In this document: piece by piece, positions 1 to 47,731 of the stretch
Numbering within the stretch: the first letter of the stretch is position 1
How the letters are laid out: the number at the start of each line of letters is the position of its first letter
Assembly: GCA_964440415.1 (NCBI GenBank)
Contig: CAYTSL010000001.1
Coordinates: 1 to 47,731, forward strand
From: an uncultured Flavobacteriaceae bacterium
GTDB taxonomy: Bacteria > Bacteroidota > Bacteroidia > Flavobacteriales > Flavobacteriaceae
DNA: 47,731 nucleotides
Direction of reading: 5' to 3'
Position numbers and translations under genes: made by a program
Notes under the pieces: model-generated
What the model saw: the letters and a program-made list of their open reading frames with translations, nothing else
What the model was told of the DNA's origin: nothing
The model's database searches: none

Positions 1-700
1 CACCATTTTGGATTCCGTCTGTACAACTAGGCGGACAAGGATCACAATCTGGACCACCACAATCTACACCAGTTTCATCACCATTTTGAATACCATCTGT
101 ACAAGTTGGAGGAACAGCTACTGCTGTTTTAACTGAAATATTATCATAAAACATGTTACATGTAGAACCAGAGATAGCAGCTGTTGTAGCAGTTAACTGC
201 AGTGTTACACCTCCACCTACATCTGAACCTGTAGTAGTTGTAAAAGAAAAACTTTTCCACGTGTCAGGGTCAGCATCTAAGGCTAAAGGACCGCCTCCCA
301 ATATTTCGTTTGTTGCACCTCCGCCACTAAATTCAGAAAAAAACTCTGCAAAGGCTACAGCACCAGCGCCTAAAGTACCGCGTGCATCAAATTTTATTGT
401 AACTTCTTGACCCGCGGTTACAACTCCTATACCTATATTGGCATTTTTTATTATGCTGGCAGATGCTACCACATTGTTATTTAATTCAGCGCAATACGTT
501 CCCTCTGAAGGATTAGTAGTAATTATATTTTGCGTACCACTAGCAAATTGTGTCCAACCTGTAAAATCACCTGTTTCAAATCCTCCATTTATTGCTATTT
601 CTGTTTGACTATTGATAACTCCAACATTAAGCAATAAAGCAAAGCAAAAAATAAATATACTTTGATAATTAGCACTAAAAGAATGTAATTTTTTTTTCAT
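1..700 (-). CDS. Secreted carbohydrate-binding protein, N-terminal 233 codons. The 3' end lies beyond the left window edge. Signal peptide, CBM4/9-like jelly-roll module, then Cys-rich repeats.
   Basis: I translated the complement from the ATG at 700-698: MKKKLHSFSANYQSIFIFCFALLLNVGVINSQTEIAINGGFETGDFTGWTQFASGTQNIITTNPSEGTYCAEL... I checked it codon by codon and it stays open to position 2. The GGFETGDFTGW opening and ~150-aa length resemble CBM4/9/22-type modules. The tail shows the repeats PPTCTDGIQNGDETGVDCGGPDCDPCPPSCTDGIQNG. It is absent from the ORF track because it has no in-window stop; the listed 153..410 (+) ORF is its antisense shadow. Confidence 0.75.
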   Translation of the reverse strand, partial: MKKKLHSFSANYQSIFIFCFALLLNVGVINSQTEIAINGGFETGDFTGWTQFASGTQNIITTNPSEGTYCAELNNNVVASASIIKNANIGIGVVTAGQEVTIKFDARGTLGAGAVAFAEFFSEFSGGGATNEILGGGPLALDADPDTWKSFSFTTTTGSDVGGGVTLQLTATTAAISGSTCNMFYDNISVKTAVAVPPTCTDGIQNGDETGVDCGGPDCDPCPPSCTDGIQNG

Positions 701-767
701 AATTTAAAGTTTTAAGATTAATTTTTCACAATATCGTAAATATTTATCAAATTAATGTTAAAATTAA

Positions 768-787
768 CCTATACAAAAACCATACAA
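768..787 (-). promoter_or_regulatory. Candidate operator CCTATACAAAAACCATACAA (two ATACA cores 11 bp apart) in the leader of the gene starting at 700
   Basis: It lies 68-87 nt upstream of the ATG at 700. The 19 nt at 768-786 are identical to 18293-18311 in another operon leader. Confidence 0.5.
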
Positions 788-933
788 TCAAGTATAAAAA
801 TCCTTATTTCTAATTTTATTTTGTGTAAAAATGGATATTTCTTACAAATAGAGCTTTACCGTCAAAATCTTTGTCGCCAATAAAGTTTTTGACTAGTGTG
901 ATTAAATAATGTCCTGTTAACTATAGAAGTAAT

Positions 934-2196
934 TTATTTCTCATCAAAGTTTAGAGCTTTAATGTAACCAGGGTTTTGAAAATTATTCTTGTAGTTGCTA
1001 TTCTCAATAAATTCATTTAGTGCCTTTTGCACTTTTATAATATCAGGTCTGTTCTCTCTCATCATTTTGTAACTGGATCTGTCACTTTTAGCATAAGTGG
1101 AGATAAGATGATAGTCTTCAGGTTCTTTAAAATTCATGATTCCCCTTGTGTTATTCATTTTTTTATAAGGCCAAAAACACCAGCCTATTTGATGTTCGTC
1201 TAACAATGATCTAAAGTCATTAACCCACTCATCTGTATTTTCTCCTGTTTCTCCAATATAGATAGGTACATTATTTTCATCCCTAAAATCAAGATATTTT
1301 TGAATAGATCCCTGATTAACCTCAAACCAGTATTTATGAAACTCGTACACAATATTGTTATCGATTATTTCATTAAATACATCAAAATTCCCACTCCAAA
1401 CAGATCCGTTAAGAAATATGATATGATCAGCATCCACAACCCTTATTTCTTTAACAATCCTCTTATATAGTTTTGATAATTTTTGATTTAGATCATCCAG
1501 TTCATTTTCAAAATAATGAGCAACTGGTTCGTTTACAATATCATATCCTAAAACAATGGGCTCGTCTTTATATCTTTTAGCAATTTTCACCCAAATATTA
1601 GTCATAAGATCTTGGGAGGATTGACTTTTAAAAAGAAAAGGATAGCCATAACTATCATCAATATTATCACCAGTTTGTCCACCTGGAGCACAATGCATAT
1701 CGAAAAGGATATACAATTCCTCTTGCTTACACCATTCCACTATTTTATCAAAGTATTTGAATCCTACATTTCTATTTCCCATGTAGAGATCATCTGTGAA
1801 TAATTTGTAATGAAAAGGTAATCGGATGTGATTGCATCCAATATTTTTTAAATATTTGATATCCTCGTGAGTAATGTAATTATTTAAAAATCCGTCCCAA
1901 AATACTTTCAAACTATCAGGTCCCACAAGTTCATATAATAACTCATCTATTTTTCTGGGAGAATTGACCTGTGACATTTTAAACATGTAGCCTTCCGGAA
2001 CCAGCCAGTTACCTATATTGGTTCCTTTTAAGGTTATTGAATTTCCTTGGCCGTCAAATAATTGTTTACCACTTGTCTTGATAAATCCAGTAGAATTTAG
2101 ATCTTCAACAGTGGCGTTTTTAGTAGATCTTTCGCAAGAAACTATTAGTAAACAAATAACTATCAATTTAATTGAAATAAGTTTAATGAGTTTCAT
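934..2196 (-). CDS. GH5-family (clan GH-A) glycoside hydrolase lipoprotein
   Basis: 420-aa ORF with a lipoprotein signal (LLIVSC). Clan GH-A landmarks are IRLPF, VNEP (acid/base NEP) and IGETGE (nucleophile), in an overall cellulase-family pattern. Subfamily and substrate cannot be determined without an HMM search. Confidence 0.8.
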   Translation of the reverse strand: MKLIKLISIKLIVICLLIVSCERSTKNATVEDLNSTGFIKTSGKQLFDGQGNSITLKGTNIGNWLVPEGYMFKMSQVNSPRKIDELLYELVGPDSLKVFWDGFLNNYITHEDIKYLKNIGCNHIRLPFHYKLFTDDLYMGNRNVGFKYFDKIVEWCKQEELYILFDMHCAPGGQTGDNIDDSYGYPFLFKSQSSQDLMTNIWVKIAKRYKDEPIVLGYDIVNEPVAHYFENELDDLNQKLSKLYKRIVKEIRVVDADHIIFLNGSVWSGNFDVFNEIIDNNIVYEFHKYWFEVNQGSIQKYLDFRDENNVPIYIGETGENTDEWVNDFRSLLDEHQIGWCFWPYKKMNNTRGIMNFKEPEDYHLISTYAKSDRSSYKMMRENRPDIIKVQKALNEFIENSNYKNNFQNPGYIKALNFDEK

Positions 2197-2233
2197 TTCG
2201 TGAATTCGAATATCTACTTTTTGTGTGAAGGGT

Positions 2234-3763
2234 TTATAAATTATTAATTGCAGTATTAAGCCAATTCATCCTCTCATTGTACCAATTTTTTAAATGGTCT
2301 ACTTCTTCTTCATAGGTATTATATACCACTGGGTTAGGCCAAACGTAAGTACCAATGGTATTCCATTTGTCATTGTTTTCTTCTTGGGCTAAACTTAAGT
2401 AATCAGCATAAAAATCCATTTTATCTAAAATATAATCCTGATTATTTCTGAAATAAGTAAATCGAGATTTGACTTGATCTACAAAATCAGGGTCTTCAAA
2501 AAGTCTACTATACCACGGATTATCCTTAACCCAAAACCCTTCAGGATATTCAGCATCAGCATAATCCACATTGCCAAAAGACAGATCGAAATCCCATAGT
2601 GGTCCCATTTTTATTTTTTGGCCTGGAATAACATTTAAATAGATACTTGAATAATTTCGGGAATCTACATTTTTTGTGATTTCACTAATTATATACCAGT
2701 CTATAAAACTTGGAATGTCAATATAACTGGTATAACCTGTTGCAGGGTTGGTAAATTGATCACTCATTAAAACGGTTTCAAATTCATTGATCAAATCCTT
2801 TATATATATGTACTCGCTGCTGGCAACTGTCAAATCCGGTTCTTTAATGTTGATCAAGAAATTACCAGTATAAAAGGTGACATCATCTGGGTCTATATGT
2901 GTAATATCATCTATCTCTAACAAATACCCTGTATCGCCTAAAACAACCCTGTAATCACTTTCTTCAACTTTTTGAGTAATATTATAGGTGCCATTGTATT
3001 CATTATTCACAAATACTTCAGAGAAATGACTTTCTGGTGTCCAGTCCAAATTACTTATATAGCCCATTTCAAATGCTATTTTATTTCGCATCATGGTCTT
3101 ATCTGAGTATTCTGCCAGAAAGATCCACTTTTTATCTTCCGGCATTCCCAAGACTTCAGTTTTATCACTGTACTTTAATTGATATGGTTTTTTTGGATGA
3201 ATGCCCCATGTGGAGTGACCTCTACCTCGAATTTTCATATCAGAAACTGTGTTATCGTCATAATCCAACCCACCAAAAATAGATGCATTTCCTTCTATAT
3301 AATCGTCCTTTGAATCAATAGGGTTTCCATTTGTGTCGATGTAGAAAATTGGTAGACCAGTAAAATACGTTGACCTGACATCATAATCCTTTTGTTCTCC
3401 TTCACTATCCAGAACTGAATAAGTGACAACATTACTAAAGTCATTAAAAGTTGTTCCGCTGGTCTGACTAAAACCATCTACAAAAACTTCAGTTCCGTTA
3501 TATTCAAAAGTTGCAGAAAGGCTAGTTATATCTCCTTCATAAGGGACTCTACCTGAAATAGTGTTGTTATCTATTGATAAGTTAATATTCGAATTCAAGC
3601 TTGGATTATCGCTTGCCAAAAAGGAAAAACTTGTAATTTCAGCTTGTTCTAAAACGATACTTGTTGGTTCGTTTTCGTTATTGCAGGAAAACAACAGTAC
3701 AGCAATGATAAAATAAGTAGAGTGAAACAATCTACTTATCCCTCTTGAATTAATAGCAATCAT
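2234..3763 (-). CDS. CotH-family protein with lipoprotein signal and N-terminal Ig-like beta-sandwich
   Basis: 509-aa ORF with a lipoprotein signal (LLFSC). Residues ~35-125 look like an Ig/cadherin-like sandwich (ITSFSF...VVTYSV). The rest carries CotH landmarks as I recall them: KIRGRGHSTW..KKPYQLKY, WIFLAEYSDKTMMRNKIAFE, VFVNNEYNGTYNI, GPLWDFDLSFGN. Confidence 0.7.
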   Translation of the reverse strand: MIAINSRGISRLFHSTYFIIAVLLFSCNNENEPTSIVLEQAEITSFSFLASDNPSLNSNINLSIDNNTISGRVPYEGDITSLSATFEYNGTEVFVDGFSQTSGTTFNDFSNVVTYSVLDSEGEQKDYDVRSTYFTGLPIFYIDTNGNPIDSKDDYIEGNASIFGGLDYDDNTVSDMKIRGRGHSTWGIHPKKPYQLKYSDKTEVLGMPEDKKWIFLAEYSDKTMMRNKIAFEMGYISNLDWTPESHFSEVFVNNEYNGTYNITQKVEESDYRVVLGDTGYLLEIDDITHIDPDDVTFYTGNFLINIKEPDLTVASSEYIYIKDLINEFETVLMSDQFTNPATGYTSYIDIPSFIDWYIISEITKNVDSRNYSSIYLNVIPGQKIKMGPLWDFDLSFGNVDYADAEYPEGFWVKDNPWYSRLFEDPDFVDQVKSRFTYFRNNQDYILDKMDFYADYLSLAQEENNDKWNTIGTYVWPNPVVYNTYEEEVDHLKNWYNERMNWLNTAINNL

Positions 3764-3775
3764 GATTATGGGTTT

Positions 3776-4714
3776 TTAGACTTCTTTGTTACTGAATAGT
3801 TTACTCATCACCAGTTTCGGTGTTCGGTCTACTTTAAAAAGACCCCAATGTTTTTCAGGTTCAAGAGCTTCTTCAGATCCTTTCCAAGATTCATCAAAAG
3901 CCTCGAATACAAAGGTAAGAATATCATCCTCTTCGCACCAATTAATCAGATCATTATAATAAGTACTTTGATATTCTTCACTAACATTACTTGGGCAAAT
4001 ACCTCTTCCGTTAGAATAAGTTGTCCAACCAGCTTCAGTTATTACTACTGGTTTATTAGGATAGGTATCAGCTACAGAAAAATAATTTTGTTTGGTATAT
4101 TCCATGGCCTCATGAATGTTCTTATACTCCCAAACTGGATAGGTATGAATAGATATAAAATCGACTTCATCGACCAGATCTTTTAATTTATCTAGCCAGG
4201 GAAGATAATTTTCACAAAATGTAACCGGTTGTTTAGCTCCTTTTTTAATCATCCTCACATAATTAATAACACTTTCAACGGGTACATAATGATCGGTCCA
4301 ATCAACACAAGCTTCATTTCCTGCGGAAAGGGAGAAAATAATTTCAGGATATTGGTTTGCAAAACGAATCAGTTTCTTAATCTGATTGACATTTACTATC
4401 TTGTTTTTTGCCAGTTGTTCTTCGGTATATGATCCTCCCCAAGGGCAACCATAATTGTTAGCTTCCGCAACAATATAAGCCCCAAGCATGACTTTAAAAT
4501 CAAGCTTTTCTTTTTGGATAACGTCCAATACAATTTCGGCGTGTTCATCACAATCGTACAATCGTAAATATTTCCAATGCTTATGAAGTATTAAAAGGTC
4601 TTCTTTAATCTCTTCATAAGTCGGAACCTTTCCTCCAGGCATTTGACCTTCTCTAAAACCTGAATAACAAATAGCTTTTCCAGGTTCAATTTTTAATTCT
4701 TCAGTATATTTCAT
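3776..4714 (-). CDS. GH17-family beta-1,3-glucanase/glucanosyltransferase, no signal peptide
   Basis: 312 aa. GH17 landmarks: LRLYD, SAGNEACV (acid/base), VVITEAGWTT (nucleophile), FVFEAFDESWKG, EKHWGLF. The N-terminus MKYTEELKIEPGK has no hydrophobic leader. Confidence 0.8.
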   Translation of the reverse strand: MKYTEELKIEPGKAICYSGFREGQMPGGKVPTYEEIKEDLLILHKHWKYLRLYDCDEHAEIVLDVIQKEKLDFKVMLGAYIVAEANNYGCPWGGSYTEEQLAKNKIVNVNQIKKLIRFANQYPEIIFSLSAGNEACVDWTDHYVPVESVINYVRMIKKGAKQPVTFCENYLPWLDKLKDLVDEVDFISIHTYPVWEYKNIHEAMEYTKQNYFSVADTYPNKPVVITEAGWTTYSNGRGICPSNVSEEYQSTYYNDLINWCEEDDILTFVFEAFDESWKGSEEALEPEKHWGLFKVDRTPKLVMSKLFSNKEV

Positions 4715-4743
4715 TCAACTAAGGTTAAGTTCCAGTTTATTTT

Positions 4744-5628
4744 TTAATACTTAAGTTTTTCATTTTTATCCCAAAGTCCCCAGTAAGCCCCAACATCTCC
4801 TTCGGCACCAACCTTCCAGGACTCATCAAAGGAGGAGAAATAGAACATTTCTATATCTTCTTCTTCAGACCACTTTTGTGCATTAATAAAATATTTGATT
4901 GCATTTTCTTCTGATGGTTGTGCCCCATGAAACAGTTCACCCAGACTTGGCCATCCTGTTTCAGTGATTATTACTTTTTTACCATTGCCCGCTTTAGCAG
5001 CTTGGTTATACATGTCTTTCATATATAAGAGCGAATACTCCATACTACAACCTTCCCAGTACGGATAACAGTTTGCAAGAATGACATCACAAGCTTCTGT
5101 TATTCTCGGTCTATGCGCGAACTCATAATAGGCATCTACATAACCCATAGGGATATCTGGCACCTCTTTCTTTACCCGATTCATAAAACCTAAAAGCTCG
5201 TCTTCTGTTAGATCATTGCGGTACATAACTTCGTTACCCACAGCAGCAACATCAACCAATCCTTCTTTGGCTAAAGCAATTAAACCACTTATTTCTTTCT
5301 CATTCATGTCAGGATCGTCTCCTAACCAGGCTCCAACCAAAGTCTTAATTCCATATTCCTTGGCAATTCGTGGAATTAGTTCATTCCCGTCTAAACAAGA
5401 AAAAGAACGTATCCATTTGGTATATGGTTTGACGATTTTCATTCGGCGTCTGATCTGTTCTTCGGTAATTTCAGTTCCCGGTCCTTGTCCATCTTCATAA
5501 GTACTAAAACATAAACCGTGCATGCCGTTTTTTAATACTCTAGTAAAAAGATTTTGTATTCCTTTTGGTGTTTTATTAGCATAATCTATTCCTACTAATG
5601 CTTTAACTTTTCCTGCTCTAATTGACAT
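4744..5628 (-). CDS. GH17-family enzyme, no signal peptide (tandem paralog A)
   Basis: 294 aa. Landmarks: AVGNEVMYRND, VIITETGWPS, FYFSSFDESWK, YWGLWDKNEKLKY. By eye it is about three-quarters identical to 5856..6767. Confidence 0.85.
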   Translation of the reverse strand: MSIRAGKVKALVGIDYANKTPKGIQNLFTRVLKNGMHGLCFSTYEDGQGPGTEITEEQIRRRMKIVKPYTKWIRSFSCLDGNELIPRIAKEYGIKTLVGAWLGDDPDMNEKEISGLIALAKEGLVDVAAVGNEVMYRNDLTEDELLGFMNRVKKEVPDIPMGYVDAYYEFAHRPRITEACDVILANCYPYWEGCSMEYSLLYMKDMYNQAAKAGNGKKVIITETGWPSLGELFHGAQPSEENAIKYFINAQKWSEEEDIEMFYFSSFDESWKVGAEGDVGAYWGLWDKNEKLKY

Positions 5629-5739
5629 AATTCTGTTATTCTATTTGATTCTTTTTATTACAATTCACCTCTTTGTTTAGCTTACTTCCACCGCATCCAA
5701 ACAACTAATGTTGATGTTAGCCTGAATAATGATAATGAT

Positions 5740-5758
5740 CATTTGCAAGCGGCAAATG
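5740..5758 (-). other. 7-bp stem hairpin (CATTTGC-N5-GCAAATG) in the 227-bp spacer between the tandem GH17 paralogs
   Basis: The inverted repeat is read directly from the sequence. On the minus strand it is followed by an only moderately U-rich tail, so it is at best a weak terminator or processing site. Confidence 0.3.
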
Positions 5759-5855
5759 TAAGTGTGATATATTACCTCAAAAACATCTGTTTTAATAAAA
5801 ATCTATTCAATATTAACCTTCAAATGACTAAGGCAAATATTAGTTCTAATTTTAT

Positions 5856-6767
5856 TTAAAATTTTAATTTTTCATTTTTATCCCATAATCCCCAGTATGC
5901 TCCAACATCACCTTCTGGACCTGCTTTCCATGATTCATCAAACGAAGAGAAATAAAAAATCTCTATATCATTTTTCGCAGACCATACCTGGCTATTGATG
6001 AAATATTTCATGGCATTTTCTTCGGAAGCAAGAGCGCTACCTAAACCACCACCTTCACTCGGCCAACCCGTTTCGGTAATAATAACTTTCTTACCGTTTC
6101 CAGCCGCTGCAGCCTGAGCAAACATTTGTTTCATATGGAGCAATGAATATTCCATGTGGCAACCTTCCCAATACGGATAACAGTTGGCCAAAATTACATC
6201 ACAAGCCTCGGTAATTTCCGGATGAACACTGAACTCATAATAGGCATCAACATATCCTACTGGTATATCGTCTGGTATTGCTCCTTTTACTTGGTTAATG
6301 AAGCCTAACAATTCCTCTTTACTCAGATCATTACGATACAACACTTCATTTCCAACTGCGGCAATATCTACATAGCCCTCATTTGCCAGCTTAATAAGAC
6401 CTGCTATTTCACGTTCATTGATTTCCTGGTCGTATCCCAACCAAGCTCCAACCAATGTCTTTATACCAAATTCTTTTGCAATTTTTGGAATAAATTCATT
6501 ACCATCTGTACATGAAAAGGAACGTATCCATTTTGTGTATGGTTGAATAATTTTCATTCGTCTTCTCACTTGTTCTTCCGTAATGATATCACCTGGTTGC
6601 TGTCCATCTTCATAAAGACTAAAACATAGACCATGCATACCACTTTTTAATGTTTTTCTCCATAATTTGGCTAATTCTTTTAAGGAATATTTGGTAAAAT
6701 CTACTCCAGAATGTTCACTTAAGTCAATTCCTTTTAGCGAAAATTGATGTCCTTCTCTGTATGACAT
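5856..6767 (-). CDS. GH17-family enzyme, no signal peptide (tandem paralog B)
   Basis: 303 aa. Landmarks: AVGNEVLYRND, VIITETGWPS, FYFSSFDESWK, YWGLWDKNEKLKF. The N-terminus MSYREGHQFSLKG lacks a leader. Confidence 0.85.
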   Translation of the reverse strand: MSYREGHQFSLKGIDLSEHSGVDFTKYSLKELAKLWRKTLKSGMHGLCFSLYEDGQQPGDIITEEQVRRRMKIIQPYTKWIRSFSCTDGNEFIPKIAKEFGIKTLVGAWLGYDQEINEREIAGLIKLANEGYVDIAAVGNEVLYRNDLSKEELLGFINQVKGAIPDDIPVGYVDAYYEFSVHPEITEACDVILANCYPYWEGCHMEYSLLHMKQMFAQAAAAGNGKKVIITETGWPSEGGGLGSALASEENAMKYFINSQVWSAKNDIEIFYFSSFDESWKAGPEGDVGAYWGLWDKNEKLKF

Positions 6768-6814
6768 TGTGTTTTTTTTTAAATTATAAATTTGTTATTT
6801 GTAAATCTTTACCT

Positions 6815-8377
6815 TTATAGATCACCTCGTCTCTCAACCAATTCTGCTTTTATTTTGCGAGCTTTTTCCTCATTAAGGCCATATTTATACATCACCCAAA
6901 TAGCTAATCCTGCCGTTAGGGCCGGAATTACAACGTCGGCGATTCTTAAATTTGTCATCGTTTCCATAGATTGTGTTTCTGCATCAGAAATAAATCCTAC
7001 AACTTTCAATACTAAACCACCTAAAACTAAAGCTAAAGCTTGTCCTAATTTTACCATCCACCAGTAAATAGCTCCAAAAGTACCTTCTTTTCGTGGCATC
7101 CCGTTTTCTAATTCATCCAGATCACAAACATCTGCTGTCATACTCATCATTAGAGTAAATAATCCTCCAAGACCAAAAGCCATTAATGGCAATGGAAGGA
7201 AAATTAGCCAAGGTGCTCCTTGACTGGTATCAATACTAAACCATGACATACCCACACTTTCAAGATATGGGTTTAAAAATTCAAATATAGAACCAACTCC
7301 ATTATTAAGTGATTGCCCAAATGCAGTTTGATTGAAACGTTCATTTAATCCGGTATCAAATCCCCACCATTTTAATATATAACCTGCAATAGAAAGTACT
7401 GTAGAAATAATAAATGCTTTTCGCTTACCCCATTTATTTGCCATCGCAGAAATAATCGGAATTACTACAAATGCGGTCAAAACAGCAGTAATGGTAGAAA
7501 ACCAAGCAGGCCATGTGCCAGCATCGCCATAACTGCCATTAAACATGTAAAATACTATAATATAAAAACTAAATGCGGCCACCATTTGAAAGCCATTAAA
7601 AACTAAAAATGTAGCACCACAAAGTTTCATAAATGGCTTGTTTTTAGTAACCTGAACAATACCAGTCCACAGGTCTTTTAAGTTAGAAGCCAATGAACTA
7701 AAGGAAATTTCTTTTCTATTTTCCATATGTGAGGAATCCATACCTCTACAAAAAATGGCTGGTAATACGCCTAATACTATACAGAAAGCAGCTACTATAG
7801 TAGACATTTGCCTAACTCCTTCTGCTTGATCAGAAAACAAATCTGGATCTGCAATAATCACCCAAAACCAAGGTACGATCATCCAAGCAACTTGCCCCAC
7901 AGTATTGGCGAATGCCATTAATCTGGTACGTTCATTATAATCTGAAGTCATTTCATAGCCAAGTCCAACCAATGGAGTTGCATACATGGTATTACCAATA
8001 AGGAAGATCAATGATAAAATGAGAAAATACCAAAAGTTATAGGTTTGCCCATTTTCAGCATCTAATTGCCATAAGGCAGCAAATAATAATCCGCTTAAAA
8101 TGGCACCAATAAAGATATAAGGTCTTCTGCGTCCCCATTTTGATTTTGTGTTGTCAGAAATGAAACCCATTATAGGATCAGTAATCGCATCAAAAATTCT
8201 TGGAAGCCCTCCAAGCAATCCTGCTAAAAGAGGATCCATTCCAAATGCCGTAAGCAAAAAGAACATGAAAAACCCTAAGGCTCCAGGTAATAAATTAAGT
8301 ACGAAGTGGCCTGCACCAAAAGCCGCTTTTTGACCAATAGGTACTTTATCTTTTGCGGCCGTTTTGTATTGTGACAT
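6815..8377 (-). CDS. MFS transporter of the glycoside-pentoside-hexuronide (GPH):cation symporter type
   Basis: 520 aa and highly hydrophobic, with about 12 TM segments. It has the GPH signature D-x6-GRRRP (SDNTKSKWGRRRPYIF). Confidence 0.85.
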   Translation of the reverse strand: MSQYKTAAKDKVPIGQKAAFGAGHFVLNLLPGALGFFMFFLLTAFGMDPLLAGLLGGLPRIFDAITDPIMGFISDNTKSKWGRRRPYIFIGAILSGLLFAALWQLDAENGQTYNFWYFLILSLIFLIGNTMYATPLVGLGYEMTSDYNERTRLMAFANTVGQVAWMIVPWFWVIIADPDLFSDQAEGVRQMSTIVAAFCIVLGVLPAIFCRGMDSSHMENRKEISFSSLASNLKDLWTGIVQVTKNKPFMKLCGATFLVFNGFQMVAAFSFYIIVFYMFNGSYGDAGTWPAWFSTITAVLTAFVVIPIISAMANKWGKRKAFIISTVLSIAGYILKWWGFDTGLNERFNQTAFGQSLNNGVGSIFEFLNPYLESVGMSWFSIDTSQGAPWLIFLPLPLMAFGLGGLFTLMMSMTADVCDLDELENGMPRKEGTFGAIYWWMVKLGQALALVLGGLVLKVVGFISDAETQSMETMTNLRIADVVIPALTAGLAIWVMYKYGLNEEKARKIKAELVERRGDL

Positions 8378-8413
8378 ATTATTGTTTTTAGTTAATTAGT
8401 TGTTTTCTTTTGA

Positions 8414-9907
8414 TTATGATTTGGGGATGATTATTGTTTGAATGGCTTGACCACTTATTTGTACATCTGTATTACTTTCATTTAATGTCAAGCTAAAGTT
8501 TTTAGCTTCAGAATCCTGATTAAAAACAACAACTGCAATGGAACCATCTGTGTTTTTTGCTGCCGTTACCATTAAATGTTTATCCGGATTTTCAAATCCA
8601 ATACGCTCTGCTCCAGGTCTTATAAATTTGCTAAAATGAGCCATTGTATAGTAAAGAGGTGTTAAATATACCTCGTCTTTTTCAGGATCAACTATTACAG
8701 GTGCAACACACCAATTTTCAAACCAATTTGGTCCACCTTTAGTGTCAAGTACCATATTCCAATCTACCCAACCATCTACCCAATTATTCAAGCAGCCAAT
8801 AATATCTCTTGCATAGCGATTTACTGGTGCGTATTTAGGATGCAAATACTTGTCTTTGTCTGGTGCCCAATCCCAACCCCAATCTGTTGCTTCTTTAGAC
8901 CAATACCATTTATCATCTTGCCATTTAGGGATTTCCGAATCAACACATGCTTCTGCTTGGATAAGAAGTTTATTAGGAGCTTTTTCATGAGCATATTGTA
9001 ATGTTTCAGGCATCCAATCGTTAGTGCTCGCGTACCAATGAATAGCTGTGCCATCAAAATATTTTGAAGTTTCCTCATTTTTATACATTTCATCTACCCA
9101 GTCTTTTAAGTGATCACGATTTTGGTCGTATCCTAAAATTTTTAGATCACCTTTTCCATCTGCTTCGAGTTTAGGTCCTAAATGATTCATTACAAAATCA
9201 TTCTGTTCTTCAGCAGTAAAATGCATACTCTCCCAGTTGTTTCCATTTCCAAGTGGTTCGTTCTCTACAGTGAAACCCCAAATATCTATTCCTTCAGCCT
9301 TATAAGCGTCTACATATTTAGAGAAGAATAATGCCCAAGTATCATAATATTCTGGAAGTAATTTACCACCAACCCATTTATTGTTATCTTTCATCCAAGG
9401 AGCTGCTGTCCATGGTGAACCAAAGATTTTAAATCCATCTTCAGAAGCAGCCATTGCATCTTTAATCATAGGAATTAAATCGTCTTGGTCTTCCTTGATA
9501 GAAAAATGTTTTAACTCTTTATCTCCTTCAACAGGACTGTAAGAGTAGTTACTTAATGAAAAGTCACAAGAATTCATGTGAGTTCTAGTTAGGGAATAGT
9601 TAGCTCCATCTTTACTAAAATATGCATCAATAACTTTTTTACGATTCTCTTTGCTTATTTTGTTCAATAAATAAGCTGAAGATTCTGTAAAAGCGCCACC
9701 AAATCCTGTTATTGTTTGAAATTTTTCTTCTGGTAATAATTTTATAGTTGCAGGGCTATTTCCTTTAGAAAAATTAGCTATTTTTTTAAGCTTATTACCA
9801 TTGGCAGACGTTTCATAGACATCAACAATCAAAGGATCCGGTTTTTTATCGCAGCTTAACATAACCAAAAAGGAAAAAAAATAAAGATAATATTTGAGCG
9901 AATTCAT
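8414..9907 (-). CDS. GH30-family glycoside hydrolase lipoprotein (likely beta-1,6-glucan acting)
   Basis: 497 aa with a lipoprotein signal (VMLSC). GH30 landmarks: GFGGAFTES, GSPWTAAPWMK, TVENEP (acid/base), LIQAEAC. The specificity is inferred from laminarin-locus context only. Confidence 0.85.
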   Translation of the reverse strand: MNSLKYYLYFFSFLVMLSCDKKPDPLIVDVYETSANGNKLKKIANFSKGNSPATIKLLPEEKFQTITGFGGAFTESSAYLLNKISKENRKKVIDAYFSKDGANYSLTRTHMNSCDFSLSNYSYSPVEGDKELKHFSIKEDQDDLIPMIKDAMAASEDGFKIFGSPWTAAPWMKDNNKWVGGKLLPEYYDTWALFFSKYVDAYKAEGIDIWGFTVENEPLGNGNNWESMHFTAEEQNDFVMNHLGPKLEADGKGDLKILGYDQNRDHLKDWVDEMYKNEETSKYFDGTAIHWYASTNDWMPETLQYAHEKAPNKLLIQAEACVDSEIPKWQDDKWYWSKEATDWGWDWAPDKDKYLHPKYAPVNRYARDIIGCLNNWVDGWVDWNMVLDTKGGPNWFENWCVAPVIVDPEKDEVYLTPLYYTMAHFSKFIRPGAERIGFENPDKHLMVTAAKNTDGSIAVVVFNQDSEAKNFSLTLNESNTDVQISGQAIQTIIIPKS

Positions 9908-9949
9908 ATTCGATAAAACTTATTTAAGGTTTTTAATTTATCTATATTA

Positions 9950-9985
9950 TAACAAACTAACGGCTAGATTAATATTTGCCGTTAG
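9950..9985 (-). terminator. Putative rho-independent terminator/attenuator after the 897-aa gene
   Basis: The minus strand reads CTAACGGC-N13-GCCGTTAG followed by TTTGTTAT. It sits 18 nt downstream of the stop at 10003. Confidence 0.5.
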
Positions 9986-10002
9986 CTTGTTGTATTTATA
10001 TA

Positions 10003-12696
10003 TTATGGATTAAGAGTTACAGAAACATTATCAATATTAGCTGATACACTGCATCCTGAAGCACCTCCACAAACTGTTTCAATTAGGAATGAAATTCCAC
10101 CAGAAACATCTATTCCTCCTGGTATTGTAAAAGTTCCTGTAAATGTCGTCCAAGAGCCAGCTAAAGTAGGAGCTGGAAAAACATGTGTAAAGGAAGCGCC
10201 GTCAGCAGCACCTTCTCCAAAAAGGAGCACATTAAATACACCACCTTCGCCTGCAACTCCACCTATATGGTCAAATTTAACTTGAACAACATCACCTGCT
10301 GCAACTGTACCACCACCAATGCTTTCTTGCTTAAATGCAGGATTACTTGGTCCACCGGTTGCAATTTTACCAGACCAGGAACCACCATTATTGATTGTAT
10401 TATCCAATGCTACTGTCCCACCATTTGGAAATAATAACCATCCTGTATCATCGCCTGTTTCAAAATCACCATTAGTAGCAAGGTTACCACCAGTACCACC
10501 GCCTCCGCCACCGCCGCAATCTACACAGAAAAGAGATACATTATCTATAACTACAACGCCTGTATCTGCTCCCATATCGAATATAACACGACTATTTGCG
10601 CCTCCAAAATCTGCTGATGAAAGCGTTAGAGTAAAGGTTTGTGTTGTGCTTGTTAAGTTAACAGTTTCTGTATCGTTGTCCCATGGATCCTCATTTAAAC
10701 CAATACCTGCTACCATTGTACGATTACCATCTGATGAAGCTTCAAACTTAAGCGTATAGGTTTCTCCCTGTGTTATGGCAACAACTTGACTCAAATTTAC
10801 ATCGAAAGGTTGACCAGCTGTTGTAACATTAGCAAAATTGAAAGAATTATCACCTTCTGTCTGTACATCAAGGGCATTACCACTCCAGGCTTCGGTGCCA
10901 TTTTCAAAGTCACCATTGGTTAAAAGGCCGTCATCAAAAGAGCCGCCACCGCCGCCACCTGATCCATACAAGGATAAGTCATCAAAATAATACGTATCTG
11001 TATTGTCTGCGTTCAAATCAAAGAAAATAACAATCTTATTGAACTTATCACTGTCTGCGCTTGTGAAAGGAAATGTTAACTCTTCCCATGCACCAGTTAC
11101 TGAAGTTGTTAAAAATTGTTCAACAAAATTCCCTGGCGTTCCAATCTCTTCCAGTTTAATTCTAACTTCTGTATTTGCTATTCCAGACCATACTTTTATT
11201 TTTAATCCTTCATTAGCATTAAAATCTAATTTTGCATCTAGATCTATTTGGTTATTATCCCAAGGGTTGTTTCCTAGTTTTGTGATTTTACCTACTTTAC
11301 ACGACTTGTTTACATCGTTATCAAAATCTGGATTATCTATCCATTCAAAATCTCCACCATCTTCAATGATACTTGCTGTTGGATCTGACATAAATGTTAA
11401 GTTAAAATCTGCTCCAGCAAGGGACTGCATTGTTTCAGCTTCACAAGGATCTGCTACGTCTCCTGCATCTTGCTCTATATCGTCAATATAGAATGTTCCA
11501 GCCGCTGTTCCAGGGCCATCAACAAATATTATCATGTCATTGTATGATGCCGTTGATATGAAGGTAAAGGTCAGCTCTTCCCAACCAGAACCCGTATGGT
11601 TTACATCCACCTCTACAGGTGCTTCTGTGCCATCTTCTAGCTTCAACTTTATAGGTAAAGCTTGGTCTGAAAACAATTTAAGTTTAATACCTTTATCTGT
11701 TGTAAAATCTATTGGTGTATCTAAATTAAAAAATGCATTTTCCCAATTTTCTCCAACATTGGTCATTTTTCCAACTTTTGATGGGTCACTATTAATTCCT
11801 GATAATTCTGGATTATCAACTACTTCAAAAGAAACATTACCCACAATTTTAGCAACATAATCGATACCATTACAATCGAAATTTATTGGCAATTCCAGAT
11901 CGGTTTCTAAACAAGGTATATCTGTTGTAGCAATTTGAGATATATCATCTAAATAGAACGTTCCTGAAGTTGTTCCAGGACCATCCACAAACATTGTGAA
12001 TCTTGAATAACTTCCTGCGGAATCAAACGTAAAATATATCTCTTCCCAACCAGAACCTCCATGGCTTGTCGTGGCTTCTATTGGAGCGCCAGTACCTTCT
12101 TCTAATTTTAGTAACAAATCAATTGGTGTGTCCGACCAAAAGTTAGCTTTTATTGACTTGTTTATAGATAAATCTATTGGTGATCCTAAATCTAGATAAA
12201 AACCTTCAAATTGCGCACCTATGTTAGTGATAGCTCCTACTTTAGAGGCGCTTGTGTTTGACCCTGAAAGATCTGGATTATCAACTATTTCAAAAGAGGC
12301 TCCTTCAAAGGTTTCAGCACCGTAACTTGTATTTTCACCATCAAAAGTAATTGGCAAGGTCGCTATTTCAGGTATTAAAATTGTTATTTCATCTTGAAAC
12401 GTATCTGAAGCTCCTGCAACATTTTTCGCGTTCATGGTTATAGTATAAGTTCCGTTAGTATAAACCTTTACTGGGTTTATTAAAGTAGAAGAGCTTCCGT
12501 CTCCCAAATCCCATTCATAATTTGTTGCATTCTCTGATATATTTATAAATGTAACAGTCCCTGTATCAATATTTAAAGTATAAGTAAAACCGGCAATAAC
12601 GTTTGGTAATAGTGTATCATCATCCTCACACCCAGTTAAGGAAATTGCTAAAATCATAATCGACATTAGCTTAAAATTTCTAATTAATTGTTTCAT
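10003..12696 (-). CDS. Multimodular surface lipoprotein: PKD domain + three ~150-aa glucan-binding-like modules + two CBM4/9-like modules joined by poly-Gly linkers
   Basis: 897 aa with a lipoprotein signal and an acidic tail (LTGCEDDD). PKD motif: YEWDLGDGSSS...YTITMNAKNVAGASD. There are three repeats of the pattern LPI(T/N)FD...F(E)(I/V)VDNP(D/E)LSG.N.S..KVG..TN...W.....L..PID......I....WS.....(I/L)..KLE.......E.......GWEE..F.F......(Y/F)..(I/M).(I/F)F(V/F)D. There are two GDFE(N/T)G modules, and G6/G7 linkers. Confidence 0.8.
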   Translation of the reverse strand: MKQLIRNFKLMSIMILAISLTGCEDDDTLLPNVIAGFTYTLNIDTGTVTFINISENATNYEWDLGDGSSSTLINPVKVYTNGTYTITMNAKNVAGASDTFQDEITILIPEIATLPITFDGENTSYGAETFEGASFEIVDNPDLSGSNTSASKVGAITNIGAQFEGFYLDLGSPIDLSINKSIKANFWSDTPIDLLLKLEEGTGAPIEATTSHGGSGWEEIYFTFDSAGSYSRFTMFVDGPGTTSGTFYLDDISQIATTDIPCLETDLELPINFDCNGIDYVAKIVGNVSFEVVDNPELSGINSDPSKVGKMTNVGENWENAFFNLDTPIDFTTDKGIKLKLFSDQALPIKLKLEDGTEAPVEVDVNHTGSGWEELTFTFISTASYNDMIIFVDGPGTAAGTFYIDDIEQDAGDVADPCEAETMQSLAGADFNLTFMSDPTASIIEDGGDFEWIDNPDFDNDVNKSCKVGKITKLGNNPWDNNQIDLDAKLDFNANEGLKIKVWSGIANTEVRIKLEEIGTPGNFVEQFLTTSVTGAWEELTFPFTSADSDKFNKIVIFFDLNADNTDTYYFDDLSLYGSGGGGGGSFDDGLLTNGDFENGTEAWSGNALDVQTEGDNSFNFANVTTAGQPFDVNLSQVVAITQGETYTLKFEASSDGNRTMVAGIGLNEDPWDNDTETVNLTSTTQTFTLTLSSADFGGANSRVIFDMGADTGVVVIDNVSLFCVDCGGGGGGGTGGNLATNGDFETGDDTGWLLFPNGGTVALDNTINNGGSWSGKIATGGPSNPAFKQESIGGGTVAAGDVVQVKFDHIGGVAGEGGVFNVLLFGEGAADGASFTHVFPAPTLAGSWTTFTGTFTIPGGIDVSGGISFLIETVCGGASGCSVSANIDNVSVTLNP

Positions 12697-12710
12697 AGTC
12701 CTTTTTATTA

Positions 12711-13601
12711 TTAGTTGTCAAAATTATTTTTATATACTCTTACATAATCTACTAGCATGCTTTGTGGAAAACTTGCATCTGCATCTGGAGTGCCTGGAAA
12801 AGCACCACCAACAGCCAAATTGATAATAATATAGAAAGGCTTATTAAAAACCCATTCTCCTAAAGCACCTGTACCATCGTCTGGTGTTATTTCAAGATCA
12901 GAAGGTGTGATTTGGTTATACAATACATCATCTACATAGTAATTGATATAATCAGGTCCCCATTCAATGCCAAAAATGTGAAAACCAGCATCAAAACGAT
13001 CATTTCCTAAATCATAACTTTTTGTAATCTGACCTTGAGGATCCGTTAGACCAGAATAACCAGGACCATGAACCGTTCCGCTTACGCTTGTTGGTTCTTG
13101 TCTGCGATATTCCATAACGTCTATTTCTCCGCATAGTGGCCAACCAACTTCTTCACAATCTGCTCCTAACAGCCAAAACGCTGGCCAAAGACCTGATCCT
13201 TCTGGCACTCTAATACGTGCTTCAAAACGGCCATAAGCCTGTTCGAATTTATCTCTTGTTAATAGTTTTGCAGAAGTATAAGAAGACCCATTAAACTGCT
13301 CTTCTTGAGCCGTTATTAATAATATTCCGTTTTGTACTGTTACATTTTCAGAACGATCTGTATAGTATTGCAACTCGTTATTACCCCAGCCATTAACTCC
13401 CGTGCCTATATCGTAACCCCAATTGGCAGGATTAGGAGACCCTTCAACATCAAACTCATCTTGCCATACTAAATCTGTAAATTCAGCAATGGTTTGTGTA
13501 TCATCTGTTGCACAGCTAGAAATAACTAAAACCGCTACCACCAGAAAAGACATAAACAGTAAGGCTTTTGTTCTTATTTTATATTTTATTGTTTTGTTCA
13601 T
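12711..13601 (-). CDS. GH16 laminarinase-type endo-beta-1,3-glucanase lipoprotein
   Basis: 296 aa with a lipoprotein signal (ISSCATDD). It has the GH16 catalytic motif E-I-D-V-M-E (CGEIDVMEY), plus NELQYYT and WPAFWLLG. Confidence 0.9.
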   Translation of the reverse strand: MNKTIKYKIRTKALLFMSFLVVAVLVISSCATDDTQTIAEFTDLVWQDEFDVEGSPNPANWGYDIGTGVNGWGNNELQYYTDRSENVTVQNGILLITAQEEQFNGSSYTSAKLLTRDKFEQAYGRFEARIRVPEGSGLWPAFWLLGADCEEVGWPLCGEIDVMEYRRQEPTSVSGTVHGPGYSGLTDPQGQITKSYDLGNDRFDAGFHIFGIEWGPDYINYYVDDVLYNQITPSDLEITPDDGTGALGEWVFNKPFYIIINLAVGGAFPGTPDADASFPQSMLVDYVRVYKNNFDN

Positions 13602-13634
13602 CTTTTTATTTTTTGAATTTTATATTATTCCAAG

Positions 13635-15047
13635 TTATTCTCTATAGTAATAGACGTTATCCACAAAAATGCTGGAAATTGTAGCATCTGAAATGAAGAA
13701 TATAAGACCTAATTCATTTCTACTTACTAACCCAAAATCATCTAATGGAATATCTATACTTACCCATTCTTCAGATAATAATTCTGAACTATTTATCCTC
13801 ACTGTACCAGAGGTTTCAACATTACCGACTGAGTTAAGTAATTGTATATCTATATAGTCTCCAGAATCAACAGCTTCTTGAACATTAATATCCATATGAA
13901 TATATGTCATTAAGGTAGCATTTACAGGTGCTACGTCCAAAAACGTACCAATAGCTACAAAATTTAGTTCTGTATAACTTATTATATTATCGTTTCCAAT
14001 AAAAATATCATTTTGACCTTGTGTGGTTTGAAAACCATCCAAAAAATATCCGTTATAGTAATCTACGGGTACATTGTTATAGGCATCAGAAAAAATGGAT
14101 ATCACATCGTCTGGATCTCGGGTTGGGGGAATTGGTGCCGTTTCAAATGCTCCCAATACCGTAATATTTAATGATCCTTCTGCTTGCACCCCAGCCATAC
14201 TTGCTGTTATAGTAGCCGTACCAATAGATAACGTTGAAAGTTCACCTGCTTCTCCTACCGATATAACACTAGGTTCTGACGATGTCCAATCAAAATAACT
14301 TCCGGCAGCACTAACTGTTTGATCTAAACCTGAAGGTAAATTAAACGTCACATAAGCCGGCGTTATTTGACCTTGTGTCCCTAAAAACAGATCACCTTCA
14401 AAATCAAAACCATCGGCAATTTGTGGTCTTGGAGCTCCAAGAGTTCCTAACTTTTCAAATTGTAAGTCATCAATCCAAAAGGTATAACCAAATCCGCCAG
14501 TATCTACTGTATTTGCAGCATACTGAAGCATCCCTCTTTCTTCAATAAGTTTAGAAGGGTCTGGTATTGGAATAATATATTTAACCCAGTTTGTACTTAA
14601 AAGTATATTCTCTACATCTGCTTGATATTTATTTTCTAGAAAGTCTATACCAAAACCTATATTACCAATAGTGACACCTCGTGAAGCCTTAGCCCAAAAC
14701 GTTAAGGCATCGAATCCTGTTAAGTCGCGACCAGCACCATCTACTCTAAGTATACCACCAGCATAACCGCCTTCTGGGTCGTCTGCATTAGGCACATCAA
14801 ACCGCAAAGAGAATTCACTTTCGTAGCCGGCACCATCAAAACTCACAGCCGTTGCTTTTGAACCTGAAAAAGGAAAATAAAAGTTAGAACCAAGACCAAT
14901 AGGCGCGTCTATAAATATCTCTCCGTTATTAGAGTTGGTTGCAAACTCTACCTCATCTGATAAATCTCTTTCACAACTAACAGTTACTATAAAAATCAGT
15001 GTTAAAAAGAGAGCCGTTTTTGTATAAATAAATTTTATATTCTTCAT
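13635..15047 (-). CDS. Surface lipoprotein, candidate glycan-binding protein (CBM-like / Big_2-like Ig / CBM-like)
   Basis: 470 aa with a lipoprotein signal and an acidic tail (VSCERDLSDE). The central segment (SSEPSVISVGEAGELSTLSIGTATITASMAGVQAEGSLNITV) looks like a bacterial Ig-like group 2 domain, flanked by beta-rich modules. It starts 12 nt after the upstream 1048-aa gene. Function is inferred from context only. Confidence 0.55.
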   Translation of the reverse strand: MKNIKFIYTKTALFLTLIFIVTVSCERDLSDEVEFATNSNNGEIFIDAPIGLGSNFYFPFSGSKATAVSFDGAGYESEFSLRFDVPNADDPEGGYAGGILRVDGAGRDLTGFDALTFWAKASRGVTIGNIGFGIDFLENKYQADVENILLSTNWVKYIIPIPDPSKLIEERGMLQYAANTVDTGGFGYTFWIDDLQFEKLGTLGAPRPQIADGFDFEGDLFLGTQGQITPAYVTFNLPSGLDQTVSAAGSYFDWTSSEPSVISVGEAGELSTLSIGTATITASMAGVQAEGSLNITVLGAFETAPIPPTRDPDDVISIFSDAYNNVPVDYYNGYFLDGFQTTQGQNDIFIGNDNIISYTELNFVAIGTFLDVAPVNATLMTYIHMDINVQEAVDSGDYIDIQLLNSVGNVETSGTVRINSSELLSEEWVSIDIPLDDFGLVSRNELGLIFFISDATISSIFVDNVYYYRE

Positions 15048-15059
15048 TTTTCTAATTTT

Positions 15060-18000
15060 TTATTTACCAATATTGATATGTATGTATGTTCTAATTTCCC
15101 ATTCGTTCCCATTATCAAATCCAACGGGACTTATAATAGGTGCTGGAGCAAACTCAATTGCTTCATTAGGACTATATCGTGGTGAATATTGATCCAATGA
15201 ACGCCATGTGCCACGTATTCCAATTCTAGTATTTGGTAATATAAACCAATCTGGCTTCCCAAGACTCGTTGACAGGTCCAACATTAATTGTACGGGGTAT
15301 GTTAAGTTGAAATCACGATGATAATCAAAAGGGCCCCAATCATCAATTTTAAATGAATGAACCACTTTAATTTTATTATATATTAATCTAATGTCACCTC
15401 CAATGCGTGTAATTAATCGCTCATCGCTACCATTTGCCTGACCGTTACCTGCATACAGGTTCGCAATAATACCTAGGTCTGGACTAATTTTAGATACAAT
15501 ACGCGTATGTGCCTCCCATAGATCTTCTGCAGGGGCTGAATTAGGAAATGCGAATTGCGTACGATCAGCTAAAAAGCCAATAGCAGCATCTTGCGCTGTT
15601 GGATGATGGCGATAGATAAACCCAAGATTAAAAGCAAGCTTCGCATCTTCCTGGCGATCATTGTCCCATTCGTACATCCAAGTCCCTGGTGTAGGGTCGT
15701 ATGTAATTAATAACTCACCTGCTGTTGTTTCTCTGTTAGATCTCACAACAAATGGATCGTCTATAATGTTTCTTAGTCTTCCTGGAGCTTGCACATCGTT
15801 AGGCATTGCAGCTACAATAGGTTTTTGCCACAAGAAGTTAGGTGCAATTTGAACATTACCAAAGCTGTACGTGAACCCAGTCAAGAAATTAGTTTGGTTA
15901 CCACTTCCAGAATCCTTAAGTTTCCAACCAGTAAAGGTTCTTGTTTGATCTGCACCACCACCAGCAACCAAGCCTTGTGCAGCACCTTGTGCATACCAAT
16001 TGAATACACCTTTTTGATACGTGATTTTTGCTTTTCCTCCCCAATTATCTTCAGAATTGACTTTATCATTATAAATTATATAATTTCCTGGTGTACCTTC
16101 TGCGACTTGAAATTCTCTGCCATTTAATGGTTGGCCTCCCCAAATACCACCAAGCTCTAGTTTAAAATCTCCAAATTCTCTTTCGATATGAAGTGCCACT
16201 CTGCGGGTTTCTGGAACTGGTATGGCATAAGAACTAACCGTTTGACTTTGTTCATCAACATCATTGTGGTAAATAGCAGTCACACCATAATGGCCAAATT
16301 TTCTACTATATTTTAATAGGATCGCAGGGTTTGCTCCCCACCATAATTGTTGGCCAAAAGCTACCTTAAATCCTGTTATGGCATTCTTGCCATCAATTTC
16401 AAGACCATTAATTTCACCTTGATAGATATCTAGGTTTGGTCCATAATTTGCTTCAGGATACAATCCGAAGAAATCGCCTTCATAGCCCCAATGATAATGT
16501 CCTGTTCTATAAAATCCTCGGAGATCAAAATCTTTGGCTTTCCATTCGAATTCAGCATTATAGACTTGCACTCTATTTACGTCGGAAAGATCCACATTTC
16601 CTTGGTCGGAATTAACCGATTTAGTTCGCCCTCTATTTTCATAAAAAATTTCGTCAATTGGATTATCTGCCACATTCCCAAGAATATTGAAGTTAACATT
16701 GGCTCTCATATTTGGTGATGGATTACCTTCTACACCAAAATAGTAAGACTGCATATGATCAAAACCAAGGGCATTAGGAAATTCTCCTCCGTCTGGATCA
16801 GCTTCGTCTGGAGTCGTAATCAAGCTGCCTCCTGTATTGAATGTTGTAAATTCGGCTCTTAACTGACTGATACGAATTTTTTGACTAGAACCTCCTGTTA
16901 AGGCTGCTTTATCTCCACGTGCTCTTAGTTTAGCATCGGTCAAATCAATATTCTTAAAATGATTGCTAACAAATTCAGCATTAACACCCTCGCCATAAGG
17001 ATTTAATTGATGTGCTTCTTTTAACGCATAATAAGCCGCTCTTGGATACAGATCATAATTACCTCTAGCATCTGTTGGTCCTTTTGCACAAATACCAAAC
17101 CACTCCTCGTTCATGTTATTGTCACCTTCTTTTTCAACGTCCCTATAATAACCACCGTTTGACCATGATGCATTGTTATCATGAAGGTCCGCGTTTTTCC
17201 TGTCATCAAATCCATATTTCCACCATCCATCACTAAATTGAAATGTAAATCCTCCTAATGAATTTTCTGCTTTTCCTAAACCAGCCGCATTTTCATAGAT
17301 CTCTTTCCAGTTTTCAACCATATAAAAGGCTTGAGACTCTTGATCTTCCGCATTGTTCACTGCATTGAAGGCATCTGCTCCAAACTCAGTAAACATAATT
17401 GGCTTATTAAGTTTATCCTTAACCACCTGAAACATATCACCAAAAGAAACACCACGATATACATTAGTACCATATATGTCGATATCTGGACATTCTTCAG
17501 CTATTATATCAATAAACAAAACATCACCATTACACATGGCTACCGGGTGAGAAGAATCTGCAGCCTTGATTTTTTTAGCAGCCTCATTCATTAGCTTATA
17601 CATAGGTCTTCCACGTGATTCCCCTATAAATGCTCGTTCCTCTTCTGCATCTGGAAAATCTTCTGTTTCAGCTCCTTGCCAGAAAAGACCATAGTTATTT
17701 TCATTACCTAGCAAATACAACAACAGACCTGGTGTATTTTTATATCCTTTTACCAACTCATCCACTTCTGACATTAAGAATTCTTGGGTACGCGCATCAG
17801 AGTAATCGGTAATAGGAGTCCAAACACCATTTAAGGTTAATCCATATCGTCCAAACGAATGATTTAGCATGGTATAAATGCCATAGTTTTCGTAGATATA
17901 CTTTATCCATTTTGCAGGCACGCCTGTATATTGACGTATAACATTGACTCCCATATTCCTGAGTAACCCCATTTCTGCATCAAGTCCTGATTTAATCACA

Positions 18001-18206
18001 TCATCTGACTTCTTCCAAAAATTAGCATTCACCGTATTTGTCCCAATAGGTATATAATCCCAGTTCATACCATTCATCATGAAATCCTTTCCGTTCACTA
18101 CTAGTTTAGTTCCAGAATCATTTGTTTCAACAGATACTTTATCAGCCTGGGCAAAAACACCAATTGAAAGTAAAAATAGAACTAGTCTAAGAAATTTGTT
18201 TTTCAT
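15060..18206 (-). CDS. Exported fusion protein: N-terminal clan GH-A TIM-barrel glycosidase (GH158/GH2-like) + ~600-aa C-terminal putative outer-membrane beta-barrel
   Basis: 1048 aa with a type-I signal peptide (IGVFAQA/DK). N-terminal domain motifs: LVVNGKDFMMNGMNW, LLGNENNYG, IMFTEFGADAF, FQFSDGWWKYG. This domain is paralogous to the 332-aa ORF at 18437..19435. From about residue 440 there are many amphipathic alternating strands rich in Gly and aromatics (see findings). The coding call is secure; the domain interpretation is moderate. Confidence 0.6.
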   Translation of the reverse strand: MKNKFLRLVLFLLSIGVFAQADKVSVETNDSGTKLVVNGKDFMMNGMNWDYIPIGTNTVNANFWKKSDDVIKSGLDAEMGLLRNMGVNVIRQYTGVPAKWIKYIYENYGIYTMLNHSFGRYGLTLNGVWTPITDYSDARTQEFLMSEVDELVKGYKNTPGLLLYLLGNENNYGLFWQGAETEDFPDAEEERAFIGESRGRPMYKLMNEAAKKIKAADSSHPVAMCNGDVLFIDIIAEECPDIDIYGTNVYRGVSFGDMFQVVKDKLNKPIMFTEFGADAFNAVNNAEDQESQAFYMVENWKEIYENAAGLGKAENSLGGFTFQFSDGWWKYGFDDRKNADLHDNNASWSNGGYYRDVEKEGDNNMNEEWFGICAKGPTDARGNYDLYPRAAYYALKEAHQLNPYGEGVNAEFVSNHFKNIDLTDAKLRARGDKAALTGGSSQKIRISQLRAEFTTFNTGGSLITTPDEADPDGGEFPNALGFDHMQSYYFGVEGNPSPNMRANVNFNILGNVADNPIDEIFYENRGRTKSVNSDQGNVDLSDVNRVQVYNAEFEWKAKDFDLRGFYRTGHYHWGYEGDFFGLYPEANYGPNLDIYQGEINGLEIDGKNAITGFKVAFGQQLWWGANPAILLKYSRKFGHYGVTAIYHNDVDEQSQTVSSYAIPVPETRRVALHIEREFGDFKLELGGIWGGQPLNGREFQVAEGTPGNYIIYNDKVNSEDNWGGKAKITYQKGVFNWYAQGAAQGLVAGGGADQTRTFTGWKLKDSGSGNQTNFLTGFTYSFGNVQIAPNFLWQKPIVAAMPNDVQAPGRLRNIIDDPFVVRSNRETTAGELLITYDPTPGTWMYEWDNDRQEDAKLAFNLGFIYRHHPTAQDAAIGFLADRTQFAFPNSAPAEDLWEAHTRIVSKISPDLGIIANLYAGNGQANGSDERLITRIGGDIRLIYNKIKVVHSFKIDDWGPFDYHRDFNLTYPVQLMLDLSTSLGKPDWFILPNTRIGIRGTWRSLDQYSPRYSPNEAIEFAPAPIISPVGFDNGNEWEIRTYIHINIGK

Positions 18207-18271
18207 AGTATTGTTAGTTTAAGTTTATCCATAATTATTAAAATAATAAGTTATCAATTTAGTATATGATC

Positions 18272-18312
18272 TTGTATAATTCTAAAAATAGACCTATACA
18301 AAAACCATACAT
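18272..18312 (-). promoter_or_regulatory. Candidate operator cluster in the 230-bp leader of the 1048-aa gene: inverted TATACAA (18272-18278) + CCTATACAAAAACCATACA (18293-18311)
   Basis: The 19-mer is identical to 768-786 and lies 87-105 nt upstream of the ATG at 18206, in the same orientation relative to its gene. Confidence 0.5.
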
Positions 18313-18436
18313 CAATAAATTGTTAAGCCTATAATGTTGATATGGAGCGTTTTAATTATTTTTTAAAAGTATCTAATTGGATTATACATACTTAATTAGA
18401 ATACGATGTATTGAATATGTTGATGCACTTTTTTGA

Positions 18437-19435
18437 CTATTCGGTATATTTATTTTTTATTACTTCAAAAGTCAGCTTCTTGTTTCTTTCAATATCAACC
18501 ATTCCCCAATATTCTTCATTTGGAGAACCGTCATATGGAACACCACTACTATTTGGGGCCCATCCTCCAGGATCTTGGGAGTCATTATTTCCGGCCTTCC
18601 ACCATCCATCTGTAAATGAGAACATGGCTACACCAGAACATATATCAGTAGAGTTAAAGACTGAATTTAAAATATTCTTGTTGGCATCTGCTTGCGCTTT
18701 TTCGTTATTCCCTTCTTCATAACCATCCCTTGAAATAGTCATATAGCTATCCCCTCCAGCTTCCGATAAATACATTGGTTTTGAACTAACTGCACTCCAT
18801 TGAGAAAAAATAGTTGTAGGATCATCCCAGCGATACACATTCATTCCCCAAACATCAATGTTTTTTGATAGTGAGAGAGCCAATGAATCAGGCAACTCAC
18901 CATGAGCAGTAGTCACTGGATGTGATGGGTCGTTTTCATGAATAAGTTGAGCAGCATTATTCATGGCATTATACCAGTTCTTTATATCTCCATCAAACCA
19001 TTCCGGATGATAGTTATACTCATTGCCAAGTTCCCACATTAAGATTGCGTTATGATTTTTATAGGTGTTTACATAATCTATAAATGAGCCTGAAAGAATA
19101 TCGAAGTTTCCGTCTTGGTTGTAACCAAAACCAAGAACAACTTTTAAACCTGCTGCTTCTATCTCATCGAGAACGGCTTTATCATCAATAGGAGAATATA
19201 CTCTGATAGTATTGATACCAGCCTCAACCATTAATTCTAAATCTTCAGTCAAGTTGCTGAAGTCTCTATTATCGCTTCCTTTTGGAACAGGATGATAACA
19301 GATTCCTTTAATGGTATAAGGAGAATCATTCACTAATATTTGCCTTTCAGAAGTAGTGGCAATATCTAAAGCAATTTTTTTAGTACAGCTCAAAAAAGTG
19401 ATTGCAATAAGTAAAAAATAAAGGTAATGCTTCAT
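18437..19435 (-). CDS. Clan GH-A glycoside hydrolase lipoprotein, possibly a GH158-type endo-beta-1,3-glucanase
   Basis: 332 aa with a lipoprotein signal (TFLSC). Motifs: ILVNDSPYTIKGICYH, TIRVY, WELGNEYNY (acid/base NE), MYLSEAGGD (nucleophile), FSFTDGWWKAG, EEYWGMV. The family assignment is tentative because no HMM search was possible. Confidence 0.6.
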   Translation of the reverse strand: MKHYLYFLLIAITFLSCTKKIALDIATTSERQILVNDSPYTIKGICYHPVPKGSDNRDFSNLTEDLELMVEAGINTIRVYSPIDDKAVLDEIEAAGLKVVLGFGYNQDGNFDILSGSFIDYVNTYKNHNAILMWELGNEYNYHPEWFDGDIKNWYNAMNNAAQLIHENDPSHPVTTAHGELPDSLALSLSKNIDVWGMNVYRWDDPTTIFSQWSAVSSKPMYLSEAGGDSYMTISRDGYEEGNNEKAQADANKNILNSVFNSTDICSGVAMFSFTDGWWKAGNNDSQDPGGWAPNSSGVPYDGSPNEEYWGMVDIERNKKLTFEVIKNKYTE

Positions 19436-19459
19436 TGTCTCGATTTTAATTATACAGTT

Positions 19460-20737
19460 CTATTCTGCAGAAGGAGGAACCAAAACGGTGTCCATTAACG
19501 CTTCTTTGTCTCCATTAAACGTTTTTGTTATTGGATTCCCATTTCTTGTTAAGCCTTCAAACGTTCCATTGTCCACTAAATCCCATATGACATATTTAGC
19601 TTTACCTTCTACTGTGAATAGCCCAAAGTGCTTTTCTGAATTACCAGGATTGTTTCCACCTTTCCAAGGTTCATCAAAGCCCTCGAAGTAAAAACAAGAT
19701 AATCCTGCTTCATTTGTCCAATCACGCATGTGTTTGTAATACAGTGCTTCTTTATATTCGTCGGATGATTTGGACCCTTTAGGGCCATAATAACCAGTTG
19801 ACACGCTTGCCCATCCGGTTTCGCCAACATGAATAGGTTTATTAACACCTAAACTTTTCATATAATCTTCTACGGATTGATATTGAGACATGGCATATTT
19901 TTTCGCTCTCAACATAGCCGAATCAATTATTTCTAAATCTGTCATTTCTTCTTGGCCTTCTGATTCTAACCAAAATTCAGGTTGATAATGTGTGTCATGC
20001 ATGGGATAGGTATGCATTGAAATAAAATCTACAGCTTTAATTAATGCGTTTAAATCTTCGACATGATATTCTTCACCACCGCCTCCCCAGGACGCAAAAT
20101 TATCTGAACTTGTAATCCACAAATCTTTAGGCAACTTTCCAGAATTTTTCAATTCTTGCAAATGATTTACCCATTTTAAGATGACGTTTGGCTGCACATA
20201 ATAACTCGCAGCCCATTTTACCATGGCCTCATTTCCTACAGCAATTACTTTTACTATATCTGGATATTGATTTGCAAGTCTCACCGCCTCTTCAATTTGA
20301 GGAGCATTGGCTTCGCTTTCCTGATTGTGATCAGGTGTTTCATCTGTGAATGCATTTTTACAATCTATCCAAGCGCCTAACATCAAATACATTTCAAAGT
20401 CAGGATCTTCTTTTTTTAATTCTGAAATTGCCTTTAATATATTAGAAGCTTGTGGTAAATGCACTTTATAAGTACGTAAGATTCTGATTCCCATTGCAGA
20501 TAATAGTTTCATATCTTCCTTGATTTCATCTAATGTTGGTTCAATATCATGATCCACATATCTATACCCTCCATAGGACATTGCCAAATATTTAGGGTTT
20601 CCTAAAATGTCTTTTGCTGTTAAATTTAATTGCTCCTTCACGGTATTAGTATTACTCTCTTTGTTAGTCTTGTTGTTACATGAAAATGTTAGGATCACAG
20701 TTAAAAAATAAACAATAATTTTTACGTTTTTCATCAT
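19460..20737 (-). CDS. GH17-family beta-1,3-glucanase lipoprotein
   Basis: 425 aa with a lipoprotein signal (LTFSC). Motifs: RILRTY, AVGNEAMV, IHVGETGWAS, FYFEGFDEPWKG, EKHFGLF. Confidence 0.85.
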   Translation of the reverse strand: MMKNVKIIVYFLTVILTFSCNNKTNKESNTNTVKEQLNLTAKDILGNPKYLAMSYGGYRYVDHDIEPTLDEIKEDMKLLSAMGIRILRTYKVHLPQASNILKAISELKKEDPDFEMYLMLGAWIDCKNAFTDETPDHNQESEANAPQIEEAVRLANQYPDIVKVIAVGNEAMVKWAASYYVQPNVILKWVNHLQELKNSGKLPKDLWITSSDNFASWGGGGEEYHVEDLNALIKAVDFISMHTYPMHDTHYQPEFWLESEGQEEMTDLEIIDSAMLRAKKYAMSQYQSVEDYMKSLGVNKPIHVGETGWASVSTGYYGPKGSKSSDEYKEALYYKHMRDWTNEAGLSCFYFEGFDEPWKGGNNPGNSEKHFGLFTVEGKAKYVIWDLVDNGTFEGLTRNGNPITKTFNGDKEALMDTVLVPPSAE

Positions 20738-20751
20738 GCCTTAATCTTTAC

Positions 20752-23700
20752 TTATTTTATTATTGAAACTATTATTTGATCGATCTCTCCTGTTCTTTCA
20801 AACACCTTTTTACTTGTCTCCTTATTAAGGCTAAGGCCTTCAAAGTTTTGTGGAGCAGAATCATTAAATATAATTTGTACACTTTCTGTTTCCGATAACT
20901 TATAGATTACAGGAATTTGACAATATGTAAAGCAAAGTGAATTTTTTTCCAACTCAATTTGCTTTTCTTGGCTATTTACATCCAGATAATTGAAGGTTTC
21001 AGGTTCTTTTAGGAACTCTTCTTTTCTTAATAAGCCAGGATTAAAATGTAATTTACCATCGTGAACTAACACGCCTAATTCACCAAACCTGCTTAAAATA
21101 TCTTCTTTTACCTGACCTGTCATTCCTGGTTGTTGGGCACCTTTTCCTCCAGGAGTATGAGAATATGGATCTGTAGGGAAAGCGCCATATAATTCCGGAG
21201 ATTTGTGAACGCCTATTCCTTCATAAATTTCATAGAAATGTTCTAATAGTTTTCCTATGGTCACTTCACTTTCCTTATTCTCAATTGCTAACAAACAAGT
21301 TTCCATAACACTGAGTAATAATTTTGAAACCATATGCCAATAGATAGATCCTAATCCTTCGAATCCGAAGAATGTTCCAGATCTTCCAGTAAATGATTTA
21401 TGGTCGAACACCTCTTCAAAGACATCCAGTAATAATGCTCTATCTTTTTCTATAAGTTCCTGGTACTTTTCTACAGGCAACTTTGATAGTGCTGCTTTTA
21501 GACTATTTGCGTTGTTGAAATTGCCATTAAAATGGTAGTTACCTGCGGTATCCTTTTCAATAATTTGAGTGTTTCCATCCTCTAACAGCTGCTTTAATAA
21601 CTTCGATTCTTTTACCTTTTTAGAAGGAATAATATTTTTCTTAAAGAATCTGTGGAGTTCCTTATTTGGGTACAATATATAGCTATATTGATCCTCCCTG
21701 AACAAAGCGCTTCTTTTTAAGGCATCCAAAAGTTCTAAGGAGTCCTTTCCTGAAATATATCCTGAACTTAACACTGCGACCTGACCTTCTAACATTTCTG
21801 GTAAATAAGAAATGGATACTTCTGAATCACTTTTAACAGTCATCAAATTATATGAATGGTAAAGTTTATCTTCTCGTTTATTTGCATCGATTGAATGTTC
21901 AAGGTATTTTTTAGAGATTTCCAGGAATGCCAACAATCCCTTTTTAGTGATGGTTCCCTTGTCGCTGGAAAAACCATTATCGTATATATTCAATCTATAT
22001 TCACTGCCTGCGTTTCCGAGTCCATCCAAGATAGTTTTTCTTTCTGAGTCTGAAATCTTGCCGGAAAGTAAATGAACATTATCTTTAAACGTCTCATGTA
22101 CCTTATTAAAAAAGTTGGCCAATTCAATTGAAACTTCGTTACTTTCTTCAGGAATATTTTCAATTAAACCTTCAAAGAAATTTAAAAATCGTCGCAAATA
22201 GTTTAATGTAACCATTGAAACGCCGTTACCTACCAATGCATTATTGGCATCATTCCATTCGGGTCTTTGGGTATTCATCCAAATACCTGCTTCAGGGATG
22301 AAGTTGGATAGTTTTGCCAATACGGTTGCTAAAAGCTTCTCTAGAAGATTGACTTTATAAATGAAGAAATTTTCATCTCTAAGTAAATTTCCATCAGCAC
22401 CCAATTCAATCCTTTTTTGACTGATTCGTTCATCAGATTCGTGATCAAAATCTATGGTGTCTTTCGGATTAATTAAAATGTCCTCGTAACTTTTTATTCT
22501 GTAAGGTACGTTTGCATAAACAAAGATTTCCTGACTAAAGTAAGCTCCTAACTGATTAGGATAATAATTCTCGATGAACTCTAAAAACTTAAGTAAATAG
22601 ACAATCTGATGATCTCCCCAATAACCTATATAGGACCAAGGATCGTCTGGCTCTATGATTTCCCAATCAATACCACCTTTAGTTACACGATATGGGTTAT
22701 ATCCATCAAAAGTTGTTGCATTCAAAAATTTATGGATCATGCTCTCTATAAATTCGGGATACGAATGAGCAAGAGCTTCCCAGTTTTGAAAAATATCTCT
22801 CCAGTTACCTTCATAATCTAAAATTTTTGAGCCATCTTCATGTGTCGTATTAATGGAAAATTTATTCCATGGTCTACTAGGATCGCCATGTCTTCTGCTA
22901 AATTTGAGCGGCATGTATTCAAAACAAAGTCTTTTTAGGTTCTTATCCGTATCTTTATTTGCGATGTCTCTTAAATATTTAAGAGTAAACAAGTCCGGAA
23001 GATTTGCTAACAGATCTTCTTTTTTCTTCCTAACTTTTTTATTGGCATTCTCAATGTATTTTATAAAATCGTCTTTTTCGATATTATAGTTATTATCAAA
23101 AATACCACCTCTCATAATATTAAAAAGGGTATTGGAAAAATGTCTGGTATTTTTTAACCTGTCGGCTGTTAACTGCATTCCATCAGATGCTCCATCTAGT
23201 TCCAACAAACGTTTTGACCCTAAATCTATATCATGTTGGACCAATACAGAAAGATTGGTTTCATTTTTTATTTTTCCCGCAATCTTTGTAATCCCAACCA
23301 TCGATTGACTAACATCGGCAACTATCATCCATGTTTTTTCTCCTTGACTCTTCAGAGCCAAATTAGAGCTAATAAAATATGCTCCTTTTTCAGCTTTTAT
23401 GTCAATTTCTTGAACTACTTCTTGCCCTTTTCTGAAATCATCTAGCTGCAGTGAGGATATCAAGTATTTTGGATTATCGATCCCAATAGACCATGCCACT
23501 GTAGCTTTTAGGGCTTCACTTGGTTCAGCTTTATCAACAATGATAGCACTTAAAGCATATATACCTAATCCCAATTCGGCCTCTAATTCGCATTTTTTAT
23601 AGGCATCTACTAAATTACTTCTGGTATTCTGTAAATCTGAAGGAACGCCATGAGGAAGTATATTTTGAATACCATCTAAAACTGTAATTTTAACTTCAGA

Positions 23701-24210
23701 ATTAGAATTGTTAACCAAGGTCGATTTTTTAACAAACCCAAATTCATTACTAGAATTCCATTGATACCTGAAAGTGAGCCCCAGATCAGAATTGACTTCT
23801 TCAAAAATGATCTTGTTCCCAATGTTGTTTTTATACAGGTTTCTCTGAATTGAATAGATTCCCTCATATTTATCAGAAAATGGTTCCCATAAATATGTAG
23901 CAGCTTCAGCATGAACTTGAAGGATGGTTTTACTACCAGTTAAGTCTGCTGATTCTGTTATTTTATCGTCTGTATAATATGGAAACAAAGATGATTCACT
24001 GTCTTTTCTACCTGCTGAAAGTCCTCCATTACTCGAAATGAACATCCAATGATTGCAATCACTTACGATACTCATGAAGAAGGGTCTCATTGCATCGGAA
24101 TTGGAAATTTTGTAATAATTTTCATTATCAATAATAACCAGATCACCTTTGACATCTTTAGTGTCAAAGGATGTTTTGTTTTTTCCTATATAAATAGTAT
24201 TTGGTTTCAT
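20752..24210 (-). CDS. Large cytoplasmic glycoside-phosphorylase-like protein, candidate GH149 (or GH161/GH94-related) beta-1,3-glucan phosphorylase
   Basis: 1152 aa with no signal peptide. The segment RPEWNDANNALVGNG resembles the catalytic (D/E)WND..N region of GH94-type phosphorylases. Other motifs are RRHGDPSRPWNKF and GNWRDIFQNWEA. The size and the beta-1,3-glucan locus context fit what is known of bacterial GH149 members. Confidence 0.55.
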   Translation of the reverse strand: MKPNTIYIGKNKTSFDTKDVKGDLVIIDNENYYKISNSDAMRPFFMSIVSDCNHWMFISSNGGLSAGRKDSESSLFPYYTDDKITESADLTGSKTILQVHAEAATYLWEPFSDKYEGIYSIQRNLYKNNIGNKIIFEEVNSDLGLTFRYQWNSSNEFGFVKKSTLVNNSNSEVKITVLDGIQNILPHGVPSDLQNTRSNLVDAYKKCELEAELGLGIYALSAIIVDKAEPSEALKATVAWSIGIDNPKYLISSLQLDDFRKGQEVVQEIDIKAEKGAYFISSNLALKSQGEKTWMIVADVSQSMVGITKIAGKIKNETNLSVLVQHDIDLGSKRLLELDGASDGMQLTADRLKNTRHFSNTLFNIMRGGIFDNNYNIEKDDFIKYIENANKKVRKKKEDLLANLPDLFTLKYLRDIANKDTDKNLKRLCFEYMPLKFSRRHGDPSRPWNKFSINTTHEDGSKILDYEGNWRDIFQNWEALAHSYPEFIESMIHKFLNATTFDGYNPYRVTKGGIDWEIIEPDDPWSYIGYWGDHQIVYLLKFLEFIENYYPNQLGAYFSQEIFVYANVPYRIKSYEDILINPKDTIDFDHESDERISQKRIELGADGNLLRDENFFIYKVNLLEKLLATVLAKLSNFIPEAGIWMNTQRPEWNDANNALVGNGVSMVTLNYLRRFLNFFEGLIENIPEESNEVSIELANFFNKVHETFKDNVHLLSGKISDSERKTILDGLGNAGSEYRLNIYDNGFSSDKGTITKKGLLAFLEISKKYLEHSIDANKREDKLYHSYNLMTVKSDSEVSISYLPEMLEGQVAVLSSGYISGKDSLELLDALKRSALFREDQYSYILYPNKELHRFFKKNIIPSKKVKESKLLKQLLEDGNTQIIEKDTAGNYHFNGNFNNANSLKAALSKLPVEKYQELIEKDRALLLDVFEEVFDHKSFTGRSGTFFGFEGLGSIYWHMVSKLLLSVMETCLLAIENKESEVTIGKLLEHFYEIYEGIGVHKSPELYGAFPTDPYSHTPGGKGAQQPGMTGQVKEDILSRFGELGVLVHDGKLHFNPGLLRKEEFLKEPETFNYLDVNSQEKQIELEKNSLCFTYCQIPVIYKLSETESVQIIFNDSAPQNFEGLSLNKETSKKVFERTGEIDQIIVSIIK

Positions 24211-24284
24211 TAATTGTAGCTTTTTTGGTTTGTTTTAATTAACCTGATTAGTTGAATATTCTATTACTAATACCATATCTGTTA

Positions 24285-25826
24285 CTATGATTTTATTAAT
24301 AACTCTTCTACTTGTTCCAAAGTTTTACCTTTGGTCTCAATTACAAATTTATAGACGAAGAATACTGCACATAAAGACAGCAGTGCATAAATTGCAAACG
24401 TCATTGTTGGTCCTAAATTCGATAGTTCCCATGGAAAGACCTGCGTTACTGAAAAGCTTATCAAAGAATTGAAAAAACCAACAACAGATATTGCTATTCC
24501 TTTTATTTTACTAGGGAAGATCTCAGAGATCAACGTCCACATAACAGGCCCGAGTGATATTGCAAAGGATGCAACATATAATAAAATAGCTATCAGAACC
24601 AAAGTGGCGTTTATTTGAATAAAATTGGTAATTTCATTTCGTTTGAATTTTAAGAATTGCTCTTCATTAAGTTTGGTTTGTACTTCTGTAAAAAGAACTG
24701 ATTGACCATCAAATGATTTGCCACTTAAATCGGCTAAAGCTGTCTTAATTTCAGGGTCACTTACTTTACTTAAGGTTTTTTCATTAAAATCATAGCTTGC
24801 ATTATTAAAAGCAAACGTAGCCATTAACAATGCAATTGTCATAAATGAGGTACCAATAAGAAGAAGCGGTTTTCTGCCCAGTCTATCAATCAACCAGATT
24901 GCAACAAGCGTAAAAACCAAATTAGTAAGTCCAACGACTATAGCCTGCAAAAAGGATGAATCCGTACTACCTCCCGCTTGTTCAAAAATTGTTGGCGCAT
25001 AGTAGAATACTGCATTTATACCTGTGATCTGTTGGAAAAATGCAATCCCTAAAGCTATTATCATGATGGTTGCATATCTACTTGAAAACAGATCGGCCAA
25101 TCGACCTTTAGATTCTTTTTTAGCAACGCCTCTTTGAATTTCTGCAATTGTGGTATCGGCATATTCTTCCCCTCCAATTTTTGCTAATGTTTTGCTTGCC
25201 AGCTCGACCTTATTCAACTTTAATATCAACCATCTAGGGCTTCTAGGAACTGTCCATAGTGCCGCAAAATATATAAATGCAGGAATAGCTTCGACTCCTA
25301 ACATCCATCTCCAGCTTTCACCTTCCATATTAACAAGAAAGTAGTTAGAAAAATAGGCGACTGAAATACCAATAACAATATTTAATTGGTTGAAGGAAAC
25401 CAGGCTCCCACGTAGTTTAGGAGGTGCTATTTCTGCAATATAAATTGGTGCAATTAATATAGCACCACCAATTCCAATTCCACCAATTATTCTGGCTATA
25501 ATAAATTCAGTATAACCAGTAGAAAGTGCAGACCAGGTTGCTGAAACTGTAAAAAGTGCGGCAACAACTATAAGAATGTTTTTTCTACCAAAGCGATCGC
25601 TCATGGGTCCTGCTAGTAAATTCCCAGCCATGGCACCAAAAACAACACAGCCAACAGAAAATCCTAACATCCATTCTGTCATCTCAAAATAGATGGTGAT
25701 TCCCTTAACAGCACCAGAAATAACGGCACTGTCAAACCCTAATAAAAAGCCTCCCAATGCAACAATTAAACTAATTAAAACAGTATACGATTTGTTCAAT
25801 TGCATTTTAGGTTCCTGACTTTTCAT
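24285..25826 (-). CDS. MFS sugar-porter family transporter
   Basis: 513 aa. Sugar-porter signatures: DRFGRKN, PRSPRWL, ETKGKTLEQVEEL. It has 12 TM-like segments plus an unusual ~65-aa insertion (residues ~341-407). Confidence 0.85.
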   Translation of the reverse strand: MKSQEPKMQLNKSYTVLISLIVALGGFLLGFDSAVISGAVKGITIYFEMTEWMLGFSVGCVVFGAMAGNLLAGPMSDRFGRKNILIVVAALFTVSATWSALSTGYTEFIIARIIGGIGIGGAILIAPIYIAEIAPPKLRGSLVSFNQLNIVIGISVAYFSNYFLVNMEGESWRWMLGVEAIPAFIYFAALWTVPRSPRWLILKLNKVELASKTLAKIGGEEYADTTIAEIQRGVAKKESKGRLADLFSSRYATIMIIALGIAFFQQITGINAVFYYAPTIFEQAGGSTDSSFLQAIVVGLTNLVFTLVAIWLIDRLGRKPLLLIGTSFMTIALLMATFAFNNASYDFNEKTLSKVSDPEIKTALADLSGKSFDGQSVLFTEVQTKLNEEQFLKFKRNEITNFIQINATLVLIAILLYVASFAISLGPVMWTLISEIFPSKIKGIAISVVGFFNSLISFSVTQVFPWELSNLGPTMTFAIYALLSLCAVFFVYKFVIETKGKTLEQVEELLIKS

Positions 25827-25846
25827 ATTGGTTGGTTATTTTGTTA

Positions 25847-27340
25847 TTACAGAATAATTGTTTGAATTGATCGTGCAGGCATATTTAAGGTTGCCGTTTT
25901 ACCTTGAATGGTTAGCATATACTCCAATTCATTGTCACTTTCATTTAAGGCAACCACCACTAAACTTCCATCAGTATTGATAAAAGAAGTTGCACTCAAA
26001 TGGTTTGCAGTTGTTCCTGTGGTCAGTCTTTTAGCTCCTGGGCGAATAAATTTAGAAAAATGACCAATGTAGTAATAGGAGTTGGTAAATGTAAGCATGC
26101 CTGTTTGGGTGTTTCCATGAACTGGTGCAAAACATAAGTTTCCTACATGATTTGGGCCTCCTTTTTCATCCAGTAAAATATTCCAGTCGGTCCAGGCAAC
26201 TGTTCCGTTGTTAAAATCGTTGATCATTGATTTAGCATAGCGTTCGGCTAGTTTTGGATCTTCAATTCTATCTAAATCATAAGCTTCGTTACAACCTTCA
26301 GTGAAAATCAATTTTTTATCTGGAAAGGCTTCATTCACAGCTCCAACATTCTTGAACATTGGTGTACCGTCTTTCCAATCTTCATACCAATGAAAACCAG
26401 TTCCCCAAACATACTTATTCGCTTCAGGGTCATTTAAAATGACATTGGCTCGCTCGAACAACAGGTCTCTGTTATGATCCCAGACAATAATATTTTTATC
26501 GCCTAAACCTTCTTTTTCAAGAGTTGGACCTAAATAATTCTTTAAAAAATCGCGTTCTTCTTCTGCAGTATAAATGCACGATTCCCAACGTTGAACTGCC
26601 ATTGGTTCATTTTGAATGGATAGTCCCCAAATTGGAATCCCTTCTTTTTCGTATGCCTTTATGAACTTAGCATAGTAGTTTGCCCAAGGTTGATAAAAAT
26701 CAGGTTTCAATTTACCTCCTTGCAACATATTATTATTAGTTTTCATGAATGCAGGAGGACTCCATGGGCTAGCGAACATAACTAAGTCGCCTCCAGCAGC
26801 CTCAATAGCCAATTTAGTAAATGGAATTCTAAACTCCTTATCATGATCGATATTAAAAGTGTTTAAATCTTTATCGCCTTCTTCAACATAAGTATAGCTG
26901 TAAGGAGAAAAGTCGCAACTGTGAATAATAGTTCTCCCCAACGAGTATCCTATACCTTTATCCAGACTATAATAAGCCTCCATGAATAATTTTTGTTGAT
27001 CCTTATTAAGTTTATAGAACGTTTCGGCAGAAGCATCAGTCAAGGCAGCTCCAATGCCTACAAAAGTCTGATGTTCTTTAGAAGGATTTACCAATATAGA
27101 AGCCTGTGTTTCTAATGGTTGGCCAAAATCAGAAAACTCTATTTTTTCTGAAGTCAACTGTAATTTCACATCATTTCCTGCTGTTGTCGTGTAGACCTTG
27201 CTTTTAGAAAAATCCAAATCGAATGAATTATTAAGTGTTGTAGTTTCGTTTTTTGTTGGTTCTGTTTTTTCCTTGCATCCAATCAATGAAGTAAAAATGA
27301 TTGAAACGAGGATTAATTTTAAATTAGAATTTTGCAGCAT
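25847..27340 (-). CDS. GH30-family glycoside hydrolase lipoprotein (second copy)
   Basis: 497 aa with a lipoprotein signal (LIGC). Motifs: GIGAALTDAS, ASPWSPPAFMK, SIQNEP (acid/base), LIFTEGC. It is a diverged paralog of 8414..9907. Confidence 0.85.
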   Translation of the reverse strand: MLQNSNLKLILVSIIFTSLIGCKEKTEPTKNETTTLNNSFDLDFSKSKVYTTTAGNDVKLQLTSEKIEFSDFGQPLETQASILVNPSKEHQTFVGIGAALTDASAETFYKLNKDQQKLFMEAYYSLDKGIGYSLGRTIIHSCDFSPYSYTYVEEGDKDLNTFNIDHDKEFRIPFTKLAIEAAGGDLVMFASPWSPPAFMKTNNNMLQGGKLKPDFYQPWANYYAKFIKAYEKEGIPIWGLSIQNEPMAVQRWESCIYTAEEERDFLKNYLGPTLEKEGLGDKNIIVWDHNRDLLFERANVILNDPEANKYVWGTGFHWYEDWKDGTPMFKNVGAVNEAFPDKKLIFTEGCNEAYDLDRIEDPKLAERYAKSMINDFNNGTVAWTDWNILLDEKGGPNHVGNLCFAPVHGNTQTGMLTFTNSYYYIGHFSKFIRPGAKRLTTGTTANHLSATSFINTDGSLVVVALNESDNELEYMLTIQGKTATLNMPARSIQTIIL

Positions 27341-27385
27341 GATTATATAATTTTTTACTTAAGAGTAGTTATTTATAAAATTAAC

Positions 27386-27421
27386 AAAAAAAGGCCAGTA
27401 AGTGAATACCTGGCCTTTTTT
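27386..27421. terminator. Symmetric rho-independent terminator (A-run, GGCCAG-N11-CTGGCC, T-run)
   Basis: Read directly from the sequence: AAAAAAAGGCCAGTAAGTGAATACCTGGCCTTTTTT. It lies 48 nt downstream of the GH16 stop at 27469 and works in either orientation. Confidence 0.7.
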
Positions 27422-27468
27422 ATTAATGGACTAATTTAAACAAATTATTGATAAACATTTATTAATAA

Positions 27469-28578
27469 TTATTGGTATACTCTTACATAATCGACTTCCA
27501 TTGTAGATTCTGTAAATAAGGGATCAATGTTTCCTCCAAAACTTCCACCCATGGCTACATTGAAAATAAAGAACATATCTGCATCAAAAGGCCATGTGCT
27601 AGCATTTTTAACGGCAGGGTCATAGGTGTAATGAACTACGTCATCAACGGAAAATACCATTGCTTCATTTGACCAATCGACCGAATAAACATGAAAGGCT
27701 GTTGAAACATCTGCCAAATACTGGTCTCCGTGATTAACGGTGTTTCCGTTACTAGAAGGTGTATGCATAGCACTGGAAACAGTCCCTTGATTATTGCCTA
27801 CATGTTCCATAATATCGGCTTCACCACAAGCGGGCCATCCCACAGAGGTAAAATTAGATCCAAGCATCCAAAGAGCTGGCCAGGTTCCTCCACCCGTAGG
27901 TAATTTTGCGCTAATTTCAACTCTACCATATGTAAAGTCATATTTTCCAAGAGTAAGCATCCTTGCAGAAGTAAATTCTGAACCTTGATAATCTTCTCGT
28001 TTAGCAGTAATTTTTAATACTCCATCTTCAACAATTACATTGTCAGATCTACTAGTATAATATTGAGATTCACCATTTCCCCAGCCATTTCCACCTATAT
28101 CATAACCCCATTTAGTTGAATCTGGAGCTCCATTTGTGTTAAATTCATCAAACCAAACTAATTGTGGTCCATTTTCCGCAACATAAACAGTAATGGTCTG
28201 AAACGTACTTATAGAATGATTTGTACTTGAATAAGCAAATACCGTAACCAGATATTCATTAGATCCTTCAACGGTATAGGTGTGTTCAATATTTCCGCTA
28301 AAACTTTCTATTTCCTCACCAGAACCGAATTTGAAACCATATTTTACGGCGTCTGTAGCAGAAACTGTACATTGAATAACTCCTGTACCATCTCCGCTAG
28401 GATTATTACCATCTGTACCTACAACATCTACAGAAAGTGTCAAGTTAGATGGCATAATTACTAGTGGTCCTTCATCATCAGAATTGTCTCCATCATCACT
28501 TCCACCAGAACATGATATTACCATTCCCGATATTAAAAATGAGAAAATGAGGATTATTAAAATTGGAATCTTTTTCAT
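27469..28578 (-). CDS. GH16 laminarinase-type lipoprotein with N-terminal PKD-like domain
   Basis: 369 aa with a lipoprotein signal and an acidic tail (ISCSGGSDDGDNSDDE). It has a PKD-like segment (residues ~40-135), the catalytic motif E-A-D-I-M-E (CGEADIMEH), plus GESQYYT and WPALWMLG. Confidence 0.9.
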   Translation of the reverse strand: MKKIPILIILIFSFLISGMVISCSGGSDDGDNSDDEGPLVIMPSNLTLSVDVVGTDGNNPSGDGTGVIQCTVSATDAVKYGFKFGSGEEIESFSGNIEHTYTVEGSNEYLVTVFAYSSTNHSISTFQTITVYVAENGPQLVWFDEFNTNGAPDSTKWGYDIGGNGWGNGESQYYTSRSDNVIVEDGVLKITAKREDYQGSEFTSARMLTLGKYDFTYGRVEISAKLPTGGGTWPALWMLGSNFTSVGWPACGEADIMEHVGNNQGTVSSAMHTPSSNGNTVNHGDQYLADVSTAFHVYSVDWSNEAMVFSVDDVVHYTYDPAVKNASTWPFDADMFFIFNVAMGGSFGGNIDPLFTESTMEVDYVRVYQ

Positions 28579-28617
28579 AAACCAAATTTTAAAGGATGTC
28601 TAATTATTGTAAATGAA

Positions 28618-28646
28618 GGGGTTGATTAGATCAACCCCTTTTTTTT
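28618..28646. terminator. Strong 9-bp hairpin (GGGGTTGAT-TAG-ATCAACCCC) with a T8 run on the plus strand; possible intra-operon attenuator
   Basis: Read directly from the sequence, between the 301-aa gene stop (28672) and the GH16 start (28578). On the transcribed minus strand the tail is only UUCAUUU, so its terminator function there is uncertain. Confidence 0.45.
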
Positions 28647-28671
28647 GCTAAAAATCAATATAATTATTCGA

Positions 28672-29577
28672 TTATTCTGGTATTAATGTAAACCACCAAT
28701 TAAACTCACCATTTCCATCGGTTGATGTTATAATCATTTCATTAGCTGAACGACTATGTATTTTATACTTATGATCTCCACCTATATAGTATCCAACAAA
28801 AGCTGTACCGGTTAGGTTTATAGTTTCTGCGCCACCTGGTGCAGTTAAAGAATAATTAGCTGTATAAGAATCCAATAAATATTGCTCAATATCCTGTCCA
28901 TTGGCAACGCCACCAGAACCACCTAATTCATCAATTAAAACCTCACGACCAAATACAAACCCATCTGGACCTACATCGTGTGTGAATGTTCCATCCACGT
29001 TAAAGGTATATCTGTCATCATACATTCCTGTATCCGCTTTGTCTCCAGGACCAGCACCATACCATTCAGAATTAGTTCCGCCACCAACAGGGCCTAATCC
29101 AAAGTGTTTGGCAACATCAGACGCAATCTTCCATGTTCTTGTGCTGTTTGCATGTAGCATTTCCAGTAGATCTGCTGGCGGTTCGTAAAGCGCCAGAGCT
29201 TCAACTTCAATTGTTTTGCTTGTAGAGATTCCTCCAGCTCCATAAGCAATTACTGTAACGGCGTACGTATTGTTGCCAAGTACAGTAAAAGTATGTTCTA
29301 CAGTCCCATCAGTTTGAAGTTTTGTTCCATTCTGTATAATAAAATGGAATGCAGAAGCATTAGTTGCAGTAGCAGAAAGTTCTACTAAACCACTACCTAA
29401 ACCAGGAGCAGTTGTTTCATCTGGTATTCCATCGTCATTGGTGTCATCCAGATAGGTTATTGATATTTCGATGTTACTAGGAGCTGTAAGATCTCCAATT
29501 GTAAGGTCATCTTCCTGACAGCCACTCATAAGTGCCAGAGAAAGAAAAATGCCTAATATATATTTTATGTTTTTCAT
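28672..29577 (-). CDS. Surface lipoprotein with N-terminal PKD-like domain and C-terminal beta-rich (lipocalin-like?) domain; candidate glycan-binding protein
   Basis: 301 aa with a lipoprotein signal and an acidic tail (SGCQEDD). PKD-like segment: HTFTVLGNNTYAVTVIAYGAGGIS. The C-terminal domain contains YDDRYTFNVDGTFTH. Function is inferred from its position downstream of SusD. Confidence 0.55.
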   Translation of the reverse strand: MKNIKYILGIFLSLALMSGCQEDDLTIGDLTAPSNIEISITYLDDTNDDGIPDETTAPGLGSGLVELSATATNASAFHFIIQNGTKLQTDGTVEHTFTVLGNNTYAVTVIAYGAGGISTSKTIEVEALALYEPPADLLEMLHANSTRTWKIASDVAKHFGLGPVGGGTNSEWYGAGPGDKADTGMYDDRYTFNVDGTFTHDVGPDGFVFGREVLIDELGGSGGVANGQDIEQYLLDSYTANYSLTAPGGAETINLTGTAFVGYYIGGDHKYKIHSRSANEMIITSTDGNGEFNWWFTLIPE

Positions 29578-29615
29578 TTTATATAATTTTATATTTAATA
29601 TCTTTTTATATTAAT

Positions 29616-31637
29616 TTAATCAGTAAGAGTGTAATCATCAAAGTAATATACTGAATCATCTCCTGAAACACCAAAATCAAAGAATACTACAACTTTTACA
29701 TATTCAGCAGCTGGGGCTGTACTAAAGTCATACACTAATTCTTCCCAAGCATCGGAAACTGTTGTATTCATATCAACTTCATGAGTGATAGTGGCGTCTG
29801 CATTCTCTATTTTAACTTTAACTACTGCTCCCGTTTTTGGAGACCATGTTTTCACACTTATTTTACTAAAAGCATCTAAGTCTAAAGGTGTACCTAGTTC
29901 CCGAGTAACTCCTGCCCAGACTTCTGCTCCTGAAACTTTATTAAATTGAGCAACATTCTGAGTAACATTTCCTAAACCTGAAGGTAAATCATCTAAAATA
30001 ACAACTTCTGCAGCTGCATTTCCAAAAGGTAATAATGCTGGCGCAGCTTCAAAATCTTCAAACAATGATGGTGGAGTTCCATTATTACTTAACTGAATAT
30101 CATCATAATAATAAACTGAATCATCTCCTGAAACACCAAAATCAAAGAATACTACAACTTTTACATATTCAGCAGCTGGGGCTGTACTAAAGTCATACAC
30201 TAATTCTTCCCAAGCATCGGAAACTGTTGTATTCATATCAACTTCATGAGTGATAGTGGCGTCTGCATTCTCTATTTTAACCTTAACTACTGCTCCCGTT
30301 TTTGGCGACCATGTTTTTACACTTATATTACTATAGGTATCTAAGTCTAAAGGTGTAGCAATTTCTCGAGTAACTCCTGCCCAAACTTCTGCTCCTGTAG
30401 GTTTGGATAATTGAGCAACTTTAGCAGTAACATTTCCTAAACCTGAAGGTAAGTCATCTAAAGTAATAACTTCTGCGGCTGCGTTTCCAAAAGGTAATAA
30501 TGCTGGTGCAGCTTCAAAATCTTCAACCATCAATTTAGCAAATGATCCTGTTGAAGGAAAAGCTTGTTTTATATTATCTATATAGAATGTCCAATCGCTA
30601 CTACCATCTCCTACTGTTCCAAAATCAAAAAACAATACTATTTTTTGATATGTGTTGGCGGTATCAATGGCACTTAGATCAAAGGACACTTCCTCCCAAG
30701 AACTGTTTCCAACAGTTGTAACTTCTGTTTCAAAGAAAATACCTCCATCATCAAGGTTCTCAACCTTTAACAATATTTTTCCTCCTGGTCTAGGTGACCA
30801 TACGTTCATTTTAATTATTTTCTTTTCTGAAAAATCGATAGGTGCCGATAAAGTAATTACATTACCTGCCCAAACCTCCGGAGCATCTTTAACAATTTGC
30901 CCTACTGTAGCTGAATCATTTCCATTTGGATCTGGATTGTCTATAACAGCGTTAGATGCGCCTCCAAACCCTTGGAAAACACTTGAATCAAAAATTTCAA
31001 AATCAATTGGTAATTCTACTGGTGAAGATATTGTTACTACTTCGGTTAATTCAGCTGTTTCAGCACCTCCACTTAAGGCAACCACTTTAATAGTGTAGTC
31101 TCCTACACTAGGATATTCAAAAGGTACAGTACCATCTAAAGCTAATGGTGTAGCTTCTTCATCTACGTTAGATGTATCAAAGTACACTAAAAACGAAGCA
31201 GCAAAATCTGCCGTTGCGGACACATTGATTGCAAATGGATTAGAAGCATCTATTTCCGCTGTTATTTGTAAATTCTCTGGTGCTCTAAACGACACAACTA
31301 AATCTTGAGAGATACTTGTAGTTAAACCAGTAACACCAATAGCTTCAACTTCAATTGAATAAGTGCCTTCAGCATAGGTATGCTCAATATGTTCGCCTTG
31401 ATCAATACTAACAGCTTCTGCTGTATCATCATCACCAAGCTTTATATTATAGGAAACTCCGCCATCAGAATTAGGTGTAATAGTTACTAATCCTGTATTA
31501 TCTTGTGTCAATAGAAACTGTGCAGACACATTTTCAGGAGCCACCACATTATCAACAAAGCTTAGATCATTATCGTCGTCTGAACAACTTATAAAGAAGA
31601 CCAAAGCTAAACTTAATACATATTTTATTGTTTTCAT
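29616..31637 (-). CDS. Multimodular surface lipoprotein: two PKD-like domains + three ~150-aa glucan-binding-like modules
   Basis: 673 aa with a lipoprotein signal and an acidic tail (ISCSDDDNDL). The PKD-like repeats contain HTYAEGTYSIEVEAIGVTG and YPSVGDYTIKVVALSGG. The three modules belong to the same family as those in 10003..12696 (VIDNPDPNGNDS..VGQI...VWAG...L..P(I/L)D...........WSP......K(V/I)EN). It sits immediately downstream of SusD. Confidence 0.75.
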   Translation of the reverse strand: MKTIKYVLSLALVFFISCSDDDNDLSFVDNVVAPENVSAQFLLTQDNTGLVTITPNSDGGVSYNIKLGDDDTAEAVSIDQGEHIEHTYAEGTYSIEVEAIGVTGLTTSISQDLVVSFRAPENLQITAEIDASNPFAINVSATADFAASFLVYFDTSNVDEEATPLALDGTVPFEYPSVGDYTIKVVALSGGAETAELTEVVTISSPVELPIDFEIFDSSVFQGFGGASNAVIDNPDPNGNDSATVGQIVKDAPEVWAGNVITLSAPIDFSEKKIIKMNVWSPRPGGKILLKVENLDDGGIFFETEVTTVGNSSWEEVSFDLSAIDTANTYQKIVLFFDFGTVGDGSSDWTFYIDNIKQAFPSTGSFAKLMVEDFEAAPALLPFGNAAAEVITLDDLPSGLGNVTAKVAQLSKPTGAEVWAGVTREIATPLDLDTYSNISVKTWSPKTGAVVKVKIENADATITHEVDMNTTVSDAWEELVYDFSTAPAAEYVKVVVFFDFGVSGDDSVYYYDDIQLSNNGTPPSLFEDFEAAPALLPFGNAAAEVVILDDLPSGLGNVTQNVAQFNKVSGAEVWAGVTRELGTPLDLDAFSKISVKTWSPKTGAVVKVKIENADATITHEVDMNTTVSDAWEELVYDFSTAPAAEYVKVVVFFDFGVSGDDSVYYFDDYTLTD
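29635..30528 (-). repeat. Intragenic tandem duplication, period 465 bp (copy A 29635-30063, copy B 30100-30528)
   Basis: By direct comparison, 29651-29816 is identical to 30116-30281 (166 nt). Identity is near-perfect to about 29870/30335, and the remainder is more diverged. Each copy encodes one binding module. Confidence 0.9.
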
Positions 31638-31654
31638 ATCTAATTTTTTTATTA

Positions 31655-33142
31655 TTAATATCCAGGGTTATTTTCCCATTGGTCACCTGACAGCAATATT
31701 TCTTCAAAAGGTATTGGAAAAAGTTCATGCCCTTTAGCTTTTGAAAAGCCAGGTATTGTACCTTCAGCTCTATCGGTTCTTACCAAATCGAAGAAACGAT
31801 GGCCTTCACCAACTAACTCAACTCGACGTTCTTTATAAATATCGTTAGTTAAATTTGTCCCTGATGTTGCTACATCTGCTAACAAAGCTCTGTTGCGCAC
31901 TTGGTTTAAATAGTCTTGTGCTCTTGCATCACTAATACTACCTCTGTTTAAGGCTTCAGCAGCCATTAATAACACATCTGCAAACCTAATTGCGCGATAA
32001 TTATCAGGATTTGTAAGAGCAGCATCAGGGTTATTTAAATCGCCTTTTCGTGCTATATATTTTCTATTAAAATAACCTGTTTGCTCGTATCCAGCACCTT
32101 CTTGATAACTTGACCCTGGATTATCGGCTATATATTGTTCAATATCTAATATTGAAGTTTCTAAACGAAGATCTCCAGGCTCAAACGCAGCCACTGTTTC
32201 TGCAGTAGGTACATTAAAACTATAGCCGGCATCAAATTTACCAGTGGAATCGAAGAAACCTCTTGGGCCGTTAAAATATACAGAATAGTTACCTTCAAGG
32301 CATTGGAAACAATCGAAGCTACCTCCGTCAACATCAGAATACTGTACTTCGAAAACTGATTCTATATTATTTTCGTTGTCACGTTCAAACATGTCAGGAT
32401 ACTCTGCACTTGTCAATAATCTATGTGGACCACTGTTAATTAGATCCTCCAAGACAGCTGCTGATTCCGCAAATTTGTCTTGATACAAATATGCTTTTCC
32501 TAATAAGGCTTGTGCAGCACCTTTAGTAGCTCTACCAGTTTGACTCTGTACATAAGGTAAATTCGCGGCTGCAAAAATTAAATCGGCTTCAATTAATGCA
32601 TAAACTTCTGCTGCAGGCGTTCTACCAATACCAAATTGATCTCCAAATTGTATGCGTTTATCAACTAACATAGGTACATCTCCCCACCATTTTACTAATA
32701 TAAAATTATAGTAAGCTCTTAAAAACCTGGTTTGAGCCAAAACACTGGTTTTATTTGCAAAATCTGTTTTGTCTTGAAACTCCATAATATAATTACAACG
32801 GTTTACGGCTTCGTACATCCATCGCCACATAGTTCTTAATCCGCCATTACTTTGACCTACGGCTGAATGAATCATATCATCTATTTCTTGAATATATGGT
32901 GAATCTGTTGCACTTTCTCCTCCACATAAGGTGTTATCTGAAGCTATTTCTGCAAATTGGTAAAATTTCGCTGTTGTTTGTAAATAATCATAAGCCGCTA
33001 CTAGTGCGTCCTGATAATCTTGTTCTGAGTTAAAAAAGGTTTCAGAACTTGCGTCTTGTGGATCCACCTCTACAAAATCATCACTACAAGAAAGCATGAT
33101 AAGAACTGTAAAGAGGGTATAAATAATTTTTAAATTTTTCAT
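31655..33142 (-). CDS. SusD/RagB-family outer-membrane glycan-binding lipoprotein
   Basis: 495 aa with a lipoprotein signal (MLSCSDDF). SusD-type TPR-like motifs: FLRAYYNFILVKWWGDVP, LLMAAEA, RVELVGEGHRFFDLVR. It starts 9 nt after SusC. Confidence 0.9.
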   Translation of the reverse strand: MKNLKIIYTLFTVLIMLSCSDDFVEVDPQDASSETFFNSEQDYQDALVAAYDYLQTTAKFYQFAEIASDNTLCGGESATDSPYIQEIDDMIHSAVGQSNGGLRTMWRWMYEAVNRCNYIMEFQDKTDFANKTSVLAQTRFLRAYYNFILVKWWGDVPMLVDKRIQFGDQFGIGRTPAAEVYALIEADLIFAAANLPYVQSQTGRATKGAAQALLGKAYLYQDKFAESAAVLEDLINSGPHRLLTSAEYPDMFERDNENNIESVFEVQYSDVDGGSFDCFQCLEGNYSVYFNGPRGFFDSTGKFDAGYSFNVPTAETVAAFEPGDLRLETSILDIEQYIADNPGSSYQEGAGYEQTGYFNRKYIARKGDLNNPDAALTNPDNYRAIRFADVLLMAAEALNRGSISDARAQDYLNQVRNRALLADVATSGTNLTNDIYKERRVELVGEGHRFFDLVRTDRAEGTIPGFSKAKGHELFPIPFEEILLSGDQWENNPGY

Positions 33143-33151
33143 AATTCTTAA

Positions 33152-36100
33152 TTAAAATTTTACGTTAACTCCTAATAAAACTGTGGCAGCAGTTGGGTAA
33201 AACCCTTGATCTATTCCGCCTCCAATTGGGTCACCTGTTCCTGCTGTTGGGTCGTAACCACTATACTCAGTTAAAGTCACCAAATTACTTCCGGATATAT
33301 AAATACGGAACTTATCGATTTTAGATTCCTCCGTATCATTAGAAAACGTATACCCTAATTGAACATTCTGTAAGCGTACAAAAGAACCATCTTCTACATA
33401 AAAATCAGAAAAATCTGTATTAGAAGTCGCTCCAGTTGTTACCCTTGGTGAGCTATTACTTGTTCCAGGTCCAGTCCAACGATCTAAATAAGAATTAGGT
33501 TTATTTACTAATGCCTGATTACGTTCGTAATTACGTACAATATCATTTCCTAAAGATGCAAATGCATAGGCTGAAAAATCCCACTTTTTATAATCCATAG
33601 ATAAGTTAAGACCCATTGTAGCATCCGGTAAAGGATTTCCAAGATCTACTCTATCATCTAAATCTATAACACCATCACCATTTTGATCTACAAACTTAAA
33701 ATCTCCCGGCTGTGCTATAATATTAGTATATACTGGTGTAGCATCAATTTCGCTTTGATTTTGCCAAATACCATCTGTTTGATATCCTACAAAGTAACCT
33801 AAAGGAAACCCAGCTTCCATTCTGGATATATCGGGTTGAGATATTCCAAAACCTCCTCCTGTAAGAAATTCACCTTCTCCACCACTTACCTCAACAACCT
33901 CATTATTTATTGCCGTAACATTATACTTGATACTAAATTCAAAATCTTCACTAAAATTACCTGAATAACCAATTGCAAATTCAAGCCCTTCATTTTCAAC
34001 TATTCCAGCATTAACAAATGGAGCTGCTCCTGTACCTATTAATCCTGAGACTTGAGATTGCACCAACAAATCTTCTGTTCGTCTTTTAAAATAATCGGTT
34101 GTAATATCAATTTTGCGATCAAGAATTTTTATATCCAATCCTATATCCAATGTTTTTTGTTTTTCCCATTTAATTTCTGGATTAGCAATATCACCACTAG
34201 CTGATCCAACATACTGTTGGTCATTAAAAAAATAAATGCCCTCCCCATCTAATTGGCTGCTGTATCTAAAATCTCCAATTCTATCATTACCTAAGATACC
34301 ATAAGAGGCTCTCACTTTTAATAGATCAAAGAAGTTATTTTCACTCATGAATTCTTCATCTGAAGCAATCCAACCAATGGATCCTGAAGGAAAATATCCA
34401 AACTTGTTATCTGGTCCAAACTTTGTTGAACCATCTCTACGTACTACTACAGACAATAAATATTTACCTTTATAATCATATTGCACTCTAGTAAAATAAG
34501 ATAATAATCTGGAGTCAAACTTGTCGTTTCTTCCTTCATCTCTAAATCTGTCTTCCACATCAAAGGCTTGATCGATATTTGCATTTGCCACATTATTATC
34601 AATAATATCATATCCCTTTTTACCTGTATATTCTCCTGTAGTTTTAAAAACCGAGGTTCCTAAAAGTACATTAAGTTTATGCGTATCATTAAATGTATTA
34701 TCATATTTAATAAAAGCATCAAACGTGTAGTCTCTGAAGTAGTCCAAATTTTCTACAACTACACTTCTCTGTGTATTAAAAACCTTTCCGATCCCGTAAT
34801 AATCAATAGGATCAAATATTTTTTCAGTCACTTCGGCATAATTAAATTGAATATTTGCTTCTGCTGTAAAATGATCTAAGAAGTTATACGATACTCCGGC
34901 AAATCCATTAAGCTTCATTACTTTACCTCTATTGTAAGTATTAGCAACTTGAGCTATAGGATTAATAACCTCACCGCCTAAACCATCTGCTAAAGAATAT
35001 GCACCTAATTCATCTCTTACGGGAATATTTGGAGCCATGTTTAAGGCATTAAAAAGTACAGAACCTAAAGTGTTTTCTGGAAGATTTCTTTTATTTGTTC
35101 TTGTTAAAGTAAGCCCAGACTTAAATTTAAAATTCTCTAAAAAATCTAAATTATAACTCGCGCTATTCGTGAAACGAGTAAAATTAGAATTACTATTACC
35201 AACAATACCATTTTGTGTTAAAAAAGAACCACTATATGAATAGGACGACTTTTCTTTTCCGCCTTTAATGGTAATAGCGTGGTTTTGTATTGGTGCTGTT
35301 TGAAACACTTCATCTTGCCAATCTGTACCAACTCCCAACTCTGATAAATTAGTAAATGGTGGTGTACTGCCTCCATTAGCATGGGCTTCATTAACTATTG
35401 CAGCATACTCTGTAGCATTTAATACGGGCATTTTTCGAGTTGTTGTCTGAATTCCTATATAGGCACTATATTCAACAGTTAAAGGCATCTCTTTACGTCC
35501 CGTTTTAGTCGTAATTAAAATAACCCCATTTGCAGCTCTAACACCATAAATACCAGCGGTTGCATCTTTTAGTACATTCATGCTTTCAATGTCATTAGGA
35601 TTAATAACACTTAGATCTTCCACAACATTTCCGTCCACCAATATTAAAGGTCTGCTGTCACCGTTTGTTGATACACCCCTAATACTAATTGTTGAGTCAC
35701 CACCAGGAGACCCTGAATTAGTTGTGATGTTTACACCTGCTACTTGCCCTTGTAAAGCTTGCTCGATACGAGTTGGTTTAAGCTTTTCAATTGATTCTGC
35801 AGACACAACGCTTACGGCACCTGTAATTTCCTTTTTCTTTTGTGTACCATAACCAATAACAACCACTTCATCAAGTGACTCAGCGTCTTCCTGTAAGACA
35901 ACGTTAATGGTTGTAGTGTCGCTGGTTATTAATATTTCTTCAGTTTGAAATCCAATGTATGAAAATACCAGTATTGAATTTACAGGAACTTCGTTTAACG
36001 CATACAGACCGTCAAAGTCTGTTGAAGCCCCTTTGGTTGTGTTTTTCACAATTACATTTACACCTGGCAATGGAATATTACCAGCATCTGTAACTGTACC

Positions 36101-36175
36101 ACTAACATCTACAGTCTGACTGAATGCTAAAGTGGTCATAAAAAACAATGTGAGGATTAAAATTTTTGCTTTCAT
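33152..36175 (-). CDS. SusC/RagA-family TonB-dependent outer-membrane transporter
   Basis: 1007 aa with a signal peptide. It has an N-terminal carboxypeptidase-regulatory-like domain (VSGTVTDAGNIPLPGVNVIVKNTTKGASTDFDGLY), a plug region (EVVVIGYGTQKKKEITGAVS) and a C-terminal barrel ending ...LGVNVKF. Confidence 0.95.
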   Translation of the reverse strand: MKAKILILTLFFMTTLAFSQTVDVSGTVTDAGNIPLPGVNVIVKNTTKGASTDFDGLYALNEVPVNSILVFSYIGFQTEEILITSDTTTINVVLQEDAESLDEVVVIGYGTQKKKEITGAVSVVSAESIEKLKPTRIEQALQGQVAGVNITTNSGSPGGDSTISIRGVSTNGDSRPLILVDGNVVEDLSVINPNDIESMNVLKDATAGIYGVRAANGVILITTKTGRKEMPLTVEYSAYIGIQTTTRKMPVLNATEYAAIVNEAHANGGSTPPFTNLSELGVGTDWQDEVFQTAPIQNHAITIKGGKEKSSYSYSGSFLTQNGIVGNSNSNFTRFTNSASYNLDFLENFKFKSGLTLTRTNKRNLPENTLGSVLFNALNMAPNIPVRDELGAYSLADGLGGEVINPIAQVANTYNRGKVMKLNGFAGVSYNFLDHFTAEANIQFNYAEVTEKIFDPIDYYGIGKVFNTQRSVVVENLDYFRDYTFDAFIKYDNTFNDTHKLNVLLGTSVFKTTGEYTGKKGYDIIDNNVANANIDQAFDVEDRFRDEGRNDKFDSRLLSYFTRVQYDYKGKYLLSVVVRRDGSTKFGPDNKFGYFPSGSIGWIASDEEFMSENNFFDLLKVRASYGILGNDRIGDFRYSSQLDGEGIYFFNDQQYVGSASGDIANPEIKWEKQKTLDIGLDIKILDRKIDITTDYFKRRTEDLLVQSQVSGLIGTGAAPFVNAGIVENEGLEFAIGYSGNFSEDFEFSIKYNVTAINNEVVEVSGGEGEFLTGGGFGISQPDISRMEAGFPLGYFVGYQTDGIWQNQSEIDATPVYTNIIAQPGDFKFVDQNGDGVIDLDDRVDLGNPLPDATMGLNLSMDYKKWDFSAYAFASLGNDIVRNYERNQALVNKPNSYLDRWTGPGTSNSSPRVTTGATSNTDFSDFYVEDGSFVRLQNVQLGYTFSNDTEESKIDKFRIYISGSNLVTLTEYSGYDPTAGTGDPIGGGIDQGFYPTAATVLLGVNVKF

Positions 36176-36237
36176 ATTGAGTTAATCTTTTATTTAGATA
36201 AACTTAATACTTCATGTTAAGAAAATCATAAAAAACA

Positions 36238-36256
36238 GTACAACAAAAAACATACA
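36238..36256 (-). promoter_or_regulatory. Degenerate copy of the leader element (GTACAACAAAAAACATACA) upstream of susC
   Basis: It lies 63-81 nt upstream of the susC ATG (36175) and matches the 19-mer at 13 of 19 positions when right-aligned. Confidence 0.3.
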
Positions 36257-36383
36257 CTAAAAAAATAGATATATTTTCTTGATAAAACACTTTGAATGAC
36301 AACCTGTTAGCAGCGCTTTAAGACTAATAAATATAGAGAAATAGAGGGAAGAATACTGTTAAAAAATACAGATGTTGTGGTAA

Positions 36384-36391
36384 TGTATAGG
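36384..36391 (+). promoter_or_regulatory. Inverted CCTATACA half-site (TGTATAGG followed by T7) between the regulator stop and susC
   Basis: It is an exact reverse complement of the first 8 nt of the 19-mer. A short motif in AT-rich DNA could occur by chance. Confidence 0.25.
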
Positions 36392-36413
36392 TTTTTTTAA
36401 GAATGTTGTAGTT

Positions 36414-39221
36414 TTATATTTCCAGAATATAATTTGTTAAGCTGAATTCATGAGGTAAGTTCATTTTTTTACGTAAACGGTAACGTTTAACTTCAACACT
36501 TCGGGAGGAAATATTAAGCAAAGGAGCTATCTCTTTTGATGCCAAGTTCAACCTGAGGTAAGCACAAAGTTTAAGGTCGTTAGGAGTTAGCTCTGGATGT
36601 ATTGATTTTACTTTTTTTAAGAAATCCTTATCGGCATTGTTAAAGGCTTTTTCAAAGAACTGCCAATCATCTGTATTATTAATGTTTTTGTTTATTAATT
36701 GAATGACCGATTTGATTTTTGGGTTTTCAGCAGTTTTTAATTCATTCTTTATACCATTCAGGAATTCATTTTTCTTAATTATACTCATTGTAGAAATTGC
36801 TAATTCTCTATTTTTATTTTCAATATCTTGTTTGAGTTTATCGTTCTTTAATTCAATTAATTTCTGGCTATTTGCTAGCTCATTAAGCTCAATTTTGCGT
36901 TCAGCATCCTCTAATAATCTCCTTTGCTGATTAACATAGTAACCTTTGTAAAAATTGTGGATAATTATAATTATTATCAATCCTATCAAGCAATACAGAG
37001 CAATTGCTAAATTAGTGAGAAACCATGGGCGATTAATTTCAAAATCAAATGAAGCTATATTTTGGCTAAAATTACTTCCATTTTTCCCTCTTACCATAAA
37101 TGTATAGTTGCCAAAAGGTAAATTTTCAAAAAATTGACTTGATTCTGTAGTCCATTCTGACCAATGATCTGATAAACCAACCAATTGATACTGATATTTG
37201 TTATTGACAATTTCTCCAAAATAAGGCATACTATATGAGACTGCAAGGTTGTTGGTTTTGTTTTCCAATTCATTTTTTATAGTTCTATTTAATTTTGATT
37301 TTGGTTGATCCAGCTCATTAGCTTCTACTGAATTGATATTAATATTAAATTCTATTTCAGGATCTGGAACAGATCTATTATAAATAAGATACCCATTTGA
37401 TGTCCCAATTAAATATTCTTCGTTACCAATCTTTGATAAATTCTCAAATCCAGCCACAACGTTTCTAAGATTTTCAGAGATTGGAATCAATTCACTTTGT
37501 GGAATCTTGCTCACACTTCCAGCTGAGATAATAAATATATTATCGTCTGCAAAGCGCCATAATCTATTGGGATCTCCATTTATATTAAGCAATGTTGATA
37601 ATGATTTATATGGGGAAAATAATGAAGAAAATAATGAATCCTTGACAAACTTTGAACTCTCGTCATACCTAAAAATACCTTCTGAAGACGAGTATATCAA
37701 ATCTCCTGAAAACTTTAAAAGACTAGATCCAATGCCCTTTTCAACGGTATTGGAAATATTTAAACTTTGTACTTGATTAGAATTATTAGTGAAACTTAAT
37801 TCATAAAGACCTTTGAACTCATGATTTACAAAAATTTGATCATCAAATAATTCAAAAAATCTACTGGACATGTCTGCACCTTCTATTCTATTTTGGTATT
37901 CCCAAATCCCGCTTGTTTTTTCAAGAATGTTCAAGCCTTCATAATTTCCTTGTAAAATTTTATTAGAATTATTAGGGAATAATTTAAAATCCCAAGTGCC
38001 AATAGCTTCATTAATGGTTTTTTCAATTTCCCCGTTATCAATGATAAATGTGCCATTATTATGACCACAGAATAAAAGGTCATCTATCTCTTTCAGGGCC
38101 CAAACTTGCCCTTTAGTACCTTCTATTAGTTTAAAAGTGTCAGTGCTATTAAATTCTTTAAAAAATAGACCTTGATTTGTGCCTACATAAAGTAAATTTT
38201 TATAAACAATGGCGTTATAAATAGTACCCAGTAAGCCTTCTTTATTATTATAAACTCTGAATTTGGAATTTCTATTAATAAAATTTATACCATAGTCCAG
38301 TCCTAACCAAATATTATTATGGCTGTCTTCAAATATGCTAAGAATAGTATTGTTATTGAGACCATTATTTTGAGTATAGTGTTCTATTAAACTACCATTT
38401 TTATTTAAATGAAAAAGACCGTTGGATATTGTACCTAACAGGAGTGTTTCGTCCTTGAGCTGTTTGGCATTATAAACGCTAAAATCCTTTAAATCAATTC
38501 CGCTGTCAATTTTCCAAGGTTGTAATTGGTCATCGTTTAAAACAAAGATTCCACTATTATCTGTTAGTATGAGAGTTTGCTTATCTACATTAAAAATATC
38601 AATAACCTGGTTTTGCTTTATTACTTCATGATTGTTAACCAATATTACATTCCCATTTTCAATTTTAAATAAACCAATCCCCGTTTTCTGAAAAAAGATA
38701 GATTCCTTAAAATTCCACATTTTGAATATCTGGGCATCAGATTTTATAATTTTAGAAGTCTTATCCTTGAGGTTTAACAAGTATATATTTGATAAGGATT
38801 GGAATATCATCCAGCCATCTAACTCTGTAATGTTCCAAAACTCTTCATCTTCTTGTATGTTGAGGTCAAATAATGCTGTAAGTGAGGTGTATTTAAGGTC
38901 TCCAAAAACATCTCTTTCCCAATAACCAAAATCCTTAAAGCAACCTGTAAAAATTTTATTCTGGATTACTTTTACTGATCTAATAATGGAGTTATTAGGG
39001 ATAGTATATAGTTTCCAGTTTGCACCATTAAACTCTAAAAGACCCTTACCATTAGCGGCATAGATATATTCATCGGTCGATTGAGAAATAGACCAAATTT
39101 GATTATCAGCTTCATAATCTTGCGGAGAGAAAGTTACAATTGGAGGTAATTCTTGCGCTGTAGTCTCAAATAAAAATAAGACCAACAATAAATTAATAAT
39201 AGTTTTTGTCTTATTATACAT
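36414..39221 (-). CDS. Membrane-anchored one-component regulator: periplasmic beta-propeller repeats + Y_Y_Y domain, one TM helix, coiled coil, LuxR-type HTH
   Basis: 935 aa with a signal-like N-terminus and repeated propeller-type segments. Y_Y_Y motif: YQYQLVGLSDHWSEWTTESSQFFENLPFGNYTFMVRGKN. TM helix: LAIALYCLIGLIIIIIIHNF. C-terminal HTH: LTPNDLKLCAYLRLNLASKEIAPLLNISSRSVEVKRYRLRKKMNL. There are no kinase or receiver domains. Confidence 0.85.
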   Translation of the reverse strand: MYNKTKTIINLLLVLFLFETTAQELPPIVTFSPQDYEADNQIWSISQSTDEYIYAANGKGLLEFNGANWKLYTIPNNSIIRSVKVIQNKIFTGCFKDFGYWERDVFGDLKYTSLTALFDLNIQEDEEFWNITELDGWMIFQSLSNIYLLNLKDKTSKIIKSDAQIFKMWNFKESIFFQKTGIGLFKIENGNVILVNNHEVIKQNQVIDIFNVDKQTLILTDNSGIFVLNDDQLQPWKIDSGIDLKDFSVYNAKQLKDETLLLGTISNGLFHLNKNGSLIEHYTQNNGLNNNTILSIFEDSHNNIWLGLDYGINFINRNSKFRVYNNKEGLLGTIYNAIVYKNLLYVGTNQGLFFKEFNSTDTFKLIEGTKGQVWALKEIDDLLFCGHNNGTFIIDNGEIEKTINEAIGTWDFKLFPNNSNKILQGNYEGLNILEKTSGIWEYQNRIEGADMSSRFFELFDDQIFVNHEFKGLYELSFTNNSNQVQSLNISNTVEKGIGSSLLKFSGDLIYSSSEGIFRYDESSKFVKDSLFSSLFSPYKSLSTLLNINGDPNRLWRFADDNIFIISAGSVSKIPQSELIPISENLRNVVAGFENLSKIGNEEYLIGTSNGYLIYNRSVPDPEIEFNININSVEANELDQPKSKLNRTIKNELENKTNNLAVSYSMPYFGEIVNNKYQYQLVGLSDHWSEWTTESSQFFENLPFGNYTFMVRGKNGSNFSQNIASFDFEINRPWFLTNLAIALYCLIGLIIIIIIHNFYKGYYVNQQRRLLEDAERKIELNELANSQKLIELKNDKLKQDIENKNRELAISTMSIIKKNEFLNGIKNELKTAENPKIKSVIQLINKNINNTDDWQFFEKAFNNADKDFLKKVKSIHPELTPNDLKLCAYLRLNLASKEIAPLLNISSRSVEVKRYRLRKKMNLPHEFSLTNYILEI

Positions 39222-39253
39222 TTTGGATGAATCTTATAAATGTAAGGTGCAAG

Positions 39254-39300
39254 ATACAATATTGTATGGTTTTTTTTAATCTAATTTTTTGACTATACAA
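39254..39300. promoter_or_regulatory. Candidate autoregulatory sites: perfect palindrome ATACAATATTGTAT (39254-39267, includes CCATACAA on the minus strand) and CTATACAA (39293-39300)
   Basis: The palindrome lies 33-46 nt upstream of the regulator ATG at 39221. It uses the same ATACAA half-site as the 19-mer element. Confidence 0.45.
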
Positions 39301-39625
39301 AAGATTATCGACTACATCGAATTATCAAGAGGTTAGAATATCAAAAAAAGGTGTTTTGAATAAGAAAAATAAGGTCTAATAAGAATAATTGAATAAAAGG
39401 AAATTTGAACTATTTGAGAATGCAATATTTTAATTAATTCAGAGTATAGATCAAAAGATTAAATAATCTTTAAATAATGGATATATACATTGAAAATAAT
39501 GAATAAAATTAACAAAAAAAGTGATAAATAAGTATTATTATTTTGAACAATAATAATGACAATAATCATCTTTGTAACTGCTTATTTTATATAACTTTAC
39601 GATCAAATGTTAAACTTATTCTACT

Positions 39626-40741
39626 ATGAAAATAGGTATTTTAAAAGAAACCCAAAAAGGTGATAAACGTGTAGCGATTACACCAAAAATAGCCAAACAA
39701 TTAGTCGAAAAGGGATTTGAAGTTATCGTCCAAGAAGATGCTGGAATAGCTTCAAGTTATAAAAATTCTGACTATAGTAAGGCAGGTGCTCCAATTAGAA
39801 CTAAAGAGGATGTTTTTAAGAATAGTGATGTTATAATTAAAATAAATCCTTTTGATAATGATGAATTAAAAAAACTAAAAAAGGGACAAATAATCATTGC
39901 TCAACTATTCCATAAATCCCATCCAAAAGACATGAAACAAATAGCTAAGCAAGGAGCAACTGCCCTGTCAATGGATGCGATGCCAAGAATTACCAGAGCT
40001 CAAGATATGGATGTGTTGAGTTCACAAAATAACTTAGCAGGATACAAGGCAGTTATTAAGGGAGCATATGAAATGACTAAAATATTCCCGTTAATGATGA
40101 CTGCCGCTGGAACTATTACACCAGCAAGAGTGTTAATATATGGAGTAGGAGTAGCTGGTTTGCAGGCAATAGCAACTGCCAAGCGTTTAGGTGCTATTGT
40201 TGAAGCAACTGACATTAGATTAGAAACAAAAGAACAAACAGAATCTTTAGGCGCTAAGTTTATTTCTGTTGATAATACTGGAGAAGCCGAAGCCGAAGGA
40301 GGGTATGCAAAAGCCGCATCAGAAGATTATGCTAAAAGACAGCAAGATGCAGTTAATGAGTCTCTATTTAAAGCGGATTTAGTTATTACAACTGCAATGG
40401 TGCCAGGAAGACAATCACCAGTATTGATTACTGAAGAACAAGTGAAGCAAATGAAAAATGGAGCTGTCATTATAGATCTAGCTGCTGCTCAAGGTGGAAA
40501 TTGTGAAATAAGTAAACTAAATAAACAGGTTGTAAAGCATGGAGTCAAGGTCTTTGGTGCTACAATAGCACCCGAGAGCGTATCAACAAATGCCAGTGAT
40601 CTATTTGCTAAAAACTTATACAATTATATTATTCATTTAACCGATGGAGTTAAGCTTAAATGGGATCTGGAAGATGAAATAACAAATGAAACATTAATTG
40701 TATTTAATGGTGAAATAAGACAAAACGGTAAAACTGATTAG
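39626..40741 (+). CDS. pntAA: NAD(P) transhydrogenase subunit alpha, part 1 (dI, NAD(H)-binding)
   Basis: 371 aa. It shows the AlaDH/PNT-type pattern (MKIGILKETQKGDKRVAITP) and a Rossmann motif (VLIYGVGVAGLQAIATAKRLGA). It is followed by the small membrane alpha part 2 and the beta subunit. Confidence 0.9.
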   Translation: MKIGILKETQKGDKRVAITPKIAKQLVEKGFEVIVQEDAGIASSYKNSDYSKAGAPIRTKEDVFKNSDVIIKINPFDNDELKKLKKGQIIIAQLFHKSHPKDMKQIAKQGATALSMDAMPRITRAQDMDVLSSQNNLAGYKAVIKGAYEMTKIFPLMMTAAGTITPARVLIYGVGVAGLQAIATAKRLGAIVEATDIRLETKEQTESLGAKFISVDNTGEAEAEGGYAKAASEDYAKRQQDAVNESLFKADLVITTAMVPGRQSPVLITEEQVKQMKNGAVIIDLAAAQGGNCEISKLNKQVVKHGVKVFGATIAPESVSTNASDLFAKNLYNYIIHLTDGVKLKWDLEDEITNETLIVFNGEIRQNGKTD

Positions 40742-40743
40742 AT

Positions 40744-41055
40744 ATGACAGAATTTATAGAATTTATTAAGAACAATCTCGAATTAATATACATCCTAATT
40801 TTAGCGGTATTTATTGGAGTCGAGGTAATTAAAAACATTCCCGCAGTTTTGCATACACCACTCATGTCTGGAGCAAATGCTTTGAGTGGAGTTGTAATAG
40901 TTGGGGCCATTTTAGTTATGCTACATGCTGACCCTGATAATTACATTGCTTTATCACTTGGTTTTATAGCTGTGGTATTAGGAATTATTAATGTTGTAGG
41001 TGGTTTTGCCGTTACTAACAGAATGTTACAAATGTTTAAAAAGAAGAAAAAATGA
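40744..41055 (+). CDS. pntAB: NAD(P) transhydrogenase subunit alpha, part 2 (membrane dII segment)
   Basis: 103 aa with three to four hydrophobic helices. It starts 2 nt after the pntAA stop. Its stop overlaps the pntB start (ATGA at 41052-41055). Confidence 0.85.
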   Translation: MTEFIEFIKNNLELIYILILAVFIGVEVIKNIPAVLHTPLMSGANALSGVVIVGAILVMLHADPDNYIALSLGFIAVVLGIINVVGGFAVTNRMLQMFKKKKK

Positions 41056-42434
41056 ATATAGCCTTAAGTATAATATATCTGATAGCGACCATAACATTTG
41101 TTGTTGGTTTGAAATTATTAGGTCATCCTGAAACTGCTAAAAAAGGTAATTTAATTGCTGCTTCTGGAATGGTACTAGCAATAATAGGCACGATATTTTT
41201 ACATGAATTAGAAGTTCCTATGTTCATTTATATATTAATTGGCGCCGCTATTTTATTAGGGGCTATTATAGGATGGGTAATATCAGTAAAGGTTGAAATG
41301 ACTAAAATGCCAGAACTTGTTTCTTTATTTAATGGATTTGGTGGAGCTAGTGCTGCTTTAATTGGAATTGTTGAATTTGGAAGTAATGTGGGTAATACAA
41401 CACAAATCATAACAATTATAGCTGCAATTGTTATTGGTAGTATTACTTTTTCTGGTAGTATGATTGCATGGGCAAAATTAAACGGAACAATGTGGAAGGA
41501 CATCAGACTTCCAAAATATAATATTATTAATAATGTATTCTTTGTAGGCCTGTTAGGATTCGGTGCTTATATAGTGATGAGTAGCACAGATAGTAATTTT
41601 ATAATTTATTTGTTATTGCTGGCTGCTTTGATATATGGAATATTATTTGTTATTCCTATTGGAGGAGCAGATATGCCAGTTGTAATCTCGTTACTGAACT
41701 CGTTGACAGGGATAGCAGCAGCAATTGCAGGAATTCTGTACGGTAATATGGTCATGATAGTTGGTGGTATTTTAGTGGGTTCAGCCGGTTTGATTCTAAC
41801 TTTTGCGATGTGTGTTGCCATGAATAGATCTCTAGGTAGTGTAATTTTTGGAGCTTTTGGAGGTGAAGAAGCTGCTGCGGTTGGAGACAGCAAAACAGGT
41901 GGAACTGTCAAAAAAACAACGGCTAGTGATGCAGCCGTTATGATGAATTATTCTGATAAAGTAGTAATAGTTCCAGGGTATGGTTTGGCGGTTGCACAGG
42001 CACAACATGTAATTCATGAATTAGAAGAACTTTTAACCAAAAAGGGCGTAGAAGTTTCCTATGCTATTCATCCTGTAGCTGGTAGAATGCCAGGACATAT
42101 GAATGTTCTTTTAGCGGAAAGCAATGTAGATTATGACAAACTGATTGATATGGATGATATCAATCCTCAATTTAAAAATACTGATGTAGTGTTTGTTGTT
42201 GGAGCCAACGACGTTGTAAATCCAGCAGCACATAACAACCCAGCGAGTCCTATTTATGGGATGCCTATTTTAGATGTGGAAGACGCTAAGACTATAATAA
42301 TTAATAAACGTAGTATGAATCCTGGTTATGCAGGTATAGAAAATGAATTATTCTATAACCAAAAAACCTCCATGTTATTTGGAGATGCAAAAGCAATGAT
42401 TCAGGAATTACTCACCGAACTAAAGGGAATGTAA
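41052..42434 (+). CDS. pntB: NAD(P) transhydrogenase subunit beta (dII membrane + dIII NADP(H)-binding)
   Basis: 460 aa. The N-terminal half is multi-TM. The C-terminal dIII domain has the motifs VIVPGYGLAVAQAQH, HPVAGRMPGHMNVLLAE and GANDVVNPAA. Confidence 0.9.
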   Translation: MNIALSIIYLIATITFVVGLKLLGHPETAKKGNLIAASGMVLAIIGTIFLHELEVPMFIYILIGAAILLGAIIGWVISVKVEMTKMPELVSLFNGFGGASAALIGIVEFGSNVGNTTQIITIIAAIVIGSITFSGSMIAWAKLNGTMWKDIRLPKYNIINNVFFVGLLGFGAYIVMSSTDSNFIIYLLLLAALIYGILFVIPIGGADMPVVISLLNSLTGIAAAIAGILYGNMVMIVGGILVGSAGLILTFAMCVAMNRSLGSVIFGAFGGEEAAAVGDSKTGGTVKKTTASDAAVMMNYSDKVVIVPGYGLAVAQAQHVIHELEELLTKKGVEVSYAIHPVAGRMPGHMNVLLAESNVDYDKLIDMDDINPQFKNTDVVFVVGANDVVNPAAHNNPASPIYGMPILDVEDAKTIIINKRSMNPGYAGIENELFYNQKTSMLFGDAKAMIQELLTELKGM

Positions 42435-42452
42435 AACATTCAGTCATTAAAT

Positions 42453-42490
42453 AAAAAAAGCCACATTTTAGGGAAATGTGGCTTTTTTTA
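42453..42490. terminator. Bidirectional rho-independent terminator between convergent pntB and the Crp/Fnr gene
   Basis: The sequence is AAAAAAAGCCACATTT-TAGGG-AAATGTGGCTTTTTTT: a 9-bp GC-containing stem flanked by an A-run and a T-run. Confidence 0.85.
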
Positions 42491-42505
42491 AGTATTACTT
42501 TTATT

Positions 42506-43192
42506 CTATTCAAAGAATTCTAAAACCTTAATTTTATTTCTAGTTGAATAGATCTTACCTTCATCATGCAGTTGTTTGATTATTCTTGTAATAACAACTC
42601 TTGACGAGTTTAAATCATTAGCTATTTCCTGATGAGTGATCTCCAGATCCACATTATTTGATATTTTAACCTTATCCGTCAAATATTTTAGTAATCGTTC
42701 ATTCATTTTCATAAATGCCAAGCCATCTATAGATTCTACCATTTCAATTAATCTAAAATGATAACTATCTATAATAAAATGACGCCAGGATTTGAATCTA
42801 GCCAACCAATCATCAATATTTTCTACGGGTATAAAAACAGCCTCCATATCACGTTCAACAACACCTTTAAAAATACTTTGTTTTCTGTTGATACAGTTTA
42901 CAAAAGAAATTGCACAAGTATCACCTCGTTCTAAAAAATAAAGCACAATTTCTTCGCCTTCTTTTTCCTGTCGAATAATTTTTACAACACCATCTAAAAT
43001 TAGTGGAATATGTGTCATTTCTGAACCAATATCTATTAAAAGTTCACCACTTTTAACTTTGTCAAAATGACCAACTTTTACTATTTCGTCAATTAGTTCT
43101 TCTTCAAAAACTTCAGAATAGTAATCGTTCAGTTTTTCTCTTAAAATTAGTTCTTGGGTAATCACTGTATTATGAATTCTAAAATGATGCAC
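42506..43192 (-). CDS. Crp/Fnr-family transcriptional regulator (paralog A)
   Basis: 228 aa with a cNMP-binding-like barrel and a C-terminal HTH (ITHQEIANDLNSSRVVITRIIKQLHDEGKI). By eye it is roughly 55-60% identical to 46866..47516. The annotated start is GTG at 43192, and the true start may lie downstream. Confidence 0.85.
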   Translation of the reverse strand: MHHFRIHNTVITQELILREKLNDYYSEVFEEELIDEIVKVGHFDKVKSGELLIDIGSEMTHIPLILDGVVKIIRQEKEGEEIVLYFLERGDTCAISFVNCINRKQSIFKGVVERDMEAVFIPVENIDDWLARFKSWRHFIIDSYHFRLIEMVESIDGLAFMKMNERLLKYLTDKVKISNNVDLEITHQEIANDLNSSRVVITRIIKQLHDEGKIYSTRNKIKVLEFFE

Positions 43193-43213
43193 AAAGGTAA
43201 CAAAATAGAATAG

Positions 43214-43243
43214 AAAAAACCCTCTAACTTTCGCTTGAGGGCC
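43214..43243 (-). terminator. Putative rho-independent terminator after the porin gene
   Basis: The minus strand reads CCCTC-N11-GAGGG followed by TTTTTT. It starts about 48 nt downstream of the porin stop (43291). Confidence 0.5.
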
Positions 43244-43290
43244 TTAAGTTCAAAATTAAGTTAATTAATACAGTGAAAACAATTAAAAAA

Positions 43291-44352
43291 TTAGAACTTT
43301 ATCTGCAATTGAGCTAATAGAGCATCGTTATCAACATTTACAACGGTTTCAATATTGGCTAAATAATTCAATTGAAATCTTACCTTGTCATTAAAGAAAT
43401 AATTAATACCTATAGTCATTCTTTCTTGGTAATCAATATTGCCCTTTAGATCTGTGTCTGGATCAAAGGATTCATATTTAAATACAGGTTGGAATTTCTC
43501 GCTTACATCGTAAGACGCCATAATATATCCACCTTGTGATGTTAATCCATCAAGATCAATAGGGTCTACTCCGCAGCCACCACCTGCTCCAGGTTGATAA
43601 GCACCATCATCATGCATGTATTCACCTTGTACTTTAAATTTCTCTAATTCTACCAAAAATTCAAATCCATAAGTGGTACGTTCTTCCTCATTATTATTAA
43701 GTTTTGGAAACCCATATCTAAAGCTACCACCAATTGATAAGAAATCGGTAATTTTATAGGTAGCTCTTCCAATAACATCTTTTTTAGTATTATTATCTGC
43801 AATTTTTAAACCTCTACCGTTCATTATTGCAAAAGCATAATTAAGTTTGTTGTATTTATTGCCACCATAAACACCAAGACCAAAATCTCGTTGAGGAGAT
43901 ACCAGTTGATCTGCAACTATAGATCTTTCTATTGTGGTTAATGAATGACATGGTGTAGCTACTTCTAAACTGAATGGTTGTTTAAAGGTACCTACAGAAA
44001 TTCTAGCCCAATTATCTGCGTTGTAAGTAATAAAAGCATCCATCAAATAAACATCTTCTTGATCGTCACCACCAATAAATGGGCTCGCTTCAAGCATGAA
44101 GTAGTAAGAGAAATCCTTATATACAGTACCTCTTACACCAATTCGAGCTCTTTTAAATTTGAAGGTATTTTTATTGTCTCCACCATCAAAATTATAATCA
44201 TATTGCGGCTGTATGTACCCAAATATTTTTACACTTGGTGCACTAACAGAATCGTTACTTGTTGGCTCATCACCTTCACAACCTTGTGCGAATACTTGAT
44301 TTACTTGGAAAAGTAATACAAGAGCAAATAATATATATATTTTGCTTTTCAT
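43291..44352 (-). CDS. Phosphate-selective porin O/P (OprO/OprP)-family outer-membrane anion porin
   Basis: 353 aa with a signal peptide (QVFAQG). The family pattern is FKFKRARIGVRGTV...YLMDAFITYNADNWARISVGTFKQPFSLE....TIERS. It ends in the C-terminal ...LQIKF typical of OM barrels. Confidence 0.8.
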   Translation of the reverse strand: MKSKIYILFALVLLFQVNQVFAQGCEGDEPTSNDSVSAPSVKIFGYIQPQYDYNFDGGDNKNTFKFKRARIGVRGTVYKDFSYYFMLEASPFIGGDDQEDVYLMDAFITYNADNWARISVGTFKQPFSLEVATPCHSLTTIERSIVADQLVSPQRDFGLGVYGGNKYNKLNYAFAIMNGRGLKIADNNTKKDVIGRATYKITDFLSIGGSFRYGFPKLNNNEEERTTYGFEFLVELEKFKVQGEYMHDDGAYQPGAGGGCGVDPIDLDGLTSQGGYIMASYDVSEKFQPVFKYESFDPDTDLKGNIDYQERMTIGINYFFNDKVRFQLNYLANIETVVNVDNDALLAQLQIKF

Positions 44353-44378
44353 TTGTTTGTTTTTTAAAGGTCATATGT

Positions 44379-44430
44379 AACATCCATAACAATCATTCTA
44401 TTTAGAATAGAAATTTCAGTTATGGATGTT
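44379..44430 (-). other. Nested intercistronic stem-loop: 12-bp outer stem AACATCCATAAC/GTTATGGATGTT enclosing 7-bp inner stem TTCTATT-TAG-AATAGAA
   Basis: Read directly from the sequence, in the 105-nt gap between the rhodanese lipoprotein stop (44458) and the porin start (44352). There is no U-tract on the transcribed strand. Confidence 0.5.
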
Positions 44431-44457
44431 TCATTATGTGTTTATTATTTAACTAAA

Positions 44458-45477
44458 TTAATTAGATGAAATAACTGGATAATCTTTAGGATTTGAAGAA
44501 CCAACTCCCCATTGATTTGATGACCATGCTGCGTTATCGTGGTACATTCCGTTCATACCAAATGTTAACGTTTTTGCATTGTATCCTAAAACTCTTAAAG
44601 TGGCAGTTAAAACAGCAGATGTTTGTCCAGTGTAGCAGTATGTAACTAAAGCACTTGCATCAGGATCAAGACTTAAATAACTATTATCAGCAAGGGTGAA
44701 TTGATAAATTCTTTTAGCTCCATCAATATGGCCAAAACCTGCATAATCAGTATCACTAAAATAGTTATTAATGAAGTAATTGCCTGGATTTGCTATAACA
44801 TCTGTACCACTTACGGTAGCATCACCAAATCCATTTGTAGAACCAACAACTGCCTCAACTCTTTGTTTTAGAATTGCTAATCCGTCTGTTAAACTAGTAG
44901 AAATTACAGGATCATCGAATGTTTGGTTAGAAGGAGCTATATCAGAAGACCAATTAGTATGCCCATTAGCATGAGTTCCTACTTTGGCTGTCCAAGAATC
45001 TGTAGCTGAATTCCATCCAGACATTCCCCATTTTAGGGCTCTTGTACTAGAATGTCCGTACATACGTAATAAAGCTGTTGCATAGCAAGCTGTTTGACCA
45101 GTATAACAAACTACAAGAATTGGTTTGCTTGCACTAGCAGCTTCAGTTAAAATATCTGAAAAGGCAACATTAATTGCACCGTTTACATGTGAAGTACTAA
45201 ATGCATCAGCACTTCTAATATCCATAATGTGATAAGTAGCTAAAAATCCATCTACAAGTGCTGCTTCAGCTGGTGCTGCTACAACAAATTTTTGTCCATC
45301 TGTATTTACTAGTATGTTGTTAACATCTAAACTGTTTTGTACCATATACTCTGTCATTAGAGTAAATGCTGGTGTTGCAACTGGAGTAGTTCCAGGGTCG
45401 TCTCCGCTATCGCAAGAGGTTAGGAAAAATGCAGGAACTAATAATAATCCTATTAAATAAATTGATAATTTTTTCAT
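44458..45477 (-). CDS. Tandem-rhodanese lipoprotein with two Cys-containing active-site loops
   Basis: 339 aa with a lipoprotein signal and an acidic tail (LTSCDSGDDPG). Domain 1: YHIMDIRSADAF...ILVVCYTGQTACY...LKWGMSGW. Domain 2: GHIDGAKRI...LVTYCYTGQTSAV. The six-residue CYTGQT loops are of the sulfurtransferase (GlpE-like) type. Confidence 0.85.
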   Translation of the reverse strand: MKKLSIYLIGLLLVPAFFLTSCDSGDDPGTTPVATPAFTLMTEYMVQNSLDVNNILVNTDGQKFVVAAPAEAALVDGFLATYHIMDIRSADAFSTSHVNGAINVAFSDILTEAASASKPILVVCYTGQTACYATALLRMYGHSSTRALKWGMSGWNSATDSWTAKVGTHANGHTNWSSDIAPSNQTFDDPVISTSLTDGLAILKQRVEAVVGSTNGFGDATVSGTDVIANPGNYFINNYFSDTDYAGFGHIDGAKRIYQFTLADNSYLSLDPDASALVTYCYTGQTSAVLTATLRVLGYNAKTLTFGMNGMYHDNAAWSSNQWGVGSSNPKDYPVISSN

Positions 45478-45514
45478 GACTATTTGTTTAAGTTATATTA
45501 TGTTTTGTTTGTTT

Positions 45515-46492
45515 TTATTCTATTACTGGGAACATGTTAATTTCTTTTTTGGTAAAGGCGTCCCAACCTTTATCTTTTAAAACCTCATTCATAAAGCTGT
45601 TTTCGCCATAAGCCAGATTACCTGTTTGGTAACCCAATACATTAAGGTATGCTACTATATAAGCTGCTTTTTGACCTGTAGCTTCATAGACCACAACTTT
45701 TTGATCTATAGGAAGTGTAAGTAAATCGTTTGCTAATGATGCGTTAGGTGCAAAGTGTAGGGTTCCTGGTATGTGACCTTCACATTTTTCTTGATCCCAA
45801 TAGTTTATTATATAATAGTTGTCTGGAGCTTCGAATATATCTAATGATTTCACGATAAACTCTTTATAAGGAGTAGCGAATAATGTTTCTAATCTTGCAC
45901 TTAAAATGTCTTTAGCTTCGGTTTTTCCTGTGCTTAATATAGGATGAGGTCCCATTTCTGGTTTTGCTTTCTCTGTTGTTTCTAATTTTGAAGCAAAATC
46001 ATTTTTAATGTTCTTGTTCCATGAATTGTTGGCGAAATCTTCTCTCCAAGAGCTCATTCCCCATTTCATGCTATATACATTATCGTATCCAGCTAATCTT
46101 AACAAACTTGAGTAATAGGCTGCAGATTGACCAGAGTAACATACCATTACTATTTTATCAAAATCTGAAGGGTTGATAGTACCTTCAAAGTAAGTCAACA
46201 GATTTGCTGATTTTACGTTGGCCGCATTTTTAATATGACCATATTCAAACCAACTTTCACTTCTAATATCAATAACATGATATTTAGGGTTTTTCATATT
46301 TTTCTTAACCTCATCTGCAATAATTAGTGGTATTTCGCCATTAATAAAGCTGGTATTGGTTTCTAAATATTTTACCAGAGTTTCGAATTCATCTGGATTG
46401 TTTGTAGCAGGATTATCTACTTGTCCAAAACTGCTTGTTAGAGCAGTAAACGAAATAAATAATGCTACTAAAAAAAAGACTGTTTTTTTCAT
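45515..46492 (-). CDS. Exported tandem-rhodanese protein with one active loop and one Cys-less loop
   Basis: 325 aa with a type-I signal peptide (TSSFGQVD). Domain 1: YHVIDIRSESWFEYGHIKNAANV...IVMVCYSGQSAAY...MKWGMSSW. Domain 2 has VVVYEATGQKAAY, with Glu in place of the catalytic Cys. Confidence 0.85.
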   Translation of the reverse strand: MKKTVFFLVALFISFTALTSSFGQVDNPATNNPDEFETLVKYLETNTSFINGEIPLIIADEVKKNMKNPKYHVIDIRSESWFEYGHIKNAANVKSANLLTYFEGTINPSDFDKIVMVCYSGQSAAYYSSLLRLAGYDNVYSMKWGMSSWREDFANNSWNKNIKNDFASKLETTEKAKPEMGPHPILSTGKTEAKDILSARLETLFATPYKEFIVKSLDIFEAPDNYYIINYWDQEKCEGHIPGTLHFAPNASLANDLLTLPIDQKVVVYEATGQKAAYIVAYLNVLGYQTGNLAYGENSFMNEVLKDKGWDAFTKKEINMFPVIE

Positions 46493-46620
46493 ATTATAAT
46501 TATTTAAAATTCAAAAATTTAATTGTTTTACTTGGGGATAAAATTATATTCGGGAGAACTCTATTTTTATGACTTTTGAGTAATACATAATCGGTTAATA
46601 CAGTATCATTTGTCACATTC

Positions 46621-46642
46621 TTTGGTAACATATGTTACCAAA
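46621..46642. promoter_or_regulatory. 22-bp perfect palindrome TTTGGTAACATATGTTACCAAA (core GTAAC-N4-GTTAC); candidate Crp/Fnr-type operator in the rhodanese operon leader
   Basis: Read directly from the sequence. It is centred about 140 nt upstream of the ATG at 46492, inside a 373-bp intergenic region. The 5-4-5 geometry equals that of FNR-type boxes, but with different half-sites. Confidence 0.5.
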
Positions 46643-46865
46643 TATTATTAATTGATTTTACGAGGAATATCAATTATAAAGTACAGTATATCAATTACTT
46701 ATATATAAAATATTACTTTTATTTATTTAATCAGTTTGAAGACGGCAGTTAAATTTAGAATTGTAAAAAGAAAAAATAGGAGCAAGCCGATTTTAAACAA
46801 TTTCTAGTTACTAAAAAAGAAGTAAAAAAACGTCAAATTTGGAATATTACTACGTAATAAAATAA

Positions 46866-47516
46866 CTAAACAAGAACATCAATTTTGTTCCTTCCTAGTT
46901 TAATTTTGCCCTCATGTTCCAGAGATTTTAAGAGTCTAGATACCACTACTCGAGAAGTATGAAGATCATTTGCTATTTCTTGATGCGTTATAAAAAGCTT
47001 TTTGGAATGTTTTATGTCAATTTGTTTAGCCAGATATTTGTAAACACGATCGTCTAATTTTAGAAATGCAAGACTTCTTATTGCATCTCCTAGTTCTAAA
47101 AGTCTATTATGGTAACTATCAATAATGAAAATGCGCCAAGTTTTATATTTGGTTATCCACTCTTCAATTTTATTTACAGGAAATAAAACACATTCAGTAT
47201 CTTGTTCTACATAAGCTCTGAACATACTTTTGTTTTTGTTGATGCAGTTCACAAAAGAAATAGCACAAGTGTCGCCTTCCTCCAAAAAATAAAGCAATAT
47301 TTCATCCTCATGTTGATCCTCTCTAAGCACTTTAATAAGACCATTTAATATCAGAGGAATATGAGTCATCTCATCACCAATATCAATAAGCATTTCACCC
47401 TTTTTATAAGTCTTATAGATTCCGTTTTTGGCTATTTCATTAATAAGTCTTGTTTCAAAAACACTATCAAAATGCTTGTGCAATTGTTCCTTTAAAAAAG
47501 TTATGTTTTGTTCCAT
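46866..47516 (-). CDS. Crp/Fnr-family transcriptional regulator (paralog B)
   Basis: 216 aa with a cNMP-binding-like barrel and an HTH (ITHQEIANDLHTSRVVVSRLLKSLEHEGKI). It shares the GDTCAISFVNC motif with paralog A. Confidence 0.85.
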   Translation of the reverse strand: MEQNITFLKEQLHKHFDSVFETRLINEIAKNGIYKTYKKGEMLIDIGDEMTHIPLILNGLIKVLREDQHEDEILLYFLEEGDTCAISFVNCINKNKSMFRAYVEQDTECVLFPVNKIEEWITKYKTWRIFIIDSYHNRLLELGDAIRSLAFLKLDDRVYKYLAKQIDIKHSKKLFITHQEIANDLHTSRVVVSRLLKSLEHEGKIKLGRNKIDVLV

Positions 47517-47587
47517 TTTGATATTATTTAAAGCAGGTTAGATTTTCAAAAGATTTAAGGGCAAAAAAGGTTTTTAACTTCAACAGA

Positions 47588-47731
47588 TTAACAACCACCT
47601 TCTACAGGCATTTTTTTTTTCTTTTTAACAGGAACTACTTTTTTTGAAGTTTTATTAATAACAGGTTTTGGTTTATCTTCTACAGGATAGTTTTTAACAT
47701 CGTCTTTTGTCCATCCATTCCATTTCTTCTC
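47588..47731 (-). CDS. 3' end of an unidentified gene entering from the right window edge (Lys-rich tail ending ...MPVEGGC)
   Basis: My own translation of the complement is EKKWNGWTKDDVKNYPVEDKPKPVINKTSKKVVPVKKKKKMPVEGGC*, with the stop as the complement of 47588-47590. It is open to the window edge. It is short and low in complexity, so the coding status is uncertain. Confidence 0.35.
   Translation of the reverse strand, partial: EKKWNGWTKDDVKNYPVEDKPKPVINKTSKKVVPVKKKKKMPVEGGC

Follow-up and report, generated by a model that had tools for sequence, protein, structure and literature searches.

The gene and its conserved neighbours

The window analysed here, a stretch of 47,731 nucleotides from an uncultured Flavobacteriaceae bacterium, encodes on the minus strand an intact open reading frame (15060–18206, stop codon at 15060–15062), the 1048-aa product of which joins an N-terminal glycoside hydrolase (GH) to a long C-terminal region predicted to form an outer-membrane beta-barrel. 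No description of this fusion was found in the searchable literature. The gene belongs to a minus-strand cluster of 38 kb, which also holds a SusC gene (33152–36175) and a SusD gene (31655–33142) at ~13–15 kb upstream, while 3' of the fusion gene no SusC/D was found in the window; the proposal of the first-pass annotation that the fusion heads a SusC/D-less operon held, therefore, only in part. The intergenic gap 5' of the gene (230 bp) carries a promoter-like motif, TGTATGGTTTTTGT (18298–18311, minus strand), ~90–105 nt before the start codon. The motif of this type has four matches in the window against 0.22 expected, a number reached in none of 100 shuffles, the second copy being located 5' of the SusC gene (36243–36256), and two related 8-mers, TGTATGTT and GTTTTTTG, were found in 36–37 of 75 ortholog upstream regions; its service as a promoter is inferred.

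The fusion gene is followed after 12 bp by the gene of a 470-aa lipoprotein (13635–15047, minus strand), and then by that of a GH16 lipoprotein of 296 aa (12711–13601, minus strand; PF00722, E 2.8e-22; N-terminus …SSC|ATDD), which is likewise conserved and ranks third in the module. The co-occurrence of the fusion and the 470-aa lipoprotein across genomes proved to be strongly positive, the latter being encoded directly 3' of the former in 78 of 79 loci (Flavobacteriia), with GH16 next in nearly all of them, and a BguR-type regulator was the immediate upstream neighbour of the fusion in 45 of the 79. The usual gene order is BguR, fusion, lipoprotein, GH16, GH149, GH17, GH30 and MFS, and this synteny is shown; the laminarin cluster published for Muricauda is arranged in this way too, contains no SusC/D and leaves the step across the outer membrane unexplained. 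In the 470-aa lipoprotein, C-E-R-D-x-S-D-E comes after the lipobox, and 71 of 73 orthologs have two or more acidic residues at positions +1 to +6, a pattern similar to the Bacteroidota lipoprotein export signal. Its homologs are named 'carbohydrate-binding protein' by NCBI, and a central Big_2 is the only recognisable domain. The protein is likely a surface-exposed glycan-binding partner of the fusion, with its association with the barrel being inferred.

The module resembles SusC/SusD in that the gene of an outer-membrane barrel precedes that of a surface lipoprotein, and the pair stands right after the PUL regulator and before the glycoside hydrolases in most orthologous loci. No SusC-like gene was present within +/-10 kb in 35 of the 48 fully flanked loci, which does not exclude a SusC/D pair farther off or elsewhere in the genome. 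In the window itself, the pair lies beyond this range, ~15 kb upstream of the fusion. Accordingly, the earlier statement that such an enzyme–barrel protein is outside the Sus paradigm was half right for the window, where SusC/D are present, and fully right for most of the orthologous loci, where no SusC-like gene occurs within 10 kb. The barrel/lipoprotein pair often stands, right after the BguR-type regulator, in the position that SusC/SusD have in the classical laminarin PULs.

Signal peptide and glycoside hydrolase domain

The N-terminus of the fusion, MKNKFLRLVLFLLSIGVFAQA|DK, bears a type-I (SPase I) signal peptide (residues 1–21, 18144–18206, minus strand), with a hydrophobic core, an AXA-like site and no lipobox Cys, and the same form is conserved in the close homologs; cleavage after …GVFAQA is inferred. 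The signal is followed by the catalytic domain (residues ~22–405, 16992–18143, minus strand), in which the strands and helices alternate over residues 24–400 of the full-length model, as in the (beta/alpha)8 TIM-barrel fold. Residues 33–285 match the TIM-barrel family PF02836 (E 1.4e-6). The family profile of the domain retrieved BuGH158 (6pal, 4.5e-7) and another GH158 structure (9oro, 7.4e-7), and a single-sequence phmmer comparison with GH158 gave E 1.5e-3 over 82 residues only. The top Foldseek matches were the GH158, GH157 and GH2 TIM barrels, the best being GH158 9p26 (6.8e-15) and 6pal (1.1e-13) and GH157 9fz9 (4.4e-12), at an identity of just ~13–14% in the GH158/GH157 structural alignments. 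By alignment with N136/E137/E220 of BuGH158, the acid/base N168-E169 was located after beta4 and the nucleophile E274 after beta7, and N168, E169, E274, Y250, W328, W329, E367 and E368 are invariant in 92 of 92 fused homologs spanning ~35% identity. The identity of the domain and the intactness of its catalytic residues are thus shown.

Both assignments made for this half from sequence alone, namely a type-I rather than a lipoprotein signal and an N-terminal clan GH-A TIM barrel, held, the latter being refined to the GH158/GH157-like type, i.e., to endo-beta-1,3-glucanase families. The proposed paralogy with the 332-aa lipoprotein at 18437–19435 held as well (BLASTP E 4e-20, 23% identity). With the members of GH158 (BuGH158, 6PAL; GH158(Pro), 9ORO/9P26) and GH157 (LaGH157, 9FZ9), which gave the best profile and structural matches, the fusion shares the clan GH-A (beta/alpha)8 fold, the aligned and invariant NE acid/base and E nucleophile, and the location in a beta-1,3-glucan utilisation locus. 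It differs from them by the type-I signal peptide in place of a lipoprotein signal, and from BuGH158 (PMC7157763) by the absence of an Ig-like C-terminal domain, since the model after residue ~400 consists of two helices and then the 605-aa membrane barrel.

The ~385 N-terminal residues are, therefore, likely a GH158/GH157-type glycosidase of clan GH-A with a retaining mechanism, its activity being inferred. The most probable activity appears to be that of an endo-beta-1,3-glucanase on laminarin or its oligosaccharides; the substrate is inferred in the absence of activity data, and the sole support for it beyond homology is the genomic context of GH16, GH17, GH30 and GH149.

In the public databases, the protein is named 'GH2 TIM barrel domain-containing protein', 'beta-galactosidase' or "GH2 glycosidase". 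A true GH2 enzyme was rejected, because the PF02836 match is partial (profile positions 6–220 of 302) and no Glyco_hydro_2_N or Glyco_hydro_2 domain was detected; the NCBIfam beta-galactosidase model scored 19.6 bits at a cutoff of 1284.

The predicted C-terminal barrel and its family

The two domains are connected by a linker (residues ~406–443, 16878–16991, minus strand) with predicted helices at 410–418 and 422–437 (DSSP, full-length model), pLDDT falling below 50 at residues 437–441. The rest of the protein (residues ~444–1048, 15063–16877, minus strand) was modelled by AlphaFold2 on a 149-sequence alignment (pLDDT 80.7, pTM 0.81) as one uninterrupted all-beta meander, in which ~26 long strands (DSSP count) are joined by hairpins and short turns alternate with long loops. 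The Foldseek search of this model against the PDB gave 345 matches at E <= 1e-3, among them TBDT barrels, MtrB, LptD, AlgE, OccK and OmpF, and all the top 50 were outer-membrane barrels; their TM-scores were low (0.3–0.39), so that the likeness is generic. Hydrophobic, aromatic or Gly residues make up 74% of one strand face and charged residues 7%, against 39% and 30%, respectively, on the opposite face; the strand S1 (444–460) lacks clear amphipathicity. The barrel-type fold is thus shown at the level of the model, which predicts a large (~26-stranded) outer-membrane beta-barrel over the ~605 C-terminal residues; its closure, not seen directly, and its localisation are inferred.

No family covering residues ~440–1048 was found in Pfam (E <= 10) or NCBIfam (E <= 1), five divergent homologs, as well as the barrel of the window, gave no Pfam match at E <= 10, and the barrel profile retrieved nothing at E <= 10 from the PDB sequences. 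The barrel represents, therefore, a family with neither a curated model nor a solved relative. Several known classes were considered and rejected. The DUF5916-type CBM9-linked barrels and the sugar porins (LamB, OprB, KdgM, AlgE families) showed no sequence match to the family models (Pfam E <= 10). A TonB-dependent transporter of the SusC kind was discarded in the absence of a PF07715 plug, TonB box or TonB_dep_Rec signature in the fusion (Pfam E <= 10, NCBIfam E <= 1), whereas the real SusC of the window matches all three. A type V autotransporter was rejected by the lack of a PF03797-type family match and by the ~26 strands against 12–16.

The reading of the 600 C-terminal residues as stacked soluble beta-sandwich modules (Ig/CBM-like), in a periplasmic or secreted protein, could be supported by the occurrence of alternating hydrophobic patterns in beta-sandwiches also, by the presence of such accessory modules in many GH2-type enzymes, as which the protein is publicly annotated, and by the absence of a terminal aromatic residue. 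It is already contradicted and all but excluded by the lack of any Ig or CBM family match at E <= 10, the single continuous meander of ~26 strands, the complete absence of sandwich domains from the top 50 structural matches, the 30% charge of the inward strand face, a value that a sandwich core would not allow, and the terminal Phe of 110 of 114 proteobacterial homologs (51 of 52 stand-alone and 59 of 62 gamma-type fused). The searches revealed no homology of the region to the soluble accessory regions known from GH enzymes. The ending …NIGK, pointed out by the first-pass annotation as lacking the aromatic residue, is real and now explained: the protein and its clade end in …YIHINIGK, with I1046 at the position of the proteobacterial Phe and GK as a two-residue tail. 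The claim of a large outer-membrane barrel instead of Ig or CBM modules was thus supported by AlphaFold2, Foldseek, the amphipathicity and the C-terminal Phe of the proteobacterial homologs, and that of at least 13 amphipathic strands held, as all 13 quoted segments fall on 19 of the 26 AlphaFold2 strands. The motifs quoted were all found at the residues given for them, and the observation as a whole was confirmed, its three core claims (enzyme, barrel, co-occurrence) having been supported by the tests it had proposed.

The barrel region has more than 5000 homologs when these are clustered at 90%, and 518 clusters remain at 50% identity. Its relatives occur in at least 597 species genomes, and this wide spread indicates that it is not a chance feature. 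Most members are covalently fused to a glycoside hydrolase, and the stand-alone secreted form, which begins at about residue 450 of the window protein, occurs with its own signal peptides in Gammaproteobacteria; this distribution is shown. In 4 of 4 gammaproteobacterial loci examined, the stand-alone barrel adjoins GH16, a LacI regulator and an SBP_bac_5-type oligosaccharide ABC importer. The barrel is thus found free of the enzyme, with its own signal peptide and in sugar-import loci, and must, therefore, have a function of its own. One gamma-type fused form stands among GH16, MFS_2, GH30 and GH1, and within 10 kb of it no gene was called as a TonB-dependent receptor. Two of the gammaproteobacterial loci also encode a type I secretion system with its own TolC-like OEP.

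Proposed working, membrane side and relation to known systems

The reading that we favour, with modest confidence, is that of a TonB-independent conduit for laminari-oligosaccharides with a tethered glucanase; the channel function, the substrate and the TonB independence in vivo are inferred. In this view, a two-domain outer-membrane protein would be exported by Sec, and its barrel would form a TonB-independent, substrate-specific pore for laminarin-derived oligosaccharides, lined or constricted by the conserved aromatic-rich loops (residues 567–599, 621–627, 837–857 and 958–968). The co-transcribed surface lipoprotein (13635–15047) and the surface GH16 (12711–13601) would capture and pre-cleave laminarin extracellularly, and the chains leaving the pore would be cut at once by the glucanase tethered at the N-terminal end of the barrel, periplasmic by the strand parity, so that the inward gradient may be kept. 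The lack of any match to a plug or TonB-box family in the fusion argues against TonB dependence. On the other hand, the window has a complete SusC/D pair, so that uptake here need not a priori depend on the barrel; data on expression, localisation or activity are also lacking for every member of the family.

The side of the membrane is suggested by the barrel itself: two-residue turns come after the even-numbered strands, the between-clade indels fall mostly in the odd-to-even connections, and the last strand is even-numbered, which together would put the N-terminus of the barrel, and with it the GH domain, on the periplasmic side. This side is favoured by the parity and not shown, since the GH domain was not viewed directly in the model. 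The choice offered by the first-pass annotation between surface display and coupled hydrolysis/translocation remains undecided, because the placement of the two domains relative to each other is only weakly predicted (full-length model, pTM 0.60).

Against the periplasmic side, an external enzyme is favoured by the related BuGH158 of Bacteroides uniformis, predicted to be a cell-surface enzyme (PMC7157763), and by a layout like that of type Va. The surface display is, thus, a possible alternative, in which the barrel would anchor the protein and export its own N-terminal enzyme in an autotransporter-like manner, with the linker helix (410–437) through the lumen and the glucanase at the cell surface feeding SusC/D or the same pore. 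Type Va autotransporters, such as the esterase EstA, have the same order of N-terminal enzyme, helical linker and C-terminal outer-membrane barrel, here preceded by the signal peptide. Without a lipobox, the protein is barred from the lipoprotein route by which Bacteroidota usually bring enzymes to the surface, and the arrangement of the domains, without a confident model, leaves room for this alternative. However, the barrel of 605 aa and ~26 strands is twice the size and far above the 12–16-strand barrels of autotransporters, and no autotransporter family match was obtained even at E <= 10. Moreover, it also occurs without the enzyme in the sugar-import loci, its long and highly conserved aromatic-rich loops are unexpected for a mere anchor, and a folded 385-aa TIM barrel would be a demanding passenger.

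An outer-membrane barrel that is no glycan import channel, acting instead as a scaffold, a receptor/sensor feeding BguR or an exporter, is considered unlikely. It is consistent with the lack of transport measurements for any family member, with the presence of LptD and MtrB, which are not nutrient channels, among the structural matches, with the frequent adjacency of the fusion gene to the regulator, and with the type I secretion system in the two gammaproteobacterial loci. In many loci, however, no outer-membrane component other than the barrel occurs within 10 kb of gene sets that otherwise extend from the surface GH16 to an inner-membrane MFS or ABC importer; BguR has been described as a one-component membrane-spanning sensor that needs no partner (bioRxiv 10.64898/2026.01.10.698779), and the type I systems come with a TolC-like OEP of their own.

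For the conduit reading, the closest match of the probable working, by analogy, may be found in the sugar-specific diffusion channels of Proteobacteria, such as the LamB/ScrY maltoporins, the chitoporin ChiP, CymA and KdgM, which are likewise plug-less barrels beside the enzymes and the ABC/MFS importer for one glycan, and with which the fusion shares conserved aromatic-rich loops of the inward type; the chitoporin 7vu2 is among its Foldseek matches. In contrast to them, it has no sequence relationship, ~26 strands against 12–18, a family that is mostly GH-fused and, in Bacteroidota, a lipoprotein partner. TBDT barrels are among the best structural matches, a further likeness to SusC, but the fusion and the lipoprotein lack the plug domain, the TonB box, the CarboxypepD_reg N-terminal domain and any SusD/RagB family match, and the barrel carries an enzyme and is presumably energy-independent. 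Another transporter–CAZyme fusion of the laminarin loci in marine Flavobacteriia is the MFS-GH17 protein FbGH17b of Formosa, for which a coupling of hydrolysis with transport has been proposed (Unfried et al. 2018, PMC6246565); that one is an alpha-helical MFS carrier of the inner membrane, while the window protein combines a predicted outer-membrane beta-barrel with a GH domain of another family.

A bolder reading, for which the case is at present rather weaker than the case against, would regard the fusion and the lipoprotein as a self-contained TonB-independent machine of glycan import, in which a pore would be coupled to an enzyme and topped by a glycan-binding lid at the surface. For laminarin, marine Bacteroidota would have in it an alternative to SusC/D, and in Gammaproteobacteria the bare pore would play the same part. 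In any case, a widespread marine-bacterial protein, known just as a "GH2 glycosidase", is reassigned to a beta-1,3-glucanase-like enzyme, by inferred activity, joined to an undescribed predicted outer-membrane barrel. If the reading as an import system is true, many 'PULs without SusC/D' would take up laminarin, one of the most abundant polysaccharides of the ocean, by a route absent from the current models.

Fold of the C-terminal region and its stand-alone relatives

The 1048 aa of the fusion are encoded by an intact ORF (15060..18206, minus strand). The N-terminus, MKNKFLRLVLFLLSIGVFAQA followed by DK, combines a hydrophobic core with a cysteine-free AXA-type site, in a form common to the close homologs, and so represents a type-I signal rather than that of a lipoprotein, with the cleavage site itself inferred. 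The first-pass annotation had described this protein as a glycoside hydrolase joined to a putative outer-membrane barrel, and the motifs quoted there were all found, at the residues implied. The scans of the C-terminal region (residues ~444-1048) and five divergent homologs against Pfam (E <= 10) and NCBIfam (E <= 1) gave no match, and the sequence-profile search of the PDB with the alignment of stand-alone barrels returned zero matches at E <= 10. The AlphaFold2 model of the barrel, built from a 149-sequence alignment with identities of 25-87%, is all-beta, with ~26 long strands arranged in hairpins (pLDDT 80.7, pTM 0.81), and the 13 amphipathic segments listed in the earlier reading map onto 19 of the predicted strands. 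The Foldseek comparison of this model with the PDB yielded 345 hits at E <= 1e-3, the top 50 being exclusively outer-membrane barrels, including the barrels of TonB-dependent transporters, MtrB, LptD, AlgE, OccK/OpdK, OmpF, MOMP and the PapC usher; the TM-scores were just 0.3-0.39, and the match is therefore to the class and to no particular family. Closure of the barrel and its strand number rest on the DSSP output, the pTM and the Foldseek class match, and were not seen in coordinates.

One face of the predicted strands is 74% hydrophobic, aromatic or Gly with 7% charged residues, and the other face 39% and 30%, respectively, a pattern that, in the model, fits a barrel exposed to lipid outside and enclosing a water-filled lumen. 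The reading of the C-terminal ~600 aa as soluble beta-sandwich domains was rejected, as such a strand-face pattern is incompatible with a sandwich core. The region likely belongs, as predicted by the model, to the outer-membrane barrel class without being a member of any described family. The identities of a TonB-dependent transporter, an autotransporter, a DUF5916 protein and a sugar porin were also considered, and the barrel fails the tests for them at the sequence level.

The exhaustive search of 1.84 billion representatives recovered 518 clusters at E <= 1e-3, the homologs including, besides fused proteins of ~1000-1100 aa, barrels alone of ~565-600 aa with their own signal peptide. The profile of the stand-alone barrels retrieves both stand-alone and fused forms in Gammaproteobacteria, including Marinobacterium, Chromatiales and Leucothrix. 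A final Phe, the classical C-terminal mark of proteins with an outer-membrane barrel, was present in 51 of the 52 stand-alone and 59 of the 62 gamma-type fused proteins of the alignment. The ...NIGK ending, raised as a caveat against the barrel in the first-pass annotation, is real and was resolved by this alignment: in the target, ending ...EIRTYIHINIGK, Ile 1046 takes the position of the gammaproteobacterial Phe and is followed by GK, two extra residues shared throughout the Flavobacteriia clade. Longer fusion variants were also observed, such as P0241 (1218 aa), a homolog with an extra N-terminal CBM4_9 preceding the GH domain and the barrel, and P0126 (1351 aa), with ~350 extra N-terminal residues of unknown nature.

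The N-terminal enzyme domain

A partial GH2-type TIM barrel (PF02836, E 1.4e-6) was the sole Pfam match of the N-terminus, while the 149-member family profile retrieved the endo-laminarinase BuGH158 of Bacteroides uniformis (6PAL, E 4.5e-7) and a second GH158 (9ORO, 7.4e-7), both ahead of any GH2. In the full-length AlphaFold2 model (pLDDT 80.6), a (beta/alpha)8 barrel spans residues ~24-400, for which the best Foldseek matches were the GH158 structures 9P26 (6.8e-15) and 6PAL (1.1e-13), followed by the GH157 enzyme LaGH157 (4.4e-12) and only then by GH2 glucuronidases. The catalytic pair of clan GH-A is intact, with N168-E169 in LLGNENNYG and E274 in MFTEFGAD, and invariant in all 92 fused homologs examined, at a divergence down to ~35% identity. 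These residues align with N136/E137 and E220 of BuGH158, mutation of which has been shown to abolish the activity (PMC7157763). The domain is best described as a distant clan GH-A member, likely a GH158/157-like retaining beta-1,3-glucanase, the activity being inferred; the Ig-like domain of GH158 is missing from it.

A GH2 identity of the target was tried and failed the GH2 architecture test. In the public annotation the family is named 'GH2 glycosidase', 'beta-galactosidase' or 'hypothetical', and in a published description of a Muricauda PUL the fusion was labelled 'GH2' and read as a beta-1,6-glucosidase (PMC13188888). This label, in the databases and in that description alike, is an over-extension of the Pfam domain name.

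The paralogy of the GH part to the stand-alone 332-aa lipoprotein (18437-19435, minus strand), claimed from the shared motifs, held (E 4e-20). The nearest relative of this lipoprotein is LaGH157 (2.2e-8), then GH158 (1.7e-7), and not GH2. Its lipobox Cys is followed by basic residues (C-TKK), whereas in the 470-aa lipoprotein and the GH16 of the module acidic residues stand in this place; this suggests that the 332-aa lipoprotein faces the periplasm.

Genomic context, partner lipoprotein and putative regulatory motifs

The fusion gene lies in a 38-kb run of 22 co-oriented genes on the minus strand, which in the reading order begins with a BguR-type regulator (36414-39221), SusC (33152-36175), SusD (31655-33142), an SGBP-like protein and a 301-aa protein of unknown function, and continues with GH16, GH30, an MFS transporter, the beta-1,3-glucan phosphorylase GH149 and GH17 to the 332-aa TIM-barrel lipoprotein. 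A gap of 230 bp, one of just three exceeding 200 bp in the cluster, precedes the target, which is followed after 12 bp by the gene of the 470-aa lipoprotein (13635..15047) and then by GH16 (12711..13601), a PKD/CBM4_9 protein, GH30, an MFS_2 transporter, three tandem GH17 paralogs (3776-6767), a CotH-like protein (2234-3763) and GH5 (934-2196). The 'SusC/D-less operon' of the first-pass annotation is thus valid downstream of the gap, while the window as a whole has a SusC/D pair. The cluster (934-39221) has the appearance of two laminarin systems joined end to end, a SusC/D-type PUL (regulator, SusC, SusD, SGBP-like, GH16, GH30, MFS, GH149, GH17) and a barrel-type module (fusion, lipoprotein, GH16, PKD/CBM, GH30, MFS_2), with GH16, GH30 and MFS duplicated between them. 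The PKD/CBM4_9 protein, an 897-aa lipoprotein (10003-12696, minus strand), combines a PKD domain, repeated ~170-aa modules and CBM4_9 domains separated by the poly-Gly linkers GGGGGGS and GGGGGGGTGG, and was found in just about one-third of the orthologous loci.

Four matches to the motif TGTATGKTTTTTGT occur in the window, where 0.22 would be expected: at 18298-18311 (minus strand), 92-105 nt upstream of the target start; at 36243-36256 (minus), upstream of SusC; at 773-786 (minus); and, with one mismatch, at 39263-39276 on the opposite, plus strand, ahead of transhydrogenase genes. All the copies are intergenic and ahead of likely transcription units, and roughly half of the 75 ortholog upstream regions contain related 8-mers. 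The claim that the target heads its own transcription unit fits this placement, the promoter function of the motif being inferred. When the intergenic stretches ahead of the target and ahead of SusC were compared for a common operator, only this short promoter-like motif was shared. The longer element ACCTATACATTACCACAACAT stays with SusC in the window, where it lies at 36372-36392 (minus strand) between BguR and SusC, close behind the regulator gene, and has no copy ahead of the fusion. Its 8-mers were found in 24-26 of the 75 regions preceding the fusion gene in other genomes, in which this gene comes straight after the regulator. This element is a possible BguR operator, inferred from sequence alone. 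The scan for sigma-70 promoters and terminators was uninformative, with counts equal to the shuffled expectation and a consensus that does not suit Bacteroidota.

A relative of the barrel family is present in at least 597 species genomes (one genome per species was scanned). In the best 80 loci, belonging to many genera of Flavobacteriaceae and to contigs binned to Saprospiraceae/Lewinellaceae, the barrel is 68-83% identical. The 470-aa lipoprotein gene directly follows the fusion in 78 of 79 loci, nearly always with GH16 next, and the BguR-type regulator is the immediate upstream neighbour in 45 of the 79; a SusC-like gene is absent from 35 of the 48 loci with complete 10-kb flanks. The typical compact locus, as in Flavobacterium chungnamense and the complete genome of Ca. 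Marifrigoribacter, runs in the order of regulator, fusion, lipoprotein, GH16, GH149, GH17, GH30 and MFS. In Formosa agariphila, SusC/SusD occupy the slot after BguR (bioRxiv 10.64898/2026.01.10.698779), and it is this slot that the fusion and lipoprotein hold in the compact loci. The Muricauda cluster (PMC13188888) matches the same gene order without SusC/D, its outer-membrane step having been left unexplained.

The orthologs of the 470-aa lipoprotein, named 'carbohydrate-binding protein' by NCBI, have a conserved lipobox followed by C-E-R-D-x-S-D-E, with at least two acidic residues at +1..+6 in 71 of 73. An acidic stretch in this position resembles the surface-export signal of Bacteroidota lipoproteins, as judged by analogy alone. 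The profile search against the PDB recognised the central Big_2 domain alone and nothing for the flanking domains. In the same orthologous loci the partner is 41-64% identical against 68-83% for the barrel, which is about as conserved as the catalytic domain; such conservation is unusual for an outer-membrane protein, the external loops of which would normally drift.

In Gammaproteobacteria, all four stand-alone loci retrieved have the barrel gene beside GH16, a LacI regulator and a five-gene SBP_bac_5-type oligosaccharide ABC importer, and one gamma-type fused gene has GH16, MFS_2, GH30 and GH1 as neighbours. No TonB-dependent receptor was called within the flanks of these five loci, in which no outer-membrane component of the beta-1,3-glucan pathway other than the barrel is evident. 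A homolog of the 470-aa lipoprotein was looked for after the barrel in the gammaproteobacterial loci and not found; the partner is therefore apparently Bacteroidota-specific. Giant GH16 proteins (1417 and 1174 aa) adjoin the stand-alone barrel gene in two gammaproteobacterial loci, L084 (12848-19767) and L085 (5423-15487), which also contain a type I secretion set (OEP and an ABC exporter, with an AprE-like adaptor called in L085), and possibly the laminarinase exits there by the T1SS and the barrel takes up the products. In the metagenomic gammaproteobacterial locus L002 (9788-11482), the stand-alone barrel precedes a 564-aa protein without any Pfam hit or similarity to any window protein, and type II secretion genes lie upstream.

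Orientation, proposed mechanism and significance

Typically, the strands of an outer-membrane barrel are joined by short turns on the periplasmic side and by long, variable loops outside, and the C-terminus lies in the periplasm. In the model, strands 2, 8, 10, 12, 14, 16, 20 and 22 are each followed by a turn of two residues and strand 4 by one of three. The length differences between Flavobacteriia and Gammaproteobacteria fall mostly in the odd-to-even connections, and the final strand is even-numbered. Under the usual barrel rules, this would give an even strand count and a periplasmic N-terminus of the barrel, so that the glucanase would sit at the periplasmic mouth of the pore, an inference from strand parity and the distribution of indels. 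Unusual conservation and many aromatic residues mark several of the long connections: 567-599 (RTGHYHWGYEGDFFGLYPEANYGPNLDIY..., with 96% identity inside the clade and 43% towards Gammaproteobacteria), 621-627 (LWWGANP), 837-857 (DPTPGTWMYEWDNDRQEDAKL) and 958-968 (GPFDYHRDFNL). The barrel residues invariant family-wide include H572, W573, D578, D593 and W623. By analogy with the specific porins, these loops may fold into the lumen as a constriction or a sugar-binding track.

The main rival, less likely and still kept alive, is an external enzyme, exported or displayed in an autotransporter-like manner. It is supported by the helical linker at 410-437, the predicted cell-surface location of BuGH158 and the weak inter-domain confidence of the full-length model (pTM 0.60). 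The size of the barrel, its independent existence and its conserved loops speak against a mere anchor. In the preferred reading, of a conduit with the enzyme on the periplasmic side, laminarin would be captured and nicked by the surface GH16 and the lipoprotein, the oligosaccharides would diffuse via the barrel and, on arrival, be cut by the tethered GH158-like domain, so that the gradient is maintained; the products would then be trimmed by GH17 and GH30, imported by the MFS carriers and phosphorolysed by GH149.

In its inferred function the fusion barrel most resembles specific diffusion channels such as LamB, ChiP and CymA, while in position the fusion resembles the SusC/D pair and, as a concept, the inner-membrane MFS-GH17 fusion of Formosa (PMC6246565), beside which it would be a second transporter-CAZyme fusion. 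No description of a GH158/GH2-like enzyme fused to an outer-membrane barrel, or of a laminarin porin, was found in the open-access literature searched, with paywalled papers outside the scope. What is new is a large outer-membrane barrel family without a Pfam model or solved structure, and the enzyme-barrel-lipoprotein architecture, the parts of which are of known kinds.

The laminarin turnover by marine Bacteroidota is a major flux of the ocean carbon cycle, and the uptake has been modelled, and tracked in metaproteomes, almost entirely via SusC/D pairs. The family is abundant and misannotated in this ecologically central pathway, and often heads laminarin loci without SusC/D nearby. Its recognition as an outer-membrane barrel that carries an enzyme and has a constant lipoprotein partner corrects the annotation, would supply the missing outer-membrane step for such loci, the channel function being inferred, and suggests a testable candidate for what may be TonB-independent glycan import in Bacteroidota.

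Follow-up and report, generated by a model that had tools for sequence, protein, structure and literature searches.

In Geobacter, the rhodanese-like lipoprotein ExtH and the OprP-like porin ExtI form a pair whose genes neighbour that of MccSep, a polysulfide reductase (PMC5877670, PMC13510729), and ExtI influences the localization of ExtH, as a BBRC 2019 study is summarized in PMC13510729. We report a locus from an uncultured Flavobacteriaceae bacterium whose front end has this pair as its closest described analogue: as in Geobacter sulfurreducens ExtH/ExtI/ExtKL (MccSep), the gene of a lipoprotein rhodanese (RhdLipo) abuts that of an OprO/P-like porin and is accompanied by a predicted periplasmic polysulfide-reducing enzyme. 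The first-pass annotation of this DNA had taken such a rhodanese-porin pairing to be undescribed, a claim that the Geobacter precedent overturns. The two systems also differ. In this locus the reductase is of the Mo-bisPGD PsrABC type, with a Qmo-like complex in its place in Bacteroidales, and not a multihaem selenocytochrome; the porin scores only 61.8 bits against ExtI, its sole NCBIfam match, where the cutoff is 150, and neither RhdLipo nor Rhd2, a soluble exported rhodanese, matches the ExtH model. Regulation involves CX6C-Crp proteins where Geobacter has Fur, and the soluble rhodanese, YeeE and carriers with an EGGC arm are additional.

The second point of comparison is PsrABC of Wolinella succinogenes and Thermus thermophilus, for which, to our knowledge, no dedicated porin or lipoprotein partner has been described. 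The locus shares with it a Tat-exported PsrA, PsrB and an NrfD-type PsrC. PsrA aligns along its entire length with the Thermus PsrABC structure (2VPW, E 5e-186), and its best NCBIfam match is PhsA (459 bits). As in Psr systems with Sud, periplasmic rhodanese-type carriers are co-encoded, but Rhd2 and RhdLipo have tandem rhodanese domains of the GlpE-like kind and only a marginal likeness to Sud (E 0.04).

We put at roughly 70% the probability that the five genes in Table 1 are the distal part of a conserved Bacteroidota locus of about 12 genes that handles an inorganic sulfur compound across the whole envelope, most likely polysulfide/sulfane sulfur or thiosulfate.

A locus that continues on an abutting contig

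The window is one entire contig (C1) of 47,731 nucleotides. All five minus-strand ORFs that had been called on it are present, with the Pfam domains assigned to them, and the terminator proposed at about 43214-43243 corresponds to a hairpin (Table 1).

Table 1. Features of the distal part of the locus, in window positions
Feature	Position	Strand	Basis
CrpA, Crp/Fnr regulator	42506..43192	-	ORF list; Pfam cNMP_binding + HTH_Crp_2
Hairpin + U6, likely intrinsic terminator of the Rhd2-RhdLipo-porin transcript	43210..43245	-	fold
Porin, OprO/P family (Porin_O_P), 16-stranded	43291..44352	-	Pfam PF07396, E 9e-27
Intercistronic stem-loop, RhdLipo/porin gap	44372..44438	-	MFE -23.5 kcal/mol, z -5.19
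RhdLipo, tandem-rhodanese lipoprotein	44458..45477	-	ORF; two Pfam Rhodanese stretches
Rhd2, Sec-exported soluble tandem rhodanese	45515..46492	-	ORF; two Pfam Rhodanese stretches
22-bp perfect palindrome TTTGGTAACATATGTTACCAAA, predicted CX6C-Crp operator	46621..46642	.	core GTAAC-N4-GTTAC
CrpB, second CX6C Crp/Fnr paralogue	46866..47516	-	ORF; Pfam cNMP_binding + HTH_Crp_2
Gene 3' end, truncated by contig end (tripleRhd)	47632..47731	-	frame continues into C77

The first-pass annotation had also remarked that the window holds neither psr genes nor an inner-membrane transporter, and had described an orphan module with an obscure downstream route. The remark is literally true but an artefact of the contig end, and the module is no orphan. 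The terminal 55 nt of C1 match the start of contig C77 exactly, and the reading frame is unbroken across this overlap. The joined gene encodes a 483-aa protein with a membrane anchor, three rhodanese domains (three Pfam rhodanese stretches) and a Lys-rich linker ending in KKKKKMPVEGGC; beyond it, C77 encodes a membrane rhodanese with a GGC tail, YeeE/YedE as a split pair, and the Tat-exported PsrABC, and these genes follow in most relatives too. The joined locus reads psrA-psrB-psrC-yeeEa-yeeEb-TMRhd(EGGC)-tripleRhd(EGGC)-CrpB-Rhd2-RhdLipo-porin-CrpA; gene order in congeners of the source genome and in 80 species supports a single locus of this kind. A TGA in psrA, considered as a selenocysteine codon, was ruled out as alignment overhang.

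In relatives, the median gap between porin and CrpA is 117.5 nt, versus 23.5-36 nt inside the operon. The stem-loop between RhdLipo and porin is strong and restricted to this genome, in which it is not a repeated element; it is not conserved, since the corresponding gap in relatives has a median of 23.5 nt.

The exported rhodaneses bear the loops and lipobox originally described, all invariant or almost so in 69-81 orthologues. Rhd2 has one active CYSGQS loop (C118, 100% conserved) and a second, Cys-less loop. RhdLipo combines the lipobox LTSC with two active CYTGQT loops and an acidic N-terminus, C-D-S-G-D-D; conservation is 100% for its C22, C124 and C281 and 96% for its C131. At least two acidic residues stand at +2 to +7 after the lipobox in 73/73 RhdLipo sequences, and the protein is possibly surface-exposed.

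The EGGC tail occurs in 99/99 orthologous sequences, and small Bacteroidales versions of the tailed rhodanese end in GGCG(G). These carriers, apparently undescribed, are reminiscent of SoxY and its C-terminal GGCGG swinging arm in placing a terminal Gly-Gly-Cys on the flexible tail of a putative periplasmic sulfur-handling protein. Unlike in SoxY, the arm sits on a membrane-anchored domain of rhodanese homology that in most cases lacks the Cys of the active loop, and SoxZ and Sox enzymes are missing from the context. For the first TM-rhodanese, charge gives an ambiguous orientation, the one indication being its fusion to an Rhd2-like exported domain. The locus also resembles YeeE/YeeD (TsuA/TsuB), with Sulf_transp membrane proteins, conserved Cys motifs and a Cys-bearing sulfur carrier encoded alongside. 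Here, however, YeeE occupies two genes, and its partners are TM-anchored rhodanese-domain proteins, probably periplasm-facing, and not a TusA-like YeeD.

The porin belongs to the same Pfam family as Pseudomonas OprP and OprO, its only sequence relatives in the PDB. Its AF2 model (pLDDT 80.8) has 16 strands, with OprP as the best Foldseek match by query TM-score (TMq 0.71), and many Arg/Lys are invariant in the alignment. In contrast to OprP/OprO, homology is detectable over the N-terminal ~140 residues only, the protein has 353 aa versus 411-429 aa, and phosphate genes are not linked. Three cysteines (C25, C135 and C260, the last in a GGCG loop) are invariant across 80-81 sequences, a feature that is apparently undescribed. 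It is family membership alone that suggests anion selectivity.

Conservation of the rhodanese-porin pair

The trio is conserved as a unit. The porin gene directly follows RhdLipo in 80/80 species loci, an adjacency far beyond chance; 68/80 loci also have Rhd2 ahead of RhdLipo, and 62/80 have a gene for a CX6C-Crp behind the porin. Cultured carriers include Polaribacter sp. Hel1_85, Jejuia pallidilutea and Lutibacter. When only the 45 loci with full flanks are considered, PsrA lies at most 10 kb away in 32 and SQR-DsrC adjoins in 13. CrpB, located between the psr-proximal operon and Rhd2, is present in just six of them, so dual Crp regulators are not the defining feature that they had been taken for. 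In "block-only" genomes PsrA is located elsewhere (8/8). In Flavobacteriales, the RhdLipo-porin pair and PsrA co-occur at the level of whole genomes. Across 41 relatives, PsrA, RhdLipo and porin have an identical distribution, in the same 7 genomes; for this 7/41 pattern a perfect overlap has a chance of 4.4e-8, although the independent lineages number only three.

Public annotations name the protein "phosphate-selective porin", in keeping with a phosphate-type porin that stands by chance beside unrelated rhodaneses, the Crp genes being unlinked general cAMP/FNR regulators. Synteny, which extends over families and orders, and the phyletic profile shared with PsrA already refute this explanation. 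The operator that co-varies with regulator type and the Cys pair found where a cAMP-contacting cassette would be, both described below, also contradict it, and we give it practically no credence.

CX6C-Crp regulators and their predicted operator

CrpA and CrpB are indeed paralogous (54.8% identity). CrpA has GDTCAISFVNC (C-x6-C) as its ligand-barrel motif and SSRVVITR as its recognition helix; both cysteines are 100% conserved in 61 sequences, and in these Crp proteins the pair replaces the cAMP-contacting cassette. The palindrome TTTGGTAACATATGTTACCAAA has its centre 140 nt ahead of the Rhd2 start, and its counterparts in relatives lie ~125 or 147 nt upstream of Rhd2. Boxes of the form GTAAC-N4-GTTAC stand at fixed offsets ahead of the Rhd2, psrA and SQR operons, and PDO, YeeE, TauE and hydrogenase genes carry them as well. 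While intergenic DNA makes up 14.5% of the sequence, 142/173 box sites are intergenic, at fixed offsets; in the source genome all exact sites (10/10) are intergenic and next to sulfur genes, versus 0-3 in shuffles. The box is present in 51/61 Crp-type loci versus 0/9 FNR-type loci, and Bacteroidales loci under FNR-like regulators have FNR-type boxes in 7/9. This covariation supports the initial proposal that the flanking Crp paralogues are the regulators of the unit.

The same type of box has been predicted for HcpR2 (PMC1274295), and it forms a subset of the NtcA site GTA-N8-TAC, the CX6C-Crp recognition helix being NtcA-like. Unlike HcpR2, the locus has no hcp linkage, and the recognition helix has Val at position 181, where HcpR2 has Pro. 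The putative regulon, with SQR, PDO-rhodanese, TauE, YeeE and sulfurtransferases, is like that of the RSS sensors CstR, SqrR/BigR and FisR (PMC13467558), which also have a conserved Cys pair but belong to the CsoR, ArsR and Fis families, not to Crp/Fnr. CX6C-Crp would be a Crp-family regulator of a sulfide/persulfide-type regulon, apparently undescribed.

Direction and substrate of sulfur transfer

The unit is exported, and its plausible function, as first proposed, is to handle thiosulfate, polysulfide or sulfane sulfur across the outer membrane. Sequence does not reveal which substrate a Psr/Phs enzyme uses (PMC13047784), and thiosulfate gave no stimulation of Lutibacter profundi, which possesses genes of this kind (PMC5219744). 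Here, anionic sulfur species would be admitted by the OprO/P-type porin, and outer-membrane-anchored RhdLipo together with soluble periplasmic Rhd2 would load sulfane sulfur onto active-site cysteines, much as Sud does in Wolinella and ExtH in Geobacter. The rhodaneses would pass sulfur to periplasmic PsrA, with electrons exchanged with menaquinone via PsrB and PsrC, and the membrane-anchored rhodanese-domain proteins may bear sulfur on their flexible EGGC arm, SoxY-like, for use by PsrA and/or the YeeE/YedE channel. The CX6C-Crp paralogues would turn the whole set on, probably as activators, and SQR-DsrC, PDO-rhodanese and a second YeeE pair would respond along with it, the likely signal being sulfide or sulfane sulfur.

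Flavobacteriia use menaquinone, a quinone with which oxidizing sulfide is thermodynamically easier than reducing polysulfide, and this makes an outward flow favourable: Psr would oxidize sulfide in the periplasm, as a sulfide:menaquinone oxidoreductase, and the sulfane sulfur or polysulfide formed would leave the cell by way of the rhodaneses and the porin. The regulon shared with type III SQR, DsrC/TusE and PDO-rhodanese and the adjoining SQR-DsrC genes agree with such detoxification, and a role of Psr in H2S oxidation was also considered in the MGA paper (PMC3906813). However, the characterized Psr/Phs enzymes of Wolinella, Shewanella and Salmonella are reductases in vivo, the FNR-like control of the Bacteroidales front end suggests anoxic use, and an LES-like lipoprotein with a specific porin suits uptake better than export, so that we regard an outward direction as conceivable but doubtful.

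Imported thiosulfate or sulfane sulfur could also serve as a sulfur source, Psr freeing periplasmic sulfide and YeeE bringing in thiosulfate for cysteine synthesis. Assimilatory sulfate reduction had been raised by the first-pass annotation, and a CysI/Sir-type (assimilatory) sulfite reductase was indeed not detectable in the source genome, nor in 5 congeners, G015 and G027; the YeeE/YedE halves match models of the thiosulfate transporter TsuA, weakly. Yet CysI is missing in 30/41 relatives, 23 of which are without the module as well, so lack of CysI is not specifically correlated with the module, and a quinone-linked Mo enzyme co-regulated with SQR, PDO, TauE-type genes and hydrogenases is a signature of energy metabolism or detoxification, not of a nutrient scavenger. 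An assimilatory purpose is possible, if unlikely, and has less in its favor than dissimilation or detoxification.

We consider it very improbable that the locus handles selenite or tellurite, as in the first reports on Geobacter ExtI/ExtH, with the porin admitting selenite and the rhodaneses and YedE-type proteins trafficking selenium. The porin's only NCBIfam match does come from a selenite/tellurite reduction operon, the YeeE halves weakly match models of the YedE selenium transporter, and a G027 tandem rhodanese reaches 85.6 bits against the ExtH model, but every such match is under its curated cutoff. Moreover, the genes under shared control (SQR, PDO, TauE, DsrC) are classic ones of sulfur metabolism, a selenoprotein search found none, and the ext-cluster reductase has now been shown to reduce polysulfide in S0 respiration (PMC13510729).

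The transfer of an inorganic sulfur compound across the envelope is thus the reading that we favor. In Bacteroidales, a TusA/YeeE/DsrE/Qmo-like back end takes the place of psrABC beside the RhdLipo-porin pair (verified on L102). Since the back end is swapped there, the pair would constitute a modular front end at the outer membrane that deals with sulfur compounds.

The locus across the contig break

All five minus-strand ORFs of the first-pass annotation are present exactly as it described them, and Pfam returns the same domains: two Crp/Fnr regulators (cNMP_binding and HTH_Crp_2), here called CrpA and CrpB, a porin (PF07396, E 9e-27) and two rhodanese stretches in each exported protein. Of the two loops of Rhd2, the soluble tandem rhodanese, one is CYSGQS and the second lacks Cys; RhdLipo, the lipoprotein, has two CYTGQT loops; and a hairpin followed by U6, the likely terminator, sits downstream of the porin gene. 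While the observation as a whole is confirmed, its interpretation as a sulfane-sulfur acquisition module is partly supported: we find that the cluster forms the front end of a conserved, uncharacterized Bacteroidota system of a known type, in which rhodaneses assist a polysulfide/thiosulfate reductase and the outer membrane has an ExtH/ExtI-like pair.

The window is one entire contig (47,731 bp) from a 520-contig assembly. Its final 55 nt recur unchanged as the opening 55 nt of another contig of this genome, C77, and the reading frame is unbroken across the join. On the same strand, C77 carries the 5' portion of the gene truncated at the window end, a Tat-signal psrA, psrB, psrC, two YeeE/YedE half-genes and a membrane-anchored rhodanese-domain protein with the C-terminus KKKKKMPVEGGC. 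In three congeners with long contigs the locus order is identical and uninterrupted. The absence of psr genes and of an inner-membrane transporter, from which the route had been called unknown, therefore holds for the window, which ends mid-locus, but not for the locus, as both lie on C77, merely behind the contig break.

PsrA aligns end to end with Thermus PsrA (2VPW; E 5e-186) and has the Tat signal SRRKFIK, and PsrB and PsrC have their domain matches. Judged from these sequences, the C77 operon is predicted to encode a complex of the PsrABC/PhsABC type, with Tat-exported Mo-bisPGD, four-cluster FeS and NrfD-type membrane subunits. The top NCBIfam model for PsrA is PhsA, at 459 bits against an equivalog cutoff of 694, and we therefore make no substrate call; Psr and Phs substrates are indistinguishable by sequence (PMC13047784). 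Candidate substrates are polysulfide, thiosulfate, S0-derived species and selenite, and the complex may act in reduction or in sulfide oxidation. An in-frame TGA in psrA of the relative G015 was considered as a selenocysteine codon and rejected, because translation truly starts downstream of it and the motif that ligates Mo, AQCRGPRE, carries Cys. The split psrA of one congener, a 73%-complete MAG, points to decay of this copy or else to a fault in the assembly.

The triple rhodanese encoded across the join is a second EGGC-rhodanese fused to an Rhd2-like tandem rhodanese (48% identity to Rhd2). Its counterpart in relatives is a single-domain protein of 221 aa, and one surveyed locus (L084) has two tandem Rhd2 genes instead. 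At the other flank, the transhydrogenase genes are a conserved neighbor within the genus (L021-L023, L033, L044) and not outside it.

Coordinates of the features discussed (C-numbers are contigs of the same genome; G003 is a congener)
Location	Feature	Detail
Window 39626-42434	pntA-pntAB-pntB transhydrogenase genes	convergent with CrpA
Window 44372-44438	strong nested stem-loop, RhdLipo-porin gap	MFE -23.5 kcal/mol, z -5.2
Window 46621-46642	perfect 22-bp palindrome	core GTAAC-N4-GTTAC
Window 47632-47731 joined to C77:2-1402	triple rhodanese, 483 aa	TM anchor, three rhodanese domains (CYSGQS in the middle one), Lys-rich linker, terminal EGGC
C5:11-4543	second box-rich cluster	four GTAAC-N4-GTTAC sites; PsrB-NrfD fusion (538 aa), thioredoxin, cytochrome c/Tll0287-like lipoprotein, 112-aa rhodanese, CrpC
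C5:13918	one-mismatch box	before Tat-signal FeS protein
C35:3056-9671	two tandem NAD-linked Hox-type hydrogenase operons	
C40:5241-6795	FadL/OmpP1-family outer-membrane protein	exact box 132 nt upstream
C123:546-1808	SQR gene	ordinary ORF, no in-frame stop
G003:C16:191144-193475	split psrA (surveyed loci L022/L033)	two frames, in-frame TAA stops; psrB uncalled

Conservation and modularity of the outer-membrane pair

The idea of a conserved unit is borne out by a survey of 80 species, including Jejuia, Polaribacter, Algibacter, Winogradskyella, Mariniflexile, Salinimicrobium, Lutibacter, Lutimonas, Maribacter, Bacteroidales and Marinilabiliales: RhdLipo is followed by the porin in 80/80 loci, Rhd2 lies 5' of RhdLipo in 68/80, and a Crp/Fnr regulator with a C-x6-C motif (CX6C-Crp) lies 3' of the porin in 62/80. 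Among the 45 loci with full flanks, PsrA is found within 10 kb in 32, YeeE within 10 kb in 33, SQR in the vicinity in 13 and the second regulator, CrpB, in 6. Median gaps of 36 and 23.5 nt fit a single Rhd2-RhdLipo-porin operon, and from the size of the porin-to-regulator gap (median 117.5 nt) the regulator appears to have its own transcript. A sigma-70 promoter scan, a model ill-suited to Bacteroidota promoters, gave no more matches than shuffles. The stem-loop between RhdLipo and the porin gene has no equivalent in relatives, whose gap is about 23 nt; a REP/MITE-like repeat was rejected, as the genome has a single copy of the element and relatives do not conserve it.

In 41 relatives, PsrA, the porin and RhdLipo share one set of seven genomes (three lineages) and none occurs in the other 34. 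Where the block lies away from psr (eight genomes), an orthologous PsrA is still found in 8/8, at 74-78% identity. A genome from another family (G027) carries on one strand a small lipoprotein rhodanese ending in SGGC, RhdLipo, the porin, an SseA-like rhodanese and psrABC, while a Bacteroidales array reads TusA-YeeE-sRhd(GGCG)-RhdLipo-porin-SseA-sRhd-DsrE-TusA-FlpD-HdrA/QmoA-like genes. Since the porin/lipoprotein pair is thus joined to differing periplasmic and cytoplasmic sulfur machineries, we regard it as a portable outer-membrane module.

The view that no rhodanese/anion-porin pairing had been described is contradicted by Geobacter extH/extI (PMC5877670; PMC13510729), where extH (a rhodanese-like lipoprotein), extI (an OprP-like porin) and extKL are adjacent genes (PMC5877670). 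ExtI is an outer-membrane porin required for selenite and tellurite reduction (PMC5877670), and ExtKL (MccSep), a periplasmic enzyme that reduces polysulfide, is indispensable for respiration of S0 (PMC13510729). The present proteins differ from this Geobacter-type pair in that they do not reach the ExtI and ExtH model cutoffs: the porin scores 61.8 bits against NF040900 (curated cutoff 150), with residues 56-188 alone covered, RhdLipo and Rhd2 have no match to NF040901 at E≤0.01, and a G027 neighbor scores 85.6 (cutoff 200). Orthology of the rhodaneses to Sud was also rejected. In Wolinella, Psr has a rhodanese (Sud) nearby. Nearby rhodaneses also accompany Psr on fosmids of Marine Group A (PMC3906813) and in cable bacteria (PMC13047784). 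The literature that we found on Flavobacteriia holds no more than a brief reference to "SQR, polysulfide reductase", made in the genome paper of Lutibacter profundi, in which thiosulfate gave no growth stimulation (PMC5219744).

The first-pass annotation had proposed checking whether the genome lacks assimilatory sulfate reduction. The genome and its congeners indeed have no detectable assimilatory sulfite reductase (CysI), but neither do 30 of the 41 relatives, and the majority of these 30 do not carry the module. This weakens the absence of CysI as an argument for assimilation, and an assimilatory role, while possible, is for that reason not specifically supported.

Cysteines of the porin and rhodaneses

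The porin scores 94.7 bits against PF07396, the OprO/OprP family (cutoff 20.9), and its PDB relatives by sequence are OprP and OprO only. An AF2 model built from 80 sequences has 16 strands (pLDDT 80.8), and Foldseek assigns it to the trimeric-porin fold, with OprP giving the top query TM-score (TMq 0.71; OprO 0.69). In OprO/OprP, selectivity for phosphate/pyrophosphate comes from an arginine ladder and a lysine cluster; ten Arg/Lys are invariant in the present family, which may likewise be anion-selective. Three porin cysteines are also invariant (80/80 sequences): C25 in the flexible mature N-terminus, C135 in a long L3-type loop and C260 in a GGCG loop. Searching a large protein set with the porin profile gave none beyond close Bacteroidota orthologues among the 120 matches listed.

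Rhd2 has a Sec-type signal peptide, and RhdLipo has an LTSC lipobox with the acidic start C-D-S-G-D-D. The PF00581 active loops starting with Cys (domain 1 of Rhd2 and both domains of RhdLipo) and the lipobox Cys are invariant in 69-81 orthologues. With the fold and a six-residue Cys loop, Rhd2 domain 1 and RhdLipo are putative catalytic rhodaneses; the active-loop Cys is missing from Rhd2 domain 2 and from most TM-anchored rhodanese domains. After the lipidated Cys, RhdLipo reads C-D-[R/K/S]-G-D-[D/E] in 73/73 sequences, similar to the Bacteroidota LES (C-X-K-(D/E)2-X or S-D-D-D-D) with the acidic pair one position off the optimum. The position of acidic residues in the LES matters (PMC5080379), and RhdLipo may be surface-exposed.

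Without exception, the 99 TM-anchored rhodanese proteins terminate in EGGC, and this Cys is the sole one in 37 of 50 TMRhdGGC1 proteins. Close to the SoxY arm, GGCGG, are the ends of Bacteroidales small rhodaneses, GGCG(G). Both the orientation and the role of the EGGC arms are putative.

A Cys-pair Crp family and a co-varying GTAAC box

CrpA and CrpB are 54.8% identical. In their genome, exact GTAAC-N4-GTTAC cores number 10, all intergenic (shuffles, 0-3). The genes preceded by the box are Rhd2, a type III SQR with DsrC/TusE, a PDO-rhodanese, the second YeeE pair, a PsrBC-like fusion, a thioredoxin/cytochrome c/rhodanese operon that includes the third paralogue CrpC, a Hox-type hydrogenase and a FadL-like outer-membrane protein, and psrA has a one-mismatch box 94 nt upstream. 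Across the 80 loci, 142 of 173 sites are intergenic, although intergenic sequence makes up 14.5% (P about 1e-87), and offsets are fixed at about 125 or 147 nt before Rhd2, 90-93 before psrA and 100-125 before SQR. The box tracks the regulator type: loci with CX6C-Crp have the GTAAC box in 51/61 cases and an FNR-type box (≤1 mismatch) in 2/61, against 0/9 and 7/9 for loci with FNR-like regulators.

Several of these genes merit a remark. On C35 an exact box precedes the gene for a NuoE/F-like diaphorase by 32 nt, so hydrogen metabolism may share the regulon. The FadL/OmpP1 protein might let hydrophobic sulfur (S8) through, or its gene might be a target with no such connection. The SQR, at 647.6 bits, passes the NCBIfam cutoff for "type III sulfide quinone reductase, selenoprotein subtype".

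Regulators at the variant loci were considered as classic FNR and rejected, with C-x2-C-x5-C in only 2/11 and another N-terminal Cys cluster in most. In Bacteroidales, FNR-like regulators upstream of the module (L093, L096, L098-L100, L105, L106) mostly have an N-terminal C-x7/8-C-x-C, e.g. NTCTVGLDRCTCF, and their loci keep TTGAT-N4-ATCAA-type boxes.

The recognition helix of CX6C-Crp, (T/S)SRVV(V/I)SR, is nearly invariant. It resembles that of NtcA, whose GTA-N8-TAC box encompasses the palindrome, and the consensus predicted for HcpR2 (PMC1274295) is the GTAAC-N4-GTTAC box found here. HcpR2, however, controls and adjoins hcp and has Pro at CRP position 181, whereas CX6C-Crp adjoins sulfur genes and has Val at 181, as its helix reads S-R-V-V. 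The Cys pair stands in place of the cyclic-nucleotide cassette and shows 100% conservation in CrpA/B; across the wider family, 26/27 sequences keep the first Cys and 20/27 the second. Among solved structures, the closest to CrpB is PDB 3DV8, an uncharacterized Crp/Fnr protein with C-x5-C where CX6C sits, and a structure of the Cys-pair pocket may therefore already exist.

The family is found in 29/41 relatives, where its usual neighbors are TauE and PDO-rhodanese. In genomes without the Psr module it adjoins TauE, PDO-rhodanese, SulP, small rhodaneses, thioredoxin or YeeE, with the same boxes. Persulfide sensors known so far control such a gene set, and a 2026 review lists the CsoR, ArsR and Fis families, with MarR and OxyR secondary, and no Crp/Fnr member (PMC13467558). 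With an SQR/PDO/TauE/YeeE/sulfurtransferase box regulon and a Cys pair, CX6C-Crp would, as far as sequence can tell, fall in the RSS-sensor class, and sulfane sulfur may be its effector.

Tentatively, at a probability of roughly three in ten, we propose jointly that the CX6C Crp proteins are dedicated Flavobacteriales sulfide/sulfane-sulfur sensors and that the locus they control is an envelope-spanning covalent thiol relay. For sensing, the two pocket Cys would be bridged by a di- or polysulfide, and the family, if this is true, would be a fourth structural class after CsoR/CstR, ArsR/SqrR and Fis/FisR. Sulfur would pass from the lipoprotein rhodanese at the surface, by way of a porin lined with three invariant Cys, to the periplasmic rhodanese, then to SoxY-like EGGC arms on membrane-anchored rhodanese domains, and from these to the PsrA funnel or the YeeE channel. 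We found no description in the literature of a triple-invariant-Cys porin, EGGC-armed rhodanese carriers or a regulator from the Crp family for a regulon of the sulfide/persulfide type. Models of sulfur respiration and oxidation have an acknowledged gap at the step by which insoluble or anionic sulfur species get across the outer membrane (PMC10045233).

The module is spread through marine and sediment Bacteroidota (>1,400 porin clusters at 90% identity; >300 species-level matches). These bacteria are usually regarded as aerobic polymer degraders, and the module ties them to cryptic sulfur cycling on particles, in sediments and in oxygen-poor waters. The modular pair, joined to PsrABC, a Qmo-like complex or, by analogy, Geobacter MccSep, is a handle for finding more sulfur-respiring systems, and the regulator family, if confirmed, would be the missing sulfide/persulfide sensor for the entire phylum.
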